Assembly: GCA_017881075.1 (NCBI GenBank)
Contig: JADGRH010000003.1
Coordinates: forward strand, 64,682 to 128,681
Source of the DNA: Minisyncoccota bacterium
GTDB lineage: Bacteria > Patescibacteriota > Minisyncoccia > Phycocordibacterales > CAJBRS01
DNA length: 64,000 nucleotides
Direction of reading: 5' to 3'
Shown: piece after piece, positions 1 through 64,000 of the stretch
Layout: every line of letters begins with the position of its first letter
Position numbering within the stretch: the stretch's first letter is position 1
Program-made: the position numbers and the translations under genes
The notes under the pieces: generated by a model
The model's input: only the letters and a program-made list of their open reading frames with translations
What the model was told of the DNA's origin: nothing
Databases searched by the model: none

Positions 1-94
1 TCCGGTCGATGGGGTCGAGAAACGACATGGTCACAGGCTCTGTTTCGTCAGTGAGGATACGGATACCTTCCGTCAGGATTTCAGATGTGTTCAT
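1..94 (-). CDS. hypothetical protein, N-terminal fragment (continues past left edge)
   Basis: ATG at 94-92 on the minus strand, preceded by a purine-rich stretch. Open to the window edge (MNTSEILTEGIRILTDETEPV...). Confidence 0.3.
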   Translation of the reverse strand, partial: MNTSEILTEGIRILTDETEPVTMSFLDPIDR

Positions 95-218
95 TGCTCT
101 GCCCCCATGTTTAACACAGGACAAAACAAATGTCGAATACTTTGGCGGAGAGAGTGGTGTGAAGTTGGAACCAATTTGTTGGGAAATAAGGGTATTTGAG
201 GATTTTGTTCTACTTACT

Positions 219-554
219 CTAAAAATGTATTAGTGGTTTAAATCCTAATTTATTTTGTAATATAAAACCAATTGTTATAAGCAGAATTGGTACAATAACT
301 CTGATGACGAATTTTGTCGTTTTAGAATTTAAATTAGGATAGATTTTTCTTAAATAATACCAAATAAAAGTTTCGTTTCTATCTTTACCCATTTCTATGT
401 GGGTTAAAATACATCCATCAATTATCCAATACTGAATTTGCAAAAGAATAACTCCCAAAATGATTATTTTCCAGCTAATAAGTAAAGGTGAAAGATATGC
501 TGGTATTAACAGTAGTACATGTATCCAAAACCATAATCCAAATTCTTTTTTCAT
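219..554 (-). CDS. small integral membrane protein (possibly DUF2784-like)
   Basis: ORF-track 219..653 overlaps the tRNA; the internal ATG at 554 (MKKEFGLWFWIHV...) removes the overlap. About 3 hydrophobic helices; 'DGCILTHIE' resembles the CPLT motif of DUF2784 (from memory). Confidence 0.5.
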   Translation of the reverse strand: MKKEFGLWFWIHVLLLIPAYLSPLLISWKIIILGVILLQIQYWIIDGCILTHIEMGKDRNETFIWYYLRKIYPNLNSKTTKFVIRVIVPILLITIGFILQNKLGFKPLIHF

Positions 555-569
555 AAATTTAAAATATAT

Positions 570-659
570 TGGCGGAGAGAGCGAGATTCGAACTCGCGGT
601 ACCCTTTCGAGCACACAGACTTTCCAGGTCTGCCCATTAAACCGCTCTGGCATCTCTCC
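570..659 (-). tRNA. tRNA-Ser (anticodon GGA), type II with long variable arm, CCA encoded
   Basis: The reverse complement folds as a cloverleaf: acceptor GGAGAGA/TCTCTCC, anticodon stem CAGAC/GTCTG with loop CTGGAAA, long variable arm, T-arm GCGAG-TTCGAAT-CTCGC, 3' GCCA. Confidence 0.9.
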
Positions 660-858
660 AAGATAATTAAAACTAACCTATTTTTGACACAAATTCAATT
701 CAGAGATGTCCGAAACGGGGTGTCGGACACCTCGTTTCGGACATTCAATTTGACTTGACAATAACTTCCATCAGGAGTAATTTCAAAAATAGATGATTGG
801 TCGAGTGATCAGCCAGTACTAAGACAAACCAAACAAGAACAAAAAAGAAAGGTTCATT

Positions 859-1455
859 GTGAACTTGAAGAAAAAAATAATGGTGTCCGTGGTAGCTGCC
901 GCGATAGTGGTGGCCACTATGGGGATTAGTGAGCATTTCCTTAACCAAGCAGAGATTCGCTTCAATCAACGACAGGAAGCAGAACTTGGCGCCAAACAGT
1001 TTCGTCAGGATGTCCAGCCGATGCTCGACAGCTTCTATTTTGAACACAACTTGCAGGCTGGAGACATGGCTCTTCATGCGGTGGCGTTGGAGAGGGCTCG
1101 TCTCGCAACCTACTACCATGGCGGCTTCGCCCATTACTTATGGGAATCGAATGACCCGATTGACCAAAAGAATGTTCCTCTCGTCGTTATGGCCCGGGAC
1201 AATCTACAACAGTATGTGATCGTCTCTGGAAAGATAACCTATCTGAAAGATGGTGATTGTCAGGAAGAACTCCGATTGGTTATCTATACCTTCCCGCACA
1301 AGAAAGGTGATCCACGACGTCGCGTTGACGAAAATGGGCAAGTGAGTGCCTTTATTAACGAAAAATGGCTCGTCGATCTGGATCAAACTCTTGCAGACAA
1401 AATCCGGGCCCAAGCTTATCTGGCACTTATTGATCGACCGCTTCATATACTCTGA
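859..1455 (+). CDS. hypothetical protein with N-terminal signal/anchor helix
   Basis: 198-aa ORF; N-terminus MNLKKKIMVSVVAAAIVVATMG is hydrophobic. GC visibly higher than neighbours; no motif recognised. Confidence 0.6.
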   Translation: MNLKKKIMVSVVAAAIVVATMGISEHFLNQAEIRFNQRQEAELGAKQFRQDVQPMLDSFYFEHNLQAGDMALHAVALERARLATYYHGGFAHYLWESNDPIDQKNVPLVVMARDNLQQYVIVSGKITYLKDGDCQEELRLVIYTFPHKKGDPRRRVDENGQVSAFINEKWLVDLDQTLADKIRAQAYLALIDRPLHIL

Positions 1456-1583
1456 TGGATGTAGTCGGCGCCCATACTTCAAGTCCTTCACAACGCGACG
1501 TTGTGGAGGCTTTTTATTTTCCTCATGAAATTTTTTTAAAGTTTTGGTTTGAATAATCCTCGGCGATAGGCGATACTCTATCC

Positions 1584-3242
1584 ATGACTCAAGCAGAAGC
1601 ACTGGATATCTTAAAGATGGGACACAATGTATTTATCACCGGCGCAGCTGGAAGTGGCAAAACTCACACTCTGCGTGCCTATATTGATTATTTGAACAAG
1701 AGCAATGCGAGCGTTGCCATTACCGCATCCACGGGAATTGCGGCTACGCACATTGGTGGTAGCACCATTCACTCATGGAGCGGCCTGGGAGTCCGCGATT
1801 CTCTTTCCGAGCAGGACTTAAGTGAAATGGAAGAGCGACAATATCTCTGGCGACGATATGATCAAGTAAGGATTTTAATAATTGATGAAGTTTCAATGCT
1901 CCATCATTTTCGATTTGATCTTTTGGATAAAATTTGCCGATTTTTCAAAAGAAACGATGCCCCCTTCGGGGGCATGCAAATAGTGCTTTGCGGTGACTTC
2001 TTCCAACTGCCGCCAGTCACCATAATGGGGGAGCCGGAGGCAAGCTTCATTCATAAATCAGATGTTTGGGAAGAGATGAATTTGAAGATCTGCTATCTCT
2101 CCGAACAGCATCGCCAAAATATTGAAGACGAATATTTTAAAATCCTAAATGAGATCCGCGGGAATGATGTCGGCACGGATACATACGAACTCCTACAATC
2201 CCGTCTTAACCAAGAATCCGAATCAAAAATTCCGCCGACTCGTCTCTACACTCACAACATTGATGTTGATGCCGTGAATAACCGCGAGCTCGGAAAGATT
2301 GCGGGGGAGGCAAAAATTTACGCCATGTCTTCCAAAGGAAGGGCCGCTATAGTGGAGACTTTGAAAAAGAGTTGTCTTTCACCGGAGAAACTTTCTCTTA
2401 AAATTGGAGCCAAAGTAATGTTCGTTAAAAATAATTTTGAGAAACATTATGTTAATGGAACATTGGGGATAGTTGTGGCTTATGATTCAGCCGGTTATCC
2501 TATTGTGGAAACTCTTTCTGGAAAGAGGATACTGGCCACACCGGAGAGCTGGATGATAGAAGAAGAGGGCAAGATTAAAGCCGAGATCAATCAAGTGCCG
2601 CTCCGGCTCGCCTGGGCTATTACTGTGCATAAAAGCCAAGGAATGAGCCTTGATGCGGCAGAAATGGACCTATCAAAATCTTTCATTAAAGGGATGGGAT
2701 ATGTGGCTCTTTCGCGAGTGCGTAGTTTAAAAGGCTTGAAGCTACTCGGTATCAATCAAATGGCTCTGCGAGTAGATGAAGGTGTTTTTGAATACGATCA
2801 AACTCTCCGATCACTTTCAAAACAAAGCCAAAGTGAGTTAAAGAAGATGACCGCAAGCGAAATGAAAAAAGAGCAGGGAGAATTTCTGGCGAAAGTTGCT
2901 GGCTCCAAAAAAATTAAGGAAGAAAAAATAGCCACTCATCACAAAACCAAAAATCTTTTGCTCCAGAAGCTCTCTTTGGAAGAAATGGCAGAGGCGCGTG
3001 GGATGACCACCGAGACTATTGTCAGTCATATTGAGAAATTACTAGAGGAAGATCCGTCGTTTGATGTTCAGTATCTTTTCAATGCTAATTTTACTGATGA
3101 GCGTTTTCAGAAAATTGAAAAAGCTTTTGAAAAATCTTTAGCCAAGAATGGCGACTATCGTTTGGCGCCGGTGCGAGGTCTGCTTGGGCCCGATTTTGAT
3201 TATTTGGAACTGCGCATAGCGAGGTTGTTTTTGGGAAAGTAG
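1584..3242 (+). CDS. PIF1/RecD-family SF1 DNA helicase
   Basis: Walker A GAAGSGKT, Walker B LIIDEVSM, CGDFFQLPPV, and AITVHKSQG near the C-terminus. C-terminal helical HTH-like tail as in bacterial Pif1-like helicases. Confidence 0.85.
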   Translation: MTQAEALDILKMGHNVFITGAAGSGKTHTLRAYIDYLNKSNASVAITASTGIAATHIGGSTIHSWSGLGVRDSLSEQDLSEMEERQYLWRRYDQVRILIIDEVSMLHHFRFDLLDKICRFFKRNDAPFGGMQIVLCGDFFQLPPVTIMGEPEASFIHKSDVWEEMNLKICYLSEQHRQNIEDEYFKILNEIRGNDVGTDTYELLQSRLNQESESKIPPTRLYTHNIDVDAVNNRELGKIAGEAKIYAMSSKGRAAIVETLKKSCLSPEKLSLKIGAKVMFVKNNFEKHYVNGTLGIVVAYDSAGYPIVETLSGKRILATPESWMIEEEGKIKAEINQVPLRLAWAITVHKSQGMSLDAAEMDLSKSFIKGMGYVALSRVRSLKGLKLLGINQMALRVDEGVFEYDQTLRSLSKQSQSELKKMTASEMKKEQGEFLAKVAGSKKIKEEKIATHHKTKNLLLQKLSLEEMAEARGMTTETIVSHIEKLLEEDPSFDVQYLFNANFTDERFQKIEKAFEKSLAKNGDYRLAPVRGLLGPDFDYLELRIARLFLGK

Positions 3243-3310
3243 TCTTGAAAGGAATTGAACAAAAACCAAAACTAAGTAATAATGGAATGGTTATATAATA
3301 AATCAAAACA

Positions 3311-3730
3311 ATGAGCGAAAAATTTGAACCAAATCCATTGACTCCTGAAACACCTCCTGAGAAATCGATTCAGAGACTTGCTGAAGAGATTTACAAGAAG
3401 AGACCAAAGGATGGCCCTATGATTATTATGGATGTGGACGAGACAAAAAGAGAAGCTCTTTTGACTGCAGTGTCAGTGCTCTGTAAGACTGGTGAAGTTG
3501 AGGAACCAATGCCTCCAATATTTTTTGTTAACGATAAAGAAGATCTTGCTTCATTAGCCCCGAAATTAGTGGATGACGAAAGCACAATAAGACAAGCAAT
3601 GGAAAAACTTCAGCTCGCCGATTTTCCCGAACCAATCTTAGTCGATGAGAAACCTCCAGAACCATGGCACCCAAAAGCTAAACATCCTCCCTGGGAAAAA
3701 CGTCCCAAGAAAAAAGGAAGGAGAAAATAA
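3311..3730 (+). CDS. hypothetical protein, Pro/Lys-rich C-terminus
   Basis: 139-aa ORF ending 8 nt before the next gene; no recognisable domain. Confidence 0.5.
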   Translation: MSEKFEPNPLTPETPPEKSIQRLAEEIYKKRPKDGPMIIMDVDETKREALLTAVSVLCKTGEVEEPMPPIFFVNDKEDLASLAPKLVDDESTIRQAMEKLQLADFPEPILVDEKPPEPWHPKAKHPPWEKRPKKKGRRK

Positions 3731-3737
3731 ATAAAAA

Positions 3738-4505
3738 ATGGCTCAAAATTTATATCAGTTTTTAAAAAACATAGGCATTTCTCAAAAAGAGGTAAATGTT
3801 TACATCTATCTTTTGTCGGTGGAATCAGCTCTGCCAATGGAAATTGCTAAGGAGACCAATCTTAAGAGGTCCACTGTATATGTAATCCTCGAACTCCTAA
3901 AAGAGAAAGGGTTAGTGCGCGAGGTAGAGCGAGGCAAACGCTCCGCCTATATCTCGGAAGACCCGGAAAGAATCAGATTTCTTTTGGAACAACTTCGACT
4001 TCAGACGGAAAATAGTATTAAGGGATTGAATATCATAATTCCTCAACTGAAAGCCACTCTTCGAAAAGAAGGGGAGCCGCCACTGATCAGATTCTTTGAA
4101 GGAGAAAAAGCGGTTCAGGTCTCAATGGAGGAATTGGCGGACAATCCTAAATTTAGAAAAGAGTTAAATTATGATGTTTTTCCACTTGAGCTAATCTATA
4201 AATTATTCCAGAGAAAGAATTTGCGAAAATATATTAATCTTCGCATTCATAACAATGAAAACTTCAAAATCCTCTATACATCAGATGAAGGAGGGTTAAC
4301 CAACGCGGAGACACACGGACAAGAAGCGATCAAGATTGACCAAAAAGAATTTCCTCTATCATGTGACATCGCCATCTTTGAAGATGAGGTTAGAATTCAT
4401 ATGTTGGGTAAACCTATTTACGGCATATTGATTAAAAACTTGGAATTGGCCCAGACTCTCACTAGTATTATCAAATTGGCAATAAAAGGAGCCAAGGTAA
4501 ATTAG
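3738..4505 (+). CDS. TrmB-family winged-helix transcriptional regulator
   Basis: N-terminal wHTH (LKNIGISQKEVNVYIYLL...MEIAKETNLKRSTVYVILELLKEKGLV) with a long C-terminal domain, the typical TrmB architecture. Confidence 0.7.
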   Translation: MAQNLYQFLKNIGISQKEVNVYIYLLSVESALPMEIAKETNLKRSTVYVILELLKEKGLVREVERGKRSAYISEDPERIRFLLEQLRLQTENSIKGLNIIIPQLKATLRKEGEPPLIRFFEGEKAVQVSMEELADNPKFRKELNYDVFPLELIYKLFQRKNLRKYINLRIHNNENFKILYTSDEGGLTNAETHGQEAIKIDQKEFPLSCDIAIFEDEVRIHMLGKPIYGILIKNLELAQTLTSIIKLAIKGAKVN

Positions 4506-4858
4506 GCAAATATTTCTCATACAGATTGTTTCAATTATCTAGTAAGAATTAGACAATTATTGTATTTAGTTTGTTAAAACAGGCCTGATTACCCAATTCT
4601 TTTGTTATATATAAACATTTTCTACTTAAAATGAGAGCAACAATTCTTACTCGTCTAATCATCATTGACACTTATTGTCACTTGCTCTAATTTTACATCA
4701 GAAACAGTTTTTTGACAGCCGGCACGGGCTTCCACTTACAGTTTCGCCGGCCTTCTTCACAGCTCGGAGGGGAATTCATTAATGCCCTCCAAGCTGTGAT
4801 CTGCGTTCAAATGGACGTGGAAGGCTAGCAAAACCAAGTAAATAAGGAGAAATAAGTT

Positions 4859-6139
4859 ATGAGTATACGTTTCGTTATCTCAGTTATGTTGGTTGGCCTT
4901 TACATGGCCATATCAATCCTGTATCCAGTAGCCCAAGGCCCGATCGAAGGAAAGATCGCGGCCAGTATGGTCCAAGATAGTGATGCGTCTTATGCAGCGG
5001 CTCACGCCCTGCTCACGACGCATTCGCCGATAACCATTATCGGTTGGGCAGTGTTCATAGCATTGCTCGTCATCTGGGTGCCAGTTTTACGGCGCGCCCT
5101 CAAGCGCCCCACTAAAACGGCAGCGACATTTCTCGGGTGTATCGCCTTTTTGGCGACCATTCTCACCACGGGATGTGTGGGACCTTATAAGGTAGAGAAG
5201 TTCGAGACCATCGAATCAAACGAGACGGCCTTCGTCGTTCCCTTGGAGGGTGCGACGCTCGCCAATCAAGCGAAGTTCATGTCTATCGACTATCTCAATT
5301 CGCCTGAAGTGAAAGTGGCGACCAAGCGGATCACTATTCCGCAACGGCAACGCGACACAGGACGGGTGGCCGGTAATTACGAATGGATTGACACCGTTCG
5401 CGTCATCAAGGTAAACCGGGCGCCTATCACCAGACAGTGGGTGAAGGCCTCAACACAAGGCACTTCTAAATCCGACGAGGCCATCGAGGTGGAGTCTAAA
5501 GAGTCAATCGACTTCTACACCGGAGCGGTCTGCAGCGGGTTTATCGCTGAAGAGGATGCGGCAAGGTTCCTCTATTATTTCGCCGGGAAACCTTTAAGCG
5601 AAGTGATGGACGAGAACGTACGCGGGTATGTTCAAAACCTGATGTGGGTGGAGTTTGGTACGCGGGACTTGACCGCTGCCAAAGAGGCCAAGAAAGAGAT
5701 CATGGATGCGGTTTCCAAATCGACGAAGGAGTTCTACTCCAAGCAAGGGATAACGATCTCTTACGTCGGTGGAGCTGAAGGTCTGACCTACAAGGATCCA
5801 AAGATCCAAGAATCCATCAACTCGGCCTTCATCGCCGAGAATGACCGCAAAGTGGCGGATCAGGAGAATCAGGCCCAAACGATTAGGAATACCAAATTGG
5901 TTTCCATCGCTACAGCACAGCGTCAGGCGGCTGAAGAGTTCGCCAAAGCGCAGAATGCCATGATTGCCAAGACCCAGCTCGAGATCCAAATGAAGCAGGC
6001 AGACGCCATGCTGGAGATCGCGCATAACTCGCACGGCATCAGCATCCAACCGGGTGCGATCTTGTCTGAAGGGTCGCCCTTCCTGTTTGGCCTGGATAAG
6101 GTCACGGGAGCTCGGCCGCCGGTCACTGCAAATAAGTAA
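4859..6139 (+). CDS. membrane protein with SPFH/band-7-like domain
   Basis: Good SD (aaggag) upstream. N-terminal TM helices, a central beta-rich region, and a C-terminal Ala/Gln/Glu-rich helix (QRQAAEEFAKAQNAMIAKTQLEIQMKQ) typical of SPFH proteins. GC-rich relative to flanks. Confidence 0.55.
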   Translation: MSIRFVISVMLVGLYMAISILYPVAQGPIEGKIAASMVQDSDASYAAAHALLTTHSPITIIGWAVFIALLVIWVPVLRRALKRPTKTAATFLGCIAFLATILTTGCVGPYKVEKFETIESNETAFVVPLEGATLANQAKFMSIDYLNSPEVKVATKRITIPQRQRDTGRVAGNYEWIDTVRVIKVNRAPITRQWVKASTQGTSKSDEAIEVESKESIDFYTGAVCSGFIAEEDAARFLYYFAGKPLSEVMDENVRGYVQNLMWVEFGTRDLTAAKEAKKEIMDAVSKSTKEFYSKQGITISYVGGAEGLTYKDPKIQESINSAFIAENDRKVADQENQAQTIRNTKLVSIATAQRQAAEEFAKAQNAMIAKTQLEIQMKQADAMLEIAHNSHGISIQPGAILSEGSPFLFGLDKVTGARPPVTANK

Positions 6140-6168
6140 CGACCTTTAAAACGTAGAGAGAAATCTCG

Positions 6169-6210
6169 GCGCGTGGTCCGGTTGAGCAATCAACCCCCAC
6201 GCGCTTTTTT
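6169..6210 (+). terminator. intrinsic terminator after the SPFH-like gene
   Basis: Stem gcgcgtgg (6169-6176) / ccacgcgc (6197-6204) followed by tttttt. Confidence 0.7.
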
Positions 6211-6312
6211 AATTTAACTTTTCTTTATGGGAGATTCATCACCCATTTATATATTTAAGTAATAGCAGAAAGATTTGCAAGGATTTGGGTATTCCTGAAG
6301 AAGATTAAAATT

Positions 6313-6346
6313 AAAAAATCCGGCCGAAGCATTTGTCGGCCGGATT
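6313..6346 (-). terminator. conserved hairpin terminator, copy 1 of 3
   Basis: aaaaaatccggcc-N12-ggccggatt. 9-bp stem, 12-nt loop, U-run on the minus strand; 15 nt after the receiver gene stop. Confidence 0.8.
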
Positions 6347-6361
6347 ATCAAAACCATTCGC

Positions 6362-6733
6362 TTAGCTCACGGATGATTGTGTGAGCTGGAGATCAAGAAG
6401 TCGGATTACTGTGTCGGGCACGTCGTCCTTGCGCGATGCATGACTACATCCGGCCGACATCATCAGTTGTTGGACCTTAAAGCATCCCGCCGCTGTTACT
6501 ATCGGCATGGCAGACTTCTGGCGCAATTCGCGAATGAAAGGTTCAGTATTATAGGTATAGCCCGGAACACAGCCATCAACGACTACCAGATCAAAAGGAT
6601 CCGAGCGGTCCAGGATTTTCTGGGCACCCTCCAAGTCAAACGCTTGGTTGATAACAACCTCGTATCTGCAAAGTTTCTTCTCCCAGTCGAGCTGGTACTG
6701 CGGGTTATCCTCTACAAGTAAGATTTTTTTCAT
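6362..6733 (-). CDS. single-domain response-regulator receiver protein (CheY-like)
   Basis: MKKILLVEDN..., putative phospho-acceptor in FDLVVVDG, T in PIVTAAG, K in ASRKDD. No output domain. Confidence 0.75.
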   Translation of the reverse strand: MKKILLVEDNPQYQLDWEKKLCRYEVVINQAFDLEGAQKILDRSDPFDLVVVDGCVPGYTYNTEPFIRELRQKSAMPIVTAAGCFKVQQLMMSAGCSHASRKDDVPDTVIRLLDLQLTQSSVS

Positions 6734-6793
6734 AATTCTAAATCGGATACTACATTAAATGCCAAAAAAATCAAAATCAGGTAGTATTAACCC

Positions 6794-7705
6794 ATGGATC
6801 AATCTCAAAACTCCACTAGAGAATATTCTGCCATTAGCCCAACATCTCGCAGCTCATTTTGGATGAAAACTTTCACCGACATTCCTTACGTGCGGGAAAT
6901 ATACGACGAGCTGGAAAAAGGGAAGCAGAGTGGAGCGGAAAGCAAAATCAGGGATTACGGAATCAATCATGTTGGTCTCTCAAGTATTGCTCCATATTTT
7001 GAGGCGAGATACTTAATCATTAATAGATTATTGAAAGAAGTTGGAGCGACACAGATTATTGAATTAGCTTCCGGCCTCACTCCTCGGGGTCTTGAGCTTA
7101 CCAAAGATCCAAATATCACTTTCATCGAATTAGACCTCCCTGATGTAATCGAAGAGAAAAAGAAAATAGTGGAAAATATTATAAGAGAGCATAAAATCGG
7201 CGATCGTAACAATTTGTATCTGGAAGCAGGAAGCGCCCTGGAAGAAGCGGATATCATGAAAGCCGCCTCTCATTTTGATGAAAAGAAAGAGATCGCTATT
7301 ATTAATGAAGGATTACTTCGCTATCTGAAAAGAGACGAACAGGCAAAAATGGCTCAGGCGATCTTACCCGTGCTTCAAAAATTCGGGGGAGTATGGATCA
7401 CCCCTGATATTGGCATCAGAGATAAAATGCTGGCAGGACAAGCGAAATTGTCGCCGATATTCATAGACAGAACTAAAAAGTTGGAAAAAATGACGGGCGC
7501 TGGAAATTTTTCCGACAACCTTTTCGCCGATGCTGCAGAAGCCAAGGCAATCTATGAAAAACTAGGATTTGAGATAGAGATGCATACTTACTCTGAAGTA
7601 TCCGATCAACTCGTTTCACCCACTAAACTCGGTCAACCAAAAGAGATTACAGACTCACTTATGGAATGGAGCAAGGTCTTTGTGATGCACCCAAAGACCA
7701 AATAA
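6794..7705 (+). CDS. class I SAM-dependent methyltransferase (LCMT/TcmP-like)
   Basis: Motif I-like IIELASGLTPRG and acidic post-I FIELDLPDV; length and layout match leucine-carboxyl/O-methyltransferase-like proteins. Confidence 0.65.
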   Translation: MDQSQNSTREYSAISPTSRSSFWMKTFTDIPYVREIYDELEKGKQSGAESKIRDYGINHVGLSSIAPYFEARYLIINRLLKEVGATQIIELASGLTPRGLELTKDPNITFIELDLPDVIEEKKKIVENIIREHKIGDRNNLYLEAGSALEEADIMKAASHFDEKKEIAIINEGLLRYLKRDEQAKMAQAILPVLQKFGGVWITPDIGIRDKMLAGQAKLSPIFIDRTKKLEKMTGAGNFSDNLFADAAEAKAIYEKLGFEIEMHTYSEVSDQLVSPTKLGQPKEITDSLMEWSKVFVMHPKTK

Positions 7706-7737
7706 AAAATCCGGCCAGAGAATTCACGGGCCGGATT
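7704..7737 (-). terminator. conserved hairpin terminator, copy 2 of 3
   Basis: aaaaaatccggcc-N12-ggccggatt. The stem overlaps the TAA stop of 7736..8089; also sits just after the convergent methyltransferase gene. Confidence 0.8.
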
Positions 7738-8089
7738 ACGAAAAACTTCTGAGTCCTAACAGCATGATGATGGTATTTACCAAATCGTCAGGATGAGCCT
7801 CATGGGTGCATCGAAAATAATTCAACATAATCTGTCGGATACCGGGACTTTTGTCCACAACCACAATGGGTCCATTGCAATGAGGAGGAAGACTCTTCAG
7901 AAGTGCTCCGGTGTTGAACGTTTTTGACCCAACACAAGTTTCGACGGCTACAAGGTCATAACGATCAGATTCCTCAATCGCGAATCTAACGTCGTAGGCG
8001 TAGCTTGCGCTGACGTCATATTCCTCCAACCTCCTTTGCCACTCGGTCGCCAGGTCATTGTCATTAGTCACAATTAAGATATTCTTCAT
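7736..8089 (-). CDS. receiver-like single-domain protein, degenerate (Glu at phospho-acceptor position)
   Basis: Paralog of 6362..6733 and 9503..9856. YDLVAVETCVG replaces DLVVVDG; conserved C-T-H motif near the C-terminus. Confidence 0.65.
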   Translation of the reverse strand: MKNILIVTNDNDLATEWQRRLEEYDVSASYAYDVRFAIEESDRYDLVAVETCVGSKTFNTGALLKSLPPHCNGPIVVVDKSPGIRQIMLNYFRCTHEAHPDDLVNTIIMLLGLRSFS

Positions 8090-8219
8090 TAGTCTTTCCT
8101 CATATTACACAGCCTTCCTTGGAAATCAAGGTAGAAATGGAAGTTATACCGAAAATAAAAAAGCGGCCACCCCTTTCGAAGTGCCGCTTGTTTGAACGCG
8201 ATGCGCGCTAAGATACCGC

Positions 8220-9350
8220 TTACTCTCTTAGCATCAGCGAGACCGTGTCGGGGAACGTTGTTGTGTAATCCCCGAAGATCTGCATGCCGAAACTTTTCGG
8301 CGTCACTTTGTCCCAAGTGATCTTCTCGTTGGCACCGGCGCCGGAATATGATCCGACACTCATTGGGGATGTGTGGTACTCGACGAAACCTCCCCATGGT
8401 CTGATGAGCTTGTCCTGTAGACGATGTGATTCGTCTGCGAGGAAGTCATGCTTGAGGTGGGGGACAACGCAAATGGCGAAGTCTCCAGCAATGCCGCCAC
8501 CAAGCTGGACGAAAGCCAGCGGAGTTTTGCGGGTCACGTCCATGTAGAATTCCGCGAGCGCATGCATGTACGAAATCCCCGGAAGGACCACGTTCATGTC
8601 GATCGGCGCCTCGATCTTGTAATTTTTCAAGAACCAATGGTCGCCCTTGTAGCACGCCTGAGCAAAAATATTGCCCATCGTAGAATCTTCGAATCCAGGA
8701 ACGAAGAGCGGAATGTCGAGTTTTGCAGCTTTGCGAAGCCAACATTCTTCCGCATTGGCCGTCGGATCTTTTCTGATCAGATCGTGCTTGAACAGGTGAT
8801 AGAAATACTGATGCCAGAGTTTCCGCTCCTTATTTACTCCGGCGATCCTCCATTGCTTCATGAGCTTGGGCAGGATGACTCTGACCGATTCGTCTTCCGG
8901 CAGGATCGTGTCTGTGATTCGGCGGAAACGAAGGCGGCGAAGCTCCTCTTCCTGTTTGGGCGTCAAGGATTGATAGTTGGGAATGTAGACATAATACTGA
9001 TTTGCTGAGAATCGGTAGGCGCTTTCTTCCATGTTCGCGCCGGTAACTGACATTCCGGCGATGTATCCGGCGTCCATCAGTCTGGTGATGGGTACACCGA
9101 GCTGGAATGATGATCCGGCTCCGGCCATTGATAAGAATATCTTGCCGCCCTCTTCGCAGAAATCTCGAAGCCAAAGGCCGGCATCGACAGTTCTTCCTCC
9201 GTTGCAATGGCGCTTGTTCTGGACCAGTGAATTTGAGACGGGGCTGTCTGCGCTGGGGGTATAACGTCGTTCTCCCACAGTGATCATCTTGCGAAGCCCA
9301 GGACTGAGCTGAGCCATTTTTTGTTTAAGGGACATGATTTGATTTGACAT
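8220..9350 (-). CDS. deoxyhypusine synthase-like family protein
   Basis: Layout and motifs parallel DHS: SMAGAGSS...VTGANMEE, QLGGGIAGDF (cf. ILGGGVVKHH), GSYSGAGANEKITWDKV (cf. GSDSGARPDEAVSWGKI). GC-rich: 31 G+C in 8221-8280. Confidence 0.65.
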   Translation of the reverse strand: MSNQIMSLKQKMAQLSPGLRKMITVGERRYTPSADSPVSNSLVQNKRHCNGGRTVDAGLWLRDFCEEGGKIFLSMAGAGSSFQLGVPITRLMDAGYIAGMSVTGANMEESAYRFSANQYYVYIPNYQSLTPKQEEELRRLRFRRITDTILPEDESVRVILPKLMKQWRIAGVNKERKLWHQYFYHLFKHDLIRKDPTANAEECWLRKAAKLDIPLFVPGFEDSTMGNIFAQACYKGDHWFLKNYKIEAPIDMNVVLPGISYMHALAEFYMDVTRKTPLAFVQLGGGIAGDFAICVVPHLKHDFLADESHRLQDKLIRPWGGFVEYHTSPMSVGSYSGAGANEKITWDKVTPKSFGMQIFGDYTTTFPDTVSLMLRE

Positions 9351-9470
9351 AGTGCTTTCCTCGGTTTGTGTTGTTCTTCTCTTCTGAAATCATATTACTT
9401 AAATAGGGGATTAGTTCAAGTTATGGGTTTTCCAAATTTTGAGCGGGTTTTTCACGAAATTGAAGAAAAT

Positions 9471-9504
9471 AAAAAATCCGGCCTGTGAATCGGTCGGCCG
9501 GATT
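9471..9504 (-). terminator. conserved hairpin terminator, copy 3 of 3
   Basis: aaaaaatccggcc-N12-ggccggatt; the stem overlaps the TAA stop of 9503..9856. Confidence 0.8.
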
Positions 9505-9856
9505 AAGAATAGCGCTTCAATTCAAGAAGAGTGACGATGAGAGACACCAACAAGTCCGGATGCGCGCCATGTGTGCATCCAAAATCTCTAATCATTGCCT
9601 GACGGATCTCCGAACTCTCGTCCACGATCACTATTGGTCCATTAGAATGGGCAGGGAGACTCTTGAGGAGTGGGCCCGTATTGAATGTCTTGGAGCCAAC
9701 GCAGGTCTCTACCGCCACGAGGTCATAACGGTCTTGATTGGAAACCGCATAACTTACGTCATAGGCGTAGCTTGCGTTGACTGCGTATTCATCCAGTCTA
9801 TTCCGCCAATCGGACAGATGGTCATTGTTAGTAGACACAATTAGGATAAACTTCAT
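9503..9856 (-). CDS. receiver-like single-domain protein, degenerate (Glu at phospho-acceptor position)
   Basis: Close paralog of 7736..8089 (shared YDLVAVETCVGSKTFNTG.LLKSLP, GCTH.AHPD). Confidence 0.65.
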   Translation of the reverse strand: MKFILIVSTNNDHLSDWRNRLDEYAVNASYAYDVSYAVSNQDRYDLVAVETCVGSKTFNTGPLLKSLPAHSNGPIVIVDESSEIRQAMIRDFGCTHGAHPDLLVSLIVTLLELKRYS

Positions 9857-9954
9857 ATTTCTATTTCCGATACTACATCAAATATCCCAAAAATCAATTT
9901 TTCCTGGACACCCCTTGAAATTGAAGAAAAAACAAAATCGGGTAGTATTACCTC

Positions 9955-10353
9955 ATGAACATACCAGCTTGGTATTCACAATTAATTAAACCTTCTTGGG
10001 CGCCACCATCGTGGCTCTTCGGGCCGGTATGGACATTTCTGTATGTCTTGATCGCCATTTCATTTGGCAAAGTATTTTTGATGGCATGGAAGAAAGAGAT
10101 TGCCCTCATGGTGGCCTTGCCGTTTTTACTCAATCTAATATTCAACTTCGCTTTCACACCCCTCCAATTTGTCCTCAAAAGCAACCTCCTCGCCGCCCTC
10201 GACATCCTTCTAGTTCTCGGCACTCTCATCTGGGCCATGCTGGCTATCTATCCCTATGCCAGATGGATCGCCTATATCCAAGTCCCATACCTCCTCTGGG
10301 TCCTCTTCGCCACCATTCTCCAATTAACGATTACGTATCTCAATCTAAATTAA
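9955..10353 (+). CDS. tspO: TspO/MBR family tryptophan-rich sensory protein
   Basis: WYSQLIKPSWAPPSWLFGPVWTFLY signature and multi-TM profile. Somewhat short at 132 aa. Confidence 0.85.
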   Translation: MNIPAWYSQLIKPSWAPPSWLFGPVWTFLYVLIAISFGKVFLMAWKKEIALMVALPFLLNLIFNFAFTPLQFVLKSNLLAALDILLVLGTLIWAMLAIYPYARWIAYIQVPYLLWVLFATILQLTITYLNLN

Positions 10354-10390
10354 ACCTGAACAAAAATTGAAGATTTAATGAATTTGTGGG

Positions 10391-10750
10391 ATGATTTTTA
10401 ATATGACTAAGATTGAGGATCTGATTACAAGAGTGACTGCATTTAGAGATGATAGAGACTGGAAACAGTTCCATAATCCCAAAGATAATGCTATCGGATT
10501 AGTTCTGGAAGCCTCGGAGGTTTTAGAGCTATTCCAGTGGAAAAATAAAGAAGAAATTGACAAGTATATAAAATCACATAGCGAAAATATTTCTGACGAA
10601 CTAGCGGATGTTATGTATTGGGTTTTATTAATGTCACATGACTTGAATATTGATATCGGAAAGGCTATAGAAAAGAAACTTAAGAAAACAGAAGAAAAAT
10701 ACCCTATAGAAAAATCCAAAGGTAATCATAAGAAGTACACAGAACTTTAA
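10391..10750 (+). CDS. MazG-like nucleotide pyrophosphohydrolase
   Basis: All-alpha MazG/dCTPase-like pattern: FRDDRDWKQFHNPKD, EASEVLELFQW (ExxE), ELADVMYWVL (ExxD), KKLKKTEEKYP. Confidence 0.8.
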   Translation: MIFNMTKIEDLITRVTAFRDDRDWKQFHNPKDNAIGLVLEASEVLELFQWKNKEEIDKYIKSHSENISDELADVMYWVLLMSHDLNIDIGKAIEKKLKKTEEKYPIEKSKGNHKKYTEL

Positions 10751-10754
10751 TCTT

Positions 10755-12608
10755 ATGATTCTATATAAAAATAATCTAAAGGATTTTAAAATTCACGTTG
10801 ATACTAATCAGATCGGGGATTTAATCGAGAAATCTTTTAGAGAAAAATTAGGGCACAAAGTTGCTCCAAATGAAAAAAGGTCATGGACTAATTCTATGTC
10901 GTTTATGGAGAAAATAGTCAGAAGGGCTGATCTTTCGGATACTTGCGGAGTTATGTTGGAATATATTATTCCAAACACTTCTAACAGAATCGACTTTTTA
11001 ATTTCCGGGGAAGACGAGAAAGGGAACAAGAATTTTATAATTATTGAATTGAAACAATGGGAAACATCAGAATCTACTGATAGAGATGGTGTAGTAAGGA
11101 CTTTTGTGGGAGGAGGAGTACGCGAAACTACGCACCCATCTTACCAGGCCCATTCCTATAAATTGTTTTTAAGTGACTACAATGAAAATATTGATTCTGG
11201 CATTCTTTCACCATACGCTTGCGCGTATCTGCATAATTATAAAGAGCGGAGTCCGGAGCCTCTAAAGGCTCAAATATATGAATCTGTTATTAAGGTAGCG
11301 CCAGTTTATTTTAAGGACGATTATGAAAAATTGGAGCAGTTTTTGCATAATTATGTTAGGTTCGGAAAAGGAGAAGAAATCTTGTATCAAATTGAAGCCG
11401 GCAGAATAAAACCTAGCAAAAAACTTATTGAGCATATTCAAAAAATGTATGAAGGAAACCAGGAATTTATATTACTGGATGAGCAAAAGGTGGCATATGA
11501 GACAGCTCGATCTGTAGCAAAGAAAGTTAAAGAAAAATCTGTCGTAATTATAAAAGGTGGTCCAGGGACGGGTAAATCTGTAATCTCAATGAATTTATTG
11601 GGAAGCCTATTAAAGGATGAACTTAATGTAAACTTTATTGCCCCTAACTCTGCCTTTAGAGAAGTAATGATTCATAGATTAGCAAGGAAGGAGACTAAAT
11701 TAAGGTTAAAAAACTTGTTTAAAGGCTCTGCTGGTTTTGTAAATGCCAAGAAAGACACATTTGATACTTTAATAGTGGATGAAGCACATAGATTAAAGAA
11801 AAAAGGTGCTTATCAATACAAGGGGATAAATCAGATAGAAGATATCGTTAATTCTGCTAGAACGTCTATCTTTTTTGTCGATGATAATCAGATGATTCGT
11901 CCAGACGATATAGGTTCAGTTCAGGAGATTAAAAGAGTGGCTGATAAAAATAAGGCAAGAATTTATGAAATAGAATTAGTCGCCCAATTTAGGTGTGCTG
12001 GGGCAGAAGGTTATCTTAATTGGCTCGACAATACATTACAGATTAAAGAGACAGCGAATTTTGATGGATGGGAGCAAAAAGATTTTGAGTTTAAGATTTT
12101 TAATGATCCTAACGACTTAAGGAAAATGATAAAAGAAAAGCATGATAAAGGATTTAATGCTCGAATTCTTGCTGGCTATGCTTGGAAGTGGACAAGTGTA
12201 GGGGAGGGCAATAAAAGTGGAGAAGTTGAAGATGTCTTAATCCCCGAATTCGATTTCAAAATGCCGTGGAATGCTCGACAAATTGGAACAACTTGGGCGG
12301 TTGATCCAAAAGGTATTGATCAGGCAGGATGCATTCATACTTCACAAGGTCTGGAATTTGACTACGTTGGAGTTTTGGTAGGCAATGATTTACGTTTTGA
12401 TTCCAAAAAACTTGACTACCATGCTCACTGGGTATCCTACAAAGATACGACGGGGAAAAAAGGGCTGAAAAATAACCCGGAAGAATTAACTAAATTAGTA
12501 AAAAATATCTACAAGGTTCTTATGAGCAGGGGTATGAAGGGATGCTATGTTTATTTTACTGACAAAGAAATGGAGAGATATTTTAAATCACGCTTAGGTA
12601 TCAAATAA
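10755..12608 (+). CDS. DUF2075-type ATPase/helicase-like protein with N-terminal PD-(D/E)xK-like nuclease motif
   Basis: Starts 4 nt after the MazG stop. N-terminus IDFLISG...FIIIELKQW (D...ExK). Walker A GGPGTGKSV, Walker B LIVDEAHRL. C-terminus HTSQGLEFDYVGVLVG and VLMSRGMKGCYVY as in DUF2075 proteins. Confidence 0.8.
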   Translation: MILYKNNLKDFKIHVDTNQIGDLIEKSFREKLGHKVAPNEKRSWTNSMSFMEKIVRRADLSDTCGVMLEYIIPNTSNRIDFLISGEDEKGNKNFIIIELKQWETSESTDRDGVVRTFVGGGVRETTHPSYQAHSYKLFLSDYNENIDSGILSPYACAYLHNYKERSPEPLKAQIYESVIKVAPVYFKDDYEKLEQFLHNYVRFGKGEEILYQIEAGRIKPSKKLIEHIQKMYEGNQEFILLDEQKVAYETARSVAKKVKEKSVVIIKGGPGTGKSVISMNLLGSLLKDELNVNFIAPNSAFREVMIHRLARKETKLRLKNLFKGSAGFVNAKKDTFDTLIVDEAHRLKKKGAYQYKGINQIEDIVNSARTSIFFVDDNQMIRPDDIGSVQEIKRVADKNKARIYEIELVAQFRCAGAEGYLNWLDNTLQIKETANFDGWEQKDFEFKIFNDPNDLRKMIKEKHDKGFNARILAGYAWKWTSVGEGNKSGEVEDVLIPEFDFKMPWNARQIGTTWAVDPKGIDQAGCIHTSQGLEFDYVGVLVGNDLRFDSKKLDYHAHWVSYKDTTGKKGLKNNPEELTKLVKNIYKVLMSRGMKGCYVYFTDKEMERYFKSRLGIK

Positions 12609-12658
12609 TTTATCTTTATTTTAGCGTTGCTTCATGATACACATGGTAGGTTGTCGTC

Positions 12659-12820
12659 ATGAAGAAACAAAAGATCAAAGATAGTGACAACGCCTATTTA
12701 ATAAGCAGTAACAACTATGAAGACGATAATTGCCCCATCTGCAATCTAATGAGGCGATGTGAAATAGAGGAAAGAGAACCCACCTCACAAGAGATTAAAG
12801 AGGTGATGAAATTTAAATGA
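12659..12820 (+). CDS. possible 53-aa small protein
   Basis: ATG..TGA ORF below the track cutoff (MKKQKIKDSDNAYLISSNNYEDDNCPICNLMRRCEIEE...). No SD and no homology recognised. Confidence 0.2.
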   Translation: MKKQKIKDSDNAYLISSNNYEDDNCPICNLMRRCEIEEREPTSQEIKEVMKFK

Positions 12821-12907
12821 TCCTATTTATGCACGGCCTTTATCTAAAAAATGGCCAATGGACCAAAGAGAGAGCAGTAAAAATATCTGCGTATCATTTC
12901 ACTTATG

Positions 12908-12935
12908 GATAATCCGGCCTGCTCTGCCACGCTTG
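12908..12935. repeat. left inverted repeat of candidate invertible segment
   Basis: gataatccggcctgctctgccAcgcttg; its reverse complement occurs at 13317-13344 with 1 mismatch (core 21 bp perfect). Confidence 0.85.
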
Positions 12936-13286
12936 TATTGCCCTCTACTTTTTTTATGGCATACTTAAAAAAGAAATCCATGACAGACCTAATCTGATCT
13001 TTAAATATAAACCCTATTTTGCAGGTATGAAGAGACAATAAAGCATCGATTAAAAAATAATATGACCAATAAATATAGCAATAATCTTGTTACATAGAAT
13101 TTCAAATTTACTTAAAATATGGCTCTAATCAAGAACTAATTAAGATATGCACAGCTTATCCACTGGTAAGCTATTTACAAAACTGCTAGATTATGATACA
13201 TTAAGAGAGGAATATTTCTTTTTCCCCTCTTGCTGATTATAATAAGCTTTTCTTTCATAATAGGAAAAATAATATTAGCTAAATAC

Positions 13287-13315
13287 TTGACTCCAAAAAT
13301 TTTGGAGAGTATTAT
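13287..13315 (+). promoter_or_regulatory. sigma70-type promoter facing the 13360 operon, inside the IR-bounded segment
   Basis: TTGACT (13287-13292), 17-nt spacer, TATTAT (13310-13315). The spacer contains the palindrome ccaaaaattttgg. The -10 ends 1 nt before the right IR. Confidence 0.55.
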
Positions 13316-13316
13316 G

Positions 13317-13344
13317 CAAGCGCGGCAGAGCAGGCCGGATTATC
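13317..13344. repeat. right inverted repeat of candidate invertible segment
   Basis: caagcgCggcagagcaggccggattatc, the reverse complement of 12908-12935. Confidence 0.85.
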
Positions 13345-13359
13345 AATAAATTAAATTAT

Positions 13360-13761
13360 ATGACCAACGACAAATCTTTTTTGGAGGATCTCTATACTGA
13401 CAGTGGGGGATTCGACCGCGAACGGGTAGTGCGGGTGCTCCAAACCATACTAACCATTCAGCGGGGCGACCATAAAGTCTTCTTTAAAAAAGAGGCAACA
13501 CTAGAAGCTGCGGACAAAATTTTGGCTTATGCGTTAGTAAAAAAGCTTTTAAAGACAGAGGGGGTAACTGAAACGAGTAGTGTCTCGGGAAAGGAACTGA
13601 AGAAGCAAACGGGTGTAAAGTCCGGGACGGTCGATTTTACAATTAAAAAACTTAAAGAGGAAGATGGTCTGCTTGTTGGCAGCGGTAGCAATTATGAAAT
13701 ACCAGCACACAAAGTTGAAGACATCTTAGAGCGTCTTGAAAAATGCGCTTCCAAAAAATAA
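13360..13761 (+). CDS. hypothetical protein, C-terminal winged-helix-like region (operon gene 1)
   Basis: 133-aa ORF. SGKELKKQTGVKSGTVDFTIKKLKEEDGLLVGSGSNYEI reads as helix-turn-helix plus wing (inference). Confidence 0.6.
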   Translation: MTNDKSFLEDLYTDSGGFDRERVVRVLQTILTIQRGDHKVFFKKEATLEAADKILAYALVKKLLKTEGVTETSSVSGKELKKQTGVKSGTVDFTIKKLKEEDGLLVGSGSNYEIPAHKVEDILERLEKCASKK

Positions 13762-13765
13762 ATCT

Positions 13766-14206
13766 ATGGAAAATAACATAAAAAAAATACTCGGAGAAAT
13801 ACTCACATCCATAAAGAGCCTTGAAAAACGAGTTACTCTCATAGAAAGCAAGACACCGAGCATGAGTACACCATCACATGATCTTCCCATTGCCTCGAAG
13901 AAGATGTCGATAAAGGAGTTCCTAATTGATCGCTCTCCAGCAAATGGAGTACAAACAACTCTCGCGGTCGCATATTATCTAGAAAAATATGACAAGATCT
14001 CGCCATTTAATGCCAGTGACATAGAGAAAGCATTTCGTTCCGCTAAGGAACCAGTGCCCAACAATATCAATGATAAAGCAAATATGTGTATTAAAAATGG
14101 TCATTTAATGGAAGGAGAGGATAAGAAAGACAATATGAAAGCGTGGGTAGTCACTCGAAGCGGAGAACAATACGTTCAGGAAAAATTTGATCGTTATAGT
14201 CATTAA
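13766..14206 (+). CDS. hypothetical protein (operon gene 2)
   Basis: ORF-track start 13736 overlaps gene 1. ATG at 13766 (MENNIKKILGE...) gives a 4-nt gap. N-terminal coiled coil; C-terminal ...CIKNGHLMEG...KAWVVTRSGEQYV is wHTH-like. Confidence 0.6.
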   Translation: MENNIKKILGEILTSIKSLEKRVTLIESKTPSMSTPSHDLPIASKKMSIKEFLIDRSPANGVQTTLAVAYYLEKYDKISPFNASDIEKAFRSAKEPVPNNINDKANMCIKNGHLMEGEDKKDNMKAWVVTRSGEQYVQEKFDRYSH

Positions 14207-14235
14207 AAATAAAATTATTCACTAATATAAATATT

Positions 14236-14784
14236 ATGTCTGAAGCAGAAATAGTAGAAATCGTAGGGAAAATTGTTACTGCACTCACTCCTCTTTCTCA
14301 TGAGGAACGACAGAGGGCGGTGCAAGCGTCTTTAAATGTATTTGGTGAATCCATGCTCAGGTCTACACAAAGAAAAGACGAACTCAATGAAATTCCCTCT
14401 GCATTTAGTGAACGCGCGCGGATATGGATTAAACAGAACGAGCTTTCTTTGGAAAATTTAGAACAAATTTTTCATATTACTGATACTGGAGCAGAATTGA
14501 TTATTCAAGAAGTGCCGGGAGGAAAGGATAACAAACCCAGGGTGCTAAATGTGTATGTTCTTTCTGGCGTAGCTTCCCTACTCACCTCAGAAAATTCTAA
14601 TTTCGACGACAAAGTTGCAAGAACCATATGTGAATCATTTGGATGTTACGATCCAACAAATCACACTAAATACCTAAAGAAAAGTAAATTCTTTACAGGA
14701 TCCAAAAAAACAGGATGGACCTTGACTGCTCAGGGTTTAAAACATGCAGCCATGTTAGTTAGAGAACTGAGTAAGCCCCAATAG
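14236..14784 (+). CDS. hypothetical protein (operon gene 3)
   Basis: 182-aa ORF. C-terminus ...KFFTGSKKTGWTLTAQGLKHAAMLVREL is wHTH-wing-like; no known family recognised. Confidence 0.6.
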   Translation: MSEAEIVEIVGKIVTALTPLSHEERQRAVQASLNVFGESMLRSTQRKDELNEIPSAFSERARIWIKQNELSLENLEQIFHITDTGAELIIQEVPGGKDNKPRVLNVYVLSGVASLLTSENSNFDDKVARTICESFGCYDPTNHTKYLKKSKFFTGSKKTGWTLTAQGLKHAAMLVRELSKPQ

Positions 14785-14786
14785 AT

Positions 14787-15527
14787 ATGATTTTCACATT
14801 TAAAAATATTCCGATCAATCTTTCTGAAAAATTGGTTGAGGAATACTTGGAAATAAAGAAACGCCATTCAATGAGTGATTGGGGCCCAAGTCAATTAAAA
14901 GGCGGTAGATTTGCAGAAGCTATGTTACGCATTTTCCAACATTTGCTCGGTATTTCTATTACACCATTTGGGACCAACATTCCAAACAAAGACCGTATTT
15001 TAAATGCTGTAAAAATTCACCCGTCATTGGATGACCACATTCGTCAAAAAGTAGCACCTCTTATAAGACTTCTTCTAGATTTTCGTAATAATCGAGATGT
15101 AGCACACCTCGGAGGATTCAATGCAAATAGCATGGATACTCTTTTTGTGATGACAACAGCGACATGGATTTTGTGTGAACTGATCCGTGTTTATGGAGGG
15201 CAAAGTATGGACACCGCTCAAAAACTAGTAGACTCACTTTCCGTTAAAGAGTATCCAGTGCTAATGGAGTTCGAAGGAGAGCTCTTTATTACTCGACACA
15301 ATCTCAACGCAGAACAAGAAGTGCTAATATTTTTGTATAAAAATCGTAAAGCAGGCTACAATTTTTTGTCTTCAAAGACAAAGGACAGCAATTCTTCACG
15401 TTTTAAGAAAATTTTAGAGAAAATGGTTGCGGTAAAGTTCATTGGCAGCAAGGCAAATCAGTACTTTATCATGCCTCGTGGAATCGAGCGTGTAGAAAAA
15501 GAACGCTTATTGATCTATTCAAACTAG
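14787..15527 (+). CDS. hypothetical protein with HEPN-like Rx6H motif and C-terminal wHTH-like region (operon gene 4)
   Basis: Starts 2 nt after the gene 3 stop. LLLDFRNNRDVAHLGG (R100..H107, nt 15084-15107) lies in an all-helical N-terminal half and resembles the HEPN RNxxxxAH motif. C-terminus KFIGSKANQYFIMPRGIERV. Confidence 0.6.
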   Translation: MIFTFKNIPINLSEKLVEEYLEIKKRHSMSDWGPSQLKGGRFAEAMLRIFQHLLGISITPFGTNIPNKDRILNAVKIHPSLDDHIRQKVAPLIRLLLDFRNNRDVAHLGGFNANSMDTLFVMTTATWILCELIRVYGGQSMDTAQKLVDSLSVKEYPVLMEFEGELFITRHNLNAEQEVLIFLYKNRKAGYNFLSSKTKDSNSSRFKKILEKMVAVKFIGSKANQYFIMPRGIERVEKERLLIYSN

Positions 15528-15612
15528 GAATCAACAAGGCCAAGGCTGTTTTTTATATCTATTTCATCTTTTCTTCATAAATTTTTCATATTTAAAATGT
15601 TATGATGTGTGA

Positions 15613-16083
15613 ATGCAAAAGGACTTTACCTTTCAATTAATAAAGGGAAAAATCAGCGAAACTATATTTGATCAGATGTTTCGAGAAGCAGGGGAGTTTA
15701 CAGTTATCCCCTTTGGTTATGAAGCTTTAGTCCCGGAAATTGCTCAGCTTGCTCGTTCATTAGAACGCAAGGAAGTTCTGGACTCAATTAGGAATAGTCC
15801 TGATTTTGCACTGGTCTCTCATAGTCAGAAAAAGGTATTTCTAGTTGAAGTGAAATATAGGTCGCATTTACACGAAGATGACGTGTTAAATATTGCTCAG
15901 ATGGTTCACGACAGATGGAAACTAGCGTGGTTGTTCATTGCTACTCCGGAAGGATTCTATTTTGATAGTTGCTCGGATGTCTTAAATACTAAGACCATTA
16001 ATAAACTTAAACCAACATGGATCAATGCCGAACTCCAGGAAAAGTATTTAGCAGTAATGAATAAGTTTCAAGTTAACCATTAA
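15613..16083 (+). CDS. PD-(D/E)xK restriction-endonuclease-fold protein (putative)
   Basis: SPDFALVSHSQKKVFLVEVKYRS matches D-x(n)-E-x-K core spacing. Extended -10 (tgttatgat) upstream. Confidence 0.55.
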   Translation: MQKDFTFQLIKGKISETIFDQMFREAGEFTVIPFGYEALVPEIAQLARSLERKEVLDSIRNSPDFALVSHSQKKVFLVEVKYRSHLHEDDVLNIAQMVHDRWKLAWLFIATPEGFYFDSCSDVLNTKTINKLKPTWINAELQEKYLAVMNKFQVNH

Positions 16084-16102
16084 GTAGAGGTAAGAATTTC
16101 TT

Positions 16103-16861
16103 ATGTTCTCAGATCCAATCATTGAAAATTTAAAGTATTACGTTTATATACTTGTTGATCCGAGCAATAATAAGCCTTTTTATATTGGAAAAGGAATAGG
16201 AAATAGGGTTTTTTCCCATCTAAAAAATGAAATTGAAGACGAGTCTAAGATTTCATTAAAACAAGCGCTTATTAAAAATATTCAGGATCAAGGGAAAGAT
16301 GTTGAGATATACATAGTACGACACGGTTTAAATGAGAAGGAGGCATTTGAGATTGAGGCGACACTTATTGATTTTATCCAACTTAGAAATCTTACTAATG
16401 AAATAGTAGAGCACGACTATAAGGAAGAAATACCAGCTAAAAATCTGGCTAATATTGTTTTAGGACATCATGCGGGAGAAAGGGGGCTTATGACGCTAAA
16501 TGAAATACTCCAGTTGTATGGTGCAGAAGAGGCTAATATTACCGACCCAGTAATAATAATTAATATAAATCGAAAATATAAACGGGGCATGAGTCCGAAT
16601 GAAATATATGAAGCAACTCGAGCATCTTGGGTCATAAGCAAAGATAGGTCACAGAAAGCTAAATTTGTTCTCGCATCATTTCGTGGAATAGTAAAAGAAG
16701 TTTTCTATGTTAATCATTGGCAACAATCTAAGAATTCAAACCGCTTAGAATTTGAAGGAGGTGTTGCTCAGTTAGAGATTGCTGAAAAATATAGAAACAA
16801 AGCTATAACTAATTATTTGAAGACGGGGGCACAAAACCCAATTAGATACGTAAATTGTTAG
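16103..16861 (+). CDS. GIY-YIG nuclease-domain protein with uncharacterised C-terminal domain
   Basis: N-terminus YYVYILVD...KPFYIGKGIGNRVFSHL...EIEATLI fits GIY..YIG..R..H..E. Confidence 0.7.
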   Translation: MFSDPIIENLKYYVYILVDPSNNKPFYIGKGIGNRVFSHLKNEIEDESKISLKQALIKNIQDQGKDVEIYIVRHGLNEKEAFEIEATLIDFIQLRNLTNEIVEHDYKEEIPAKNLANIVLGHHAGERGLMTLNEILQLYGAEEANITDPVIIININRKYKRGMSPNEIYEATRASWVISKDRSQKAKFVLASFRGIVKEVFYVNHWQQSKNSNRLEFEGGVAQLEIAEKYRNKAITNYLKTGAQNPIRYVNC

Positions 16862-16963
16862 ATTAAATTGTACTATTCTCATGCCAGATGAATTGGAAAA
16901 TCAGGAATTAAAGGGGTCAGAAGTCATTTTTATATTAAATTTTATCTTTCTGTTGTATTAATC

Positions 16964-17107
16964 ATGGACTCCGATGAAATCTTAGAATTAGTTAAAGATG
17001 GCGTGATAGAGCCGGATCAGGTGGAAGATTTTCAGAATTTGGATGAGGAGATCCAGCAAATGGTGGCGGATGGGGATTTGGATGCAGATGAGGCGTTGAG
17101 TTTATAA
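16964..17107 (+). CDS. possible 47-aa strongly acidic small protein
   Basis: ATG..TAA ORF below the track cutoff (MDSDEILELVKDGVIEPDQVEDFQNLDEEIQQMVADGDLDADEALSL). Ends 50 nt before the NYN gene. Confidence 0.3.
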   Translation: MDSDEILELVKDGVIEPDQVEDFQNLDEEIQQMVADGDLDADEALSL

Positions 17108-17157
17108 ATTTATCTTTTCTTGACGGGGAATTCATCTGCAAGTTCTATTCTATATGA

Positions 17158-17661
17158 GTGGAAAATGAGTTTAAGAATCTTGCTTTTATAGATGGACAGA
17201 ATCTGTATATGGGTACGTCAAAGCGAGAGATCGATCCGTGGGAAATTAACCTTACCCGATTCTGTGTATATCTGGATGAAAAATACAATGTCGGTAATGC
17301 CTATTATTTTTTAGGATATGTGCAGGAGGCAAATCAAGAACTCTACGAAGAAATACAAAAGGCTGGTTTCTTGCTAGTATTTCGAGAACATAATCCAGCG
17401 ATGATTGGGAAGAAAAAAGGAAATGTGGATTCAGATATTGTCTTTCATGTCATGAAAAATCTATACAAGAAAGAGAATTTTAAAAAGATAATCCTTGTTT
17501 CTGGAGATGGTGACTATAAATTACTGGTTGATTTTTTGATAGCAGAGAACCGATTCGAGAAGATATTGTTTCCGAATAGAGAATTTGCGTCTTCTTTGTA
17601 CAAGAAACTCGGTTCGGAATATTTTGATTACTTAGAAAATATAAAGACATATATCACATAA
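17158..17661 (+). CDS. NYN-domain (LabA/PIN-like) ribonuclease
   Basis: AFIDGQNLY, GNVDSDIVFHVM and ILVSGDGDY are the NYN acidic motifs. GTG start as in the ORF track. Confidence 0.8.
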   Translation: MENEFKNLAFIDGQNLYMGTSKREIDPWEINLTRFCVYLDEKYNVGNAYYFLGYVQEANQELYEEIQKAGFLLVFREHNPAMIGKKKGNVDSDIVFHVMKNLYKKENFKKIILVSGDGDYKLLVDFLIAENRFEKILFPNREFASSLYKKLGSEYFDYLENIKTYIT

Positions 17662-17823
17662 AAAGAAAAGGGCTCCTAAGGCACTTACACCTTTCGGATC
17701 CCTTTTCGTCTGAATATTTAAATAATATCGAAATCTGCGAATCTGTCAAACCAAAACTTCATAAATTCTTTATATGAAAGCACCTTTTATGTTAATATGG
17801 AATAAATAATCATCTTTAAACCT

Positions 17824-18138
17824 ATGCAAAATAAATACCCAATTTGGCACAGTTTGGGGCATGCGATATTGGTCTTTCTATATGTATCGGGAGTATCGTG
17901 GCTTATGTTCAATAGCCAAAATCTTTTCGGCCAAGTCAAAGATAGTTTTCTCGATCCGCTTGCCGTACTTCTTCTTTTTGTGCTCTCGGCCACTATTGTC
18001 GGCACACTCGTCCTCGGCCGGCCGATTCTCCTTTATTGGGATGGTAAGAAGAAAGAAGGTCTAGAGTTTTTTGGCCTGACCGTTCTATGGATGATCATTA
18101 TCACCACTATTGTCTTTATTTATCTTTTGGCTAGGTAG
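17824..18138 (+). CDS. small integral membrane protein
   Basis: 104 aa with 3 hydrophobic helices. Confidence 0.5.
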   Translation: MQNKYPIWHSLGHAILVFLYVSGVSWLMFNSQNLFGQVKDSFLDPLAVLLLFVLSATIVGTLVLGRPILLYWDGKKKEGLEFFGLTVLWMIIITTIVFIYLLAR

Positions 18139-18379
18139 AAATAAAAGGGTCAGGAGACATTTTTATGGATTGATTGATCCCAATAATCGAAAGGACCACA
18201 ATAAGGAGGACCAATATTCCTATACAGATGAACAGTTTCTTTTCTTCGAGCAAAATCCGTAAGATCTTCATAAAGATTTTATCACGGAATAAAAAGGGCC
18301 AGTTTTTTGACAATATAAGGATTCTGGATCCTAAGGGGATATAAAAAATAAAAAGCGCCTGATTGGGTAATGAATCCAA
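18131..18379 (-). CDS. possible small membrane protein
   Basis: Abuts the stop of 18380..18877. One clear TM (ICIGILVLLIVVLSIIG); the true start may be the internal MKILRILL. Confidence 0.3.
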   Translation of the reverse strand: MDSLPNQALFIFYIPLGSRILILSKNWPFLFRDKIFMKILRILLEEKKLFICIGILVLLIVVLSIIGINQSIKMSPDPFIST

Positions 18380-18877
18380 TCAAGCAACTTTGAATGTACG
18401 AGTCAGGAGCTCACAAGCAGCTGGCTTGCCGAAGTCAACGATTCGGATTGTTCCGTCGGAGTATCGACAATACTGCCTAGCTTCCTGCAGATCGGCGAGA
18501 GATGTGTCCACCCCTCCAATATTGTCCCATCCGTTCGGAAAACGCTCACGCACTTCCTCCAGAGTAACGGCTGTTCCTCGATCTTGGGTGGCGATCAGGC
18601 CGCCCCACATCAGACGGCGCATTGGCATCAGCCTGTCATCATGGGTTCTGAGGTACTGGCTATATTCCAACCGATTCCCCAGAATTCCATCCATGAAGCT
18701 GTGTTTAATGGAGGAACGGTAGCTGCCGAAACGTTGGATGTGTCGCCGACGTCTGTCTGCCGAAACTGCTAACCCGAGCAGCCTCTCAATGAGCCGAAGA
18801 GGGCGGAAAAAACCGATTCTTATAGCGCGATCTTCCAAAAGAATGACCACGCGGGTAGAGCCTTTCAGGATTTTCAT
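18380..18877 (-). CDS. hypothetical protein (GC-rich)
   Basis: 165-aa ORF. The opposite-strand ORFs are Arg/Ser-rich shadows. 'IRIVDFG' is reminiscent of a kinase DFG, but no other kinase motifs were seen. Confidence 0.5.
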   Translation of the reverse strand: MKILKGSTRVVILLEDRAIRIGFFRPLRLIERLLGLAVSADRRRRHIQRFGSYRSSIKHSFMDGILGNRLEYSQYLRTHDDRLMPMRRLMWGGLIATQDRGTAVTLEEVRERFPNGWDNIGGVDTSLADLQEARQYCRYSDGTIRIVDFGKPAACELLTRTFKVA

Positions 18878-18988
18878 CTGTAAAAATACTACAACTCTTA
18901 TTAGAAACAGTCAAATATGGGAAAAGGTGTAATGGTGTATGATGAAGGATCGTCACCTAAGGTAATTATTCTTTAATCATTTATTTAT

Positions 18989-19438
18989 ATGAACAAAGAC
19001 ATTAACGCCAAGGATCTAAAAAAAGAATCACCCCGAAGCGCTTACGAGACCATGGGAGGCTACGCCATTTTACCAAGAGCGATCGATAAAGGCCGTGCCA
19101 CCATTGCAGGAACGCAGTGGGAATATAATTTTGACTGCCCGGTGGATAATAAATTTTTAAGTTTTAGCGGTCTGAAAGGGGAAGATATGAAAGCGGTGCT
19201 CGCGAGCGGAGCGAGCGACGAAGAAGTGCTTGAATGGGTGAAGAAGAGTGCCACATCGCACACAGATGAAGAGATCAAAGAATGGTCCGATCATTTTCAC
19301 AGCGACTACTCCTATACCACCGATCCGGATAAAAGCGGCTGGTTTAGGGGAGAATGCGCTAAGTATGGTCTTGATCCCGACAAAACCACTCTGTTTGATT
19401 TTCTTGATGTAGATGACCGTGAGTCTCATAAGAGCTAA
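18989..19438 (+). CDS. DUF5069-like protein
   Basis: SPRSAYETMGGYAILPRAIDKGRA pattern recalled from DUF5069; assignment from memory only. Confidence 0.45.
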   Translation: MNKDINAKDLKKESPRSAYETMGGYAILPRAIDKGRATIAGTQWEYNFDCPVDNKFLSFSGLKGEDMKAVLASGASDEEVLEWVKKSATSHTDEEIKEWSDHFHSDYSYTTDPDKSGWFRGECAKYGLDPDKTTLFDFLDVDDRESHKS

Positions 19439-19474
19439 AGTTATATAATAAACGGCAAGATGAATAAATTAAAT

Positions 19475-19523
19475 GGACAGGTGCATTATTCATACATTAT
19501 TTAAAATACACCTGTCCCTTTTT
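19475..19523 (+). terminator. intrinsic terminator
   Basis: ggacaggtg / cacctgtcc stem followed by cttttt. Confidence 0.7.
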
Positions 19524-19527
19524 ACCC

Positions 19528-19791
19528 ATGAAAATCATCGTCAAGGCAAAACCAAAGGCGAAGGAGGAGAAAGTAGAGAGGGTGACCCCTCACCAAATTT
19601 CTTTGAATTTGAAATTTGGTGAGGGGGCTGAAATGGATGTCTATAAAGTTTCGGTCAAAGAGCCGCCGGTAGATGGACGGGCAAATGAGGCCATAACGAA
19701 AGCTTTGGCCAAGCATTTCGGCGTTTCTTTGTCTCAAGTCCGTCTGGTGTCTGGGGCGAGAGGAAAGAAGAAGATTTTTGAAATTAAGTAA
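19528..19791 (+). CDS. DUF167 (YggU-like) protein
   Basis: VKAKPKAK...V.V..PPVDGRANEAI...LAKHFGVSLSQVRLVSGARGKKK matches the DUF167 signature. Confidence 0.8.
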   Translation: MKIIVKAKPKAKEEKVERVTPHQISLNLKFGEGAEMDVYKVSVKEPPVDGRANEAITKALAKHFGVSLSQVRLVSGARGKKKIFEIK

Positions 19792-19811
19792 TAGGGATTA
19801 TCATTTAGAAG

Positions 19812-20462
19812 ATGAAAAACCTATTTTACAAATTGCCAGAGAATGTTGCCGCCTGTTTTAAGGGCCGTAATTTGCTGTGGCAAATTGCGGCAATTGTTTT
19901 GACTTATCTTTTAGTGGTGACGGGGGCGGATTGGGCTTACTTTCAACTTTTTCAGGGGAAGGGGATCTATCAATATCTTTTCTTGGCCGGACTTGTAGGG
20001 TTTCTGGTGCCGGTGATCTTACCGATAATCTTTTTACTGATTGGGGTAATGAAGAAGAACGGGAGATTATTGAATGCCGGATGGGGAATTGCTCAAGCGG
20101 AAATTCTGGCCTGGTGTTTATCCGCTTTTTATAAATTTTTCACCGGTCGGGCACATCCGAGCATGTCGGGAGTCAATACAGACATCACCCATGTTTTTAA
20201 TTTTGGTCTTGATCGCGGCGGCATCTTCTGGGGTTGGCCGTCATCGCACACCATCGTCGCCTTTGCCATGGCCAGCGCCATCGCCGCTCTATTTCCCGAG
20301 AAAATGGCCACGAAAGTCTTGGTTTTTATCTACGCTTTCTATATAGGCCTCAGTGTCGCCGGCAGCTTCCACTGGTTCTCCGATTTCATTGCTGGTGCCA
20401 TCATCGGTGCCATCGTGGGTACGGTGGTGGGCAGGAGTTTTCGAATAAAGCCGTTTTCATAA
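19812..20462 (+). CDS. PAP2-family membrane phosphatase
   Basis: The three PAP2 motifs: KFFTGRAHP, PSSHT, SFHWFSDFIAG. Confidence 0.8.
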   Translation: MKNLFYKLPENVAACFKGRNLLWQIAAIVLTYLLVVTGADWAYFQLFQGKGIYQYLFLAGLVGFLVPVILPIIFLLIGVMKKNGRLLNAGWGIAQAEILAWCLSAFYKFFTGRAHPSMSGVNTDITHVFNFGLDRGGIFWGWPSSHTIVAFAMASAIAALFPEKMATKVLVFIYAFYIGLSVAGSFHWFSDFIAGAIIGAIVGTVVGRSFRIKPFS

Positions 20463-20533
20463 TTCTTTTGTACCCTTTACAAAATCTTATTTTGTGTTAA
20501 TATGTAGGAAGACTTGAAAACTACATATTAAGA

Positions 20534-21133
20534 ATGAAAACTAACTCAACGAACCTTTTCCTGATTATTGTCGGTCTCGGTATTATGACCATCGGTCTAT
20601 TTCGAGAAGTTCCTCTAAAATTTGATCAACGTTTTTGGTGGAACACCGTTCCGCTAGCCGTGGTCTTTCTCGCCGTTATTACACTGGCTATTTATGTTGG
20701 AGGGATTAAATATTTCCTTGTCGGCATTGATGGAGCGGTGTCTACCTCGGCGACCTTCCTTCTGACTCTCGTTCTACTCATGCCACTCATTGGCTTTAGC
20801 GCTCCGGTCGCCCATCACTTTGAAGCGACTATTGGTCAGGCATTGAGCGGACCTTTCGGCTATGGATGGGGAATCATCAGCGCCTTTCTTACACCAGGCG
20901 GTAATGCTCTCTCCGGTGTGGTCAGCCGATTGTGGGCGGTTAATCACCACTTACGACCACTTCTTCTTTACTTTCTGACCACTGTGCCTCTTACTAGTTT
21001 GACGATCTACTATATTCGTCAGCTGGGACTTGGTCCGGAGATTGCCAAGGAGATGTACAAAGTCAACTGGATGGTAGCCATCTGGCTCATGCCGTTCTTT
21101 TGGGTCTGGGGCAGATACTTCTACAAGGTTTAA
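20534..21133 (+). CDS. integral membrane protein, unknown function
   Basis: 199 aa with about 6 hydrophobic helices. Confidence 0.55.
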   Translation: MKTNSTNLFLIIVGLGIMTIGLFREVPLKFDQRFWWNTVPLAVVFLAVITLAIYVGGIKYFLVGIDGAVSTSATFLLTLVLLMPLIGFSAPVAHHFEATIGQALSGPFGYGWGIISAFLTPGGNALSGVVSRLWAVNHHLRPLLLYFLTTVPLTSLTIYYIRQLGLGPEIAKEMYKVNWMVAIWLMPFFWVWGRYFYKV

Positions 21134-21253
21134 ATCCTTTTGCATCCGACTGTTCATAGGAACTATCGGATGTTTTTATTTAATATCGTTCGGAGTGTTA
21201 TAATTACACCTAAGACGAACTCTTGCCAGATAAAATATGCTAGACTTCTTTTT

Positions 21254-21715
21254 ATGATAATGAATCTGTCGGAAAACATGAAAGATGATAAGGAACGCCA
21301 AAAAGACGTCGGTTCTATAGATATTACTCGGGAGAAAGTTCTCGGTCTAATTAAAGACACTCCCAATTTTCAGAAAAATCTAGAGAGCATATTGGACTTG
21401 TTGGATAATCTAACTACGGGGATTAAAACTTTTGAAGCAGATGGATTTCCAGAAACAGATGATTATGTGGCCTTCCTTGACCAGACGTATGATGCGGCGA
21501 GCGATGTTTTTGAGGCATTAAAAAAACAATTTATGGAATTGCCTTGGGCGCCGGAATCGATGGAGAAATTAAAGACGATTATTGCTACCGCCCGTGAGGC
21601 CTTTCAAGGGGTAAAAGAAGAAATGCCGGAGGAATATGAAGAATTTGATATGACTCTTATCGATCTTGAGGTGATGGTAAGTGATCAGCTGGAGATGGCC
21701 GGGGAGCATGTCTAA
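21254..21715 (+). CDS. hypothetical acidic cytoplasmic protein
   Basis: The ORF-track start 21140 region is implausible; ATG at 21254 (MIMNLSENMKDD...). The stop overlaps the next gene's start. Confidence 0.45.
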   Translation: MIMNLSENMKDDKERQKDVGSIDITREKVLGLIKDTPNFQKNLESILDLLDNLTTGIKTFEADGFPETDDYVAFLDQTYDAASDVFEALKKQFMELPWAPESMEKLKTIIATAREAFQGVKEEMPEEYEEFDMTLIDLEVMVSDQLEMAGEHV

Positions 21716-22811
21716 TTCTTGGAAAAAACTATCTGATTGGTATTGGCGATATGAGCGACATCTCTCCTCGCTCGGTCTTATTGGTGGTTTCCTTTTTGAT
21801 ATTTTTACTTTGACCAGAATAGATCACGCTCTGGAAAATATTTGGGTGGGATTCCATCTATTGGTGGCGGCCTTCGGAATCTTAATGCTTAATCTTTATG
21901 AAGAAGGGAAGTTAAAAGCGAAAGTGCCGGGGCGTGCACATTTTTGGTGGACTTTTGTCATTCAATTTGCTTTCGGAGGATTATTCAGTGTCTTTTTAGT
22001 TTTTTATTCCCGAAGTACTTCCTTTTTCGCCAGCTGGCCATTTCTTTTACTACTGGCTCTGAATTTCCTGGCCAATGAACGCCTGCGCAAGCATTATGTT
22101 CGCACCGGTTTTCAAATGGCAATGCTTTTTCTCGGCATCTTCTTTTACGATATCTACATTGTGCCTATCATCTTCAAATCAATCTCGTCGGGAATCTTTA
22201 TTATCAGCGGCGTGGTCAGCTTGATGATAATGGGAATTTTTATTTTTATTCTTTCTCTGCTTACACCCAATCGGATCTGGAAAGAAAAATGGATATTGGT
22301 CTGGAGTATCGGCGGATCCTTCCTTCTGATCAATCTTTTATATTTCACCCATCTTATTCCACCCATCCCGCTCTCGCTAAAAGAGGCGGGGGTTTATCAT
22401 TTAGTTTCTAAGGATGCTAGCGGAACGGGCTACAATGTTTTAGAAGAATATCAGAACGGCCAGTCTTGGTTCCACTATTTTCTGCCGGCGGACACTATTC
22501 ATTTAGTGGTAGGCCAGCCAGCTTATGTCTATAGCGCCGTCTTTGCTCCTACCAATTTTGCTACTTCCATTGTGCACCGATGGCAATATTACTCCGATAC
22601 GGAAAAGAAATGGCAGACGGTAAGCCTTATTCCGCTCACAATTATCGGAGGCCGTGACGGGGGTTTCCGAACCTTTTCGTTAAAGACTAATCTCGCTCCA
22701 GGCAAATGGAGGGTGAGTGTGGAAACTACGACGGGGCAGGTGATAGGCCGGCTCGACTTTTTGGTCGAGCCGGCCGAATTTACCCCGCTCTTGAGGGAAG
22801 TGGCTAGATAG
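21708..22811 (+). CDS. membrane protein with C-terminal DUF2914-like domain
   Basis: ATG at 21708 overlaps the upstream stop (ATGTCTAA). Multi-TM N-terminal part; C-terminus ...GKWRVSVETTTGQVIGRLDFLV is typical of DUF2914. Confidence 0.6.
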   Translation: MSNSWKKLSDWYWRYERHLSSLGLIGGFLFDIFTLTRIDHALENIWVGFHLLVAAFGILMLNLYEEGKLKAKVPGRAHFWWTFVIQFAFGGLFSVFLVFYSRSTSFFASWPFLLLLALNFLANERLRKHYVRTGFQMAMLFLGIFFYDIYIVPIIFKSISSGIFIISGVVSLMIMGIFIFILSLLTPNRIWKEKWILVWSIGGSFLLINLLYFTHLIPPIPLSLKEAGVYHLVSKDASGTGYNVLEEYQNGQSWFHYFLPADTIHLVVGQPAYVYSAVFAPTNFATSIVHRWQYYSDTEKKWQTVSLIPLTIIGGRDGGFRTFSLKTNLAPGKWRVSVETTTGQVIGRLDFLVEPAEFTPLLREVAR

Positions 22812-22828
22812 GGTATGTTATAGATAAG

Positions 22829-23020
22829 ATGAAAAAAAGATACGAATTCCTAATCATATTAATTATCCTCGTTCTTATTATCGGCCTCGGTCTGTGGCGA
22901 GCCATCTCCCTCTCTCTTCCTCCCCCGAGTCTTCACCCCCTATCTTCCAAAACTTTTGTGCCACTAAGTCCACCGATTTATTCTACTTCTTCTACTCCAA
23001 ATGCCACCTCCACTATTTAA
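22829..23020 (+). CDS. small secreted/anchored Ser/Pro-rich protein
   Basis: 63 aa; N-terminal TM then a low-complexity tail. Confidence 0.35.
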   Translation: MKKRYEFLIILIILVLIIGLGLWRAISLSLPPPSLHPLSSKTFVPLSPPIYSTSSTPNATSTI

Positions 23021-23027
23021 TTTTTTA

Positions 23028-23414
23028 ATGAAAATTGACGAAGAATTAAAAAAAGAAAATCCGGAGCTCTATCATGTGGCCAGAGAGAAGGGAACCGAGA
23101 TGCCTTTCACCGGCAAATATGTTCACGCTACGGAAAAGGGAACATACAACTGTGCCGTCTGTGGCCAGCCGCTTTTCAATTCTGATGTCAAATTTGATTC
23201 CGGAAGTGGTTGGCCGAGTTTTTATGATGCTATTTCGGGAAGTATTAAAAAAGAAGAAGACAATAGTGGTGGGATGAGAAGAATGGAGGTGACTTGCTCT
23301 CGTTGTGGCGCCCACTTAGGGCATCTTTTTGACGACGCGCCGCAGACTCCCACTGGCGCCAGATACTGTATTAACGGAGTCTGTTTGGATTTGGAAAAAA
23401 ATGAAAATAAATAA
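23028..23414 (+). CDS. msrB: peptide-methionine (R)-S-oxide reductase MsrB
   Basis: CAVCGQPLF, GWPSF, CSRCGAHLGHLFDD, RYCING. Internal ATG at 23028 chosen. Confidence 0.9.
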   Translation: MKIDEELKKENPELYHVAREKGTEMPFTGKYVHATEKGTYNCAVCGQPLFNSDVKFDSGSGWPSFYDAISGSIKKEEDNSGGMRRMEVTCSRCGAHLGHLFDDAPQTPTGARYCINGVCLDLEKNENK

Positions 23415-24039
23415 ACTCGGACATTGCTGTCTAATAATAGAAGAAAACGGACTACGGATTTTAACTGATCCGGGCAATTACACTGAAAAACAAAATGAAG
23501 TGACCGGTATTGATATTGTACTCATTAGTCATGAACATAGTGATCACTATCATGTTGAATCGGTGAGAGCGGTAATGAAGAATAATCCGCAGGCGAAGAT
23601 TATTACCAATAGCGCCGTCGGTAAGATTCTGGATACAGAAGGTTTTATCTACACTATTATCGGTGATGGTCAGAGCATAACCGAAAAAGGAGTTTTGATC
23701 GAAGGTTTTGGAAAAGAACACGCTCCGATCTATAAAGATTTAATGATGGTGGAGAACACCGGATACTTAATCGCCTCACGACTTTATATTCCTGGTGACG
23801 CATTCCATAATCCGGCAAAGCCCGTGGAGCTTCTGGCTTTGCCGGTTGCCGGACCGTGGGTCAAAATTTCCGATTCAATAGATTATGCAATTGCCGTAAA
23901 TCCTAAAATTGTTTTTCCGGTTCACGATTCTAATTTACGAGTACTTGGCGGGGCGCCATACTATATTACTGAAGGAGTACTGGCAAAACACAGCATCAAA
24001 TTCTTACCCCTTGAAATTGAGAAGGAAACAGAGATATAA
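23401..24039 (+). CDS. MBL-fold metallo-hydrolase
   Basis: MKINKLGHCCLIIEE...ILTDPG and an intact ISHEHSDHY motif. ATG at 23401 overlaps the msrB end. Confidence 0.75.
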   Translation: MKINKLGHCCLIIEENGLRILTDPGNYTEKQNEVTGIDIVLISHEHSDHYHVESVRAVMKNNPQAKIITNSAVGKILDTEGFIYTIIGDGQSITEKGVLIEGFGKEHAPIYKDLMMVENTGYLIASRLYIPGDAFHNPAKPVELLALPVAGPWVKISDSIDYAIAVNPKIVFPVHDSNLRVLGGAPYYITEGVLAKHSIKFLPLEIEKETEI

Positions 24040-24046
24040 TTAATCC

Positions 24047-24349
24047 ATGGAAACCATCTTTGCTTACGGCACTCTGAAGGATCCCAAGGTCCAGCAGGAG
24101 GTGATAGGTAGAAAAGTTGTCGGCATGCCGGATCATTTGGACGGCTGTATTAAATCTCATTTTCAACACGGCACCCGCAAGACCTACCCGGTCATTCTTT
24201 GTTCTATTGAAGGGCATGGAGTGGATGGTCTGCTCTTTTCTGTGACGCCGGAGGAACTTACAAAAATTGACGAATATGAAAACGACATCTATCGACGGGA
24301 AAAAGTGACATTGAAGAGCGGCACTCCCGCCTGGGCATACGTTAAATGA
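24047..24349 (+). CDS. gamma-glutamylcyclotransferase (AIG2/GGCT-like) family protein
   Basis: N-terminal FAYGTL motif; about 100 aa. Confidence 0.7.
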   Translation: METIFAYGTLKDPKVQQEVIGRKVVGMPDHLDGCIKSHFQHGTRKTYPVILCSIEGHGVDGLLFSVTPEELTKIDEYENDIYRREKVTLKSGTPAWAYVK

Positions 24350-24434
24350 GAACATAGAAGGTTTTTTATTATATTTTTAATTTCTTTTCATCAGTCACCA
24401 GTTAAAATGGTGAATTATTATTTAATAATTCGCC

Positions 24435-25556
24435 ATGAATACAATCAAAGCAGGGGTTTTTCTTCTCGGTCTAATTCTTCTCGGGCTACCTCTTCCCTCG
24501 CTTGCTAGTTCCAAGATTACTGATTTCAAAGCTCGGCCGCCGGTGCATGTGCTCGGCGCACCGGCGGCCTTCCCCAAAGGTCTTTCTCCAGATCAGGTTA
24601 AAGGTGTTTACCATCTGCCGAAAACTGGCGGTCATGGAACCATTGCCATCATTGTAGCCTATGACGATCCGACTATTGAAAACGATCTAAATGTTTTTAG
24701 TCGAGCATTTAATTTACCGACCTGTACATATCAGAATAATTGTTTAGAGAAACATCCGATGGGCGAAAATCTTTCTTCCAATAAGAATTGGTCGCTCGAG
24801 ACCTCGCTTGATGTTGAGTGGGCACATGCCATAGCTCCAAGAGCAAAGATTCTTTTAATTGAATCAAAAACATCCGGCGGTAATAATCTTCTTGGAGCTA
24901 TTGATTATGCAAGAAGTCGTAGAGATGTGGTAGCTGTATCAATGAGTTGGGGAGGGGCGGAGTTTCCGAGTGAAGTTAATTTGGATTCTCAATTCCAAAG
25001 TTCATCTGGCGCCACTTTCTTTGCTTCTTCTGGCGACAACGGCGCCGGTGTAAGTTGGCCATCTGTTTCTTCAAATGTAGTATCTGTCGGTGGTACTTCT
25101 CTCGGGTTTTCTTTAAACGGGAATTTTCTTAAAGAAATGGCCTGGAGTGGAAGCGGTGGTGGGGTAAGTAAATATGAGAAAGAACCGACATACCAACTCT
25201 CTTACAATATCCCAAGATCAAATAGTATGAGATCTATTCCGGATGTTTCTTATAATGCCGATCCGGCTTCAGGCTTTTCGGTCTATCGAAGTGTTCCGCA
25301 TTCATTACAGTCAACTAAAAATTGGTACGTCATTGGTGGCACCAGTGCTGGCGCTCCACAATGGGCCGCCATAAAATCTCTTGGCCTCTCAGCGTCCAAT
25401 GAAAAGTTTTACACTGATAAAGCAGCGGATAACAATGCCTCATATTTTCGTGATATAACCAGCGGCACGAATGGCGATTGCACCTATTATTGTCAGGCCA
25501 GAAAACATTATGATTATGTTACCGGTCTCGGCAGTCCACAAACTATCTCTTTCTGA
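24435..25556 (+). CDS. secreted S53/S8-family serine peptidase (sedolisin-like)
   Basis: Signal peptide; IAIIVAYDDP...DLNVFSRAFNLP; serine motif GGTSAGAPQWAA. Confidence 0.7.
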   Translation: MNTIKAGVFLLGLILLGLPLPSLASSKITDFKARPPVHVLGAPAAFPKGLSPDQVKGVYHLPKTGGHGTIAIIVAYDDPTIENDLNVFSRAFNLPTCTYQNNCLEKHPMGENLSSNKNWSLETSLDVEWAHAIAPRAKILLIESKTSGGNNLLGAIDYARSRRDVVAVSMSWGGAEFPSEVNLDSQFQSSSGATFFASSGDNGAGVSWPSVSSNVVSVGGTSLGFSLNGNFLKEMAWSGSGGGVSKYEKEPTYQLSYNIPRSNSMRSIPDVSYNADPASGFSVYRSVPHSLQSTKNWYVIGGTSAGAPQWAAIKSLGLSASNEKFYTDKAADNNASYFRDITSGTNGDCTYYCQARKHYDYVTGLGSPQTISF

Positions 25557-25568
25557 TATAATCGCCAG

Positions 25569-26024
25569 ATGAAATTCAAGTCCATTTTGATCATTATTGT
25601 CGTTGTTTTGATTGTGGTGACGTTATCTTTTTTATATTTCTCTCATTCTCCCTCGCAACAAAAAAACTACGGATTTGAGCCACTTTCTATCGGACAGAGC
25701 ACTGTTAATGTAGAAATCGCCAACACCGAAGCTAAAAGAACTTTAGGCTTGGGTAATCGTTCCACTCTGTTAGAAAATAATGGCATGCTCTTTGTATTTG
25801 ATAAACCGGGTACCTATGGTTTTTGGATGAAGGATACGAATTTTCCGCTAGATTTTATCTGGATTGATGAAAATAAAAAAATTATTGACATCACCAATGA
25901 TGTTTTACCAGAAACGTACCCGAAAGTTTTCTATTCGTCCAGTCCGGTGCTCTATGTCTTGGAGGTAGGGGGTGGATGGGCCGAATCTCACGGAATCAAA
26001 ATTGGGGCAGAGGTTGGTTTCTAA
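25569..26024 (+). CDS. DUF192 domain protein
   Basis: N-terminal TM; MLFVFDKPGTYGFWMKDTNFPLDFIWID matches DUF192. Confidence 0.8.
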   Translation: MKFKSILIIIVVVLIVVTLSFLYFSHSPSQQKNYGFEPLSIGQSTVNVEIANTEAKRTLGLGNRSTLLENNGMLFVFDKPGTYGFWMKDTNFPLDFIWIDENKKIIDITNDVLPETYPKVFYSSSPVLYVLEVGGGWAESHGIKIGAEVGF

Positions 26025-26167
26025 AAATTGACGGCAAAAGAGCCCTATTTCCTAGGCTCTTTTGCCGTCGCCGTTTACATTTAAAAATTTTCATTTCCGT
26101 CTGAGGAATTTCCTTGCTTCGGTATAGAAATTCAGCTTTCATTGATGTAGAATGGTGGAATAAAGTC

Positions 26168-28828
26168 ATGGCAATCTCAATCACCAAACACGACGGCACC
26201 AAAGAAACTTTCAATGCCGATCAAATCAATCGATCAATTGAAAGAGCCTGTCGTGGATTGATGGATCCTATCGCCATGGTTACTCAAATCGCCACTGAAA
26301 CTCGATTAACTCTTTATGATGGCATCACAACCGAAGAAATGGACAAGGCCACCATCAATGCGGCCCTTCAAAACGTCAAAGATGATCCTGCCTATGACAA
26401 AGTAGCCACCCGCATTCTATTAAAAACTATTTACAGACAGGTTTTAGGTGATTACGACAAAGATAACAACCTCGCTTTAACTAAGAAGCATCGCGAAGGG
26501 TTCACTAAATATATTAAAGAGGGAATTGCCGATAATAAACTTAGTCCGCGCATGGCGGAGAAATTTAATCTGAAAGAATTAACAAACACTCTTGATCTTG
26601 AGCGTGATGATCTATTTCAATATGCCGGTCTCTCCACTTTTCTCAATCGCTACTCCTTAAAAAATATGGATCAGACTCCGCGCGAGACTCCGCAATATTT
26701 TTTCATGCGAGTGGCCATGGGACTTTCTTTCAATGAAAAGAAACCAACGGAGTGGGCTAAAAAGTTTTACAACAAAATGTCTCGGTTTGAATATATTCCC
26801 GGCGGCTCTACTAATCTCGGGGCCGGCACTGTGAAGTCGGCACTCTCAAATTGTTTTTTAATGGAAGTGCATGACGACATGGGACACATTGCTAAGACCG
26901 TCGCTGACGTCATGATGCTTTCAAAAGATTCCGGTGGTCTTGGCGTATCGGTGACCAAGCTTCGCGCCGCAGGATCTCCGCTGAAATCAAATAATGGAAT
27001 TTCCACCGGCCCGACTCCTTTTGCCAAGATTATGGATACTGCCATCAGAGCCATTCAGAGAGGAGGAAAGAAAAAAGGAGCACTTTGCTTCTACATGGAG
27101 AACTGGCACGTTGACTTCATTGAATTTATTGATTGGAAGAACAGTAGTGGAGATGACTATATGAGAATGAGAACGGCCAATACAGCGGCCTTTATCTCCG
27201 ATGAATTCATGAAAAGGGTTAAAAATAAGGATATTTGGTATATGTTTGATCCTGCGGAGACCGCCGATCTCAATGAACTTTACGGAAAGGCCTTTAGTAA
27301 ACGATATGCCGAATACGTAAAGATGGCAGATGAAGGAAAACTGCGCATGTTCAAGAAAATTCCGGCAGCCGAGCTCTATCGCAAGATGCTTGTTTCCCTT
27401 CAGACCACTTCTCATCCATGGCAGATTTGGAAGGACGCTGTTAATATTCGGGCCCTTAATAACAATACCGGCACCATTCATATGTCTAATCTCTGCACCG
27501 AAATTTGTTTGCCACAAGATAAAGAAAATATTGCAGTCTGCAACCTCGCCTCCCTTAACTTGGCGGCCCATGTCATTAATAAGGAAGTCAGCTGGGGAAA
27601 ATTGGAAGAATCTGTACGGCTGGCCATTCATCAACTTGATAATTTGATTGATATTAATATTTTGTCGGTAAAAGAAGCGGAGAAAGCAGACAAAGAGAAT
27701 CGGGCCGTGGGCTTAGGTGTCATGGGCTTCGCCGATGCATTGGAAAAAATGGGCCTTGCTTACGACAGTCAGCCAGCATATGACTTTGCCGACAGAATTT
27801 TTGAATTCATTAGTTACATGGCTATTGATGAAAGCACAAACTTAGCGGCAAGCCGCGGCAGTTACAAAAACTTTAAAGGATCGGAATGGTCAAAAGGAAA
27901 AGTACCGTTCGATACCATCGCGAAATTACAGGAAGAAAGAGATCTGCCGGTAACTGTTACTATGGAAAGCAAGCACAAGGGACTGAACTGGGATATTTTA
28001 CGAGAGAAAGTAAAGAGAGGAATGAGAAATGCTACCTTACTCGCCGTTGCCCCGAATGCCAACATTGGTCTCCTTGCCGCTACCACTCCCGGAGTGGACC
28101 CTCGATTTGCCCAAGTATTCTCGCGCAATAAAATTTCCGGAAAATATTTGGATATCAATCATAATTTAGTAAAAGATTTAAAAAATCACGGCATCTGGGA
28201 AAAAGTAAAAGAGAGAATCATTGAATACCAAGGAGACATTTCAAATATCGAAGAGATTCCGGAATACATTAAAGCTGTTTATAAAACCTCGTTTACCACT
28301 TCACCCTATGGTTTTATTGAGGTGGCGGCCAGAGCCCAAAAATGGGTTGATCAGGCACTTTCACGCAACATATATCTTAGGACTCGGGATATTGACGAAA
28401 CGATGGATATTTATACTAGCGCTTGGGAAAAAGGACTGAAGAGCACTTATTATCTACACATGGAACCACGCCACACGGCCGAGCAGAGCACTGTTGCTGT
28501 CAATAAATCTCAGAAAATGGGACGAGCGGGCTTTGGCTCTTTGCGAAAACATACAGCGGTGGAAAAAGCAGATGAATCGGAGCTTTTGGCTGATAGCGCA
28601 CCAGAGACGATGATAGTGGAGCCGATGGTCAGCCCGATTACGGAAGCGGAAATGCCACAGCCGGTGCCGGTAGTAAAGGTGGCACCGGCCCTAGAGGCAA
28701 TGGAAAAAGAGATGCCGGATAATAACCCAGCACCTAAATCAGAATCTAAACCTAACGTTCGTTTTATCGGCGCCAAGACCTGCCCGACCGACCCCGCCGA
28801 ATTCAATCAGTGTGATAGCTGTCAGTAG
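26168..28828 (+). CDS. nrdA: ribonucleoside-diphosphate reductase alpha subunit (class I) with ATP-cone
   Basis: ATP-cone ITKHDGTKETFNADQINRSIERA, active-site SNLCTEI, C-terminal CDSC pair. ATG at 26168 preferred over the track's TTG at 26114. Confidence 0.9.
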   Translation: MAISITKHDGTKETFNADQINRSIERACRGLMDPIAMVTQIATETRLTLYDGITTEEMDKATINAALQNVKDDPAYDKVATRILLKTIYRQVLGDYDKDNNLALTKKHREGFTKYIKEGIADNKLSPRMAEKFNLKELTNTLDLERDDLFQYAGLSTFLNRYSLKNMDQTPRETPQYFFMRVAMGLSFNEKKPTEWAKKFYNKMSRFEYIPGGSTNLGAGTVKSALSNCFLMEVHDDMGHIAKTVADVMMLSKDSGGLGVSVTKLRAAGSPLKSNNGISTGPTPFAKIMDTAIRAIQRGGKKKGALCFYMENWHVDFIEFIDWKNSSGDDYMRMRTANTAAFISDEFMKRVKNKDIWYMFDPAETADLNELYGKAFSKRYAEYVKMADEGKLRMFKKIPAAELYRKMLVSLQTTSHPWQIWKDAVNIRALNNNTGTIHMSNLCTEICLPQDKENIAVCNLASLNLAAHVINKEVSWGKLEESVRLAIHQLDNLIDINILSVKEAEKADKENRAVGLGVMGFADALEKMGLAYDSQPAYDFADRIFEFISYMAIDESTNLAASRGSYKNFKGSEWSKGKVPFDTIAKLQEERDLPVTVTMESKHKGLNWDILREKVKRGMRNATLLAVAPNANIGLLAATTPGVDPRFAQVFSRNKISGKYLDINHNLVKDLKNHGIWEKVKERIIEYQGDISNIEEIPEYIKAVYKTSFTTSPYGFIEVAARAQKWVDQALSRNIYLRTRDIDETMDIYTSAWEKGLKSTYYLHMEPRHTAEQSTVAVNKSQKMGRAGFGSLRKHTAVEKADESELLADSAPETMIVEPMVSPITEAEMPQPVPVVKVAPALEAMEKEMPDNNPAPKSESKPNVRFIGAKTCPTDPAEFNQCDSCQ

Positions 28829-28921
28829 GATAGAGTGAAACCATTTTGCCTTTTTTAGCCTAGCGCCAGGTACATTTTTTGTCTACAATATAAAAACTAT
28901 TAATTTAACTTTTAACTACCC

Positions 28922-29932
28922 ATGCCACTAATCGGAAAAGCGTCGCCGGAGGATATGAATTTACACCCAATGAAGTATCAGTGGGCCTATGATCTTTATA
29001 ATCAAGCAGTTCGAAATACATGGTTTCCTCATGAGATTGCTTTGAAGGAAGACTTGGAAGATTGGGAAAAGATGACGGAGGACGAAAGACACGCAGTGAA
29101 ATTCCTGATGGCCTTTTTTAATCCGGCCGAGCTGATCGTAAATCGCTCCATCGCTCTCGGCATTTATCCGTATCTGAAGTCGCCGGAGTGCCATCTCTAT
29201 CTAGCCAAGGTGATGTGGGAGGAGGCTAATCATTGCGTTGCTTTTGAGTATGTTCTAGAGACCTTTCCGCTCGATCGCGAAAAAGTTTTCGGCATTCATC
29301 TGGAAGTGCCCTCAATGAAGGCTAAGGAGGATTATATTTTTCGCTACATGAAACGCATGACCGAAAACACCTTGGATATTGAAACAGTAGAAGGGAAGAA
29401 GGATTTCATCCGCAACCTTGTGGCAACTAACATTGTCATGGAAGGCATCTGGTTTTATTCCGGTTTCATGGTGGCTCTTTCCTTTCGTCAGCGCAATCAG
29501 CTTCGCAATTTTGGCTCCATGATCAACTGGGTTTTGCGAGACGAGTCACTTCACTTAAAATTTGGCATCAATCTCATTCATACCATCCTGGAAGAGAACG
29601 CCGAGTTAATTACCGAAGAATTTGCCGCCGAGATTCGCAATATCGTTATTGAAGGAGTGGACAAAGAAGTGGCCTATAACAAGGATCTCTTTCCAAATGG
29701 TATTCTTGGTTTAAATGCCGACTATGTTAATCAGTATGTGCAGTATGTGGCTGACAGGCGACTGGAAGAGTTGGGAATGGAGAAACATTACAATGCTACT
29801 AATCCGGCCAAGTGGATGAGCACTGCAACTGATGTTTTTGAATTGGTTAATTTCTTTGAGGCGCAAAACACTAGCTACGAAGTGGATGCGAGAGCGCATT
29901 CGGAGAAAAAGAAAGATGAACCAGCCGTTTAA
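28922..29932 (+). CDS. nrdB: ribonucleoside-diphosphate reductase beta subunit
   Basis: Di-iron ligand motifs WEEANHCVAFEY and LRDESLH; about 336 aa. Confidence 0.9.
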   Translation: MPLIGKASPEDMNLHPMKYQWAYDLYNQAVRNTWFPHEIALKEDLEDWEKMTEDERHAVKFLMAFFNPAELIVNRSIALGIYPYLKSPECHLYLAKVMWEEANHCVAFEYVLETFPLDREKVFGIHLEVPSMKAKEDYIFRYMKRMTENTLDIETVEGKKDFIRNLVATNIVMEGIWFYSGFMVALSFRQRNQLRNFGSMINWVLRDESLHLKFGINLIHTILEENAELITEEFAAEIRNIVIEGVDKEVAYNKDLFPNGILGLNADYVNQYVQYVADRRLEELGMEKHYNATNPAKWMSTATDVFELVNFFEAQNTSYEVDARAHSEKKKDEPAV

Positions 29933-29940
29933 GGACGAAA

Positions 29941-30008
29941 CCTACAACTTTTTTAGAGACTAAGACTTGGGCAAACGCCCCGGAGTGGTCTCTAAAAAAG
30001 TTCGTAGG
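29941..30008. repeat. 68-nt conserved hairpin element, copy A
   Basis: ~20-bp stem with one bulged G closing a ~27-nt loop. The reverse complement matches 55728-55795, with all differences compensatory. Confidence 0.8.
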
Positions 30009-30057
30009 TGAGTCATTAAACGGACTTGTCTTATTTAAAAAATTTTATATAATAGAC

Positions 30058-30457
30058 TCTTCTTGAATCGGGTAATTGCTCCGCCACCTAAAAAGGGCGG
30101 GGAGGAAAGTCCGAACACAGGCCCTTCACCAAAATTGGTGAAGGGAAGAGTAGCGGGTAATACCCGTCTGGAGCAATCCACGAGGTGCGAACAGAGACGA
30201 ACCGGTTAAGTCCGGGTGAAACGGCTAAATCCTTACTTCTGTGCAAGGCCGCGCGCCAATTTTGTCCGCTAGAGGCGGTTACAAAATTGAGCGTCCCGAG
30301 ATTTTCGAGGGATTGATCCTTCGACAAGCTCAGGGCACTCAATCTTGCAGCCACCTGCAGTGGGCAAGATTGGTGAGTGCCGCTTGACTCCGAGAGTAAT
30401 CGAGGAGCTAGATAAATAATTATCGATAACAGAATTCGGCTTATAGATTCAAGAAGA
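30058..30457 (+). ncRNA. rnpB: RNase P RNA (bacterial type A)
   Basis: GAGGAAAGTCCGAACAC (CR-I) and ACAGAATTCGGCTTATAG (CR-V). P1 pairing tcttcttgaatc (30058-) / gattcaagaaga (-30457). Promoter TTGTCT-16-TATAAT at 30026-30053. Confidence 0.9.
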
Positions 30458-30463
30458 CAAATC

Positions 30464-30494
30464 AAAAGCCTCCGCCTAACGGCGGAGGCTTTTG
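30464..30494 (+). terminator. intrinsic terminator after rnpB
   Basis: aaaagcctccgcc-taac-ggcggaggctttt. Confidence 0.85.
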
Positions 30495-30496
30495 CT

Positions 30497-30596
30497 ATTT
30501 GCATCGTCTTTTCAAGATGTTATAATAAATGAAAGCTAATGAAAGAATTTGCATCGTCTTTTCAAAATGTTATAATAAATGAAAGCTAATGGAAAA
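30497..30596 (+). repeat. 2 x 50-bp tandem duplication of promoter/start region
   Basis: atttgcatcgtcttttcaaRatgttataataaatgaaagctaatgRaaRa twice; includes an extended -10 tgttataat. Only copy 2 opens into the long ORF. Confidence 0.85.
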
Positions 30597-32985
30597 AATT
30601 GAAATCAAAACAGAAGAAGTTGTTCCGGAGAGAAATATTTTAACTACCATCCCTCATGTTCTGGTCGGAGCCTTATTGTTTCTGTTGCCAATATTTTTTA
30701 TCCCATCACCTCTTATTGCTTTTGGTTACGGTAAAATGATAATTGTGGCGGTGGTTGTTCTAATCTCACTTTTTAGCTGGATCGTCATTGTTTTTAAAGT
30801 TGGTAAGCTAACCTTGCCGATCAATTGGCTCTCTCTTTCTATTGTAGCTATTCCAATAATTTTTTTATTGGCCGCCATCTTTTCCCCTAATAGAGCAACT
30901 TCACTTATAGCCTCCGGTCTTGAACCTGGCACCTTCAGTTTCATCTTACTACTCTTTCTCTTAATGTTTCTGGTTTCCGTCTTTGTTCGAAACAAAAAAA
31001 ATATTTTTTCTTGCTACCTTTGGTTTGGAGTCGGGTTTATTGTTCTGGCCATTTATCAGATACTTCATTTGTTTTTAGGACCAAACTTTTTATCCTTTAA
31101 TTATTTTACCGATGTTGCCTCCAGTCCTTTGGGCAAATGGAATGATTTAGCCATCTTTGCGGGTGCTGCTGTTTTACTGACGCTTGTCAGTCTGGAGCTT
31201 TTGGTTTTAAGTCGTTTGGCGAAAAGTTTACTTTACACCCTTTTAATTATCGAATTATTTCTTTTAGCCATAACAAACTTTACCATCATTTGGGCTACTC
31301 CCGTCAGTATCATTACTCTCATCGGTTTTTTTGCCCTGCTCTTTTTTGTATATTTCATTTCATCAAATCACCTTTCCACAAATCAGGCTCCGGAGATGGG
31401 AAATTATTACCAGGCGACGACCCCACAAGGACTGGGGCACCGCCGTCTACCCTGGCCTTCATTAATAGTGTTGGTTTTTGCGGTGATCTTTACCCTGGGG
31501 GCCGGCCCGATTGGATCTTCCATCACTTCATTTTTTAAAATTAATGTTCTGGACGTCTCACCCACCTGGCAGTCCACTTTCACGGTGGCCAAGGCTAGTA
31601 TTTCTCGAAGCCCGATTTTGGGAATTGGACCCAACCGTTTTAGTAGTGAATGGAATCTTTCAAAACCGGACGGAGTCAATGCCACCGACTTCTGGAGCAC
31701 CGATTTTGACTCTGGAGTAGGAACGATTCCGACATTCTTAGTCACTACCGGCTCTTTGGGAATCTTAGCCTGGCTTATCTTTTTAGGCTTTCTTCTTTAC
31801 TTGGGTGGAAAAGCGATCTTTTCTGGGGTTAAAGATCAGCTCTCTCTTTATTTGATTATTTCCTCTTTCTTTGTGGCTATCTATCTATGGATTGTCCATA
31901 TTATGTATGTGTCGGGTGTTGTGATGTTTATCTTTGCCTTTATTTTTACCGGTCTCTTTTTAGCTTCTCTTTTTCGGGAGGGTATGCTTAAGGAGAGGAC
32001 CATTTTTTATGTTCAAGACTCTCGGAAAGGGTTTGTGACAATCTTGCTTTTAGTACTAATTTTAATCGGAGTGATTAGCGGAGGGTATTTATTATCAGAA
32101 AAAGTTTTGGCCTCGGTTTATGCCAACAGAGGAGTTACAACTCTCAATTCGGCAGATGTTCAAGGGGCCGAAAATTACACCCTTCAGGCAATTAACGCTG
32201 ATAAAAATCCGGCATATTATCGTTTACTTTCCCAGATTGAATTAGTCAAAATTAGTAATATTCTTCAGCAAGGCAGTCTCACTGCCGATATTGTCAAAAC
32301 CCAATTTCAGAATGGTCTGACTAACGCTGTTTCTGCCGCTTCTACCGCTACCAGTCTAGACCCAACCGATTATCAGAATTGGCTCTCTCTCGGGGCTGTT
32401 TATGAAAATGTCATTCCCCTCGGTGTAGCGGGGGCTTCAGGACAAGCGGCAAGTGCTTATCTGGAAGCCTTGAAGAGAAGTCCACAGAATCCATCTATAT
32501 ATCTAATGTTGGCTCGAGCAGAGTTAGCAAATAAGAATTATGATAAATCCAAGGAATATATTCTGGATGCTCTTCGGTTAAAAAATAATTATCTTGATGC
32601 CATTTATCTTTTGACACAACTTGATCTTTCTCAAGGTAACGGAGCGGCCGCTCTGGCTGATTTAGGTGTAGCGGTCACAGTAGCTCCAAATGATGCAGGA
32701 CCCTATTTCCAGATCGGCGTTTTAAATTATAATTTAGGTAATTATGAACCGGCCGCCACCGCCCTCACTCAATCTCTACGTTTAGTACCCAATTATGCGG
32801 ATGCAAAATACTATCTCGCTCTTAGCGACTATAAACTGAACCAAAAAGATGAAGCCACCAGACTTTTTCAGGAGCTTGTTGATGCTAACCCTATTAATAC
32901 CACTCTTACCGCCATTTTGGACAACATTAAGGGTGGTCGCGACCCTCTTTCAACTTCCACCGCGGCTACCAGTAGTAAAAAATAA
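30589..32985 (+). CDS. polytopic membrane protein (O-antigen-ligase/Wzy-like) with C-terminal TPR repeats
   Basis: More than 10 TM helices over ~500 aa, then TPR-like repeats (AYLEALKRSPQNPSIYLMLARAEL..., YFQIGVLNYNLGNYEPAA...). Confidence 0.65.
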   Translation: MEKIEIKTEEVVPERNILTTIPHVLVGALLFLLPIFFIPSPLIAFGYGKMIIVAVVVLISLFSWIVIVFKVGKLTLPINWLSLSIVAIPIIFLLAAIFSPNRATSLIASGLEPGTFSFILLLFLLMFLVSVFVRNKKNIFSCYLWFGVGFIVLAIYQILHLFLGPNFLSFNYFTDVASSPLGKWNDLAIFAGAAVLLTLVSLELLVLSRLAKSLLYTLLIIELFLLAITNFTIIWATPVSIITLIGFFALLFFVYFISSNHLSTNQAPEMGNYYQATTPQGLGHRRLPWPSLIVLVFAVIFTLGAGPIGSSITSFFKINVLDVSPTWQSTFTVAKASISRSPILGIGPNRFSSEWNLSKPDGVNATDFWSTDFDSGVGTIPTFLVTTGSLGILAWLIFLGFLLYLGGKAIFSGVKDQLSLYLIISSFFVAIYLWIVHIMYVSGVVMFIFAFIFTGLFLASLFREGMLKERTIFYVQDSRKGFVTILLLVLILIGVISGGYLLSEKVLASVYANRGVTTLNSADVQGAENYTLQAINADKNPAYYRLLSQIELVKISNILQQGSLTADIVKTQFQNGLTNAVSAASTATSLDPTDYQNWLSLGAVYENVIPLGVAGASGQAASAYLEALKRSPQNPSIYLMLARAELANKNYDKSKEYILDALRLKNNYLDAIYLLTQLDLSQGNGAAALADLGVAVTVAPNDAGPYFQIGVLNYNLGNYEPAATALTQSLRLVPNYADAKYYLALSDYKLNQKDEATRLFQELVDANPINTTLTAILDNIKGGRDPLSTSTAATSSKK

Positions 32986-33009
32986 AAAGAAAAAGAAAAT
33001 CCTCCCCCT

Positions 33010-34698
33010 ATGGTTAGAAGGATTCTCAATATTTTCAATAAAGAGATAGGCGGCGTTCATGAGGCCGCCTATCTTCTTGGCTCCTTTGCCATAATCTCCC
33101 AAATTCTAGCCCTTATTCGGGACCGGCTTTTGGCTCATTACTTCGGCGCCGGTCAAACCTTAGATATCTATTACGGCGCTTTCAGAATTCCCGATTTTTT
33201 ATTTGCTTCCATTGCTTCGTTAGTCTCTATTTCAGTACTTATTCCGTTTCTGGTGGAGAGGTTGGATCGCGACAAGGAGGAATCAAAGATATTTCTCAAT
33301 AATATATTTACCGCTTTTTCAATTGTGATGGGACTGGGTTGTCTGATTGCCTTCTTTTTAATCCCTCATCTTTTGAAATTCATTCTGCCGGGCCTCGCGG
33401 TCGGGCCCCAACAGACCGAATTAATAACCTTATCAAGACTTTTGCTTCTTTCTCCGATTTTTCTTGGTATTTCAAATTTTCTTGGATCCATCACTCAGAC
33501 TTTCCGCCGTTTTTTTATTTATGCCTTGAGCCCGATTGTTTATAACGCCTCCATTATCTTCGGCATCATTTTTCTCTACCCTCATTTCGGCATCAAGGGA
33601 GTGGTTTTTGGAGTAATCATTGGAGCCTTTCTTCATTTTTCCATTCAGGTTCCTTTTGTCAAAAGTCAGAAAATGATTCCACGTCTTGTTTCCAATCTTG
33701 ACTGGCAAAAGGTTAAACAAGTTATTTTTCTTTCTTTGCCCCGTACCCTGGCCCTTTCGGCGGACAGCCTTTCTCTTTTAGTAGTCACGGCATTTGCCTC
33801 GCTGATGATTGGTGGCTCTATTTCCATTTTTAATTTCGCTCTTAATCTTCAGTCGGTGCCACTGGCCATTATCGGAGTCAGTTATACCCTGGCTGCTTTT
33901 CCGACCTTAGCCAGGCTCTATTCGCGTGGAGAGAAGAGTCAATTTGTGGAGCAGGTCATTACGGCTGCCAGGCACATTATTTTTCTCTCCATTCCCATCA
34001 CCGTTCTTTTTATCGTTCTGCGAGCCCAAATTGTTCGATCAATTCTGGGGTCCGGTAATTTCAGTTGGGCCAATACTCGGCTAACAGCGGCGGCACTTTC
34101 AATGTTTACCATATCGCTCTTTGCCCAGGGGCTAACACTTCTTTTTGTCCGAGGGTATTACGCCGCCGGCAATACTAAAAAACCCTTAATCATTAACGCT
34201 ATTACTACTGTTGGGGACATTCTTTTTCCGTTTTTACTCTGGAAAGCTTTCTTGCATTATCCGATGTTTCAATATTTCATTGAAAGTCTTTTCAAGGTTA
34301 GTGATGTACCGGGAACGGTGGTGTTGATGTTGCCTCTCGGTTATTCTCTCGGTGTTCTATTGAATGTTTTAATATTTTTCATTTGCTTCGAGCGCGACTT
34401 TCAAAATGTGTCGCGCTCGCTTCTCCGCACCTTTCGGGAAAGCTTCTCGGCCGGTATTTTAATGGGATTTGTTTCATATCTCTGTCTTAATATTTTTGAC
34501 AAAGTTTTTGACTTGACCACACTCCCCGGTATTTTCTTCCAAGGACTCTGTTCCGGCCTTATCGGTATTTTCTTCGGTGTGTTGATCCTGAAGCTCCTGA
34601 AAAATCGGGAGATAGAGGAGGTGTGGCAGACGCTTCATACCAAGATCTGGAAGACCAACGAAGTGGTCATCGCCGAGCAGGAGAAGTTGGAGGTGTGA
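33010..34698 (+). CDS. murJ: lipid II flippase MurJ
   Basis: N-terminus ...SQILALIRDRLLAHYFGAGQTLDIYYGAFRIPDFLF and a 14-TM MOP profile. Confidence 0.85.
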   Translation: MVRRILNIFNKEIGGVHEAAYLLGSFAIISQILALIRDRLLAHYFGAGQTLDIYYGAFRIPDFLFASIASLVSISVLIPFLVERLDRDKEESKIFLNNIFTAFSIVMGLGCLIAFFLIPHLLKFILPGLAVGPQQTELITLSRLLLLSPIFLGISNFLGSITQTFRRFFIYALSPIVYNASIIFGIIFLYPHFGIKGVVFGVIIGAFLHFSIQVPFVKSQKMIPRLVSNLDWQKVKQVIFLSLPRTLALSADSLSLLVVTAFASLMIGGSISIFNFALNLQSVPLAIIGVSYTLAAFPTLARLYSRGEKSQFVEQVITAARHIIFLSIPITVLFIVLRAQIVRSILGSGNFSWANTRLTAAALSMFTISLFAQGLTLLFVRGYYAAGNTKKPLIINAITTVGDILFPFLLWKAFLHYPMFQYFIESLFKVSDVPGTVVLMLPLGYSLGVLLNVLIFFICFERDFQNVSRSLLRTFRESFSAGILMGFVSYLCLNIFDKVFDLTTLPGIFFQGLCSGLIGIFFGVLILKLLKNREIEEVWQTLHTKIWKTNEVVIAEQEKLEV

Positions 34699-34757
34699 AG
34701 TTTTTTATTTTCACAAAAGCTGAAATTTAGGCCGTTTCCTGCTAAGATAGACAAACT

Positions 34758-36584
34758 ATGGACTTGGAAAGAATCAGAAATTTCAGTATCATTGCTCATA
34801 TTGACCACGGAAAATCGACGCTGGCGGACCGTATGCTGGAGATCACTCATACTATAGAAAAGCGCAAAATGATGGATCAGGTGCTGGATAATATGGAGCT
34901 TGAGCGGGAGAAGGGAATCACCATCAAGATGCGGCCGGTGAGGATGATTTACACCACCTCCAACCCCCTCCTTGATCAAAGAGGGGGCACATCCTACATC
35001 TTAAATCTTATTGACACCCCCGGCCACATCGATTTCTCCTACGAAGTGTCGCGGGCCCTGAAAGCCGTGGAGGGCTCTATTTTGCTCGTAGATGCCACAC
35101 AGGGCGTCCAGGCGCAGACCCTTACAACCTTAGGCATGGCTCGCGACCTTGGCCTTACCATCATCCCAGTGCTCTCAAAAGTGGATTCACCACTGGCTCG
35201 AATTAAGGAGGTAAAAGAGGAAGTGTCGCGACTATTAGATTGTCTACAGGAAAGCATTTTAGAGACTTCCGGTAAAACAGGTCAAGGGGTTGACAACTTA
35301 CTTCAGGAAATCATTCGAAGAGTGCCGCCACCTCACGAATTATTGAAGTCAGACTTCGATAAATCTAATTTTCGTGCTCTAGTTTTCGATTTCCAGTACT
35401 CAAATCATAAGGGGGTAATTGTTTACGTGCGAGTTTTGGATGGACAGGTGGCTAAGAATGCCGAGCTTTTATTTACTGTGGCGAAAGAAAAGTTTTTTGC
35501 ACTAGAAGTGGGGATTTTTAAGCCGGAAGAGTCGCCGGCGGCGGTCTTAGCCGCCGGCGAGATTGGCTATATTGTCACCGGCATTAAAAAGCCAGGCATT
35601 GCTTCGGTTGGAGACACTGTCACTCTTCTGAAAAAACCACTGCCGGCTCTTTCTGGTTACGAGCGACCAGCTCCGGTGGTTTGGGCATCAATTTATCCAG
35701 AAGATGCTGATGATTTTGATTTGCTTCGACAGGCGCTTGGGCGTCTTCGCCTGTCGGACTCCTCCTTTTCATATGAAGAGGAATCATCAGGCTCGCTGGG
35801 CCGCGGCTTTAGATGCGGTTTTCTTGGACTGTTGCATCTTGAAATTATCACGGAGCGATTGAAGCGAGAATTTCGTTTGCAACTAATTATCGCTACCCCT
35901 TCTATTACCTATGAGGTGACGTATAAGAATGGGAAGAAGGCGATTGTTTATTCACCATCATTATTTCCCGAACAGAACGAAGTGGAAAGCGTCTTGGAAC
36001 CGTGGATGAAGCTACAAATCCTTACCCCATCATTATATTTAGGGAAACTATCCCAGCTTCTCTATGACCACGAAGGAGAAATGGATCATTCAGAAACATT
36101 TGGTGATGGCAGAACTTCGCTCTCTGTTAAGATTCCGCTTCGGGAACTGATGCGGAACTTTTTCGATGAGTTAAAAAGCGTTTCTTCCGGCTTCGCCTCA
36201 CTCTCATACGAATTTGAAAGTATGCGTCCGGCCGAAGTGGTGCGGCTGGATATTTTGGTAGCAGATGAGCCGGTGGAGGCTTTTACCAGAGTGGTATCGG
36301 TGAGGAGAGTACAGGAAGAGGCGGAGAAAGCGGTGGAAAAACTCCACTCCATTTTGCCTCGACAAATGTTTGTAACTAAGATTCAAGGAAAGGCCCTTGG
36401 CAGAATTCTCTCATCTGCAACCCTATCAGCTATGAAGAAAGATGTTACCCAGCACATGTATGGAGGAGATATCACTCGAAAGATGAAGCTGCGGGAAAAA
36501 CAAAAAAAAGGAAAGAAAAAAATGAAGGCGCGCGGCAAGGTCAATATTCCGCACGAGACGTTTTTGAAGATGATGAAAAGCTAG
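34758..36584 (+). CDS. lepA: translation elongation factor 4 (LepA)
   Basis: IRNFSIIAHIDHGKSTLADR, DTPGHIDF; LepA-specific C-terminal domain and Lys-rich tail. Confidence 0.95.
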   Translation: MDLERIRNFSIIAHIDHGKSTLADRMLEITHTIEKRKMMDQVLDNMELEREKGITIKMRPVRMIYTTSNPLLDQRGGTSYILNLIDTPGHIDFSYEVSRALKAVEGSILLVDATQGVQAQTLTTLGMARDLGLTIIPVLSKVDSPLARIKEVKEEVSRLLDCLQESILETSGKTGQGVDNLLQEIIRRVPPPHELLKSDFDKSNFRALVFDFQYSNHKGVIVYVRVLDGQVAKNAELLFTVAKEKFFALEVGIFKPEESPAAVLAAGEIGYIVTGIKKPGIASVGDTVTLLKKPLPALSGYERPAPVVWASIYPEDADDFDLLRQALGRLRLSDSSFSYEEESSGSLGRGFRCGFLGLLHLEIITERLKREFRLQLIIATPSITYEVTYKNGKKAIVYSPSLFPEQNEVESVLEPWMKLQILTPSLYLGKLSQLLYDHEGEMDHSETFGDGRTSLSVKIPLRELMRNFFDELKSVSSGFASLSYEFESMRPAEVVRLDILVADEPVEAFTRVVSVRRVQEEAEKAVEKLHSILPRQMFVTKIQGKALGRILSSATLSAMKKDVTQHMYGGDITRKMKLREKQKKGKKKMKARGKVNIPHETFLKMMKS

Positions 36585-36624
36585 GTTTGCCTCGCTTGAA
36601 ATTGTACGTTTGTCCGGCCCTACG

Positions 36625-36666
36625 CCAAAAACTCTTCGTTGCGTCTGACGCAAGTCGAGTTTTTGG
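36625..36666. terminator. bidirectional intrinsic terminator between convergent genes
   Basis: ccaaaaactc...gagtttttgg with inner stem ttgcg/cgcaa; A-run and T-run flank the stem. Confidence 0.7.
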
Positions 36667-36709
36667 TCTGCGGGCACTCTGCCACCCTTCAGCGTAGCGC
36701 GAGGCAATC

Positions 36710-36817
36710 TTATCGAAATGCCGGGAAGTAGAGCAAGATCATACTAATAATGATCAAGACGCAGACTACGCTCCAGACGATTTTAATGATTTTTTGGTTC
36801 TTTTTGTGGAATAACAT
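36710..36817 (-). CDS. possible 35-aa single-TM small protein
   Basis: MLFHKKNQKIIKIVWSVVCVLIIISMILLYFPAFR; below the track cutoff. Confidence 0.3.
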   Translation of the reverse strand: MLFHKKNQKIIKIVWSVVCVLIIISMILLYFPAFR

Positions 36818-36843
36818 AGAGAATTATTATATCATAGACACTG

Positions 36844-37230
36844 ATGAGAGAATTTCAAGAAAGAAAAAGACTAAAAAGGCTCATCTACTCTAAACCAGTC
36901 CTAATTTTCCTATTTATCTTACTGGTCTTAGTGATTGACGGGACATGGAAAATCTACCAGAAAGAAAGGGAGAGCCGAGCCAATCTGGCGCGAGTGGAAA
37001 ATCAGCTAACGACTTTAAAAGAAAGAAGCGGCAATCTTTCGTCTGACGTGACTAGGTTAAAAACGGAGCAGGGAATGGAAGAGGAGATTCGCAGTAAATA
37101 TGAGGTTTCAAAACCTGGGGAACAGCTCCTAGTCATTGTGGATAAAGATGCGGCGGCGACTACGTCGCCGCCGCAGAACCTCTGGGAGCACTGGTGGTCC
37201 AGTTTTACCAATCTTTTTAAGCGGAATTAG
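36844..37230 (+). CDS. septum formation initiator family protein (FtsB/DivIC-like)
   Basis: N-terminal TM, then a coiled coil and EEEIRSKYEVSKPGEQLLVIVD, typical of the family. Confidence 0.65.
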   Translation: MREFQERKRLKRLIYSKPVLIFLFILLVLVIDGTWKIYQKERESRANLARVENQLTTLKERSGNLSSDVTRLKTEQGMEEEIRSKYEVSKPGEQLLVIVDKDAAATTSPPQNLWEHWWSSFTNLFKRN

Positions 37231-37291
37231 TTTAGTGGTAGAACTAGTGCTTCCCAAGCATTGGGCGGGAGTTCGATTCTCCCATTCCGCA
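37221..37291 (+). tRNA. tRNA-Gly (anticodon CCC)
   Basis: Acceptor GCGGAAT/ATTCCGC, anticodon loop TTCCCAA, T-arm GGGAG-TTCGATT-CTCCC; no encoded CCA. The 5' end overlaps the last 10 nt of the preceding CDS. Confidence 0.9.
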
Positions 37292-37344
37292 CATTTTATC
37301 TTTCTTTTAAGGATCCTTCATCAGTCATTGTTTATGATTGATGG

Positions 37345-37815
37345 ATGAAAAACATACAAAAACAAAAGCCTAACGGCTTTACATTAATAGAAATTTTGGT
37401 CGTAATTGGTATCATTGCTATTTTGGCCGCAGTGGTTCTGATCGCTATTAATCCAACAAGACAATTCAAACTCGCTCGTGATTCACAACGACAAAGCAAT
37501 ATCACTGCCATTTTAAATGCAGTGGGGCAGGACATGGCGGAAAATAGAGGAGTCTTTACTTGTGGGGCAGCTTCTACTTCGCTTCCTACTACGGCGACCA
37601 TAATGAAAAGTCCGGGAGGATTTGATATTGGGACGTGTGTAGTGCCCATCTATATTTCTTCTCTTCCGTTTGACCCGAGCGCGACAGGTGCTCACTACAC
37701 CAGCACTACTGATTACGACACTGAATACACTATCATTTCAGACGCTAATGGTCGTGTTACTGTCAGTGCGCCGGCGACAGAGTTGGCCACTCCGGTAATT
37801 TCTGTCACAAGATAA
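37345..37815 (+). CDS. type IV pilin-like protein (prepilin N-terminal cleavage/methylation domain)
   Basis: KPNGFTLIEILVVIGIIAILAAVVL class III signal sequence. Confidence 0.8.
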   Translation: MKNIQKQKPNGFTLIEILVVIGIIAILAAVVLIAINPTRQFKLARDSQRQSNITAILNAVGQDMAENRGVFTCGAASTSLPTTATIMKSPGGFDIGTCVVPIYISSLPFDPSATGAHYTSTTDYDTEYTIISDANGRVTVSAPATELATPVISVTR

Positions 37816-37823
37816 AGATAAAT

Positions 37824-37858
37824 AAAAACGGCGGCCATTTTTTAAAGGCCGCCGTTTT
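37824..37858. terminator. bidirectional intrinsic terminator
   Basis: aaaacggcggcc-attttttaaa-ggccgccgtttt. Confidence 0.85.
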
Positions 37859-37861
37859 CTA

Positions 37862-37924
37862 TTACTTCTTGTTTTTCTTAGGCTTCTTCTTTTCCTTCTT
37901 TTGTCTATTTGCTCCTTTGGCCAT
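37862..37924 (-). CDS. possible 20-aa highly basic peptide
   Basis: MAKGANRQKKEKKKPKKNKK; the stop lies 3 nt from the bidirectional terminator. No SD; speculative. Confidence 0.25.
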   Translation of the reverse strand: MAKGANRQKKEKKKPKKNKK

Positions 37925-38154
37925 TTTTAGTCAGCTTATAGGTATTTAGCTGATAGCTTATAGTCTTTATTTTTTCTATAAGTTAATTTCCTATAAGCTA
38001 TAAGCTATTTAATAAAGTCGACCTATTTAATTCACATCGAAATTGTCGTCACCCTCATTATACATAAAAAGTATCTGTAATAGGAGTGAAATTCAATACG
38101 TCATATACTGTATACAGAAGGTCGCTACTTATTAATCCAATAACTCGTTTCTCT

Positions 38155-38340
38155 ATGAATATAAATTATAAAGGCGGAAATAGCACCGGAATTATCATTG
38201 GCATCGTCGTGATAATTCTTCTGGTCGCTTTCTTTGTCTATGTTCTTCCTGCCATTCGGGGCAATAACAATGGGGGCAGTGCTACTGTCACCCTTCCAAA
38301 CACTACGTCGAATGGCAATAGCGGCGGGCCAGCATACTAA
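38155..38340 (+). CDS. small single-TM protein with Asn/Gly/Ser-rich tail
   Basis: Internal ATG (MNINYKGGNSTGIIIGIVVIILLVAFFVYVL...) followed by a strong terminator at 38361-38397. Confidence 0.4.
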   Translation: MNINYKGGNSTGIIIGIVVIILLVAFFVYVLPAIRGNNNGGSATVTLPNTTSNGNSGGPAY

Positions 38341-38447
38341 AAAGGTCTCTTAATCTAGGGAAAAACACCCGCCGACCCAAGGGTTCGGCGGGTGTTTGCG
38401 TTGATTATTGGGGGTGATATACTATTGGCACATTAAATAATAACCAT

Positions 38448-38681
38448 ATGAAAAAAGTCTCAATTTACACCACGGATACCTGTACCTATTGCAAGATGGC
38501 TAAGGAGCTATTCAACGAATACAAAGTAAAATACGACGAATATAATGTCGGCAATGACCTGGAAAGGCGCAAGGAGATGATTGAAAAAAGCGGCCAAATG
38601 GGAGTGCCAGTCATTGTGGTGGATAATGAAGTAATGGTTGGATTTGATCGAGACACTCTGAAAGAAAGCCTCGGAGTCTAA
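38448..38681 (+). CDS. glutaredoxin-family protein
   Basis: 77 aa, CTYC redox motif at the N-terminus, GVPVIVVDNEVMVGFD. Confidence 0.8.
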   Translation: MKKVSIYTTDTCTYCKMAKELFNEYKVKYDEYNVGNDLERRKEMIEKSGQMGVPVIVVDNEVMVGFDRDTLKESLGV

Positions 38682-38697
38682 TTTTTCAACCCTCTCC

Positions 38698-38769
38698 GCC
38701 CTCGTAGTTCAACGGATAGAACGGATCCGTCCTAAGGATTTGATGTCAGTTCGATTCTGGCCGGGGGCA
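38698..38769 (+). tRNA. tRNA-Arg (anticodon CCT)
   Basis: Acceptor GCCCTCG/CGGGGGC (one G-U), anticodon stem GATCC/GGATT with loop GTCCTAA, T-arm GTCAG-TTCGATT-CTGGC. Confidence 0.85.
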
Positions 38770-38778
38770 CTTTAAGTC

Positions 38779-39678
38779 ATGAATGAAATTCTTATAACTA
38801 AAGCTTCTAAAGATTACGAGCTTATTGATAGTGGAAAAGGGGAGAAACTGGAACGATACGGTCAGTTTGTTTTGCGTCGGCCGGATCCGCAGGCTCTTTG
38901 GCCTAGATTTTTAAATAAGGAAGTTTGGGAAAAGGCCGACGCCATTTTCGCCCCGCCTCGGGCGGGACAGGGTGGCGTCGGCAAACCGAGTTGGACATTA
39001 AAATCCGGCATTCCTAATAGCTGGCAGATTAATTTTGGCGGATTGAAATTTGTAATTAAACTGACAGCTTTCAAGCATACCGGTCTTTTTCCGGAGCAAC
39101 TGTCTAATTGGGAATGGATTGAGGAAAGAGTAAGGGCGGCCGCCGGAGGCACAGGCGGCCGCCAGTTGTCTATTCTCAATCTCTTCGGTTACACAGGCGG
39201 TGCAAGCCTCGCTGTCGCCAAAGCTGGTGCCTCTGTCACCCACGTGGATGGCTCTAAAAGCGCCATAACTTGGGCTAAAGGGAACGCCGAGGCCTCCGGC
39301 CTCGGCTCCGCCCCCATCCGCTGGATTCTCGACGATTGCCGCAAATTTCTAGAACGAGAGATAAAAAGAGGTAATCACTACGACGGCGTTATCATGGATC
39401 CGCCCGCCTTCGGCCATGGGCCAAATAAGGAGCTGTGGAAGATAGAGGACCATTTTTTAAAACTTTTAGAACTATCTTTTCAAGTTCTTTCGCTGAATCC
39501 CGCTTTCTTTTTGATTAACGGTTATGCTTCTGGATACTCGGCAGTAGCTTATGAAAATAATTTGAAAGTACTCGTAGATAAATTCGGCGGCAAAATTGAA
39601 AAAGGGGAACTCACCATCATGGAATCCACTGGTAAGCGCCTCTTACCTTGTGGCATTTTTGCCAGATGGGCTGATTAA
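38779..39678 (+). CDS. class I SAM-dependent methyltransferase (RlmI/RlmK-like)
   Basis: LNLFGYTGGASLAVAKAGA (motif I), VTHVDGSK, VIMDPPAFG (motif IV DPP). Confidence 0.7.
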   Translation: MNEILITKASKDYELIDSGKGEKLERYGQFVLRRPDPQALWPRFLNKEVWEKADAIFAPPRAGQGGVGKPSWTLKSGIPNSWQINFGGLKFVIKLTAFKHTGLFPEQLSNWEWIEERVRAAAGGTGGRQLSILNLFGYTGGASLAVAKAGASVTHVDGSKSAITWAKGNAEASGLGSAPIRWILDDCRKFLEREIKRGNHYDGVIMDPPAFGHGPNKELWKIEDHFLKLLELSFQVLSLNPAFFLINGYASGYSAVAYENNLKVLVDKFGGKIEKGELTIMESTGKRLLPCGIFARWAD

Positions 39679-39707
39679 TATTGCAAAATATGATATAAAA
39701 ATAGAAT

Positions 39708-39783
39708 GCCGGGGTAGCTCAGTTGGTAGAGCATGTGCCTGAAGAGCATGGGGTCGGCGGTTCAAGTCCGCCCCCCGGCACCA
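39708..39783 (+). tRNA. tRNA-Phe (anticodon GAA), CCA encoded
   Basis: GCCGGGGTAGCTCAGTTGGTAGAGC..., anticodon loop CTGAAGA, T-arm GGCGG-TTCAAGT-CCGCC, ...CCCCGGCACCA. Confidence 0.9.
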
Positions 39784-39792
39784 ATGTCGTTA

Positions 39793-40068
39793 TTATTTAC
39801 TTATAAAAAAACTGGAAAAGTTGGGCATCTGGTGCCCGGTTATAGTTTGATAGGAAGTGGCCAAAGAATCAATAACGGGCTTTAAATAGTAGAATAGGCC
39901 TATGGTGGCGGCCACGATCACTATCCACTTAACTACAGAAAAGACAGAAGACCATTTAGTGGAGCGATAGATATATCGAATCATCCGATTGTTCTCATTT
40001 TCCAATCGAGCATTCTCTCTCAAGAGATTTTTTAGTTCCGGATCTTCTATCCCGTTAGGAGTAGTCAT
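39793..40068 (-). CDS. hypothetical membrane-anchored protein
   Basis: 91 aa; coiled-coil N-terminus and one TM. Confidence 0.5.
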   Translation of the reverse strand: MTTPNGIEDPELKNLLRENARLENENNRMIRYIYRSTKWSSVFSVVKWIVIVAATIGLFYYLKPVIDSLATSYQTITGHQMPNFSSFFISK

Positions 40069-40070
40069 TT

Positions 40071-40562
40071 TTACGATGCTCGCACTTTCAATTTTGTCTG
40101 TTTTTCCTTATCAATTTTGGGTAGTTTGATGGAGAGAAGCCCCTGGTTCTCAACCGCCTCCGCTCCTTCAATTTCTATCTCATGCGGTAAAAGAATAGTT
40201 CTGGAAAATCCTCCCCAATAAAGCTCCTTATGGAAATAATCCTGCTCTGAAATACCACCCTCTTCTTCTCGTCGCCCTTTAATGGTAACCATATCGCGGG
40301 TGATGGAAATATCCAGATCTTCTCTTCGGACCCCGGCTACCATTGTTTTAATAACAATTTCTTGAGGTGTCTGATAGACATCCACATTTAACTCTCCTTC
40401 GCCGGTATCTTCCTCAAGCCAGTTGCTAGTGGTAGATTTTTCTTTAGCAATACCCGCAATACCTACAGGACTCTTAGCTACCGCCGTCTCCTCATCCTCC
40501 TCATACTCATTCGCATTGACACTACCCGTCAGTCTCTCAAAAAATGATTTTTTTTCTTTCAT
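40071..40562 (-). CDS. Hsp20/alpha-crystallin small heat-shock protein
   Basis: VDVYQTPQEIVIKTMVAGVRREDLDISI...FSRTILLPHEIE...GLLSIKLPK. Confidence 0.85.
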   Translation of the reverse strand: MKEKKSFFERLTGSVNANEYEEDEETAVAKSPVGIAGIAKEKSTTSNWLEEDTGEGELNVDVYQTPQEIVIKTMVAGVRREDLDISITRDMVTIKGRREEEGGISEQDYFHKELYWGGFSRTILLPHEIEIEGAEAVENQGLLSIKLPKIDKEKQTKLKVRAS

Positions 40563-40573
40563 ATAAATTAAAT

Positions 40574-41296
40574 TTAAGAATTAGTTTTTTTGATACCTTT
40601 AATTTTTTCAAACACCAGAATCAATATAATGATAGAAAGCCAAACTAAGCCAAAAATGATTATCAGACTGTGTCCACTATCGTTTATTATAGAAAAATTA
40701 AAGAGAGCATGCAAGATGATTGCTAGGGCAATACCACATAGAAGGAAAAGCCTTTTCTGCCACTTATTTTTATAAAAAGCAAAGGCAATAAAGACTCCTA
40801 TGATGGCTGAAGAAATAACATGGAGAAGATTGGCTCCGACAAAACGAAGATTACCGGTAATAATTCCTCTTAGATCATCATTGGACAAGAAAGGTTGAAT
40901 AAGGAAGAAAATGTTTTCAAGAGCGGCGAATCCTAGGGCGCTTGTAATAAGGTAAATAACGCAATCAATAGGCTCGTCGTCATGTTTTGTTTTTAAAGCG
41001 CTCCAAGAAGCCGCCCAGTATTTCAAAAGTTCCTCAACAACAGCAAATAAAAGGAAGGCGATAATAGCTGTTTCTTCAAAGTGAACGCTAATGAAGTGCT
41101 CAAAAGGAAGAGCTATTACCACCGCAATCATACCGGCGATGAAGGACCGGATGATTATCCGTTTCGGTTCAGGATGAAGCTTGTCTTCCTGGAGCCAGAA
41201 CCAAAGCCAAATGATGGAGGGAAGAATACCGGCGCCGACAGCGTAAATTAAAGCCCTGAAGATCATATAATTAAGTCGAAACTGGCCATTTTGCAA
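40574..41296 (-). CDS. PrsW-family intramembrane protease
   Basis: VVEELLKY, FAALENIFF, HALFN motifs in a multi-TM protein. Confidence 0.8.
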   Translation of the reverse strand: MQNGQFRLNYMIFRALIYAVGAGILPSIIWLWFWLQEDKLHPEPKRIIIRSFIAGMIAVVIALPFEHFISVHFEETAIIAFLLFAVVEELLKYWAASWSALKTKHDDEPIDCVIYLITSALGFAALENIFFLIQPFLSNDDLRGIITGNLRFVGANLLHVISSAIIGVFIAFAFYKNKWQKRLFLLCGIALAIILHALFNFSIINDSGHSLIIIFGLVWLSIIILILVFEKIKGIKKTNS

Positions 41297-43325
41297 CCAT
41301 TAATAAACCCGACTCCTGATTCGGAACGAGTGACCAAATCTCTTCGGTGATGAATGGCATGAAGGGGTGAAGCAGTTTCAGAATGATATTTAAAGTATAA
41401 CCCAAAACTTGAGCAGTCGTTTCGGTGTCTTGTGTCTTAGAATACTCAATATATTTATCAGCGAAATCATGCCAAATAAAATCATACAGGTCGTGAGAGG
41501 CTTTACCGAACTGGTAAGTTTCAATATTCTGACTAACGAAAGCCCCGACCTCGTCCAATCGGGTCAAAAGTTCATGATCTTCGTCACTACTAATATTACC
41601 GGGTAATTTGACACCGATTTTGTCACCAGTCTTTTCTAAAACATAGCGACTGATATTCCAAAGCTTGTTGCTGAACTTCTTTCCCATAGCAATATTATCT
41701 TCGCTGAATCGGATCTCTTGTCCACCGAATTCCTGGTAGATCAGTCCAAAACGAACGGCGTCGGCCCCATACTTATCAATGAAAGTTACTGGATCAAGCC
41801 CAGTGCCGAGAGATTTACTCATTCTTTTACCGTCCTTAGTCAGAATGGTGGCGTGGATAAGCGCATCTTTAAAAGGTTTCTCGTTCATGAATTCCAGACC
41901 GGAGAAAATCATTCGAGACATCCACAAATGCATGATATCTCGAGCTGAAGTAACAAAGGCCGTTGGATAAAAAGTGTCTAAATCCTTTGTTTTCTCTGGC
42001 CAACCTAAAGCGGCAAAAGGCCAGAGAGCGGCGGAAAACCAGGTATCAAAAGTATCCTCACTCCCTTCAATTGGAATTTTATGACCCCACCAAATCTGTC
42101 GGGAAATACACCAGTCTCTAACGTTTCCAAGCCAATCAAGCGCTACTCCTTTCCATCTATCGGGATAATAATTAACCTCGCTGGATTCAATGGCCTTAAT
42201 GGCTTTTTCGGCGAGTGGTTTCATTTTCAAAAACCATTGTTTGGAGAGCAGGGGTTCGATAGTGGATCTGCAGCGGTAACATTTTGCCACGTTGTGAGTG
42301 AAATCTTCCTCTTTCTCTATCAGATTTAATCTTCTTAATTCATCTAGGATTTTTTCTCGAGCGGCGGCGATTTTAAGCCCATCGAAATCGCCGCCGATAT
42401 TTATAATCTTTCCGATCTCGTCAACGACTTTGTGATAGGGAAGTTTATTTTGATCAGCCACCTGACTGTCAAAATAATCGTGAGCCGGAGTGATTTTCAC
42501 CGCGCCGGTGCCGAATTCTTTATCAATCAATCTGTCGGTAATAATTGGAATCTTTCTATTAAGGATCGGCAAAACTGCCGTTTTGCCGATCATTTTTTTA
42601 TATCGTTCGTCATTCGGATTGACTGCGACAGCGCTGTCACCAAGCATTGTTTCCGGCCGAGTAGTGGCGACGGTAATAAATTCAACGGAATCTTCAATCG
42701 GATATTTAATATAGTAAAGTTTTGATTTCTCCTCCTGATATTCCAATTCCAGATCAGATAGGGCCGTTTGGTCTTTAATACACCAATTAATCACACGCTC
42801 TCCTTGATATATTAAACCCTTCTCGTGATAATGATTGAAAGCGGTTTTAACCGCCTGCTGATATTTCTCGTCCATGGTAAATCGGAGCCGTGACCAATCA
42901 AGAGAACAGCCCAATGATTTTAGTTGTTCTAGAATAGTACTGCCGTATTTTTCTCTCCATTCCCAAATTTTCTCAATAAATTTTTCTTTACCGAGATCAT
43001 GACGAGTCAGCCCCTGTTTTTTCAGATCTTTTTCCACAACATTTTGAGTGGCAATGCCAGCGTGGTCGGTGCCAGGGACCCACAATGTTTTGAAACCGCG
43101 CATGCGGTGATATCGTATTAAGACGTCAGAGACGGTATTCTCCAGCGCGTGACCCATGTGGAGCGAGCCGGTAATGTTGGGGGGAGCGATCATGATGGTG
43201 TAGGGCTTCTTTCGCTCGCCCGGCAGGTTATCCGGATTAAAAAAACCGCTCTTTTCCCAGAGCGAATAGATGCGGGACTCAGTGTCCTTTGGATCGTAAG
43301 GTTTAAGCAGTTTTTCGGGAGTCAT
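41271..43325 (-). CDS. valS: valine--tRNA ligase (short form)
   Basis: PPNITGSLHMGHA (HIGH), WVPGTDHAGIATQ, RMSKSLG (KMSKS). ATG at 43325 (MTPEKLLKPYDP...). Lacks the long C-terminal coiled coil. Confidence 0.9.
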   Translation of the reverse strand: MTPEKLLKPYDPKDTESRIYSLWEKSGFFNPDNLPGERKKPYTIMIAPPNITGSLHMGHALENTVSDVLIRYHRMRGFKTLWVPGTDHAGIATQNVVEKDLKKQGLTRHDLGKEKFIEKIWEWREKYGSTILEQLKSLGCSLDWSRLRFTMDEKYQQAVKTAFNHYHEKGLIYQGERVINWCIKDQTALSDLELEYQEEKSKLYYIKYPIEDSVEFITVATTRPETMLGDSAVAVNPNDERYKKMIGKTAVLPILNRKIPIITDRLIDKEFGTGAVKITPAHDYFDSQVADQNKLPYHKVVDEIGKIINIGGDFDGLKIAAAREKILDELRRLNLIEKEEDFTHNVAKCYRCRSTIEPLLSKQWFLKMKPLAEKAIKAIESSEVNYYPDRWKGVALDWLGNVRDWCISRQIWWGHKIPIEGSEDTFDTWFSAALWPFAALGWPEKTKDLDTFYPTAFVTSARDIMHLWMSRMIFSGLEFMNEKPFKDALIHATILTKDGKRMSKSLGTGLDPVTFIDKYGADAVRFGLIYQEFGGQEIRFSEDNIAMGKKFSNKLWNISRYVLEKTGDKIGVKLPGNISSDEDHELLTRLDEVGAFVSQNIETYQFGKASHDLYDFIWHDFADKYIEYSKTQDTETTAQVLGYTLNIILKLLHPFMPFITEEIWSLVPNQESGLLMVAKWPVST

Positions 43326-43352
43326 TGGGATAAATATTAACATAAAAGCAAA

Positions 43353-43387
43353 CGACCCCCGAACACAATATGCGCTCTAGGGGGTCG
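43353..43387 (-). terminator. terminator hairpin inside the valS 5' leader (possible attenuator)
   Basis: On the minus strand cgaccccc-N17-gggggtcg followed by tttgctttt, ~25 nt before the valS ATG. Promoter TTGACT-16-TATAAT at 43525-43498. Confidence 0.6.
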
Positions 43388-43539
43388 AAAAAGGAGAAGG
43401 TTCTAACGTCCGGACCTAAGACCCAAAGGTGCTCAATGGGAAAATGATTCGTCCCTTTGCGGCTGGCCATAACTCTCAATCAACTTTTCTATTTAGAATT
43501 ATAGCATATCGGTGAAAAAAGTCAAGGTTAGAATAGGTC

Positions 43540-44793
43540 TTATTTTAAGGCTAGATTTCCATTAGCTCCGAAATCGGATTTCGGGTTTTTGTCACTTAAA
43601 TAATTGAAATAACCAGCCATGGCGATCATAATGGCGTTGTCGGTGGAGAGGTGGGAGTCGGGAATTAGGAGTTGGGTGTCAGGAGAAGCAGCGATTAAAT
43701 CTTGAAAGGAGCGGCGGAGGTGGGTATTGGCGATTACACCTCCGCCGACTATTAGAGTTTTAATATCAAATTCTTCAATGGCTCGTTTGGTTTTGGTAAT
43801 CAATACTTCAGTGACCGAATCTTCAAATTCTCTGGCCATTTTTGCTTTCCATTCTGGATCTGATTTTTCTTTGTCGGTCATTTTTTTAATTGTGTAAAGG
43901 ACGGCAGTTTTCAATCCGGAAAAAGAGAAATCGTAATCGTTTGATTTGATCATTGGTCTGGGCAAAACAAAGTTGCAGAGGTTTGACCTCTGCAAGTGAT
44001 CTGCAGAGGTCAGACCTCTGCAACGCTCTAAATCGGCCAATTTTGAGATTTCAGGCCCGCCAGGGTAGGGAAGATCCAGCATTCTAGCCACCTTATCAAA
44101 AGCTTCTCCAACCGCGTCATCACGAGTTTGACCAATGATTTTGTATTTTTTCCATGCTTCAATTAAGACTAGCTCAGTATGGCCACCGCTAATGAGAAGT
44201 GCTAAAGCTGGAAAAGAAAAGCTGACAGTTGGTAACTGATAGCTTTCAGCTTTAGATTTTTTTGGTAATAAAGCTGACATAATGTGTCCTTCCATGTGAT
44301 TAGTAGGAATGACAGGCAGATCCCAAACGAATCCCAACGCCTTGGCAAAATTAATACCGACCCAAAGTGCTGGCTCAAGACCGGGGCCGGTGGTGACGGC
44401 AATGGCTTCAATATCCGGCTTAGGAATTGTCGGAATAAATTTAAGAAATTGTTCGAGTAATTCAGGCTCGCGTTCTAGGATCTTTTTCAAACCCCCTCCA
44501 ACTCCCCCTTGTCTAAGGGGGAGAGGAAGCCCCCCCTCCTCAAACGAGGAGGGGGTAGGGGGTGGTGTTGAACCCAATTTATCTAATAACTCTTTTAACA
44601 ACGGAATCAGATTTCTAGAATGCTCTCTCTTCGCCATCATCGGATACACTCCGCCATATTTTTCATGAATTTTAGTCTGGGAATTAAGCGCTTCAGCAAT
44701 CACTTTAAATTGAGGTCGCTCAAAACCGCCATTGGATTCCACGATAGCGAGCGCTGTTTCATCACAGCTAGTTTCAATACCTAGGATTTTCAT
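43540..44793 (-). CDS. tsaD: tRNA N6-adenosine threonylcarbamoyltransferase TsaD, with two insertions
   Basis: MKILGIETSCDETALAIV, NHMEGHI, GGVIAN. 417 aa vs a typical ~340. Confidence 0.9.
   Translation of the reverse strand: MKILGIETSCDETALAIVESNGGFERPQFKVIAEALNSQTKIHEKYGGVYPMMAKREHSRNLIPLLKELLDKLGSTPPPTPSSFEEGGLPLPLRQGGVGGGLKKILEREPELLEQFLKFIPTIPKPDIEAIAVTTGPGLEPALWVGINFAKALGFVWDLPVIPTNHMEGHIMSALLPKKSKAESYQLPTVSFSFPALALLISGGHTELVLIEAWKKYKIIGQTRDDAVGEAFDKVARMLDLPYPGGPEISKLADLERCRGLTSADHLQRSNLCNFVLPRPMIKSNDYDFSFSGLKTAVLYTIKKMTDKEKSDPEWKAKMAREFEDSVTEVLITKTKRAIEEFDIKTLIVGGGVIANTHLRRSFQDLIAASPDTQLLIPDSHLSTDNAIMIAMAGYFNYLSDKNPKSDFGANGNLALK
43973..44022. repeat. two tandem palindromes inside the tsaD CDS
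   Basis: ttgcagaggtttgacctctgcaa (43973-43995) and tgcagaggtcagacctctgca (44002-44022); they encode part of ...CRGLTSADHLQRSNLCN. Confidence 0.8.
44502..44554. repeat. two GC-rich perfect hairpins inside the tsaD CDS
   Basis: ctccccctt-gtct-aagggggag (44502-44523) and ccccctcctc-aaac-gaggaggggg (44531-44554); they encode PSSFEEGGLPLPLRQGG. Confidence 0.8.
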
Positions 44794-44816
44794 TTGCTTG
44801 CCATGAGTTTATCGAA

Positions 44817-44892
44817 TGGTGGGCGATAGAGGACTCGAACCTCTGGCATCAACAACGTCAATGTTGCGCTCTACCAGCTGAGCTAATCGCCC
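44817..44892 (-). tRNA. tRNA-Val (anticodon GAC), CCA encoded
   Basis: Reverse complement GGGCGATTAGCTCAGCTGGTAGAGCGCAACATTGACGTTGTTG...GGTTCGAGTCC...ATCGCCCACCA. Confidence 0.9.
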
Positions 44893-44931
44893 GTTCGTTT
44901 AATCTATCATTTTAACAATTTGTAAACAATG

Positions 44932-45018
44932 CGGAGGAGAGAGGATTTGAACCTCTGATGCGGTTTCCCACATGCCGGTTTTCGAAACCGGTGCCTTCAA
45001 CCACTCAGCCACTCCTCC
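44932..45018 (-). tRNA. tRNA-Ser (anticodon CGA), type II
   Basis: Reverse complement GGAGGAGTGGCTGAGTGGTTGAAGGCA-CCGGT-TTCGAAA-ACCGG, long variable arm, GGTTCAAATCC T-loop. Confidence 0.9.
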
Positions 45019-45046
45019 GTGAGAATTTATGGTAGCATATTTTGGA

Positions 45047-45118
45047 GGCCCTATCGTCTAACGGTTAGGACATCGCCTTTTCAAGGCGGTAATCCGGGTT
45101 CGATTCCCGGTAGGGTCA
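45047..45118 (+). tRNA. tRNA-Glu (anticodon TTC)
   Basis: GGCCCTATCGTCTAACGGTTAGGAC, anticodon loop TTTTCAA, T-arm CCGGG-TTCGATT-CCCGG, TAGGGTCA. Confidence 0.9.
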
Positions 45119-45239
45119 CAGATTTTGTAACTATATTTTGCAACGTATTTTGACTTACCCGATAGGATGTTCAGAACTTTTGTTGTGTTCTATTGATCAT
45201 CCTTTCGTGAGCCGAGTAAAATTTGATATAATTGAAACA

Positions 45240-45515
45240 ATGAATAACATTACCAAAAGTTTTTTACTTTTTATTTTCTCCTATATTCCCATATTAATTC
45301 CTTATTACTTATCTCTGAACATTCAGGGTGATTATTTTTCTTATATAACTTATGGATTATGGCTTTTATTGTCTGGAATATCTGCCTATTTCGCTTATAA
45401 AACATTTAAAAAAGATGAGCATCGTGTTGGAGGAGTTCTTCTTTTTATGGTTGACTTACTCCCTTTTATCTTGACCTTATATCTTTGGTATTTAAACGAA
45501 AATCTTTATGGTTGA
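45240..45515 (+). CDS. small membrane protein
   Basis: Internal ATG (MNNITKSFLLFIFSYIPILIPYYL...); 3 TM helices. Confidence 0.4.
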   Translation: MNNITKSFLLFIFSYIPILIPYYLSLNIQGDYFSYITYGLWLLLSGISAYFAYKTFKKDEHRVGGVLLFMVDLLPFILTLYLWYLNENLYG

Positions 45516-45525
45516 TAAGTTTTAA

Positions 45526-45667
45526 CATCCTCTACTAGACTGATCAAGCGTGAACTTGTGAACGTCGTGAACCTTATCTAACCACCAACTCCAACTCTTG
45601 AATACTACTTTTTATACAATACTTATAACTCACCAGTTCTGAAAGCCACCCTATAGGGTCATATCAT
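45526..45667 (+). repeat. direct repeat DR1 (~142 bp) flanking the PAS-sigma-PAS cassette
   Basis: Aligns end to end with 47845-47987. Shared blocks: catcctctact, cttgtgaacNNcgtgaac, ttcNgaaagccaccctatRgggtcat. Roughly 70% identity by eye. Confidence 0.7.
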
Positions 45668-45831
45668 TAATGAGGAGAGGCGTCTGATACAACGCCAACA
45701 TAGTGTTGACGAGCGTGCGGAGACATTACATTCATTCCATATAAAAAAGCATTGATCAATATTAGTAAAACAATAGTGGTTATAGCCCCTTTTAATGCTT
45801 TAGATGAAAATATGGAATGTGCTTCGGGCAT
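45667..45831 (-). CDS. possible 54-aa single-TM protein downstream of the PAS gene
   Basis: ATG 5 nt after the stop of 45836..46432 (MPEAHSIFSSKALKGAITTIVLLILINAFLYG...); below the track cutoff. Confidence 0.3.
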   Translation of the reverse strand: MPEAHSIFSSKALKGAITTIVLLILINAFLYGMNVMSPHARQHYVGVVSDASPH

Positions 45832-45835
45832 AGAA

Positions 45836-46432
45836 TTATACGTATTGTGGGTTCTTTTTGAGCTTGTTAATTTCTTTCACTAATTCTCCGATATGGATCT
45901 CCAAGTTCTGTGTTCGCTCCGCCAGTTTTATTTCCAGTTGATTTGAATGTTTGGCCATTGTTTCGGCGATCTTCATCATTTCAGTTACATCTTCTATGGC
46001 CAAAAGAATAATTGGTGGAAATATTTTTGAGGCACTTTCTTCTTGAAAATGTATTTGCCGAGCATTTAAGATCATTACCTTACGGCCGATGGAAGGAAAT
46101 TCATGGGCCACTTCAAAACCTTTGAGGAAAGTATTTTTAGGTAGAATGTCTTCCAATAGATCACGCAGTGATGGGATATTCCATTGACCATTACCGAGTT
46201 CATAAACATGCGTATGAGTAGTATCTTTTTCTTCCACTTGAAACATCTTGTAGAAGGACTCGTTGGCCGCCATGACACAGAGATCTTTATTAAGGATTAA
46301 GACTGGTTCCCGTACTACATCCACTACCGTTTTAATGTATGTCCATCCTTCTGCCGATAAGCGCTCGAAAAAACTAGCCCCAAATGGCTTAGAAGACTCG
46401 GCTATCTCATTTTTAGGTGCTTTCATATTCAT
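45836..46432 (-). CDS. PAS (PAS_10-like) domain protein with C-terminal coiled coil
   Basis: REPVLILNKDLCVMAANESFYKMFQV...YELGNGQWNIPSLRDLLEDILP...ILNARQI matches the PAS domain seen in CheB/CheR-fusion sensor proteins. Confidence 0.65.
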   Translation of the reverse strand: MNMKAPKNEIAESSKPFGASFFERLSAEGWTYIKTVVDVVREPVLILNKDLCVMAANESFYKMFQVEEKDTTHTHVYELGNGQWNIPSLRDLLEDILPKNTFLKGFEVAHEFPSIGRKVMILNARQIHFQEESASKIFPPIILLAIEDVTEMMKIAETMAKHSNQLEIKLAERTQNLEIHIGELVKEINKLKKNPQYV

Positions 46433-46570
46433 ATAGCCGAGAGCGTGCCTAAAGCATTACAGCTTGCTATAAGTAGCATAATGTGATAGGCTTAAAGTCT
46501 AGTTACAGTCTCCTTGGTGGCAACACTGAAATACTCTTGTAATAGAAGCTCGCCGCGTGCGGCATATCTT

Positions 46571-47104
46571 ATGATTAGTCCAAAACAACTGACAAAGATG
46601 CAGGGGGTATTAACGAGCGCCCACCTCGACTTTGAAAGGGCGCTTAATAAACATGCCTTTTTCAAGGTAAATGACCATAATATCGGTGAAGATTTGGTAC
46701 AAGACACTTTCCTAAAAACATGGGCCTACCTTGTAAAAGGTGGGGAGATTGTTTTGATGAGAGCTTTTTTATATCACATCCTCAACAATCTCATTATTGA
46801 TCAATATCGAAAACCAAAAACAACCTCTCTTGACGTTTTGCTTGAAAAAAACTTTGAGCCGAGCACCGATATTACCGATAGCCTTTTTAATATCATTGAT
46901 GGCAAAGCAGCCGCTTTACTCATTGAACGTCTGCCTGAAAAATACCAAAAGGTCATGAAGATGCGACACATAGAGCTTCTGTCACTTAAAGAAATATCCG
47001 CCATCACCGGACAATCCCAAAATACCATTGCCGTTCAAACCCATCGCGGATTAATGAAACTGAAGGTGTTGTATGATAATCCTCTACCGGGTGGAGCAGA
47101 TTAG
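46571..47104 (+). CDS. RNA polymerase sigma-70 family factor (ECF-like)
   Basis: Region 2 EDLVQDTFLKTWAY...YHILNNLIIDQYRK. Region 4 LPEKYQKVMKMRHIELLSLKEISAITGQSQNTIAVQTHRGLMKLK. Start uncertain (46514/46571/46598). Confidence 0.8.
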   Translation: MISPKQLTKMQGVLTSAHLDFERALNKHAFFKVNDHNIGEDLVQDTFLKTWAYLVKGGEIVLMRAFLYHILNNLIIDQYRKPKTTSLDVLLEKNFEPSTDITDSLFNIIDGKAAALLIERLPEKYQKVMKMRHIELLSLKEISAITGQSQNTIAVQTHRGLMKLKVLYDNPLPGGAD

Positions 47105-47209
47105 ATTTTATTAATTGGAGGCATGGTAAGATACTGGAACCCCTATTAGAAAACCCTGATACTGAAACTTGTCTTGTAATAGGCTAGCCTATCCAATGGC
47201 TTCATTGTT

Positions 47210-47791
47210 ATGAAAAAATACAAAAAGGACCTTGGCCGAGAATTTAATCAAGCGGAGATAGATTTTATCGAGCGTATAGATAAAGAAAGTAGGTTATATA
47301 TTAAGACCTTGGTGGATATTGTCCGGGAGCCAATTTTAATACTTGATGAAGATCTTCGGGTGAAGATGGCCAACGAGTCCTTCTACAAGATGTTTCAAGT
47401 GGAAGAAAAAGATACTACTCATATGCATGTTTATGAACTCGGTAATGGTCAGTGGAATATTCCTGCTCTCCGAAAACTTCTTGAAGAGATTCTGCCTAAA
47501 AATACCTTCTTCAAAGGTTTTAATGTTACTCATGAGTTTCCTATAATCGGCCAGAAATCAATGGTCTTAAATGCCCGCAAGATTTATTTCGCGGATAACA
47601 CTACTCCACAAATATTTCCGTCTATTATCTTTCTTGCTATAGAAGACAACACCGCAATGATGGCTGTTGCTGAAACTCTGGCTATTCACGTAAAAGAACT
47701 TGCATCTAAAAATGCAGAACGAACCTGGAAACTAGAAATGTATATCTCTAAATTAGAAAAAGAAATTAATGAAATCAAGGAGAATATTTAG
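47210..47791 (+). CDS. PAS (PAS_10-like) domain protein with C-terminal coiled coil, paralog of 45836..46432
   Basis: About 75% identical to the paralog over the PAS core (ESFYKMFQVEEKDTTHMHVYELGNGQWNIPALRKLLEEILPKNTFFKGF...). Confidence 0.65.
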   Translation: MKKYKKDLGREFNQAEIDFIERIDKESRLYIKTLVDIVREPILILDEDLRVKMANESFYKMFQVEEKDTTHMHVYELGNGQWNIPALRKLLEEILPKNTFFKGFNVTHEFPIIGQKSMVLNARKIYFADNTTPQIFPSIIFLAIEDNTAMMAVAETLAIHVKELASKNAERTWKLEMYISKLEKEINEIKENI

Positions 47792-47844
47792 ATCCCGACA
47801 CTAGACAAACATTCTGTAGAAATCATTGGATGGTCTGGTTCTAG

Positions 47845-47987
47845 CATCCTCTACTGGGCGGGGCAAAGGTATACTTGTGAACACCGTGAACGTTATTTCA
47901 TTACTAAACTCAATTCTTGTATGCTAGATTTGATATAATCACTCTGACCTTCAAGTTCGGAAAGCCACCCTATGGGGGTCATGCCAT
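47845..47987 (+). repeat. direct repeat DR2 (~143 bp); also promoter/5' UTR of the 47988 gene
   Basis: Homologous to 45526-45667. Contains an extended -10 tgatataat (47931-47939) and ends at the ATG of 47988. Confidence 0.7.
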
Positions 47988-48608
47988 ATGAACGCTCACA
48001 TGCAGTCCAAATCAGTTATAGCAATTGATGTCGATGATGTTATTGCTGCAAACGCAAAGGCTTTTATAGAATATAGCAATCAGAAATTTGACACTAATTT
48101 AACGATTGATGATTACCAAGAACATTGGGGTGAAGTTTGGAAGGTAGAGTATAACGAGGGAGAAGAGCGTGCGGTTGAATATATTGATTCTGGTCACATA
48201 GCAACATATGGGATGATTGAAGGTGCTAGAGAGGCTCTTCTGCAACTAAAAAAACATTTTGAACTCATAGTATTAACTACAAGGCGAAATTCTGTAAAAC
48301 AGCTGACGAAAGACTGGCTTGAAAAATATTATCCCGACGTTTTTGACGACTTCATTTTTACCGGATTTTTCGATTCTCCAACTAAAGATAGTATTAATAT
48401 GACTAAAGCAGAATTGGCCAAAAGTATTAGGGCGGATTATCTTATCGATGATCAACTAAAACACATTATGGCTGCATCAGAGATCGGCATAAAAGGTCTT
48501 CTCTTTGGTAATTATTCATGGAATAAGACTGATAATCTTCCGAAAAATGTTACTCGAGTTACGGATTGGCAACAGATACTTATTTATTTTGAGAATCATA
48601 TAAGCTGA
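47988..48608 (+). CDS. HAD-superfamily 5'(3')-deoxyribonucleotidase-like hydrolase
   Basis: IAIDVDDVIA (DxDxV motif I), LTTR (motif II), ...DYLIDDQ (motif IV). Confidence 0.65.
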   Translation: MNAHMQSKSVIAIDVDDVIAANAKAFIEYSNQKFDTNLTIDDYQEHWGEVWKVEYNEGEERAVEYIDSGHIATYGMIEGAREALLQLKKHFELIVLTTRRNSVKQLTKDWLEKYYPDVFDDFIFTGFFDSPTKDSINMTKAELAKSIRADYLIDDQLKHIMAASEIGIKGLLFGNYSWNKTDNLPKNVTRVTDWQQILIYFENHIS

Positions 48609-48693
48609 TTCCAATTCTCTCCCACTCGGGTCACGTCATTCGTTACTTTTTGTCTATTCACGAAGCGGTTGTTCCCTGTTAAAATAGGAGATT

Positions 48694-49476
48694 ATGAAAT
48701 ATTTTTCAATCCTCGAACAGTCAAGCAAAGAAGCTATTCGAGAATTTGCAGAAAAGAGAAATCTTACTGATTATATTAAAGGAAATTATCAGCACTCCCA
48801 AGAAGACTACTTAATCGCTTCGAATACTCCTCCAATTTTTGTCGTTTCAGACGGCGTTACTTTGAATTTTATGAAATTAGTCGAAAGTAATACTAAATAC
48901 CCGAATCCTTCGCCTGCCGGTGCAGTTGCGAAGATATTTTGTGAAGCGGTGATAAAAAGCGTTAAAGAAAAATATGAGAAATTTAATGAGAAAGATCTTG
49001 CGGCTGTTTTCAAAGAAGCCAATAATGAAGTCGCTGAATATAATAGAAGGGTCGGAAAGAGTGATATTTCAGGAAATAAAACAGGATTTTATTCGGCGAC
49101 AGGCTCATTTGTAATCATTCGTGATAATAAAGCATATTGGGTATCTATCTGTGATTCCTTCGTTGCCCTTTTTGATAATGAAATGAATCTAAAATTTATG
49201 TCTACCGGAGTATGTAGTCCTTATGCCGTCATCAATGGCGAGAAATATATGGTTGATTATTTAGAAAAAGGGATTTTTAATCTAGAAAGAGGAGATCGTA
49301 TTTTTGTCTTTACCGACGGCTTCGAACAATACGTTAGAAATCCTGATTTTCAGAAACTCTTTTTAGAATGGAATGGAAACATAAAGGAACGCATTGCGAT
49401 ATTTTCTGAAAAAATGAACCTCGAAGACCCTACAAAATATGGGCAAGAGCGTTCTATCATAGCAATATCTAGTTAA
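48694..49476 (+). CDS. hypothetical protein, weak PP2C/SpoIIE-like phosphatase motifs
   Basis: FVVSDGVT and IFVFTDGFEQ resemble PP2C metal-binding motifs; otherwise unrecognised. Confidence 0.4.
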   Translation: MKYFSILEQSSKEAIREFAEKRNLTDYIKGNYQHSQEDYLIASNTPPIFVVSDGVTLNFMKLVESNTKYPNPSPAGAVAKIFCEAVIKSVKEKYEKFNEKDLAAVFKEANNEVAEYNRRVGKSDISGNKTGFYSATGSFVIIRDNKAYWVSICDSFVALFDNEMNLKFMSTGVCSPYAVINGEKYMVDYLEKGIFNLERGDRIFVFTDGFEQYVRNPDFQKLFLEWNGNIKERIAIFSEKMNLEDPTKYGQERSIIAISS

Positions 49477-49575
49477 ATATTTTGAAGTGAAAAATGGCTC
49501 CTGACCCCATTTTTCTACTCAGTGATGTGGTAGAATCTGAAGACGGAATTTTTATTCGTTAATTAATATAAAATC

Positions 49576-49845
49576 ATGGTTGACCCAACAAAAATAGACA
49601 TGAATCAGTTGCCGAAGAAATTTTGTGACGGTGCCATTGGGGCGTTCGGTAAGGAACTTTTTTCTTTTGCTCTTACTTCTGGCAATAACCTAGATTCTTT
49701 TGCCACCACACCCCAGACAATGAAAAGTATTGCTGTCTGGATGGGAGCTCAAATAGAGAATTACGAAAAACAATTCGGAGTTATTGATATGACCCCGCCA
49801 CAAATCCAGAGCCCAATCCAGGCAGCTGATTTGGATAATAAATAG
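49576..49845 (+). CDS. DUF3467-like small protein
   Basis: 89 aa; ...ELFSFALTSG...TPQTMKSIAVWMGAQIENYEKQFGVI pattern recalled from DUF3467. Confidence 0.45.
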   Translation: MVDPTKIDMNQLPKKFCDGAIGAFGKELFSFALTSGNNLDSFATTPQTMKSIAVWMGAQIENYEKQFGVIDMTPPQIQSPIQAADLDNK

Positions 49846-49847
49846 CC

Positions 49848-50771
49848 CTATTTTGTATGTAGATGGACATAAATGTCCTCGAGAGCCTTGACGGCGTCGC
49901 CGGCGGCGATGTTGTTTTGGTGATAGAGACCATCGGTGCAGTCACCGGCGGCCCAGATGCCAGGCGAGCTAGTCTGCTGGGTGCGAGGGTCCACAATGAT
50001 TTGGCCGTAAGTATTTTGAGCTACCAGACCCTTGGTAAAATCAGTTGAGGGAATAAGGCCAATTTCTACGAAAACGCCGGTGACCGAAAGCTCGGTATTT
50101 TCTTTCGTCTCTCTATTTTGATAGACAATTGATTTAACAAATTTTTCACCTTTTACTTCCACCAGATCGGCATTTAAAACGGCATGCATTTTTGGATTGG
50201 AGAGTACTTTTTTAACAGTGACGGGATCAGCTCGAAACTCCTCGCTTCGATTGAGAAGGGTGACGCTTTTGCAATAAGCTAAAAGTTGAGCGGCTGTCTC
50301 AAATGCGGCATTGCCGCCGCCTATCACCACCACGTCCTGATCGGAAAAGAGTGGGCCGTCGCAGGAGGCGCAATAAGTAATGCCTTTATTCTCAAACTCC
50401 ACAGCGCCGGGAACAATCAATTTTCGGCGAGTACTGCCGGCAGTAAGAAGAACGGTCTTGCCTTCAAAATCACCCTCGGAAGTTTTAACCATGAAACCGT
50501 CAGAAGTTTTTTTAATAGAATTAACATATCCACCTTCTTTAATATCCACTGTGTCGCCGGCGTAAGCTTTTAGGTGCTGGCGAAAATTATCAGCCAGCGC
50601 CAATCCTTTAATTGAAATGGTCCCTATCCAATTTTGGATGTCTTCAGAAACATTACTCTGTCCGCCGATCTCTTTAGCCACTAGAACAGTCTTCAGGCGC
50701 TTGCGCGCCGCATATACTCCGGCGGCGACCCCTCCGGGGCCGCCGCCAATAATTATTAAATCGTAAATCAC
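49848..50771 (-). CDS. trxB: thioredoxin-disulfide reductase
   Basis: IIIGGGPGG, redox CASCDG, second GGGNAA NADPH site, AAGDCTD. Confidence 0.9.
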   Translation of the reverse strand: MIYDLIIIGGGPGGVAAGVYAARKRLKTVLVAKEIGGQSNVSEDIQNWIGTISIKGLALADNFRQHLKAYAGDTVDIKEGGYVNSIKKTSDGFMVKTSEGDFEGKTVLLTAGSTRRKLIVPGAVEFENKGITYCASCDGPLFSDQDVVVIGGGNAAFETAAQLLAYCKSVTLLNRSEEFRADPVTVKKVLSNPKMHAVLNADLVEVKGEKFVKSIVYQNRETKENTELSVTGVFVEIGLIPSTDFTKGLVAQNTYGQIIVDPRTQQTSSPGIWAAGDCTDGLYHQNNIAAGDAVKALEDIYVHLHTK

Positions 50772-50774
50772 AAT

Positions 50775-51914
50775 TTATTTTAACTTTGATCTTCGAAGAA
50801 AGGCCGGAACGGCACCCCAGTCGTTGTCATCATCGCCGACGGTCTCCAGTTTTTTTTCTTCCACTGCCGTTTTGGTTGGTTCTTTAGGAACAGAATTGTA
50901 TATTTTGCCTTTTTCGGCTTTTAGATCAAACTCGCTTTGAGGGCTGTTGCGCCGGGCACTTTCAGGGAAGCCAGAAGCAATAACTGTTACTCGCACTTCG
51001 CCTTTCTTAAGCCGATCGTCTTTAATAGTACCGAAGATAACCTTTGCTCCTGCATCAATTGATTCAGTAATGACCTTGGCGGCATCCTGGATTTCATGAA
51101 GAGTGAGGTCATCACCGCCGGCCACGGAAAAGAGAACCCCTTTGGCGCCATGTATGGAAGTATCAAGAAGGGGAGAGTTAATAGCCATTTTGGCAGCCTC
51201 TACAGCACGACTTTCACCACTCGCCGTGCCGATGCCCATAAGGGCCGATCCGGCATTGGCCATTACAGATCTAATATCGGCGAAGTCTATATTAATAAAC
51301 CCCGGAGTAGTAATTAGATCGGAAATGCCTTCCACAGCCTGTCTTAGAACCTCATCGCACATAGCGAAGGCGTTTTTAGCCGTAGTTTCCTTAGTAACGG
51401 TACTAAGCAGACGATCATTCGGGATAACAATCAGAGCGTCCACTTCCTTTGATAGCTCATCCAATCCTGCTTCAGCGATTTTCATCCTCTGCATACCCTC
51501 AAAGAAAAAAGGTTTAGTGACTACTCCGACAGTTAAAGCCCCTAGCTCTTTGGCTACCCGAGCCAAGATTGGTGAAGCGCCGGTGCCGGTGCCTCCACCT
51601 AATCCGCAAGTGATAAAAACCATATCCGCTCCCTTAATCGCTTCCTGAATTTCTTCCTTGTTTTCTTCAATGGCACGCTTTCCAAGATCAGGACTCATGC
51701 CAGTGCCCAAACCTTTGGTCAGGTTTTTGCCGATGTGAATTTTTTTCTTCGCTAATGCATGATGAAGATCTTGAGCATCAGTATTGACGGCAATAAAATC
51801 AACACCTTTCACTTTACTACTAACCATATGATCTAGAGCGTTATTACCGGAGCCTCCGACGCCGATCACTTTTATTCTGGCAAATGTTTCAACTTCTGGT
51901 TTTATTTGTGGCAT
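50775..51914 (-). CDS. ftsZ: cell division protein FtsZ
   Basis: IKVIGVGGSGNNA, GLGGGTGTGASP tubulin signature. ATG at 51914 (MPQIKPEVE...). Confidence 0.95.
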   Translation of the reverse strand: MPQIKPEVETFARIKVIGVGGSGNNALDHMVSSKVKGVDFIAVNTDAQDLHHALAKKKIHIGKNLTKGLGTGMSPDLGKRAIEENKEEIQEAIKGADMVFITCGLGGGTGTGASPILARVAKELGALTVGVVTKPFFFEGMQRMKIAEAGLDELSKEVDALIVIPNDRLLSTVTKETTAKNAFAMCDEVLRQAVEGISDLITTPGFINIDFADIRSVMANAGSALMGIGTASGESRAVEAAKMAINSPLLDTSIHGAKGVLFSVAGGDDLTLHEIQDAAKVITESIDAGAKVIFGTIKDDRLKKGEVRVTVIASGFPESARRNSPQSEFDLKAEKGKIYNSVPKEPTKTAVEEKKLETVGDDDNDWGAVPAFLRRSKLK

Positions 51915-51964
51915 ATAGAGTAGAATACAAAAGAAATAGAAAAAAGACAAATGGCCAAAAAGGA

Positions 51965-53152
51965 TTATGGTAATAACTTCTTGATCCAGCGCCAAAAGTT
52001 GCTGGGCGCCTTATCTATAGCCCTAATTCCTAGGCGGGTTAAAGAATCATCCTCACTTGCAGAAAGGCCGAAAATACAAAGGCCGTAGGCCACAGCCCAC
52101 TCTGCTCCTTTAATAATGCTTCGGACATTACCCTCCAATCGGAGGTCCGATTTCTTAGAAGGCAGTTTTAAAGCGGCCTTAGCTAAGTCTTCAATGGTGG
52201 CAATGCCGGAGCCGCCGCCACTGATAATAACTCCGGCCGGCAACAAACCGTTTCGGCCTATTTTTTTTAGATGAGCCTCAATTAATTCAAAGATGTCAGA
52301 CATTCGAGCGACCACTATCTCATCTAATTTTTTCTTGGAATAATTTTCCGCTCGGCTGCTGCCAAGTTTAACCAACTCCGCTTCTTCAATCGGAATCTTC
52401 AATCCGAGAGCAATGTCATTAGTAATATCATTTGAACCGATAGGAAAGACTTCCAGCGAAATGGGAATATCATTTTCAAACACCACTATGGATACTGTTT
52501 CCGATCCAATATTAGCCAAGACACAGCCAGCGATTTTTTGAGTTTTAGTAAGAGAGACTAAACTGGCGGCAATGGGTGCGGCCATGACGTCTTCTACTTG
52601 GATACCGGCTTCTTCTACGGCACTAATAATGTCGTTAAGGTGATTGGAGAGGGAATTAATGAACAGGGTCCTTACCTCGAGCCTGGTGCCCTTCATCCCT
52701 TGAGGCCTTCCAAGAACCGCTTTGCCGTCTATCTTGAACTGGAGGGGTATGCTGTGAAGTATGGTGCGGTTTAGCGAAAACGATGGCGGTATTTCGCTTT
52801 CGCTGGCTTCAATAACCTTTTTAATATCAGATTCACCGATCTCCGAATCGGCTCGACTAATGACTAGCGAGCCGATAGAGATAAAGGCCGAGAGCCCGGT
52901 GCCTCCGATGGGTAGATAGGCCTTGGAGATTTTTAGGCCGCTGGCGGCTTGAGCTTGGCGGACAGCCGATCTTATACTTTTAGTGGCTTCAGGAAGGTTA
53001 ATAACATAACCGTGCCGTAAACCCTTGGTCTCGGCGGATCCGGTGCCAATGATCCGCACAGTTTCCTTGCCATTTTCGATCACTGCTTCAGCCACCACCA
53101 CCTTTATTTGGTAGCTGCCGATATCTATTCCAGCTGCGATGTGACGGGCCAT
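51965..53152 (-). CDS. ftsA: cell division protein FtsA
   Basis: Actin-fold GIDIGSYQIKVVVAE, ...GGGSGIATIEDLA; directly upstream of ftsZ. Confidence 0.9.
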   Translation of the reverse strand: MARHIAAGIDIGSYQIKVVVAEAVIENGKETVRIIGTGSAETKGLRHGYVINLPEATKSIRSAVRQAQAASGLKISKAYLPIGGTGLSAFISIGSLVISRADSEIGESDIKKVIEASESEIPPSFSLNRTILHSIPLQFKIDGKAVLGRPQGMKGTRLEVRTLFINSLSNHLNDIISAVEEAGIQVEDVMAAPIAASLVSLTKTQKIAGCVLANIGSETVSIVVFENDIPISLEVFPIGSNDITNDIALGLKIPIEEAELVKLGSSRAENYSKKKLDEIVVARMSDIFELIEAHLKKIGRNGLLPAGVIISGGGSGIATIEDLAKAALKLPSKKSDLRLEGNVRSIIKGAEWAVAYGLCIFGLSASEDDSLTRLGIRAIDKAPSNFWRWIKKLLP

Positions 53153-53524
53153 TTAAATATTAAAAAATTTGTGATAGGTTTTCTCCTTACTCTCCATTCT
53201 ACTACCATGACTAAAGCCTTTCAAATGACAGAGGCCGTGGATAAAGAGAGAAATTACTTCTTCTTTTAATTTGTTCGAGAGAAAAATCTCGCCCTGGGAA
53301 GGAGTGATCGAGAAGCTTAAAATATTTGCCGGCTGGTTTTTCTTCCGATAAAGTCGATTGAGTTTTTTAGAATGAGAGGTAGTAGTGAAGACCAGACTCA
53401 ATGTATATTTCCTCCCCAAGACCTTATTTTTTATTTTACTTAAAAACACCCCGCTTATTTTCGGAGTGTTCTTGACTAGAAAGGTGATGGTGAAATTGTT
53501 CTGGTATTGGCGAGTTCTCTGCAT
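53153..53524 (-). CDS. ybeY: rRNA maturation RNase YbeY (short)
   Basis: HGLCHLKGFSHGS corresponds to the HGxLHLxGYDH zinc motif. Confidence 0.75.
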   Translation of the reverse strand: MQRTRQYQNNFTITFLVKNTPKISGVFLSKIKNKVLGRKYTLSLVFTTTSHSKKLNRLYRKKNQPANILSFSITPSQGEIFLSNKLKEEVISLFIHGLCHLKGFSHGSRMESKEKTYHKFFNI

Positions 53525-53527
53525 GTC

Positions 53528-53779
53528 TTATCCGCGCTTGCCCATATTATTTTCTCTGGGTCGCATTTTGCCCAACTTAATCAGTTTCTCAACCTCTTCT
53601 TTTCGACGCAGAGATTTTAAAGTCTTTTTCTTGCGAACATAGGGTGATGCGGCGCGCTTGGCATATCTTAATGAGCGCACTCGATTTAAAACTCCCGATT
53701 CCTGAACCCGCCGGGTGAATTTCCGAATCATACTGACATTATTTTCGTTGCGGGTTTTATTTATTTCTACGTTAATCAT
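53528..53779 (-). CDS. rpsU: 30S ribosomal protein bS21
   Basis: ...ENNVSMIRKFTRRVQESGVL..VRSLRYAKRAS...RKKK. Confidence 0.9.
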   Translation of the reverse strand: MINVEINKTRNENNVSMIRKFTRRVQESGVLNRVRSLRYAKRAASPYVRKKKTLKSLRRKEEVEKLIKLGKMRPRENNMGKRG

Positions 53780-53798
53780 GGGCTAATAGAATAGCATA

Positions 53799-55025
53799 CT
53801 ATTTCAACTTCTTCAAATATTTCACCAAATTTTCTATTTTGATGGTTTCTTGGGAGCGACTGTTCATGTGGCGGACCACCACGCTATTTTCCAGAGCCTC
53901 TTTTTGACCCATGATAATGATGTAAGGGATATTCATTTTTTCAGCGCTGGCAATTTGAGCGGTTAATTTATCTTTAGAAAGTGATTGATGAACGGGAATT
54001 TTAGCCTGTCGAAGCATCTCAATGATCTTCAAACTTTTCAATTTAGCTTCAAAAGCGAATTGAATAAAATAAAATTTCGGTCTGACTTCCGCTTTGTTGG
54101 CCGTTCGTTTTAAGTGATCTGGCTGGATAAGAATGGCTACACCTATGGCCGGCACATCTTTTTTGTTCCAGATTTTTTTAGCCAGGCCATTATATCGTTC
54201 ACCGATAGCCAAAGTCTTTACCTCAGTGCCTTTTTGGTTAGTGCCGCGAATCTCAAAGAGAGTACCGGTGCAGAAGCTGCGACTACCCACCAATGAATGC
54301 TCGATATCATAAGAGATGGAAAGAGACTCTAGATACTCCAAGATCTCCTTGAAATGAATCCGGCTTGGCTCGGAGAGAAAACTCATTGGTTTAGGAGCGC
54401 CTTCCAGCAACTCCAGGCACTTTCCTTCCTTGCAATGGAAAAGACCAAATACATCCTTTTTAAAAGTCTGTCGGCAATGGACCGGCAAAACATTCCAATT
54501 TTTTCTATAATAAAGAGTTAGCTCTCGGACGAATTTAGCCAACGACTCTTTGTCGCCCAGACTATTGATGTGCAGGTAAAGATTCTGGTGCGGGTATTGC
54601 TCTTTTAAAATAACGTAAGCCGTTTCAATAATCATGACATCGGCGATACTTTTTGAATTCCCGATGATTTCCAGATTAAAAGTCTTTTCTCTTTTGATCT
54701 TGCGGATGTGGGGGTTGCCTTCAATAGGACCCTCGTAATAGATCATTATGGGCGAGGAAAGATGGACCATTCTCTTTTCCATATAGGTTCGTAAGATGGA
54801 AATTTTTTCTTCCAGATATCCGGAGAATTTAAATTCGTCCTCTCTAAATGGGTGGACTTCCTTAGTGTGAGATTCTTTGAAGGCTCTGGCTCGAGAGAAG
54901 TCTTCCTTTTCTATTTTAAATTTAGGCGCTTCAAAATAACCATAGAATTTGGCGGTTTGAGTGGCTTTTTCATATTCTCGACTGCTGTTTTTAGAGCGCA
55001 CTCTCTTTTTGATCTTTGTTTTCAT
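53799..55025 (-). CDS. HisRS/HisZ-family class II aaRS-like protein with divergent catalytic motifs
   Basis: IGERYNGLAKKI...PAIGVAI (cf. GGRYDxL...PAVGFA) and a C-terminal anticodon-binding-like domain (PYIIIMGQKEALENSVVVRHM). The motif-2 region reads IYYEGP...FNLEIIG instead of FRYE...FHQ. Confidence 0.55.
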   Translation of the reverse strand: MKTKIKKRVRSKNSSREYEKATQTAKFYGYFEAPKFKIEKEDFSRARAFKESHTKEVHPFREDEFKFSGYLEEKISILRTYMEKRMVHLSSPIMIYYEGPIEGNPHIRKIKREKTFNLEIIGNSKSIADVMIIETAYVILKEQYPHQNLYLHINSLGDKESLAKFVRELTLYYRKNWNVLPVHCRQTFKKDVFGLFHCKEGKCLELLEGAPKPMSFLSEPSRIHFKEILEYLESLSISYDIEHSLVGSRSFCTGTLFEIRGTNQKGTEVKTLAIGERYNGLAKKIWNKKDVPAIGVAILIQPDHLKRTANKAEVRPKFYFIQFAFEAKLKSLKIIEMLRQAKIPVHQSLSKDKLTAQIASAEKMNIPYIIIMGQKEALENSVVVRHMNSRSQETIKIENLVKYLKKLK

Positions 55026-55027
55026 GA

Positions 55028-55705
55028 TTATTTAACTGCAGTTTCTGAAACACTACCGGGGAGAATAGCAATTCTGTCAGGTGGCAGTAATCTCAAGAAA
55101 GCTCTTCCAACAATCTCATTTCGCGAGACTGGTCCCCATGAACGGGAATCATAACTTACCGGTCGATTATCACCCATAACAAAATATTGGTCGGGACCGA
55201 GGGTAACAGTCATATTTTTTTCACCTTGGTATTTGATGTATGACTCGTCCAACTGAAATCCTTCGAGATTAGAAGCATTTTTTATGATTATTTTGTCATT
55301 GCGAATTTCCAAAGTCTCATTAGGCAGACCAATAACTCTTTTAATATAAAAAACCTTTTGATCAAGTGGCGGACGGAAGATTACCACATCGCCACGGTTC
55401 GGATTATGTAGGTGATACGACAATTCATCCACAATCAAATATTCTCCCCCGGAAAAGTTTGGTTCCATGGAAGTGCCGACAACAATAAATGGTTGAGCAA
55501 CGAAGAAGCGCAGAGGTACAAGCACTACCAAGATGAAAAAAACAAATTTCAGAAGCTCTTTGAAAAAACTGGCACTCTTAAATGTTTTATTAGTTGGAAT
55601 TTCTACTGATCTTGCCATTTTTTCACTCTCAATCTCTTCATTCATGGCCACATAATATAGGCAAAGAGTGCTTGACACAAGGATATAAGCCGTGTTATGG
55701 CTCAT
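55028..55705 (-). CDS. lepB: signal peptidase I
   Basis: VVGTSMEPNF (Ser box), IKRVIGLP, GDNRPVSYDSRSWG. The alternative start at 55645 (MNEEIES) is equally plausible. Confidence 0.85.
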   Translation of the reverse strand: MSHNTAYILVSSTLCLYYVAMNEEIESEKMARSVEIPTNKTFKSASFFKELLKFVFFILVVLVPLRFFVAQPFIVVGTSMEPNFSGGEYLIVDELSYHLHNPNRGDVVIFRPPLDQKVFYIKRVIGLPNETLEIRNDKIIIKNASNLEGFQLDESYIKYQGEKNMTVTLGPDQYFVMGDNRPVSYDSRSWGPVSRNEIVGRAFLRLLPPDRIAILPGSVSETAVK

Positions 55706-55727
55706 TTTGTCCTACTTCGAAATCTCG

Positions 55728-55795
55728 TCTACGAACTTTTAAACAGACCACTCCGGGGCGTTTGCCCAAGTCTTAGTCTGTTTAAAAGTTGTAGA
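55728..55795. repeat. 68-nt conserved hairpin element, copy B
   Basis: tctacgaacttttaaacagac-[loop cactccggggcgtttgcccaagtctta]-gtctgtttaaaagttgtaga. Lies between the divergent lepB and pth genes. Confidence 0.8.
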
Positions 55796-55824
55796 CTTCG
55801 CTTCCGAAGTAGTAAGATACAAAG

Positions 55825-56415
55825 ATGTTTTATATTATTGGCCTAGGAAATCCTGGAGAAGAGTACGACAACACTCGACACAATGTCGGCAGAATGAGCG
55901 TGGAAATTTTCAGCAAGAATCATAAGCTTCCTGAATTTTCCATAAATAAAAAATTAAGAGCGCTGGTGTCCGAGGGGAAGGTCGGCCGCGATAAAGTGAC
56001 GCTTGTCTTGCCGGAAACTTTTATGAATAAGTCCGGTGAATCGGTGAAGCCGATAATTACCAGTAAGAAAAAAGCGGCCAGTCTTGTTGTTGTTTCCGAC
56101 GACCTGGACTTGCCGCTCGGCCGTTTCAAGATTGCTTTCAATCGCGGCTCCGGCGGACACAAGGGCGTGGAGTCCATTATTCGAGCGGTGAAGACAGAAG
56201 AATTTATCAGAGTGAAAGTGGGTATCTCACCCTCGACCGCCTCCGGTAAATTAAGAAAGCCCGACAGCAAAGAAATTCTAGATTTCATCATTGGTAAATT
56301 TAAAAAGCCAGAATTGGAAAAAATGAAGAAAGTTTTTAAAAAAGTCTCCGAAGCACTCGAGATGATTGTTGTTGAAGGAAAAGATAGAGCCATGGGAGAA
56401 TTCAATAGCCGATAA
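55825..56415 (+). CDS. pth: peptidyl-tRNA hydrolase
   Basis: IIGLGNPGEEYDNTRHNVG, ...VVSDDLDLPLGRFKI...GGHKG. Confidence 0.9.
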   Translation: MFYIIGLGNPGEEYDNTRHNVGRMSVEIFSKNHKLPEFSINKKLRALVSEGKVGRDKVTLVLPETFMNKSGESVKPIITSKKKAASLVVVSDDLDLPLGRFKIAFNRGSGGHKGVESIIRAVKTEEFIRVKVGISPSTASGKLRKPDSKEILDFIIGKFKKPELEKMKKVFKKVSEALEMIVVEGKDRAMGEFNSR

Positions 56416-56419
56416 AATT

Positions 56420-56662
56420 ATGGATTCCAATTGGAAAGAAGAAAATAATTTTTTAAAAGCCACCTTTAAATTTAAAGATTTTAAAGAAGCACTTATTTTT
56501 GTAAATAAGGTGGGGGAGTTGGCCGAGCGACAGAATCATCATCCTGATATATGCATCAAGGATTATAACACCGTCACCATCGCCACCACTTCTCACGACG
56601 CCGGAAAGACTGTCACTCAAAAAGACCATGATCTTGCTAAAGCGATTGATGACTTGAGCTGA
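56420..56662 (+). CDS. 4a-hydroxytetrahydrobiopterin dehydratase (PCD/DCoH)
   Basis: FKDFKEALIFVNKVGELAERQNHHPD...TTSHDAGKTVTQKD; ATG at 56420. Confidence 0.85.
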   Translation: MDSNWKEENNFLKATFKFKDFKEALIFVNKVGELAERQNHHPDICIKDYNTVTIATTSHDAGKTVTQKDHDLAKAIDDLS

Positions 56663-56778
56663 AACAGACCCACCTTTACTTTTGCCCTCCTTTTGAGTAA
56701 TTTGAGACTAGAGTTTCGTTGAAAACTACACAAATTTTCGGTTCAAACACAAACAAAAAAAGGAGAAAGTAGCAGCTT

Positions 56779-59700
56779 ATGATAACAACTCTCTACCAGA
56801 GTAACGGCGATAATCGTCGTGAATTTTGTTTCTGCGTGGAGACTAGTGCTCCGCTCACAGAAACAGAAATGCAGTTATTGCACGGGCTTCTGGCTGAGAC
56901 TTCTCAACCAGAGCTTACCAGAACAAATTCATTTTTGTCTGGCGGTGTAATGCAAGTAGGTCCGCGGCCGGCAGTTGAAACTGCGGCGTCATCAAACGCT
57001 GTGGCCATCTGTCGCTCTTTGGGAATTAACAAGGTGACGCGCATTGAAACTTTGCGCCGATACCTCCTTCCTATGGAAGGTCCATTCGATCGGATGACGG
57101 AGTGTGTCTACAACGTCATTCCTGAATCGTTCACCAATAACACAACTCCCGAGCCAGTCAGCATCATTCCGCTCATCGAGGATGGGCCGAAGGCGCTTCA
57201 AGTCATTAATCGTGACTGGGGTTTGGGCATGGATGACTTCGACATCGAGTTCAATTACGATCTCTTCGCGAACGTCTTCAAACGGAATCCGACAATCGTC
57301 GAGTGTTTCGGTTTGGCTAATGCGAACAGTGAACATTCTCGGCACTGGTTCTTCAAAGGGAAGATGATTATTGATGGCATTCCGATGCCACGCTCGCTGA
57401 TGCAGTTGGTAAAAGAATCACTTCGTCTGCTGGGCCAACATTCAAACAGTGTCATCGCCTTTGCCGATAACTCAAGTGCCATTCAAGGGCGCGAGATCAA
57501 GGTTCTCGTTCCGGCTCAAGTCGGTCCGAGGGCATTCAGTCTGCGACATCGCTTGTACGACATTATCTTCACTGCGGAAACCCACAATCATCCAACGATG
57601 GTTGAAGAGTTTCGCGGGGCTGAGACGGGTACCGGTGGTCGCATTCGCGATATTCAAGCCACCGGTCGCGGTGGTTTAGTGGTTGCGGGAACTGCCGGCT
57701 ACTGTGTCGGCAATCTCTTGATTCCGGGATTCAGTATTTCGGGTGAAAATCTAGATTTCAAATATCCCGAGAAATATCGGCGACCGCTCCAAATTCTCAT
57801 CGGCGCCTCTAACGGTGCTTCCGATTACGGAAATAAATTCGGCGAGCCGCTTATCAACGGCTTTGTTCGAAGTTTCGGTCTCTCTTTACCTAACGGCGAG
57901 CGGCGTGAGTGGATCAAACCAATTATGTTCACCGGAGGCATTGGCCAAATGGAGAGGAGTCATGTAAAGAAACGCAACCCCCAGAAGGGGATGTTCATCA
58001 TTCAGATCGGCGGTCCAGCATATCGGATTGGTCTCGGCGGCGGTGCAGCTTCAAGCATGACTCAAGGACAAAACACCGAGAATCTCGACTTTAATTCCGT
58101 CCAACGCGGCAACGCGGAGATGGGACAAAAAGTGAATCGTGTTGTTCGTGCCTGCGTGGAACTTCGAGAGAAGAATCCCATTCTCTCTATTCACGATCAG
58201 GGTGCGGGCGGACCATGCAATGTGCTTACAGAGCTGGTTCATCCGGCAGGTGGCAAGGTGAATATCCGCGCCATCAATGTTGGTGATACCAGTATGTCGG
58301 TTTTGGAAATCTGGGGGGCGGAGTATCAAGAGAGACTAGCCATTCTTCTTAAGCCGGAGGACCTGGAAATGTTTCAGGAAATCTGTGCGAGGGAAGTGGT
58401 GCCGTGTGAAGTCTTGGGAGAGGTGACGGGCGATGGCAACATCACTGTTTATGACTCTAATGACGGAACAACTCCTGTTAACCTGGTCTTGGATAAAATC
58501 CTTGGCTCGGTTCCGCAGAAAACTTTTCGGTCAGATTATCCGAACATGAAGCTTCAACCACTAGCAATTCCTTCAGAGGAGTCGGTGGGAGAGCTTCTCA
58601 AGAAAGTTCTTCGTCTCCCTTCAGTGGGATCGAAGGGTTACCTCATTCGGAAAGTCGATCGGAGCGTTACGGGTTTGGTTGCGCAGCAGCAGTGCTGTGG
58701 GCCGCTGCATCTTCCTGTTAGTGATTTCGCAGTCTGTGCTCAAAGTCATTCCGATCTCTTCGGTATGGCGACGGCGAACGGCGAACAGCCGATTAAGATG
58801 CTTGTGAATGCGGGGGCGGGCGCTCGGATGGCGATCGGCGAAATGTTGACCAACATCGTCTGGGTCAAGTCGGAAGGATTGGTGACTATTAAGTCGTCAG
58901 GTAATTGGATGTGGCCGGCAAAACTTCCCGGCGAAGGAGCTCTCATTTACGATGCGGCGGCCGCAGCTAGCGACTTGCTCGTCGCACTTGGAGGAGCGGA
59001 AATTGATGGAGGTAAGGACAGTCTTTCCATGGCGGCCAGTTTTGATGGAGAGACGGTCAAAGCACCGGGGCAATTTGTGGTGTCGGGGTACGTCGCCGTG
59101 CCGGATATCACGAAGAAAGTTACGCCCGATCTGAAAAAATGGGGGAAAAGCAAACTTGCTCTCATCGATATATCCGCGGGACAGTCTCGTCTCGGCGGAT
59201 CGGCGCTTGCACAAGCATTTGGACAGATCGGAAACGAAAGTCCTGATGTCGATGGTCCGATACGCCTTCGCCGCGGGTTTGAGGCAGTGCAGGAAATGAT
59301 TGATCAAGGTTTAATTTTGTCAGGGCATGATCGGAGTGACGGTGGCCTCATCGTAGCTTTGGTCGAAATGGCTCTGGCAGGAAATATCGGGATCGATGTG
59401 ATTCTAAAGGGTCAATACGACGAGGTGGCGAGACTGTTTGCCGAAGAGCTTGGTCTCTTGATTGAGTATTTGCCGGAGAAGGAAGAAGAAATTCTCTCTG
59501 TGCTGGATAAACATTTTCAGCATTTACCTCTGGACGAGTGCTTCCATGAGCTCGGCTCTACAACAGTGGACAGCAGAGTGAAGATTGGTTTCGACGGTCT
59601 CGATTCGACAGATGTCGTATTAAATGAAGACCTAGAAACAATTCGCTCCTGGTGGGAAGCGACGAGTGATAAACTCGAGGAGTTCCAGATGAATCCCGAG

Positions 59701-60615
59701 TGTGCGAAAGCAGCTGCGTCTGCTAGACGTCAGCATGTGCCTTGCTCGCATCTCTCATTTACTCCGTCGACAACACCGAAAGAGTGGATGAAGAGGGATG
59801 GTAGGCCAAGAGTGGCAATCGTTCGTGAGGAGGGATCAAACGGCGATCGGGAAATGGCGGCAGCTTTCTACGCTGCTGGCTTTGAGCCCTGTGATGTGCC
59901 AATGGCAGACCTTCTGAAAGGAAAAATTAATCTCAACGATCCTCGCGTGGGGTTCCGAGGAGTCGCCTTTGTTGGAGGATTCTCCTATGCCGACGTCTTT
60001 GGCAGTGCCAAGGGCTGGGCGGCAATCATTCGTTCAAACGAGCGACTGAAAGAGATGTTCGAGACGTTTAAACGACGTTCCGACACTTTCTCTCTGGGAG
60101 TCTGTAACGGCTGTCAGCTGATGGCCATTCTCGGATGGGTTCCGGGAATCGTCGAAGATGAGCGCGACCAATTACGGTTTGTGCACAACACGTCGGGGAG
60201 ATTTGAATCAAACTGGCTGCGTGTGCGAATCGAAAAAAGTCCTGCAATCATGCTTCGGGAAATGGAAGGGTCCGTTCTCGGAGTATGGGTTGCTCATGGC
60301 GAAGGGAGACTCTTTGCTCCAAAGGAAGAGATTCTCCTCGACGTCATTGAAAGGAGGCTAGCGCCGATGGTTTATGTGGATCAAGGGGAAATTTCTACGG
60401 AGTCTTATCCCTTAAATCCGAATGGCTCGCCAAGAGGAATCACTTCACTGTGTTCACCTTGCGGCAGACATTTGGCAATGATGCCTCATCCGGAACGCAG
60501 TTTTCTGAAATGGCAATGGCCGTGGTTGCCCAAAGAAGTGGCCGAAGCCGAAGTCTCGCCATGGCTCCGACTATTCCAAAATGCCCGTGAGTGGTGCGAG
60601 TTAAGAGAAGTGTAG
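56779..60615 (+). CDS. purL: phosphoribosylformylglycinamidine synthase, single-chain large form
   Basis: 1278 aa. FGAM synthetase core (TAETHNHPT, GGRIRD...), C-terminal glutaminase with GVCNGCQ nucleophile and MPHPER. Strong SD aaaggag. GC-richer than flanks. Confidence 0.9.
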   Translation: MITTLYQSNGDNRREFCFCVETSAPLTETEMQLLHGLLAETSQPELTRTNSFLSGGVMQVGPRPAVETAASSNAVAICRSLGINKVTRIETLRRYLLPMEGPFDRMTECVYNVIPESFTNNTTPEPVSIIPLIEDGPKALQVINRDWGLGMDDFDIEFNYDLFANVFKRNPTIVECFGLANANSEHSRHWFFKGKMIIDGIPMPRSLMQLVKESLRLLGQHSNSVIAFADNSSAIQGREIKVLVPAQVGPRAFSLRHRLYDIIFTAETHNHPTMVEEFRGAETGTGGRIRDIQATGRGGLVVAGTAGYCVGNLLIPGFSISGENLDFKYPEKYRRPLQILIGASNGASDYGNKFGEPLINGFVRSFGLSLPNGERREWIKPIMFTGGIGQMERSHVKKRNPQKGMFIIQIGGPAYRIGLGGGAASSMTQGQNTENLDFNSVQRGNAEMGQKVNRVVRACVELREKNPILSIHDQGAGGPCNVLTELVHPAGGKVNIRAINVGDTSMSVLEIWGAEYQERLAILLKPEDLEMFQEICAREVVPCEVLGEVTGDGNITVYDSNDGTTPVNLVLDKILGSVPQKTFRSDYPNMKLQPLAIPSEESVGELLKKVLRLPSVGSKGYLIRKVDRSVTGLVAQQQCCGPLHLPVSDFAVCAQSHSDLFGMATANGEQPIKMLVNAGAGARMAIGEMLTNIVWVKSEGLVTIKSSGNWMWPAKLPGEGALIYDAAAAASDLLVALGGAEIDGGKDSLSMAASFDGETVKAPGQFVVSGYVAVPDITKKVTPDLKKWGKSKLALIDISAGQSRLGGSALAQAFGQIGNESPDVDGPIRLRRGFEAVQEMIDQGLILSGHDRSDGGLIVALVEMALAGNIGIDVILKGQYDEVARLFAEELGLLIEYLPEKEEEILSVLDKHFQHLPLDECFHELGSTTVDSRVKIGFDGLDSTDVVLNEDLETIRSWWEATSDKLEEFQMNPECAKAAASARRQHVPCSHLSFTPSTTPKEWMKRDGRPRVAIVREEGSNGDREMAAAFYAAGFEPCDVPMADLLKGKINLNDPRVGFRGVAFVGGFSYADVFGSAKGWAAIIRSNERLKEMFETFKRRSDTFSLGVCNGCQLMAILGWVPGIVEDERDQLRFVHNTSGRFESNWLRVRIEKSPAIMLREMEGSVLGVWVAHGEGRLFAPKEEILLDVIERRLAPMVYVDQGEISTESYPLNPNGSPRGITSLCSPCGRHLAMMPHPERSFLKWQWPWLPKEVAEAEVSPWLRLFQNAREWCELREV

Positions 60616-60728
60616 TGTAGGTTGCCCTGTCCGTTCGTACGCGAATGGCCGGGGCACTTTTATTTTTAATTTAGACCAATTTGTTTTTGTTTATATTTCT
60701 GCTAATCTGAATCGAGAAGAATTTCATT

Positions 60729-61400
60729 ATGAGTAGAATAAAAACAGCAAAGTTTGTTGAACCGAACGATCCGGTTCTCACTAGGGTCGCCGAAGAAGTG
60801 TACTTGCCGGAACTTTTTTCTGAGGAGATTTCCGACTATATAGACACCATGTTCTATATGGCGAGGGAGAATCAGTCGAACAGGGGTGAGCGAGTGTTAG
60901 TCGGCCTTGCCGCGCCACAGATTGGCATTTCCAAACGAATCATTCTAGTGGATGTCATTGCCGACGGAGAAGGAGAAGTGGGAGACCTACGTCTCTACAT
61001 CAATCCGAAGATCACTTGGCGCTCGGAAGAGGAGAGCGAGTGGTATGAAGGGTGTTTTTCTACGAGTTGTGTTTGCGGTGTATTTTTACGACCAACCACA
61101 ATAAGGGTTAAGGCTCTGAAAATCGATTGGAAGAAAAAGACCATGGAGACGTCAGAAGAAGAGGAGTATTCCGGTTACGTCGCCCGCATCTTCCAACACA
61201 AAATTGATCACTTAGATCGAAAGGAATTCACCACTCATGTGACGGATCCTGAAAAACTTCACTGGGTAGAGAAGGACGAATTCTTTGAGTATCGTGATAA
61301 GCAGGGCTGGAAAAACTGGCCAAATAAATGCTCTCTCGATGATTGGGAGAAAATCAAACTTTTTGGGCTCCTCGCCCGGAAAGTGATCGCTCGGGAATAG
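60729..61400 (+). CDS. peptide deformylase-like protein with Glu-to-Lys change in the HExxH motif
   Basis: Motif 1 GLAAPQIG, motif 2 EGCFS, motif 3 reads QHKIDH (cac aaa att gat cac at 61196-61210) instead of QHExDH. Extra insertions. Confidence 0.7.
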   Translation: MSRIKTAKFVEPNDPVLTRVAEEVYLPELFSEEISDYIDTMFYMARENQSNRGERVLVGLAAPQIGISKRIILVDVIADGEGEVGDLRLYINPKITWRSEEESEWYEGCFSTSCVCGVFLRPTTIRVKALKIDWKKKTMETSEEEEYSGYVARIFQHKIDHLDRKEFTTHVTDPEKLHWVEKDEFFEYRDKQGWKNWPNKCSLDDWEKIKLFGLLARKVIARE

Positions 61401-61431
61401 GTATTCCGAGCGATTTTTATTTAACAGCTAT

Positions 61432-62556
61432 CTACGCGTGCTCTACAAACGAGAGAGCCATCTTTTGCTCTTTGGCATCAAAGAGAGTGATGCGGAAGGT
61501 GTAGCTTTTGCCGAGCTCCAGTTTTTGTCGGAGTTTTTCTTCACTACCGAATTCGGAGATATGAACGAGGCCGGCGACACCCTCTTCAATGGAAGCAAGA
61601 GCACCATGCTTATTGAACTTAATAATAACAGCTTGAACAACGTCATCTTTTTTATATTTTTTCTCCGCCTCTTTCCATGGATTTTCTTTCAAAGCCTTAA
61701 TGGAGAGAGAAATCTTGCCGTCCTTAATCTCAATAATCTTTACCTTCACTTTATCACCAACGCTGAAAAGGGTTCGCGGATCGTCTATCAACGACCAGTC
61801 AATTTCAGAGATGTGAACCAATCCTTCCAATCCTTCCTCAACTCTGACGAAGACGCCGAAGTCCACCATACCTGTTACTTCGCCTTCCATTTCATCACCG
61901 ACGGTATATTTGCCGATGATTTTTTCTTTATCTTTCAATTCCGGATTCTTTTCGGAGAAAATAAGTTTGCCCTCTTTTGGCAGAGCGGAGATAACGGCAA
62001 CGGAAATTTTCTGGCCAATTAATTTTTTTAGCTCTTCTAAAATCTTGTCCTTGTCGCCATCCATTACCCGAGGGTAATGCTCAGTCTTTAATTGTGAAGC
62101 TGGCAAGAATCCCTGGAGGCCCTGCCAGGTCAAAATAAGCCCACCTTTGTTTGCTTCAATTACAAGAAGATCCAAAATGCGTTTATCGCGAATAGCTGAT
62201 TCCGCCTCGCTCCAAATGAGGGCCTGTTTTGCTTCCTTCAGAGAGAGTTCCAGATATCCTTCAACATTTTCCAAGTCAACAACCTTGGCCGCCACTCGGT
62301 CGCCAATGTTTATTCTCTTAATGATGTCTCGGGCGTTGATGTATTCCTTGCCGTAGATGATACCGGTACCATATGGAGGCAGATCAACAAAAACACCGCT
62401 TTTATCAATAGCGATAACAGGACCTTCCACAAGGTCTCCGACACTTGGAGGAGTGACGGAATCATTGAGGAATTTCCCCATAGCGTTTTCTTTTTTTGGT
62501 TTAGCCTCTTTTTCCTGTTTTTCTACTTCAGCTTGGGCTGTAATTGTTTTTGGCAT
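61432..62556 (-). CDS. rpsA: 30S ribosomal protein bS1 (four S1 domains)
   Basis: Repeated S1 OB-fold motifs (G..V.G.V......G.FV.L....EG..H.SE.). Confidence 0.85.
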   Translation of the reverse strand: MPKTITAQAEVEKQEKEAKPKKENAMGKFLNDSVTPPSVGDLVEGPVIAIDKSGVFVDLPPYGTGIIYGKEYINARDIIKRINIGDRVAAKVVDLENVEGYLELSLKEAKQALIWSEAESAIRDKRILDLLVIEANKGGLILTWQGLQGFLPASQLKTEHYPRVMDGDKDKILEELKKLIGQKISVAVISALPKEGKLIFSEKNPELKDKEKIIGKYTVGDEMEGEVTGMVDFGVFVRVEEGLEGLVHISEIDWSLIDDPRTLFSVGDKVKVKIIEIKDGKISLSIKALKENPWKEAEKKYKKDDVVQAVIIKFNKHGALASIEEGVAGLVHISEFGSEEKLRQKLELGKSYTFRITLFDAKEQKMALSFVEHA

Positions 62557-62807
62557 ATTAATTTTTGTACAAAAAATATCCCCGCGTTTCGCCTGAAAAT
62601 CTATCGTGACAAGGGCGAGATTACGCTACAGGGGTTTGGTTGGTAATAAGATGAGTATATAGGAGAAAAGGGATTTGTAAACACACATAGGCCGCAACAT
62701 ACTCGATATCAGCCTAACTATGGTTCCAATCCTTGACCCCCAGCTAGACAATTTTCCTTTCTATGATAGTAGAAAATACCCGACATCGGATATCGGGTTC
62801 GAGCGAA

Positions 62808-62999
62808 GCCAAAAGACTCTTGCGAAACCCACGCAGGAGCTTAGAAAATTAAGAGGCAAAAAGCTTCAGAACGGAGGAGACTGTTTGAGCGAAGCGAGTT
62901 TGACGGAGTAGGAGCTTTTTGACTCTATAATTTTCTTGAGCGACGAGTTAAGCAAAAACTCACCAGAGTTTTATGCGGGTTCCGCAAGAGTCTTTTGGC
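62808..62999. other. ~192-nt nested imperfect palindrome (candidate structured RNA or MITE-like element)
   Basis: Outer arms 62808-62830 / 62977-62999 (23 bp, 1 mismatch). Inner arms ~62837-62867 / 62912-62941 (about 24 of 29). 44-nt centre; asymmetric 6/35-nt internal loop. Confidence 0.6.
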
Positions 63000-63021
63000 A
63001 GAGCTATGTTATAATCCCGCC

Positions 63022-63627
63022 ATGGTAATCACATATCACGGACTGGAATTTTTTAAATTACAGCTAGGGGACTTAACAATTGCCCTAAATCCTCCATCAA
63101 AGGAGTCTAAATTCAAGGCGCCAAGATTCGGTGCTGATATTGTTCTTATTTCAATGAATAATCCCGATATGAACGGAGCCGAGCAGATGTCTCATGGCGA
63201 CCGCCAACCTTTTGTCATCTCCGGCCCGGGCGAATACGAAGTAAAAGAAATATTTATTAAAGGTTTCCCCGATTCTGCAAATACTATTTACACCCTATCT
63301 CTTGATGGAATGAATCTCTGTTTTCTCGGAGCGTTGTCGTCAAAAGAATTACCAAAAGAAACCGTGGAATCTTTAGACGACATCGATATATTATTTGTGC
63401 CGATCGGTGGCCACGGAGTGCTTGCCCCACCTGAGGCCTATAAACTGGCAGTCAGTTTGGAACCGAAAATTGTCATCCCTATGCATTATGTAGATGCCGA
63501 CAAAGCCCCACTGAAAGCCTTTCTCAAAGAGTCAGGGGAAGAAGTCAAAGCAATTGACAAGCTGACCATTAAGAAGAAAGATTTGGAAGGTAAGGAAGGA
63601 GATGTAATTATATTAAGTGCTGTCTAA
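63022..63627 (+). CDS. MBL-fold (UPF0173-like) protein with degenerate metal-binding motif
   Basis: MVITYHGLEFFKLQLGD..IALNP resembles the family N-terminus. The HxHxDH position reads ISMNNPDMNG. ATG at 63022; extended -10 tgttataat upstream. Confidence 0.6.
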   Translation: MVITYHGLEFFKLQLGDLTIALNPPSKESKFKAPRFGADIVLISMNNPDMNGAEQMSHGDRQPFVISGPGEYEVKEIFIKGFPDSANTIYTLSLDGMNLCFLGALSSKELPKETVESLDDIDILFVPIGGHGVLAPPEAYKLAVSLEPKIVIPMHYVDADKAPLKAFLKESGEEVKAIDKLTIKKKDLEGKEGDVIILSAV

Positions 63628-63629
63628 TC

Positions 63630-63917
63630 ATGTGGAATTTTATAGGTAAATTACAGAAGAAGCCCAAAGGCGAACGAAAGCGAATTGTATTTATGACTGC
63701 CAGTGGAATTACCTTAATAATTGCCGGCATCTGGTTTGTGTCATTTTATTTTAATGTACTTACCGTTAGGCAAACAAAAAAGACGGCCGAGACAAGTCCA
63801 ATTATGATTTTGAAAGCAAACCTCTCAAACGTCTATCAAAGCTTTTCTCAAACTGCTCCGACTACGACGAATTCAACCACCACCCTCACAAATTCCAGCA
63901 CCACCACTTCCCAATGA
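63630..63917 (+). CDS. small membrane-anchored protein with Thr/Ser-rich tail
   Basis: 95 aa; one TM (ITLIIAGIWFVSFYF); starts 2 nt after the upstream stop. Confidence 0.45.
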   Translation: MWNFIGKLQKKPKGERKRIVFMTASGITLIIAGIWFVSFYFNVLTVRQTKKTAETSPIMILKANLSNVYQSFSQTAPTTTNSTTTLTNSSTTTSQ

Positions 63918-64000
63918 AGCCTTTAAAACTGGCTGATTTTGTGTTAAAATTGCTAAATAATGGCTTCCAAACCTGATAAAAAAGACGGCTCGGCCGCATC

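Follow-up and report, generated by a model that had tools for sequence, protein, structure and literature searches.

Stand-alone receiver domains of about 120 amino acids without an output domain, such as CheY, DivK and Spo0F, constitute the single-domain response regulators (PF00072), whose five catalytic positions are an acidic pair, the acceptor Asp, a Ser/Thr and a Lys. Receiver folds devoid of catalytic residues are known as pseudo-receivers or aspartate-less receivers (PsR/ALR), for example, FrzS (reviewed in PMC12632262 and PMC4395418). The replacements reported most often in PsRs are Asp-to-Glu, DD-to-Asn and the like (PMC12632262); Glu occupies the acceptor position in plant PRRs and fungal Rim15p (PMC12632262; PMC4395418), and a phosphomimetic Glu is thought to work via the conserved Thr and Lys (PMC12632262).

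The window analyzed here, a stretch of 64,000 nucleotides, belongs to a Patescibacteria-like chromosome; its best named LepA matches (75-85% identity) come from Pacebacteria, Parcubacteria and Paceibacterota. Three minus-strand ORFs of 117-123 amino acids lie within 3.5 kb of one another (table 1). An earlier note on this DNA had taken them for paralogs, and this they are: copies 2 and 3 share 65% of their protein residues and 69% of their nucleotides, and the copy 1 protein is 34% identical to each. The reading that we favor, with a probability of about 70%, is that they go back to old duplications, in place, of a single monocistronic unit in which a single-domain receiver (REC) gene has its own promoter and intrinsic terminator, and that copy 1 would still be phosphorylatable whereas copies 2 and 3 would be phosphorylation-independent. 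All three would fall into a Cys-bearing subfamily of the stand-alone response-regulator receivers that is specific to a lineage and seems typical of Patescibacteria/CPR genomes.

Table 1. Features of the receiver-gene locus, with positions counted along the window
Feature	Position	Strand	Description	Basis or value
Copy 1	6362..6733	-	123-aa stand-alone receiver domain, near-canonical for its family	ORF
Copy 2	7736..8089	-	117-aa predicted pseudo-receiver	ORF, family mapping
Copy 3	9503..9856	-	117-aa predicted pseudo-receiver, degenerate pattern as in copy 2	
Copy 1 terminator	6300..6346	-	hairpin 6317-6346, 11-bp stem, 8-nt loop, then TTTTTTAATTTT	-20.1 kcal/mol, z -5.0
Copy 2 terminator	7691..7737	-	hairpin 7708-7737, then TTTTTTATTT	-15.7 kcal/mol
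Copy 3 terminator	9458..9504	-	hairpin 9475-9504, then TTTTTTATTTTC	-15.7 kcal/mol, z -4.1
Proposed copy 1 promoter	6747..6774	-	TTGATT (6774-6769), 16-nt spacer, TAGTAT (6752-6747)	putative, from sequence
Proposed copy 2 promoter	8102..8129	-	TTGATT (8129-8124), 16-nt spacer, TAATAT (8107-8102)	putative
Proposed copy 3 promoter	9870..9897	-	TTGATT (9897-9892), 16-nt spacer, TAGTAT (9875-9870)	putative
LCM/TIGR00027-type SAM-dependent methyltransferase	6794..7705	+	divergent from copy 1, convergent on copy 2	
Methyltransferase leader and -10 box	6775..6793	+	AAAATCAGGTAGTATTAACCC, then ATG directly	
Deoxyhypusine-synthase/homospermidine-synthase-like enzyme	8220..9350	-	between copies 3 and 2, own promoter and terminator	
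TspO/MBR family membrane protein	9955..10353	+	divergent from copy 3	
TspO leader	9936..9954	+	AAAATCGGGTAGTATTACCTC, same as that of the methyltransferase, then ATG directly	
Direct repeat, left copy	9456..9478	.	copy 3 terminator T-tail read on the + strand	
Direct repeat, right copy	9917..9939	.	upstream of the copy 3 promoter	

The pattern AATCCGGCC-N12-GGCCGGATT occurs at exactly three sites in the window, one behind each receiver gene (0.00 expected from shuffles), and a looser search for CCGGCC-N3-20-GGCCGG returned the same three and no others. The hairpin with identical stems and differing 12-nt loops described earlier is thus real and, within this window, not a generic terminator. 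On the minus strand, the RNA hairpins fold at -15.7 to -20.1 kcal/mol, with UUUUUUAUUU behind them; with intrinsic terminators they share a 9-11 bp stem rich in G+C, a U6-A-U3-4 tract directly after it and a position at the 3' end of the gene. In copies 2 and 3, the stop codon (TAA) lies at the foot of the stem, as part of it; 2 nt separate the end of the methyltransferase gene from the copy 2 hairpin, which is not followed by a T-run on the plus strand. We read the hairpin as the Rho-independent terminator of each unit, a part of the favored reading that shares its probability. Unlike ordinary terminators, it has a loop of 8-12 nt, above the usual size, and a stem that has stayed the same across three paralogous units of ancient divergence: all 18 stem bases agree, the nine pairs display neither G-U/A-U intermediates nor compensatory changes, and no variation is seen at 31 of the 56 positions around the hairpin, whereas the loops are 42-50% and the neutral sites of the units 29-50% identical. 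The neutral probability of such stem identity is about 4e-6 when only copies 2 and 3 are compared and falls to about 5e-14 with copy 1 included.

Upstream of the genes, TTGATT-N16-TA(G/A)TAT boxes are kept with their spacing in the three copies and probably represent the promoter of the receiver units; that of copy 1 scores under the 9/12 threshold of our scan, and that of copy 2 lies directly downstream of the terminator (about 8150-8190) of the deoxyhypusine-synthase-like gene. The intergenic regions of copies 1 and 3 are 75-80% identical, against 47% for their coding sequences, in which synonymous sites are saturated. The homology proposed earlier for 6734-6796 and 9857-9957 resolves into two segments (6714-6774 vs 9837-9897 and 6745-6796 vs 9906-9957, 75% identity each), the copy 3 region being longer by about 38 nt. 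A direct repeat bracketing copy 3, GAAATTGAAGAAAANANAAAATC, also noticed earlier, is exact over 23 nt (0.04 expected), and its right copy may be what is left of the terminator tail of an upstream unit since lost. The methyltransferase gene looks leaderless. That stems and promoters are conserved far beyond neutral sites remains an oddity of the locus; a terminator or promoter with no further role would not usually be conserved to this degree.

Such constancy may suggest that the hairpin, and possibly the promoter region, is a sequence-specific cis-element beyond a terminator, either a palindromic site for a DNA-binding protein (with 21 bp between the half-site centres) or a hairpin acting in RNA stability or processing, that would co-regulate the three receiver genes along with the methyltransferase and TspO genes. 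The stem identity is what one would expect of such an element, as is a loop of constant length (12 nt, large for a terminator) and variable sequence, but stability selection alone can fix an all-G/C core, because a G-C to C-G swap takes two hits via a mismatch, and with three copies only, statistical power is low. Similarly, the conservation between copies 1 and 3 extends to an identical GGTAGTATTA.C.C-ATG leader before two unrelated genes, but TAGTAT-type -10 boxes near ATG are frequent in the window. Given, moreover, that the hairpin has all the features of an intrinsic terminator exactly at the 3' ends, that there is no candidate binding protein and that Rfam holds no matching family, we consider this alternative unlikely.

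The duplications are ancient: dS is 1.3 for copy 2 against copy 3, and synonymous sites are saturated in the comparisons with copy 1. The earlier description of a locally amplified cassette is therefore right about the conserved unit, which spans terminator, gene and promoter, but not about recent or mobile amplification: no recombinase or transposase was found among the scanned window ORFs of at least 120 amino acids, an attC-like core is absent, and the seven loci of relatives that we examined each carry a single copy, in seven different contexts, where the genes end in a hairpin and T-run that differ from genome to genome. The order of the duplication events can only be inferred: coding sequences group copies 2 and 3 against copy 1, whereas upstream similarity groups copies 1 and 3 against copy 2, so that a plain duplication history needs an extra event. 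For example, the deoxyhypusine-synthase-like gene may have been inserted upstream of copy 2. In metagenomes, the relatives of that gene reach an identity of only about 40%, and no close member of the receiver family was found alongside them, apart from one weak profile match (L143; E 7e-6, 24.6 bits).

The interleaving of the units with unrelated genes would be explained if they were mobile gene cassettes, integron- or MITE-like, with the hairpin as recombination site and the A-rich repeats as target or junction duplications. They are indeed compact and self-contained, with AAAATC.GG-like sequences at both ends, the 23-nt repeat around copy 3 and the same outward-facing leader on two unrelated neighbors; with integron cassettes they have in common a small promoter-proximal gene, a 3' imperfect palindrome and several repeats per locus. 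On the other hand, the hairpin contains no attC core sites (RYYYAAC/GTTRRRY), and no integrase, transposase or IntI was found among the scanned window ORFs of at least 120 amino acids, a few overlapping or likely spurious ORFs being left out. The units also differ from integron cassettes in having their own promoters, in lying among unrelated genes in both orientations and in being anciently diverged, and the copies do not all face their neighbors in the same way. Relatives, as single copies with unrelated terminators, do not fit mobility either; no related gene copy was found in viral contigs, and where the palindrome occurs in other genomes, it is not linked to the receiver family. Mobility is thus highly improbable.

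The proteins themselves belong to a family for which an exhaustive HMMER search retrieved 349 relatives (E <= 1e-3), mostly stand-alone (median length 121 aa), one of them labeled "response regulator [Candidatus Andersenbacteria]". As in single-domain response regulators, the genes are monocistronic, and the full catalytic set is present, in register with CheY, in 145 of 180 family domains; the family profile matches 57 solved receiver sequences, and PF00072 matches 24 of 32 aligned members. Unlike in these regulators, a near-invariant Cys stands at D+2 (158/180), and where beta5 canonically has G-A-x-D-(Y/F), the family has G-C-x-H-(E/Q) (G-C in 159/180) and hence no aromatic switch residue. 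The Cys-Ser/Thr-His oddity noted earlier is accordingly found in all three copies but is a family-wide signature rather than a peculiarity of theirs. Most members score below or near the Pfam threshold, and many score below it, including copy 1 (Response_reg, E 7e-4, 20.2 bits; cut-off 30.2 bits); copies 2 and 3 gave no Pfam match. The CheY-like fold put forward in the earlier note is borne out by structure prediction, with a (beta-alpha)5 AF2 model of copy 1 (pLDDT 76.5) whose best Foldseek matches are receiver domains, and high-confidence predictions for copies 2 and 3.

Mapping on CheY and the family also upheld the earlier account of the active sites. Copy 1 keeps four of the five residues (E8-D9, acceptor D53 and K102, with Ala at the Ser/Thr position) together with the Cys at D+2 and G-C-S-H, although, below the Pfam gathering score and without the Ser/Thr, it would by strict definition count as a pseudo-receiver too. 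Copies 2 and 3 keep none (T/S-N/T, Glu at the acceptor position, Asp and Pro; T-N, Glu, Asp and Pro in copy 2) and class as fully degenerate pseudo-receivers. Their changes are among the commonest PsR replacements (PMC12632262), and the best structural matches include FrzS. They depart from known PsRs in lacking all five residues, not one or two, in standing alone without fusion to an output domain, in adjoining a near-canonical paralog with which they have cis-elements in common and in keeping the Cys/His set of the subfamily. The phosphomimetic role suggested for their Glu is weakened because the Thr and Lys are replaced by Asp and Pro and the acidic pair is gone too. Duplication and degeneration recur in the family, as indicated by tandem-fused two-domain relatives, one canonical (P0004) and one degenerate (P0009, with Glu and then Ala at the acceptor positions).

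Having lost all catalytic residues and lacking any Pfam match, copies 2 and 3 might be taken for decaying duplicates on the way to becoming pseudogenes, with no function of their own. This is very hard to accept, given intact ORFs of family-typical length with putative promoter and terminator, confidently predicted folds, retention of the family-specific residues C55, N62-T63, P77, C96 and H98 (in copy 2, Cys at D+2, N-T, P and C-T-H) and a dN/dS of 0.19 at a dS of 1.3 (Fisher p 3e-11), that is, purifying selection; these features argue for functional pseudo-receivers. Equally implausible is another protein of flavodoxin-like fold outside signaling, such as a thiol enzyme or a metal-binding protein using the conserved Cys and His. 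The two near-invariant Cys and frequent His outside the receiver consensus, the low Pfam scores and the survival of Cys and His in copies 2 and 3 without the phospho-chemistry could evoke it, but the catalytic quintet prevails in the family, and the top structural neighbors are receiver domains throughout. Nor do the two Cys vary together (p 0.62); by receiver topology they sit at opposite ends of the sheet, and some members have the canonical Ala in place of the one at K-6, in the beta5 motif.

No histidine kinase was found among the scanned window ORFs of at least 120 amino acids or by phmmer, and a kinase lies within 6 kb at only one of the seven loci of relatives, another difference from known single-domain response regulators. 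The earlier observation that neither a kinase nor an output domain is nearby holds, so that "orphan" is apt as to a partner, but not as to homologs. With its acceptor Asp, metal-binding acidic pair and Lys kept, copy 1 most likely remains a phosphorylation-competent single-domain response regulator, and its phosphoryl groups would come from small-molecule phosphodonors or from a kinase whose gene lies elsewhere. Copies 2 and 3, which would have lost their catalytic residues after duplication but are under purifying selection and retain surface residues specific to the family, most likely act without phosphorylation and could serve as constitutive binders of, or competitors (decoys) for, the family's partner protein(s), or as heterodimer partners of copy 1. 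The locus thus encodes an ordinary kind of protein, yet in every copy the same putative promoter boxes have been retained along with an identical hairpin stem.

The three short minus-strand ORFs of this locus, referred to here as copies 1 to 3 (c1, c2, and c3), are paralogs. By coding sequence, c2 and c3 are the sister pair (65% protein and 69% nucleotide identity), and c1 is 34% identical to each of them. These ORFs, as well as the shared hairpin, the likeness between the c1 and c3 upstream regions, and the direct repeat described in the earlier note, were all confirmed at their sites (see table). The predicted structures of the three proteins display the (beta-alpha)5 CheY-like fold that defines a REC domain. 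In a Pfam scan, c1 scored 20.2 bits, short of the PF00072 gathering score of 30.2 bits, and c2 and c3 gave no PF00072 match. A word-indexed homolog search with the three sequences returned nothing beyond the proteins themselves; an exhaustive HMMER search was needed to recover the family, and it identified, among 1.84 billion representatives, 349 relatives at E ≤ 1e-3 and 25 at E ≤ 1e-10. These are short proteins (median length 121 aa; 135 aa or less in 144 of the 177 retrieved), one of which is labelled "response regulator [Candidatus Andersenbacteria]". PF00072 was matched by 24 of 32 aligned family members at E ≤ 0.01 (best 8e-12), and the family profile matched 57 solved receiver sequences. 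The membership of these three proteins in the PF00072 superfamily thus holds through transitive, profile-level evidence. That they are non-receiver enzymes is a reading we reject as highly improbable.

Coordinates of the features discussed, numbered along the window
Feature	Position	Strand	Remark
c1	6362-6733	-	ORF, 123 aa
c2	7736-8089	-	ORF, 117 aa
c3	9503-9856	-	ORF, 117 aa
Methyltransferase	6794-7705	+	LCM/TIGR00027-type
Deoxyhypusine-synthase-like gene	8220-9350	-	
TspO	9955-10353	+	
c1 upstream region	6734-6796		
c3 upstream region	9857-9957		
Direct repeat around c3	9456-9478 and 9917-9939		23 nt
T-tail likeness, first pair	6205-6225 / 6298-6318		
T-tail likeness, second pair	6202-6215 / 8152-8165		
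Starts with a -10-like box (examples)	1584, 6794, 9955, 18877(-), 25569, 30589, 48694		
Low-GC block	10391-17661		34-37% GC, GC3 31-32%
Class I ribonucleotide reductase	26114-29932		With ATP-cone
Sigma-70/PAS/PP2C group	46514-49476		
PurL (FGAR amidotransferase)	56779-60615		Large, single-chain

Profile alignment to CheY fixed the register of the family, its E/D-D pair corresponding to D12-D13 of CheY and its D53, S82, and K102 to D57, T87, and K109. All five catalytic residues are present in 145 of 180 family domains. A Cys lies two residues after the acceptor Asp (D+2) in 158/180, within a motif D-[GA]-C-[VL]-P-G..N-T, and a second Cys, six residues before the Lys (K-6), belongs to a G-C-x-H motif (Cys in 159/180 domains, His in 99/180, Tyr in 26/180) located where usual receivers show G-A-x-D-Y. 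Both Cys residues occur in 145 domains, a single one in 12 and 14, and neither in 2. A Cys–Cys pair forming a disulfide or a metal site is unsupported, because the two residues do not co-vary (p 0.62) and the K-6 Cys gives way to the canonical Ala in some members; receiver topology, moreover, puts the two positions at opposite ends of the sheet. Two relatives, P0004 (234 aa) and P0009 (269 aa), each consist of two family domains fused in tandem. The former is canonical; the latter is degenerate, with Glu at the acceptor position of its first domain, Ala at that of its second, and Phe in place of the D+2 Cys, and represents an independent degeneration inside the family. Duplication and degeneration are therefore recurrent in this family.

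With four of the five catalytic residues (DD, D, S/T, K) and Ala at the Ser/Thr position, c1 would rank as a near-canonical family member; by the strict definition of PMC12632262 it is a pseudo-receiver (PsR), Ser/Thr alone being missing, and not of the aspartate-less (ALR) type. Both c2 and c3 have none of the five (T/S-N/T, Glu, Asp, and Pro stand in their places) and qualify as ALR pseudo-receivers by the same definitions (PMC12632262). They nevertheless keep C55, N62-T63, P77, C96, and H98, and are the only two to do so among the three domains without any catalytic residue in the 180-domain sample. Their acceptor position is occupied by Glu, the commonest substitute for the acceptor Asp (PMC12632262). 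The earlier note had viewed this residue as "phosphomimetic", a reading that we downgrade as weak because a phosphomimetic Glu is thought to act via the conserved Thr and Lys (PMC12632262), which are both absent from c2 and c3. Comparison of c2 with c3 gave a dN of 0.26 and a dS of 1.32, that is a dN/dS of 0.19 (Fisher p 3e-11), and synonymous sites are saturated between c1 and either of them (third-position identity 29–36%). It follows that c2 and c3 are functional proteins, for which pseudogene decay is very unlikely, and that the duplications are ancient; the proposal of a local amplification, if meant as a recent event, is thus not borne out.

The palindrome AATCCGGCC-N12-GGCCGGATT lies 3' of each of the three ORFs, on its own strand, and occurs at three sites in 64 kb against 0.00 expected; a looser hairpin pattern recovered the same three sites in the window and no further ones. 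The three copies agree at all 18 stem bases and at 31 of 56 positions around the hairpin, and their 12-nt loops share 42–50% identity. RNA folding gives −15.7 to −20.1 kcal/mol for the hairpin, which is followed by UUUUUUAUUU, and the TAA stop codons of c2 and c3 form the base of the stem. A stable G+C-rich hairpin, then a U-tract, at the 3' end of a gene is the arrangement of an intrinsic terminator, and we predict this function here. In a scan of the first 40 kb of the window, the stems of the other terminator-like hairpins were unrelated to this one, so that the suggested specificity of the hairpin to the c1–c3 units stands within the window. A generic, REP-like repeat would be present in many intergenic copies, and this reading was rejected, all window copies being confined to these paralogs. 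An integron cassette was also rejected, as the sequence at the hairpin lacks the inverse-core and core sites of attC (RYYYAAC...GTTRRRY) and the scanned window ORFs of at least 120 aa include no integrase (IntI), making mobility of this kind most unlikely. An Rfam search of 5800–10500 returned nothing relevant. At least 120 unrelated genomes carry the palindrome and, among the matches listed, no genome has a gene of the receiver family or corresponds to the window. In one of them, the Bacillota MAG AS02xzSISU_21 (JAAYXB01), the form AATCCGGCC-N10-14-GGCCGGATT is found on at least eight contigs (L010, L025, L031, L068, L072, L094, L096, and L110), where it may be a REP-like repeat and is unconnected with both the receiver family and the window. 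We also observed that T-tails with unrelated stems, belonging to a gene for a 426-aa membrane protein, to c1, and to the deoxyhypusine-synthase-like gene, have TTTTTTA(A/T)TTT... in common; given this sharing, an extended T/A-rich tail seems to be typical of terminators here in general.

Upstream, all three copies carry TTGATT-N16-TA(G/A)TAT ending 12–13 nt before the ATG, a putative promoter whose boxes score under the threshold of the scan tool. Over 52–61 nt, the c1 and c3 upstream regions share 75% identity, and their intergenic module runs on to AAAATC.GGTAGTATTA.C.C, immediately before the start codon (ATG) of the divergent gene, which encodes the methyltransferase for c1 and TspO for c3. 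The divergent half is missing from c2, where the terminator of the deoxyhypusine-synthase-like gene takes its place. It is c1 and c3, instead of the coding-sequence sisters, that are most alike upstream (75–80% identity vs 47% for their coding sequences), and the history of the locus looks mosaic. The direct repeat around c3 is real (0.04 expected); on the minus strand, it resembles a second terminator T-tail located upstream of the promoter, which would be compatible with a former tandem array. Starts with a −10-like box (TATAAT, TAGTAT, or TAAAAT) 6–9 nt before the ATG and without a Shine-Dalgarno are frequent in the window, and leaderless or very short-leader mRNAs may therefore be common in this genome.

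The window is chromosomal (RNR, MurJ, LepA, LeuRS, TsaD, FtsZ/FtsA, and PurL are present). Its LepA shares 75–85% identity with proteins that carry the labels Candidatus Pacebacteria, Parcubacteria, or Paceibacterota and, together with the Andersenbacteria-labelled relative, this makes the organism most likely a member of Patescibacteria/CPR. The nearest relatives by LepA are P0186 and P0187, at 83–85% identity. A large single-chain PurL and a class I ribonucleotide reductase with an ATP-cone seem noteworthy for a genome whose LepA points to this group. We found no histidine kinase (HisKA, HATPase_c), Hpt, integrase, or transposase in the scanned window ORFs of at least 120 aa, and phmmer with a kinase from a relative's locus gave no window match. 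The earlier remark that no histidine kinase lies nearby thus held, and the three genes are orphan response regulators, with no adjacent partner kinase gene in the scanned ORFs. They are interleaved with genes for an LCM/TIGR00027-type methyltransferase, a deoxyhypusine-synthase-like enzyme, and TspO. The family gene of seven distinct loci in other genomes is single-copy and monocistronic-looking, has unrelated neighbors at the different loci, and ends with its own, distinct hairpin and T-run; a kinase lies within 6 kb in only one of the seven. A metagenome scan with the deoxyhypusine-synthase-like protein found no close syntenic relative (matches were about 40% identical) and no close family member beside its relatives, apart from one weak profile match (L143), and a scan of viral contigs found no family copies. 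A low-GC block that begins directly after TspO has the appearance of a foreign or defence island; it contains several ORFs lacking a Pfam match, as well as genes for a MazG-like protein, a Schlafen-group-3-like helicase (617 aa), a LEM-3-like GIY-YIG nuclease, and an NYN-domain protein. Apart from c1–c3, the signalling-type genes seen in the window are confined to one group, which encodes a sigma-70-family factor, a PAS-domain protein of 193 aa, and a PP2C-type phosphatase.

The explanation that best accounts for these data, to which we give a confidence of about 0.7, is the local duplication of a receiver unit, with one phosphorylatable copy, two phosphorylation-independent ones, and a hairpin that acts as terminator. 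An ancestral monocistronic unit, made of a promoter, a single-domain receiver gene, and an intrinsic terminator, would have been duplicated locally. One copy, predicted to be c1, would have stayed a phosphorylatable receiver, and the c2/c3 lineage would have lost the phospho-chemistry while keeping the fold and the family-specific residues. The latter two proteins would now act independently of phosphorylation, most likely as a constitutive binder, a competitor, or a heteromer partner for the same target(s), and the hairpin would terminate each unit. Conservation is much higher in the non-coding elements than at neutral coding sites, and the nine stem pairs show no compensatory change. Two overlapping promoters placed back to back, plus selection for an all-G/C stem of very high stability, may be enough to account for this. 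A rival explanation, which we consider rather unlikely, is that a sequence-specific factor holds these elements constant; the TrmB-like protein encoded at 3738–4505 would be one candidate regulator. More doubtful still is the idea that the hairpin and promoter/leader form a dedicated cis-module, tying a phosphorylatable Cys receiver and two dead D+2-Cys paralogs into a thiol/redox-responsive (or phosphorylation-independent), Patescibacteria-specific unit that co-controls TspO and the methyltransferase. If true, this unit would belong to an organism in which classical two-component wiring is almost absent.

These data do not overturn current views. Receivers that stand alone are already known, as are local families of paralogs and pseudo-receivers whose acceptor position is occupied by Glu. 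What is new is the Cys-at-D+2 subfamily, here documented, whose members Pfam thresholds largely miss, and the two extreme pseudo-receiver derivatives adjoining a near-canonical paralog. The practical value is modest, namely improved annotation and perhaps a model in which to study how decoy or adaptor pseudo-receivers arise. Pseudo-receivers are common, and their mode of action in bacteria is largely unknown (PMC12632262). The three genes lend themselves to a natural three-way comparison inside a single genome: one encodes a near-canonical receiver that stands alone, and the other two encode fully degenerate paralogs that are still under purifying selection, share the expression signals of the receiver, and retain the Cys/His set specific to the subfamily. 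Among the poorly understood Patescibacteria, this subfamily appears to be widespread.

Follow-up and report, generated by a model that had tools for sequence, protein, structure and literature searches.

A MazG-like pyrophosphatase gene coupled to a PD-(D/E)xK nuclease-helicase gene is probably a two-gene variant of an Nhi-type anti-virus system

Introduction

Why does a gene for a small nucleotide pyrophosphohydrolase lie directly upstream of a gene for a nuclease-helicase in a Minisyncoccota bacterium, and could the two act together in defense? The original prediction for this locus, made from the sequence alone, was that the genes form a candidate two-gene anti-phage module. Here, we analyzed the pair within the window, a 64,000-nucleotide stretch of contig JADGRH010000003.1, and among its relatives in bacterial, archaeal and viral genomes.

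Results

The gene pair and its island

The features of the locus are as follows.

10391..17661: AT-rich island with the pair and other nuclease and defense genes, GC 0.358
10391..10750, plus strand: MazG-like all-alpha NTP pyrophosphatase, 119 aa, DCTPP1/RS21-C6-like (Pfam PF12643, PDB DCTPP1 match)
10508..10528, plus strand: MazG metal-binding motif E40-x-x-E43-x-x-E46 (EASEVLE), invariant in 34 pairs, aligned to DCTPP1 E63/E66
10598..10609, plus strand: second MazG metal-binding motif E70-x-x-D73 (ELAD), invariant in 34 pairs, aligned to DCTPP1 E95/D98
10751..10754, plus strand: 4-nt spacer (TCTT) between the two genes, likely translational coupling
10755..12608, plus strand: nuclease-helicase, 617 aa, Nhi-like organization (PF09848; PADLOC PDC-S41, AbiO and Nhi matches)
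10755..11450, plus strand: N-terminal PD-(D/E)xK nuclease domain, aa 1-232, predicted restriction-endonuclease fold
10992..11054, plus strand: nuclease catalytic residues D80 ... E98-L-K100, invariant in 34 pairs
11535..12563, plus strand: DUF2075/SF1B helicase core, aa 261-603 (PF09848, Foldseek)
16103-16861: PD-T4-3 GIY-YIG homolog in the AT-rich island, E 1e-53
17158-17661: NYN domain protein in the AT-rich island, profile match

Both open reading frames and the TCTT spacer were confirmed. As originally described, the pair sits at the edge of an AT-rich, nuclease-bearing block, which is flanked by DNA of higher GC content (0.443 on its left side, 0.433 on its right) and also contains a weak TnsA-like match. 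The rest of the window is housekeeping in character, encoding ribonucleotide reductase, tRNA synthetases, FtsZ and elongation factors. Promoter and terminator scans gave no signal above shuffled sequence.

A conserved core-genome context, which would have spoken against a mobile defense module, is not what we observed in relatives. The neighbors of the pair differ at every locus and are rich in defense, toxin-antitoxin and mobile-element genes: IetA (4e-76), PD-Lambda-5_B (2e-99), a type II methyltransferase, PDC-S05 and AbiEii, along with integrases, HEPN/MNT, HicAB, AbiJ and type I restriction-modification genes. This comparison is qualitative, the control being the 50 non-island ORFs of the window, from a single genome, which gave weak defense-model matches only. 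The pair has a patchy distribution that clearly reflects horizontal transfer.

The two genes are adjacent and usually coupled in most relatives

Searching with the 617-aa protein alone, we found a MazG-like gene directly adjacent in 23 of 29 independent loci. Adjacency was seen in all 12 genome loci, in five of seven exact-protein look-ups, in three of four viral loci (one in reversed order) and in three of six plasmid loci, with one further plasmid carrying the MazG gene within about 700 nt. In the opposite direction, starting from MazG, a DUF2075-family gene was next door in 37 of 70 assessable metagenome loci. Spacing in 33 related pairs is mostly between -4 and +5 nt, the usual arrangement being a 4-nt overlap of the MazG-like and nuclease-helicase genes, and the gene order is sometimes reversed. 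The pair occurs in Patescibacteria, Elusimicrobia, Bacteroidota, Bacillota, Halobacteria and Altiarchaeota, and the genes stay adjacent even in relatives whose helicase protein shares as little as 27-39% identity. MazG and DUF2075 thus co-occur far beyond chance, with overlapping or nearly overlapping stop and start codons across phyla, and we take them to be one operon-level unit, usually translationally coupled and found in both gene orders. An adjacent MazG gene is missing from five of the 29 loci (three in Salinibacter, L174, L183 and L182; one in Methanosphaera, L188; one in Hymenobacter, L190), so the nuclease-helicase is able to exist without it.

Cultured carriers include Priestia aryabhattai and Halalkalicoccus jeotgali B3, both on plasmids, and Petrocella atlantisensis, on the chromosome. 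The Priestia aryabhattai NM1_A2 plasmid encodes the pair as WP_223546822.1 and WP_223546820.1. Matches on Bacillus plasmids, in which only the helicase part aligned, were rejected as clade members.

Mirror-tree comparison of MazG and its partner gave a weak and inconsistent result (Pearson 0.24, Mantel p about 0.0015, Spearman 0.05), and on this basis we dropped tight co-evolution as an argument. We read the weak signal as module shuffling.

The MazG-like protein resembles DCTPP1

The MazG-like protein matches Pfam PF12643 (E 4.7e-18, 65.7 bits against a gathering cut-off of 27). Over aa 8-119, essentially its whole length, it matches the all-alpha MazG fold of human/mouse DCTPP1 (RS21-C6; PDB 6sqw, E 4.8e-17), and it also aligns to 2a3q. 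Among 34 paired MazG sequences, E40, E43, E46, E70, D73, W24 and H28 are invariant and W50 is present in 32. By alignment, the protein has the features that define DCTPP1/RS21-C6, namely the EExxE...ExxD metal ligands and the base-stacking aromatics; the metal ligands and the tryptophans aligned to DCTPP1 W47/W73 are kept, and we take the roles of these DCTPP1 residues to be those in the RS21-C6 structures. Judged by its sequence, the MazG-like protein looks like a catalytically intact DCTPP1-type dNTP pyrophosphatase. It differs from DCTPP1 in its prokaryotic origin, its length of 119 aa and its place in one operon with a nuclease gene. DCTPP1 prefers 5-modified dCTP, and MazG-type enzymes are often promiscuous; any preference of the window protein would be an extrapolation from this approximately 35% identical eukaryotic enzyme.

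The 617-aa protein is a predicted nuclease fused to an SF1B helicase

The motifs quoted in the original prediction were all found in the 617-aa protein (RIDFLISG...IIIELKQW, GGPGTGKS at aa 268-275, DEAH at aa 342-345), and its assignment as an N-terminal PD-(D/E)xK-like domain followed by a DUF2075 P-loop ATPase held up, with a nuclease fold predicted for the former. The latter matches the full PF09848 profile (SLFN-g3_helicase, formerly DUF2075; positions 1-354, E 4.5e-92, 309.5 bits against a cut-off of 24). Like the catalytic D...ExK residues, nuclease residues E69, H127, Q131 and Y135 (QxxxY-like) are invariant in 34 pairs, as are the helicase Walker A K274, D342/E343, Q379 and R413; R592 is present in 33 of 34, the exception being an alignment gap. 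Foldseek matched the helicase to RecD, RecD2, Dda, Dna2, SLFN11 and Upf1 (E 1e-10 to 1e-7), and the AF2 model of the full-length protein has a pLDDT of 90.1. By residue conservation, both parts of the protein, the PD-(D/E)xK nuclease and the SF1B (DUF2075) helicase, look intact and active. A PDB sequence search with it gave no match, and NCBIfam gave sub-threshold helicase matches only. We considered a Schlafen-type N-terminal nuclease and rejected it in favor of PD-(D/E)xK. Pfam, PADLOC, NCBIfam and fold comparison detected no modified-base reader (SRA, EVE, YTH, McrB-N or DUF3427) in the protein, so only association connects it with modified DNA. Approximately 14% of close homologs carry a C-terminal LexA/UmuD-type S24 domain with its Ser and Lys present.

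Relation to known systems

Anti-phage protection is on record for Nhi and Nhi-like proteins of the same organization (10.1101/776245, 10.1101/2022.05.11.491447). The window protein shares with both Nhi (S. epidermidis SERP2475) and Nhi-like (Millman et al. 2022) an N-terminal PD-(D/E)xK-type nuclease joined to a DUF2075/SF1 helicase in one polypeptide, as well as a defense-island context, and its helicase part is matched by the Nhi model of PADLOC (E 1.7e-15). However, that match covers only aa 236-500 (profile 179-409 of 470) and leaves the nuclease domain unmatched, so that homology to SERP2475 does not extend over the whole length, and no glyoxalase-like domain is present at the C-terminus of the window protein. 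Nhi and Nhi-like each consist of one gene; the window clade, in contrast, usually has a coupled MazG-like gene (23/29) and is not of the stand-alone type. The best PADLOC match is PDC-S41 (E 7.6e-21, 72 bits, two stretches), a single-gene PADLOC candidate of the same overall organization. Here, the N-terminal domain is covered (aa 3-315 against profile 5-291 of 657), but 72 bits over part of the model suggest that the protein belongs to a sister clade and is not a clear PDC-S41 member. PADLOC offers no model for MazG. The original prediction had recognized no named system; this stands for the pair, for which we found no published description, but it overlooked the Nhi/Nhi-like organization of the 617-aa protein and its PDC-S41 match.

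More distant resemblances frame the same protein. The Schlafen group III proteins (SLFN11/5/13), with antiviral and replication-stress roles, have a homologous C-terminal PF09848 helicase (Foldseek 7zep, E 3.9e-9), but their N-terminal tRNA-nuclease core is replaced here by PD-(D/E)xK, placing the window protein outside that group. Dna2 and the RecB family share RecB-like nuclease motifs and an SF1B helicase (Foldseek Dna2, E 9e-9), but the window protein is much smaller, has a single conserved Cys and no Fe-S cysteine cluster, and shows a mobile, patchy distribution, unlike a core repair protein. The EVE-HNH modification-dependent restriction enzymes (VcaM4I, TspA15I) are likewise DNA-targeting defenses, and it is beside proteins of this kind that the MazG clade is most often found; in contrast, the window partner is a PD-(D/E)xK nuclease with a helicase and no reader, and therefore lacks the joined modified-base reader and nuclease that define type IV restriction. 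The literature searched contained no description of VcaM4I-type enzymes with a MazG partner and no paper linking MazG to DUF2075/PF09848, Nhi-like, EVE/HNH or type IV restriction. The pair probably represents a so far undescribed form, made up of two genes, of a known (Nhi-type) anti-virus system.

The same MazG clade adjoins other nucleases

Genes of the same MazG clade adjoin PD-(D/E)xK-DUF2075, GIY-YIG-DUF2075, VcaM4I-like reader-HNH, McrA-like and Vsr-like genes. Reader-HNH genes predominate (54 of 75 viral contigs); their HNH part matches VcaM4I (6yex, 9.7e-9) and their N-terminus the TgMcrB reader (6p0f, 5.6e-4), and modified-base readers are confined to these other partners of the clade. 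On a Priestia plasmid, a McrA-like HNH gene overlaps MazG. No C5-methyltransferase was found beside the Vsr-like partners on their short contigs. A 365-aa partner family (L042/L050/L069) shows only weak matches, EVE-like (E 0.24-0.4) and Hjc-like (E 0.04), and its label is tentative. For about one in four of the closest MazG-like genes, no nuclease gene lies alongside, and some of these MazG-like genes lie in housekeeping contexts, such as beside TGT or MraW.

Discussion

With the two families co-occurring beyond chance, a nuclease fold predicted and neighborhoods that are anything but core, the pair keeps its standing as a candidate two-gene module. We give about even credence to a specific form of this idea, in which the pair is an anti-phage or anti-mobile-DNA module on horizontally moving islands and MazG acts on the dNTP pool, likely on modified dCTP. 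The nuclease-helicase would be the effector, loading on foreign or replicating DNA and degrading it as reported for Nhi, while the MazG-like enzyme would contribute through dNTP-pool chemistry and not as a structural subunit. We infer that its most likely substrates are base-modified dCTP-type nucleotides, such as 5-methyl- or 5-hydroxymethyl-dCTP, because of the DCTPP1 preference and because the MazG clade is also coupled to relatives of 5mC/5hmC-dependent restriction enzymes (reader-HNH). MazG could cut off the supply to phages whose modified DNA is made from modified dNTPs, stalling their replication forks, and could also keep modified nucleotides out of the host chromosome such that the partner nuclease spares self DNA.

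The original prediction invoked nucleotide depletion together with nucleic-acid sensing and degradation. On that logic, MazG would itself be an effector that empties the pool of dCTP or of other canonical dNTPs once a phage infects, and the nuclease-helicase would degrade the phage DNA. Depletion is one possible role for an apparently intact homolog of a dCTPase, and two published observations fit it: in rare PUA-HAD systems, MazG-like domains take the place of the Calcineurin-CE effector that depletes dNTPs (10.64898/2026.01.15.699771), and MazG is listed as a predicted, unvalidated defense domain (PMC13092281). Yet the 119-aa enzyme lacks any domain for sensing or regulation, and the host would suffer if canonical dNTPs were depleted constitutively; the weak mirror-tree and the free swapping of MazG among five nuclease types argue against partner-specific allosteric control, and what else the clade is partnered with suggests modified-cytosine nucleotides instead. 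We therefore regard depletion as unlikely. An arrangement resembling toxin-antitoxin systems, in which MazG, encoded by the small upstream gene, holds a toxic nuclease in check by binding it or destroying an activating nucleotide until phage interference with MazG releases the nuclease, would fit the overlap of a small upstream gene with a larger nuclease gene, the reported toxicity of one Nhi homolog on expression (10.1101/776245) and that of the isolated VcaM4I HNH domain, which could not be expressed (PMC7897488). We think it very unlikely, as a pure binding antitoxin would not need the invariant, full catalytic site, co-evolution is weak and unrelated nuclease folds are served by the same MazG clade, gene order is sometimes reversed, and some nuclease-helicases have no MazG.

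Two further readings, each of low probability, set aside either immunity or the partnership. The pair could be a cassette with which mobile elements repair DNA or maintain replication, combining a Dna2/AddAB-like nuclease-helicase with a house-cleaning dNTPase: the RecB-like motifs (D...ExK, QxxxY-like), the SF1B matches including Dna2 and RecD, the S24 domain in some close homologs, which hints at a connection with RecA and DNA damage, and the classical house-cleaning role of MazG enzymes all lean this way. It is hard to square with a patchy, clearly horizontal distribution, with neighbors that are defense, toxin-antitoxin and restriction-modification genes rather than repair operons, and with the anti-phage activity shown for PF09848 proteins of the same organization. 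Alternatively, the nuclease-helicase may be a single-gene Nhi-like defense with MazG as a hitch-hiker, in keeping with the single-protein action of Nhi and Nhi-like and with the relatives that have no adjacent MazG; here, the start/stop codon overlap, the adjacency retained in distant relatives and in reversed order, and the recurrent coupling of the MazG clade to other nucleases make a passive neighbor improbable.

If MazG, as a dedicated dNTP pyrophosphatase, is a functional partner, it would add a pre-replicative nucleotide-pool layer to DNA-targeting immunity, in which Nhi-type defenses and modification-dependent restriction enzymes are currently treated as single-gene systems. Such a layer would explain how cells tolerate nucleases that recognize modified or replicating DNA, and a DCTPP1-type role in prokaryotic immunity would mirror the genome- and epigenome-protecting role in animals. 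For annotation, this would call for a two-gene rule in defense-finding tools and give context to the hundreds of plasmid and prophage genes labeled 'nucleotide pyrophosphohydrolase'. More tentatively, the DCTPP1-like MazG clade may be a portable 'dNTP-pool guard' repeatedly attached to at least five DNA-nuclease designs (PD-(D/E)xK-DUF2075, GIY-YIG-DUF2075, YTH/EVE-HNH, McrA-like HNH and Vsr-like), coupling precursor hydrolysis to immunity. This coupling could avert self-attack caused by misincorporated modified bases, counter phages that build hypermodified genomes, or both, and the joining of modified DNA-precursor hydrolysis to DNA-targeting immunity would then be a general, so far undescribed principle.

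A MazG and nuclease-helicase gene pair at the edge of an AT-rich island

The MazG-like gene and the 617-aa nuclease-helicase gene are co-directional ORFs separated by the 4-nt spacer TCTT, as originally described. The contig derives from the metagenome run Logan SRR10489828. Together they open an AT-rich block of 7.3 kb (10391-17661; GC 0.358 versus 0.44 either side), inserted among housekeeping genes for ribonucleotide reductase, tRNA synthetases, FtsZ and elongation factors. The expectation that the pair sits at the edge of a nuclease-holding block was borne out, and all of the motifs quoted for the 617-aa protein were found in it. The annotated genes of the island are as follows.

10391..10750, +, MazG-like gene (ORF, 119 aa)
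10755..12608, +, nuclease-helicase gene (ORF, 617 aa)
15613-16083, +, TnsA-like endonuclease candidate, 156 aa (weak match, E 0.0012, below cut-off)
16103-16861, +, PD-T4-3 homologue, GIY-YIG, 252 aa (PADLOC E 1e-53; Pfam LEM-3_GIY-YIG 1.2e-15)
17158-17661, +, NYN ribonuclease domain protein, 167 aa (E 2e-13)

PD-T4-3 is a single-gene defence, and its homologue lies 3.5 kb 3' of the pair within the same island. The TnsA-like candidate and the NYN protein are predicted to be further nuclease-type genes of the island. Between the pair and the PD-T4-3 homologue, four successive co-directional ORFs (13360-15527, +; 133, 156, 182 and 246 aa) had no Pfam, PADLOC or NCBIfam match and may be another island cargo or system. 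As a control, the non-island ORFs of the window matched 12 PADLOC families only, all weakly; the RecD-like matches among them arise because of a PIF1-family helicase (1584-3239, +, 552 aa, with an HTH_40 domain), which lies 5' of the island and is followed by a TrmB-type regulator. Just 5' of the island are three paralogous ORFs of 117-123 aa (6362-6733, 7736-8089 and 9503-9856, all -) with similar sequences (MKxILIV..ND...), interleaved with an LCM-type methyltransferase and a deoxyhypusine-synthase-like gene. They had no match in the precomputed Pfam annotation (locus L001) and look like candidate receiver-like proteins.

Both proteins retain their catalytic residues

The MazG-like protein matches Pfam MazG-like PF12643 (E 4.7e-18) and, over its whole length, the solved structures 6sqw and 2a3q of dCTP pyrophosphatase 1 (DCTPP1/RS21-C6; E about 5e-17). 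Across 34 paired sequences its metal-binding residues E40, E43, E46, E70 and D73 are invariant, as are W24 and H28, and W50 is kept in 32/34. It therefore looks like an active enzyme rather than a decayed scaffold.

The Pfam domain DUF2075 ('Schlafen group 3 helicase') is complete at residues 261-603 of the 617-aa protein (309 bits), and the full-length AlphaFold model (pLDDT 90.1) resembles the SF1B helicases RecD, RecD2, Dda, Dna2, SLFN11 and Upf1. The N-terminal ~230 residues, modelled separately, also reached a pLDDT of 90.1. In the 34 pairs, the nuclease residues E69, D80 and E98-x-K100 and an H127...Q131...Y135 motif are invariant, as are the helicase residues K274, D342/E343, Q379 and R413; R592 is present in 33/34, the exception being an alignment gap. 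The N-terminal domain occurs in 1657 clusters at 50% identity. It starts at or near the protein N-terminus in all 150 of those listed; the full-length members of this set mostly fall into two size ranges, about 600-650 aa and about 740-815 aa.

Some homologues carry additional domains. A C-terminal Peptidase_S24 (LexA/UmuD-like) domain is present in 17/120 closest homologues (about 14%), and in P0063 its catalytic Ser (GHSMEP) and a Lys (LKKY) are in place. These fusions hint at a link between the family and RecA/ssDNA signals, consistent with sensing replication intermediates. In a Bacillota clade (about 780 aa) the C-terminus is extended by another, unannotated segment. The additional domains were noted in proteins such as P0009, P0021 and P0063 and at loci L005, L017 and L176.

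The pairing is conserved and its neighbours vary

We seeded a pairing test with the 617-aa protein alone, taking loci from genomes, exact-protein look-ups, viral contigs and plasmids. A MazG-like gene lay directly upstream in 12/12 assessable genome loci, which span Parcubacteria, Saccharibacteria, Elusimicrobia, Flavobacteriales, Saprospirales-like bacteria, Balneolales, Clostridiales and Bacillota, with helicase-protein identity running from 75% down to 39%. Exact-protein look-ups found the pair in five cases, among them Petrocella atlantisensis and an Altiarchaeota MAG, and not in Salinibacter ruber and one more. It was also present in 3/4 viral contigs, once in reversed order, and on plasmids of the cultured organisms Priestia aryabhattai, Halalkalicoccus jeotgali B3 and Marivirga. 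On a Halomonas plasmid MazG is about 700 nt from the nuclease-helicase, and Methanosphaera and Hymenobacter plasmids have no MazG beside it. In total, the co-occurrence that the original prediction called for was seen as direct adjacency in 23/29 loci found through the 617-aa protein, with a spacing of mostly -4 to +5 nt (33 pairs). Adjacency survives gene-order rearrangement: in divergent relatives (~27% identity; loci L181, L145 and L146) the DUF2075 gene comes first and the MazG-like gene directly follows.

Variants of the arrangement were also seen. A three-gene form, with a RadC-like JAB domain gene (224 aa, PF04002 1.5e-42) between MazG and the nuclease-helicase, occurs at L020 (5004-6688) and at three more loci from metagenomes. 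The Hymenobacter canadensis plasmid NZ_CP114769.1 (L190, 5001-8987) carries a tandem of two DUF2075 genes and no MazG; immediately 5' of this tandem are genes for a BPTD_3080-family restriction endonuclease, a DNA methyltransferase and a DUF4747 protein.

The pair does not occupy a conserved core context; its neighbours differ from locus to locus, as is typical of defence and mobile islands. They include Ietos IetA (4e-76), PD-Lambda-5_B (2e-99), type II methyltransferases, PDC-S05, PDC-M26A, AbiEii, DUF2357 and integrases, as well as AbiJ, HEPN/MNT, HicAB, a KAP NTPase, Dam with an ABC ATPase, KilA-N and IS elements. On the Priestia plasmid, a restriction endonuclease, MutT and a type I R-M system flank the pair, and an ABC-three-component gene is also among the neighbours. 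The window's 617-aa protein shares 61% identity with an Elusimicrobia protein and 54% with the Priestia plasmid one, and values as high as these across phyla point to horizontal transfer.

The MazG clade has other nuclease partners

In the reverse test we took the 80 nearest metagenome MazG-like loci. Among the 70 assessable, MazG adjoins the nuclease-helicase in 26 and a GIY-YIG-DUF2075 protein in 11; some of the latter likewise have a C-terminal S24 peptidase domain. A third partner, a gene encoding a ~325-370-aa protein with a YTH/EVE-like reader and a VcaM4I-like HNH domain (reader-HNH), lies just 3' of MazG in 54/75 assessable viral (mostly prophage) contigs, where it is commoner than the DUF2075 partner, and in 7 metagenome loci. 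In viral contigs (L095-L137 and others; e.g. L105, 4879-6189) the gap is within about 13 nt and the protein is ~325 aa long. On the Priestia aryabhattai plasmid NZ_CP083270.1 (L187, 3548-6866), a DUF3578-HNH gene overlaps the MazG-like start by 4 nt, and the nuclease-helicase follows. The HNH of the DUF3578 protein resembles E. coli McrA (6ghc, 1.3e-5), the 5-methylcytosine-specific restriction enzyme A. At the C-terminus, reader-HNH proteins match the VcaM4I HNH domain (6yex, E 9.7e-9), and at the N-terminus the YTH-like modified-base reader of Thermococcus McrB (6p0f, E 5.6e-4). VcaM4I is a restriction enzyme that depends on 5mC/5hmC and restricts T4gt (PMC7897488). Further partners are a ~365-aa protein at three loci, whose N-terminus is weakly EVE-like and whose C-terminus carries D...ExK, and a Vsr-like endonuclease 3' of MazG at two metagenome loci (Vsr model 2e-28, L043), which one viral contig also matches.

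A nuclease gene adjoins the MazG of this clade in about 70% of its metagenome copies and 79% of its viral ones, and one 50%-identity cluster of 128 sequences contains the MazG of all partner types. The MazG tree agrees poorly with that of its partners (Pearson 0.24, Spearman 0.05), so the MazG module seems to move between them.

Relation to known systems and a possible mechanism

The effector is of a known kind (Nhi-like/DUF2075). It shares its nuclease and helicase domain organization with Nhi (10.1101/776245) and the 'Nhi-like' defence protein of Millman et al. (10.1101/2022.05.11.491447), and is akin to the predicted PADLOC defence candidate PDC-S41, its best PADLOC match (E 7.6e-21), which spans the N-terminus. 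The AbiO and Nhi models match the helicase part only, and the nuclease domain has no detectable homology to that of Nhi. Unlike Nhi and Nhi-like proteins, the window's clade is normally a two-gene unit. Type IV restriction enzymes require a reader domain, which the 617-aa protein lacks, so by definition it is not one. The DUF2075 family (PF09848) has long served to mark Abi and defence genes (PMC10121019). PADLOC has no model for MazG, which appears in the literature searched only as a predicted, unvalidated defence domain (PMC13092281) and as a rare substitute effector in PUA-HAD systems (10.64898/2026.01.15.699771). We found no description of MazG-DUF2075 or MazG-reader-HNH coupling in the literature searched, whose incomplete coverage leaves room for an earlier one.

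The pair comprises two intact enzymes in one operon that has spread horizontally and lies in defence-type neighbourhoods. The cautious original reading of a candidate two-gene defence module is supported. The nuclease-helicase would be the DNA-degrading effector, as in Nhi, and the MazG-like enzyme would contribute through nucleotide chemistry rather than partner-specific contact. The other partners of the clade are related to modified-cytosine-dependent nucleases, and the simplest account is that modified dNTPs are what MazG hydrolyses. Phages that make their modified genomes from such precursors would then be starved of them and stall. Host DNA would also stay free of these nucleotides and so be spared by the nuclease. 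Depletion of canonical dNTPs by MazG is a less probable account, though the strongest of the rivals. Antitoxin-like control by MazG is improbable, we consider it about equally doubtful that the pair is a repair cassette, and a MazG that merely hitch-hikes has a similarly small chance of being correct.

Tentatively, and with somewhat better prospects than any of these rivals, the MazG clade may be a portable dNTP-pool guard for DNA nucleases. This possibility is broader and more novel than the pair itself and merits experiments.

Follow-up and report, generated by a model that had tools for sequence, protein, structure and literature searches.

The segment at positions 12908–13344 of the window (the whole 64-kb stretch of DNA that was analysed) had been described by a sequence-only reading as a candidate invertible promoter switch. 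Our analysis points to a control region native to a winged-helix/HEPN cassette of four genes that is horizontally mobile, and in this region a rare, recombinase-independent and homology-driven promoter flip may take place, a reading to which we assign a probability of roughly 0.4. In the arrangement we propose, an AT-rich promoter/operator module (332–381 bp) would be bracketed by the operon's own leader on the right and by an inverted copy of that leader on the left.

The geometry of the repeat is as first described. The left copy, GATAATCCGGCCTGCTCTGCCACGCTTG at 12908–12935, matches the reverse complement of 13317–13344 at 27 of 28 positions, with one mismatch and a perfect core of 21 bp, and this is the longest spaced inverted repeat in the 64-kb window (the runner-up measures 23 nt). 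Pairing of the arms runs outward to 12892 and 13360, with 39 of 44 positions matched (12892–12935 with 13317–13360), and is poor in the ATG-proximal 16 nt (12/16); inward extension of the complementarity is also weak (76% over 68 nt). Comparison of the flanks at both boundaries bears out the claimed absence of a target-site duplication: no direct repeat is present in the core flanks (...CTTATG followed by GATAATCC, and GGATTATC followed by AATAAA) or in those of the 44-nt arms (GCG followed by TATCATTT, and AAATTATA followed by TGACC). The enclosed 381 bp is indeed AT-rich, at 27.6% GC compared with 42.6% for the whole window. The features of the control region are as follows.

12852..12865, minus strand: weak terminator-like hairpin and T-run just outside the left arm; 2 such hairpins found versus 1.0 expected, which is the chance level
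12892..12935, no strand assigned: left arm, inverted leader copy; core 12908–12935 strong, outer 16 nt degenerate; an equivalent arm is present at homologous loci
12936..13316, plus strand: AT-rich interior, cassette promoter/operator module; homologous and co-oriented in 7 aligned loci, with fixed distances from motifs to the ATG
13055..13063, plus strand: footprint AAATAATAT, about −305 from the ATG; 7 of its 9 bases are invariant columns, and it is found exactly at −280 to −305 in 6/9 loci
13191..13197, plus strand: footprint TTATGAT, about −169 from the ATG; TTATG is invariant and lies at −155 to −169 in 6/9 loci
13256..13264, plus strand: footprint CATAATAGG (CATAAT-type), roughly −104 relative to the ATG; four loci have it between −101 and −104, within a partly conserved block
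13287..13315, plus strand: promoter TTGACT (−35), 17-nt spacer, TATTAT (−10), adjoining the right arm; 10/12 match
13317..13360, plus strand: right arm, predicted operon 5′ leader, spanning approximately from the TSS (predicted near 13322, 38 nt ahead of the ATG) to the first base of the start codon, from the arm alignment

The promoter proposed earlier is the best sigma-70-like match in 12500–13800, an interval that holds seven such matches in total, little above the number in shuffled sequence (4.7). Its −35 element is better characterized by comparison: CTTGAC is invariant in 7/7 aligned upstream regions and lies 71–76 nt 5′ of the ATG in 9/9 loci, and this conservation speaks for a real −35. 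The footprint AAATAATAT is repeated at 13267–13275. The palindrome noted in the promoter spacer, ccaaaaattttgg, is present, but it is not conserved in the homologues. A small ORF or sRNA inside the interior was considered and rejected, as neither is conserved in the homologues, and Rfam gave no meaningful match at the gathering threshold over the window or at E ≤ 1 over 12600–13500. A conserved terminator to the left of the left arm was likewise rejected, since the hairpin in the window is the single weak case and none occurs at the other loci.

The repeat appears to be confined to this locus. No further copy was found in the 64-kb window with up to 3 mismatches allowed, and 100 shuffles likewise lead one to expect none. 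The search for other loci with the same repeat yielded nothing beyond chance: the exact 19-nt core has 13 matches in the GTDB species genomes (596 Gb) and JGI metagenome contigs, all of them single arms in unrelated coding sequence. The stem motif TAATCCGGCC is, as had been noticed, common to the repeat and to the stems of three nearby terminator hairpins at 6316–6347, 7707–7738 and 9474–9505. A 14-nt identity, GGCCGGATTATCAA, also joins 6338–6351 to 13333–13346.

Downstream of the right arm lie the four genes that were claimed to form an operon from 13360, and conserved synteny in homologous cassettes supports that claim.

13360..13761, plus strand: gene 1, 133-aa winged-helix protein, likely a regulator; AF2 pLDDT of 82, weak matches to winged-helix transcription factors and a weak HTH_11 match
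13766..14206, plus strand: gene 2, 146 aa; a homologue has a weak HTH_59 match, and the gene has the same position in all cassettes
14236..14784, plus strand: gene 3, 182 aa, third gene of the conserved operon
14787..15527, plus strand: gene 4, 246 aa; HEPN-like helical domain at the N terminus, winged helix at the C terminus

The gene-1 family has at least 84 members, and homologues of genes 1 and 4 number more than 250. Gene 4 looks like a HEPN plus winged-helix protein, with invariant R100, N101, R103, D104 and H107 in the HEPN-like domain, and its product is probably an RNase effector. The cassette is found in defence-island contexts, and searches of the four genes with PADLOC, NCBIfam and Pfam identified no known defence system. 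It is a horizontally mobile unit that occurs in hosts from candidate-phyla bacteria to Bradyrhizobium; the phage and plasmid sequences of IMG/VR, PLSDB and INPHARED contain no match to it.

We compared the window with the corresponding regions of homologous cassettes, giving a set of 9 loci with the window counted, of which 7 carry the inverted repeat and 7 were aligned. The repeat-bracketed layout is present in 7/9 of these independent cassettes, with arms of 38–137 nt and an interior of 332–381 bp in fixed order.

Window: arms 39/44, interior 381 bp
L015: arms 36/38, interior 381 bp
L017: arms 60/61, interior 368 bp
L018: arms 53/60, interior 332 bp
L031: arms 58/59, interior 345 bp
L037: arms 96/108, interior 345 bp
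L045 (Bradyrhizobium lablabi, GCA_018129385.1, contig JAFCLN010000005.1, 87.7–94.1 kb): arms 137 nt at 83%, interior 332 bp

The hosts that bear the repeat include a CPR bacterium with 42% GC and, at the other extreme, GC-rich Alphaproteobacteria whose gene-1 proteins share only ∼61–80% identity. In the homologues the right arm begins between −37 and −50 relative to the ATG and always reaches the start codon, its outer ends falling at 0, −1, +10, +11, +23, +62 and +86; a mirror ATG is kept at 5 loci. From these alignments, the arms are the predicted leader of the operon itself (from about the TSS to the ATG) and an inverted copy of that leader. The comparison shows that the repeat is a conserved architecture, selected or actively homogenised, and not a chance repeat. 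The left arm is nonetheless dispensable, because two loci that lack it (L029 and L046) keep the same orientation and promoter. Open reading frames that run leftward out of the left arm are only 12–80 aa long and unconserved beyond the arm, and we found no alternative functional gene on that side.

The arms are 83–98% alike within a lineage and different between lineages. They group by locus and not by side: the two arms of L037 match at 96/108 positions, compared with 81/107 for the left arms of L037 and L045. Sites that changed in concert number 6–15 per lineage pair, versus 0–1 side-specific sites, and 1–2 sites are swapped between the arms of related lineages. This clustering by locus, with concerted sites far exceeding side-specific ones, demonstrates DNA-level exchange between the arms. 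Codon 5 of gene 1 (AAC/AGC) illustrates this exchange, with A in the right arm and G in the left arm of L017 and L045 and the reverse in L037, a swap of the kind that reciprocal exchange would give. Arm mismatches comprise 13 G·U, 17 A·C and 21 transversions; they show no G·U bias, so that the arms resemble DNA copies more than a selected RNA helix, although long stems would tolerate such mismatches. The alignments thus show that the arms are kept alike within every lineage by DNA exchange, which may be gene conversion, template switching or crossing-over.

One further gene-1 sequence (P0086) carries the codon-5 allele of the other arm, which is suggestive of arm exchange. Two truncated gene-1 sequences were considered as traces of such exchange and rejected, P0085 because in Bradyrhizobium sp. 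LTSP857 the entire promoter region was lost through a deletion between microhomologies and P0089 because it reflects an unrelated 5′ rearrangement.

How might such exchange act on the promoter? The −35 (CTTGAC) always lies in the unique interior adjoining the right arm. In the window the module also carries the −10, whereas in the alphaproteobacterial loci the −10 (CATAAT/C) lies within the arms. A flip would therefore create a promoter at the left end of the module and abolish the one at its right end. Exchange between the arms would flip the module whenever its outcome is a crossover or a template switch that inverts the spacer; promoter and operators would then aim left into non-coding or junk sequence, where the weak minus-strand hairpin at 12852..12865 would halt transcripts leaving the flipped module, and the operon would be left without a promoter. 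ON would be the selected majority state, and flipping is probably infrequent. Because no dedicated invertase would be needed, the capacity to flip could travel with the cassette between phyla. A stronger form of this proposal, in which host recombination or replication template switching flips the defence-like HEPN/winged-helix cassette ON and OFF in any host as a self-contained, invertase-free phase switch, with the same exchange keeping the arms matched, is possible but on balance doubtful.

A close parallel comes from Campylobacter fetus, where Dworkin and Blaser reportedly showed in 1996–97 that inversion of the sap promoter is RecA-dependent and that the inverted repeats are the conserved 5′ ends of the flanking genes. 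As in the cassette, a single promoter lies between inverted copies of the 5′ end of a flanking gene (leader and first codons), and sap inversion is RecA-dependent with no dedicated invertase. The sap locus differs in having full-length alternative genes on both sides, repeats of hundreds of bp and a segment of kilobases; the cassette has only junk ORFs on its left side, arms of 38–137 nt and a segment of 332–381 bp, and its flip is one that we infer. RecA-dependent phase variation also has a precedent in PMC9946442. Efficient RecA/RecBC recombination requires a minimal segment (MEPS) of 23–27 bp (PMC12074656), and because the perfect core in the window, at 21 bp, is at or below this minimum, the switch in the window may be very slow or effectively locked ON. 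Template switching between the arms of an inverted repeat homogenises the arms and inverts the spacer (PMC8604942), and template-switch or quasipalindrome homogenisation (PMC8604942, PMC7202029 and PMC5941160) would account for both the likeness within lineages and the divergence between them. The process is, however, mainly known for short repeats with short spacers, and it is a mutational process rather than a regulatory device.

Several observations weigh against a promoter flip. Concerted evolution of the arms is possible by conversion or template switching without inversion, and a right arm that always reaches the start codon is a prediction of RNA masking and not a requirement of inversion. 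In addition, the window is in the ON orientation that had been claimed for it, with the promoter between the repeats facing the operon, and no flipped copy was found among 27 assembled contigs from the 7 repeat-bearing lineages, all of which are ON. In three lineages the interior is identical over 10, 5 and 4 full-length contigs from different samples, again all ON. For the window itself, the Logan assembly of SRR10489828 matches positions 7360–19761 without a difference. One MEGAHIT contig (L034) stops 1 nt inside the inner boundary of the right arm, which is a weak hint only.

RNA-level insulation, which we regard as unlikely but credible, would explain the architecture without any DNA inversion. 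Leader-masking inverted repeats of the IS10/IS50 type protect an element from outside transcription. Because the element's promoter is placed after the upstream repeat, both arms occur together only in read-through RNA, and the translation start is covered by the downstream arm. The left arm of the cassette could act similarly as an anti-leader, such that in read-through transcripts the arms would pair across ∼350 nt into a duplex of 28–137 bp that would hide the leader together with the start codon and serve as a substrate for RNase III, while transcripts from the cassette's own promoter would escape. Consistent with this possibility, every locus has its predicted promoter between the arms, the right arm extends from about the predicted TSS (−37 to −50) to at least the ATG, and orientation is constant across lineages. 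The arms pair in the predicted fold of read-through RNA from the window (−127.8 kcal/mol, z = −8.0), genes upstream of the operon in the window point the same way as it does, and L029, which lacks the left arm, comes immediately after a tRNA gene and a hairpin that resembles a terminator. A 5′UTR inverted repeat in IS200 sequesters the SD and is combined with a terminator against impinging transcription (PMC4513863). However, G·U pairs are not in excess over A·C (13 versus 17, with 21 transversions) as an RNA-type substitution bias would predict, and DNA conversion is needed in any case to explain near-perfect identity that includes lineage-specific synonymous sites. Transcripts that start within the AT-rich interior would escape masking, L017 and L045 have the repeat even though their upstream gene is divergent, and the ATG-proximal 16 nt of the arms pair poorly in the window. 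The IS arms are also tens of nt apart, whereas those of the cassette are separated by 332–381 nt and are up to 137 nt long, and the cassette has no transposase.

It is distinctly unlikely, in our estimate, that the repeat is a functionless relic, in which an ancestral inverted duplication of the leader and the 5′ end of gene 1 is re-homogenised by conversion or template switching and eventually lost, the interior being merely the promoter region of the cassette. Several features are compatible with a relic: the left arm is missing in 2/9 cassettes that retain the promoter module, the outer arm boundary is variable with identity falling off at the edges, the ORFs leaving the left arm are junk, and the arms in the window are short and partly degenerate. 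Bradyrhizobium sp. LTSP857 has deleted the region between CGGTGTA microhomologies, which shows the repeat to be a liability. Against a relic, the same inner boundary and a similar spacer (332–381 bp) are retained in 7 lineages from CPR to Alphaproteobacteria, and because inverted repeats are normally unstable such long retention suggests selection.

A classical inverton, with the 28-bp repeats recognised and the 381-bp segment inverted at high frequency by a tyrosine or serine invertase from another part of the genome, is improbable. Site-specific invertons have short repeats (9–30 bp) that are often reused, a dedicated tyrosine or serine recombinase, and both orientations in sequence data. 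The geometry of the window fits this class, with a promoter enclosed between repeats in the ON orientation and a repeat core of 21–28 bp that is typical of known invertons, and the inspection covered 64 kb of the genome. The analogy drawn with E. coli fimS and Bacteroides capsule promoters, to which the RecV switches of C. difficile can be added, therefore holds for an IR-bounded promoter that lies beside an operon and is ON when it faces the genes. It is not supported for the dedicated recombinase, the reused repeats and the second orientation, none of which was found, the orientation having been compared among assembled contigs. As the sequence-only reading had stated, the window lacks a recombinase gene: no recombinase Pfam domain was found in the 46 ORFs scanned, and apart from a few overlapping frames these include the full set of 53 ORFs of at least 150 aa. 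Nor is a recombinase conserved beside the cassette in the 9 loci, and a cassette-encoded one was rejected, given that no examined cassette protein is recombinase-like (gene 1 is a winged helix and gene 4 HEPN-like plus winged helix). In L031 a large serine integrase lies 2.5 kb from the cassette, as part of its island. The repeat is not reused in the window, the 596 Gb of genomes or the JGI metagenomes, a flipped copy was found in none of the lineages, and the arms of homologous cassettes, up to 137 nt long, are unrelated in sequence with no shared core found among them, so that each host would need its own matching invertase. Without a recombinase in the window or a conserved arm core, a site-specific route is unlikely, which leaves exchange driven by homology as the DNA route; if the segment inverts, such exchange is the more likely means.

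The MITE-like insertion raised as an alternative, a TIR-bounded element that supplies a promoter by chance, has in its favour the terminal inverted repeats, the AT-rich interior without coding sequence and the length of ∼440 bp but can be dismissed as highly improbable, because it is single-copy in the window with only unrelated chance matches to its 19-nt core in genome and metagenome collections, lacks a TSD, has arms that are the operon's own leader, and has an interior whose orthologues keep their synteny with gene 1 across nine unrelated hosts.

The cassette itself is an uncharacterised system, absent from PADLOC, in which a HEPN/winged-helix protein is accompanied by three small proteins, two or more of which have weak winged-helix/HTH matches. 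Invertons are normally viewed as pairs of a site and a recombinase and hence as bound to their host. If the homology-driven flip is real, a promoter switch arising from a duplicated leader alone would be portable together with the genes it controls, and transferred, potentially toxic defence cassettes would bring their own bet-hedging switch with them. Even without inversion, concerted evolution has maintained a leader-derived inverted repeat on both sides of a promoter/operator module of rigid spacing, in hosts of different phyla, which makes the repeat of this cassette a clean and testable case of conserved non-coding architecture.

The inverted repeat proposed from the sequence alone is confirmed, far beyond chance. 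GATAATCCGGCCTGCTCTGCCACGCTTG at 12908-12935 is found again, reverse-complemented and with one mismatch, at 13317-13344; the two copies form the longest spaced inverted repeat of the 64-kb window, which has no further copy of the sequence when up to three mismatches are allowed (0 expected by chance). Pairing of the arms extends outward as far as 12892 and 13360 (39/44 matched), with a perfect core of only 21 bp and poor pairing of the 16 nt adjacent to the gene-1 ATG, and inward there is weak complementarity (68 nt at 76%). The interior has a G+C content of 27.6%, compared with 42.6% for the window. The other factual elements of the sequence-only reading were also borne out: the near-consensus promoter is the top sigma-70-type match of the region (10/12), the operon from 13360 consists of four co-directional genes, and a recombinase domain was found in none of 46 ORFs in a Pfam scan that covered essentially all window ORFs of at least 150 aa.

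Features of the cassette locus
12892-12935, left arm
Between the arms, interior, 381 bp
13287-13315, predicted promoter (TTGACT-17-TATTAT), stopping one base short of the right arm
13317-13360, right arm, its last base the A of the gene-1 ATG
13360-13761, +, gene 1, 133 aa
13766-14206, +, gene 2, co-directional with gene 1
14236-14784, +, gene 3, co-directional with gene 1
14787-15527, +, gene 4, co-directional with gene 1

Genomic context was compared for nine independent lineages of homologous cassettes (L numbers denote their contigs or loci), and seven of these have an AT-rich segment between long inverted repeats that reach or enter the start of gene 1.

Inverted repeats and interiors by lineage
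Window: arms 39/44, interior 381 bp
L015: arms 36/38, interior 381 bp
L017: arms 60/61, interior 368 bp
L018-27: arms 53/60, interior 332 bp
L031-35: arms 58/59, interior 345 bp
L037-41: arms 96/108, interior 345 bp
L045 (Bradyrhizobium lablabi isolate): arms 137 nt at 83%, interior 332 bp

L029 and L046 keep the promoter region without a left arm. At an eighth locus beside the seven, L016 (Logan SRR22356424, k=31), the contig breaks 33 nt upstream of the ATG, inside a leader that shows homology with the window's right arm. The interiors are mutually alignable, are constant in orientation relative to the operon and carry conserved footprints whose spacing to the ATG hardly varies.

Conserved footprints, positions relative to the gene-1 ATG
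-280 to -305, AAATAATAT
-155 to -169, TTATGAT
About -103, CATAAT(A/C)(T/G)(G/T)
-71 to -76, CTTGAC, 9/9 loci

A 17-nt spacer places the predicted -10 at roughly -50 to -45 and the predicted TSS at ∼-38. The inner ends of the right arms range from -37 to -50, and the outer boundaries fall at 0, -1, +10, +11, +23, +62 and +86, never short of the ATG. Judged from the predicted TSS and the right-arm starts, the arms would essentially be the transcribed leader with the start codon, extended by as much as 86 nt into the coding sequence, and an inverted copy of this stretch. For the alphaproteobacterial loci, the -10 (CATAAT/CATAAC) is part of the arms, which leaves the -35 as the one promoter element unique to the interior. 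Within the window's interior, AAATAATATGACCAA (13055-13069) matches AAATTATATGACCAA at the gene-1 start (13353-13367) at 14/15 positions; its first half is the footprint AAATAATAT, and because the ATGACCAA part is not kept at other loci the likeness is probably coincidental.

Between lineages the arms are unalignable or strongly diverged, whereas within one locus they are 83-98% identical. Sites were counted pairwise among the five alignable lineages, as concerted where left and right arm match within each locus but not from one locus to the other, and as side-specific where left resembles left and right resembles right. Each lineage pair has 6-15 concerted sites versus 0-1 side-specific sites. 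Within the coding part, synonymous changes that are specific to one lineage are common to both arms, a pattern that requires the arms to be copied from each other at the DNA level. These changes also exclude base-by-base selection on a binding site or a long RNA helix. The lineages all have orthologous interiors and an orthologous inner boundary, so the leader duplication is ancestral and not recurrent. There are also one or two 'swapped' sites per lineage pair. At gene-1 codon 5 (position +13), L017 and L045 have AAC in the right arm and AGC in the left, and L037 has the reverse (GAACTC versus GAGCTC; Asn/Ser); P0086, a gene-1 homologue that clusters with the L037 protein at 90%, has the other allele. 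Small as these numbers are, reciprocal exchange would account for swapped sites more simply than paired point mutations, and the codon-5 difference may be a trace of such exchange or a maintained mismatch.

The reading that we favor, with a probability of roughly 0.4, is that the promoter module, built from a duplicated leader, would flip by homology between the arms without an invertase, rarely, and is possibly locked ON (promoter facing the cassette) in the window's genome. The geometry is exactly as a promoter flip needs, and the demonstrated DNA exchange between the arms is a further point for inversion. In Campylobacter fetus sap, inverted 5' gene ends surround one promoter, and the cassette similarly has its promoter between inverted copies of a gene 5' end. 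Template switching between inverted-repeat arms is known to homogenize the arms as well as to invert spacers (PMC8604942), and RecA-dependent phase variation exists (PMC9946442). Against inversion, an OFF-oriented interior was seen in none of the seven repeat-bearing lineages, all of which are ON, and interiors are identical across three sets of full-length contigs (10, 5 and 4) that come from different samples. Further points count against it: two lineages (L029 and L046) do without a left arm, arms of different lineages have no core sequence in common, no recombinase is present in the window, and the window's perfect core falls short of the minimal length quoted for efficient RecA/RecBC recombination, 23-27 bp (PMC12074656). 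The MEGAHIT contig L034 (ERZ27294382 k141_376364) starts one base inside the right arm's inner boundary, approximately where assembly of a mixed-orientation population would be expected to break, a weak indication from one low-coverage contig end; a repeat that collapsed in the assembly graph, or orientations mixed there, could explain why L034 and L016 end at or inside the right arm.

It is less likely that the arms serve to pair in read-through transcripts and hide the leader. A transcript entering from upstream would include both arms, the promoter is situated between them, and the arms pair with each other in the predicted fold of the read-through RNA (-127.8 kcal/mol, z = -8.0); in every lineage the right arm covers the interval from predicted TSS to ATG, its outer boundary never stopping before the ATG. 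IS10 and IS50 mask their leaders against impinging transcription. IS200 has such a device as well (PMC4513863), and the positions of the cassette's promoter and right arm fit a device of this kind. However, arm mismatches show no G.U preference (13 G.U, 17 A.C, 21 transversions), the arms are separated by 332-381 nt, the repeat is kept despite a divergent upstream gene in L017 and L045, and the window's 16 ATG-adjacent nucleotides pair poorly. Inversion and masking are compatible, not exclusive, and either would depend on conversion to preserve the repeat. Less likely again is a functionless repeat maintained by that conversion. The invertible promoter as first proposed stands in its structure, but not as a recombinase-served inverton of the fimS or Bacteroides type, there being no recombinase in the window and no common core; a classical inverton served by a distally encoded invertase is improbable. 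The MITE-like insertion offered as an alternative in the sequence-only reading, together with a suggestion to look for the repeat elsewhere, was not borne out and is rejected as very improbable, since a scan for the 19-nt repeat core across one genome per GTDB species and JGI metagenome contigs gave 13 matches, each single-arm and within unrelated coding sequence, and there is no target-site duplication at the window's repeat.

The inverted repeat is a liability as well. In Bradyrhizobium sp. LTSP857 (L042, JYMS01000007.1, 3887-3961; also L043), two CGGTGTA microhomologies, situated within the left arm and immediately after the right arm, are the endpoints of a deletion that has removed the inner part of the left arm, the interior and the whole right arm together with the next 9 nt. 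Gene 1 has lost its first 71 nt, and the result is promoterless, 5'-truncated and annotated as 94 aa; L044 has an unrelated 5' truncation of gene 1. The 68 nt upstream of a PIN toxin-antitoxin pair (L037 1312-1379) match the guaA 3'-end region downstream of the cassette in L042 (6051-6118), which suggests that this pair and the cassette form, at the 3' end of guaA, an island of ∼3.8 kb with direct repeats as its borders; no integrase lies within it.

The window is chromosomal (RNase P RNA, tRNAs, ftsZ/ftsA, leuS, lepA, purL and RNR genes). Its LepA is closest, among named organisms, to proteins of Candidatus Paceibacterota/Parcubacteria (72-77% identity), which places the source among the CPR/Patescibacteria, and 7360-19761 is reproduced exactly by the Logan assembly of SRR10489828. 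The 10.7-17.7 kb region (10755-17661) looks like a defence island.

Members of the putative island and hairpins upstream of it
Schlafen-type/DUF2075 helicase (PADLOC PDC-S41/AbiO/Nhi-like)
53-aa ORF
Four-gene cassette
TnsA-like protein, 156 aa
GIY-YIG PD-T4-3 homologue (1e-53)
NYN-domain protein
6316-6347, 7707-7738 and 9474-9505, hairpins of the form AAAAAATCCGGCC-loop-GGCCGGATTA, A-run on the + strand

Given the A-run, the three hairpins are predicted minus-strand terminators, and two of the three lie directly behind minus-strand genes of 117 aa. An exact 14-mer, GGCCGGATTATCAA, is common to the first hairpin (6338-6351) and the right arm (13333-13346), with 0 expected in shuffles. Because a related leader is present in L016, the window's arm sequence is taken to be inherited within the cassette lineage. 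Elsewhere in the window, a nested imperfect palindrome of ∼190 nt (62808-62999; outer 23-nt inverted repeat 62808-62830/62977-62999) folds into a single long hairpin (-98.9 kcal/mol, z = -9.0) immediately upstream of a Lactamase_B_3 gene (62995-63627), overlapping its start.

The cassette genes had no match in PADLOC or NCBIfam, and the cassette had none in phage and plasmid collections; there are at least 84 homologues of gene 1 and at least 257 of gene 4. The predicted gene-1 structure is a winged-helix protein (pLDDT 82), its structural matches being winged-helix transcription factors without exception, all weak. Genes 2 and 3 give weak HTH-like hints and nothing more, and gene-4 homologues belong to Pfam PF27235 (AF_1680). 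The cassette may encode a HEPN RNase effector under the control of winged-helix partners, which, if true, would explain the benefit of tight or heterogeneous expression.
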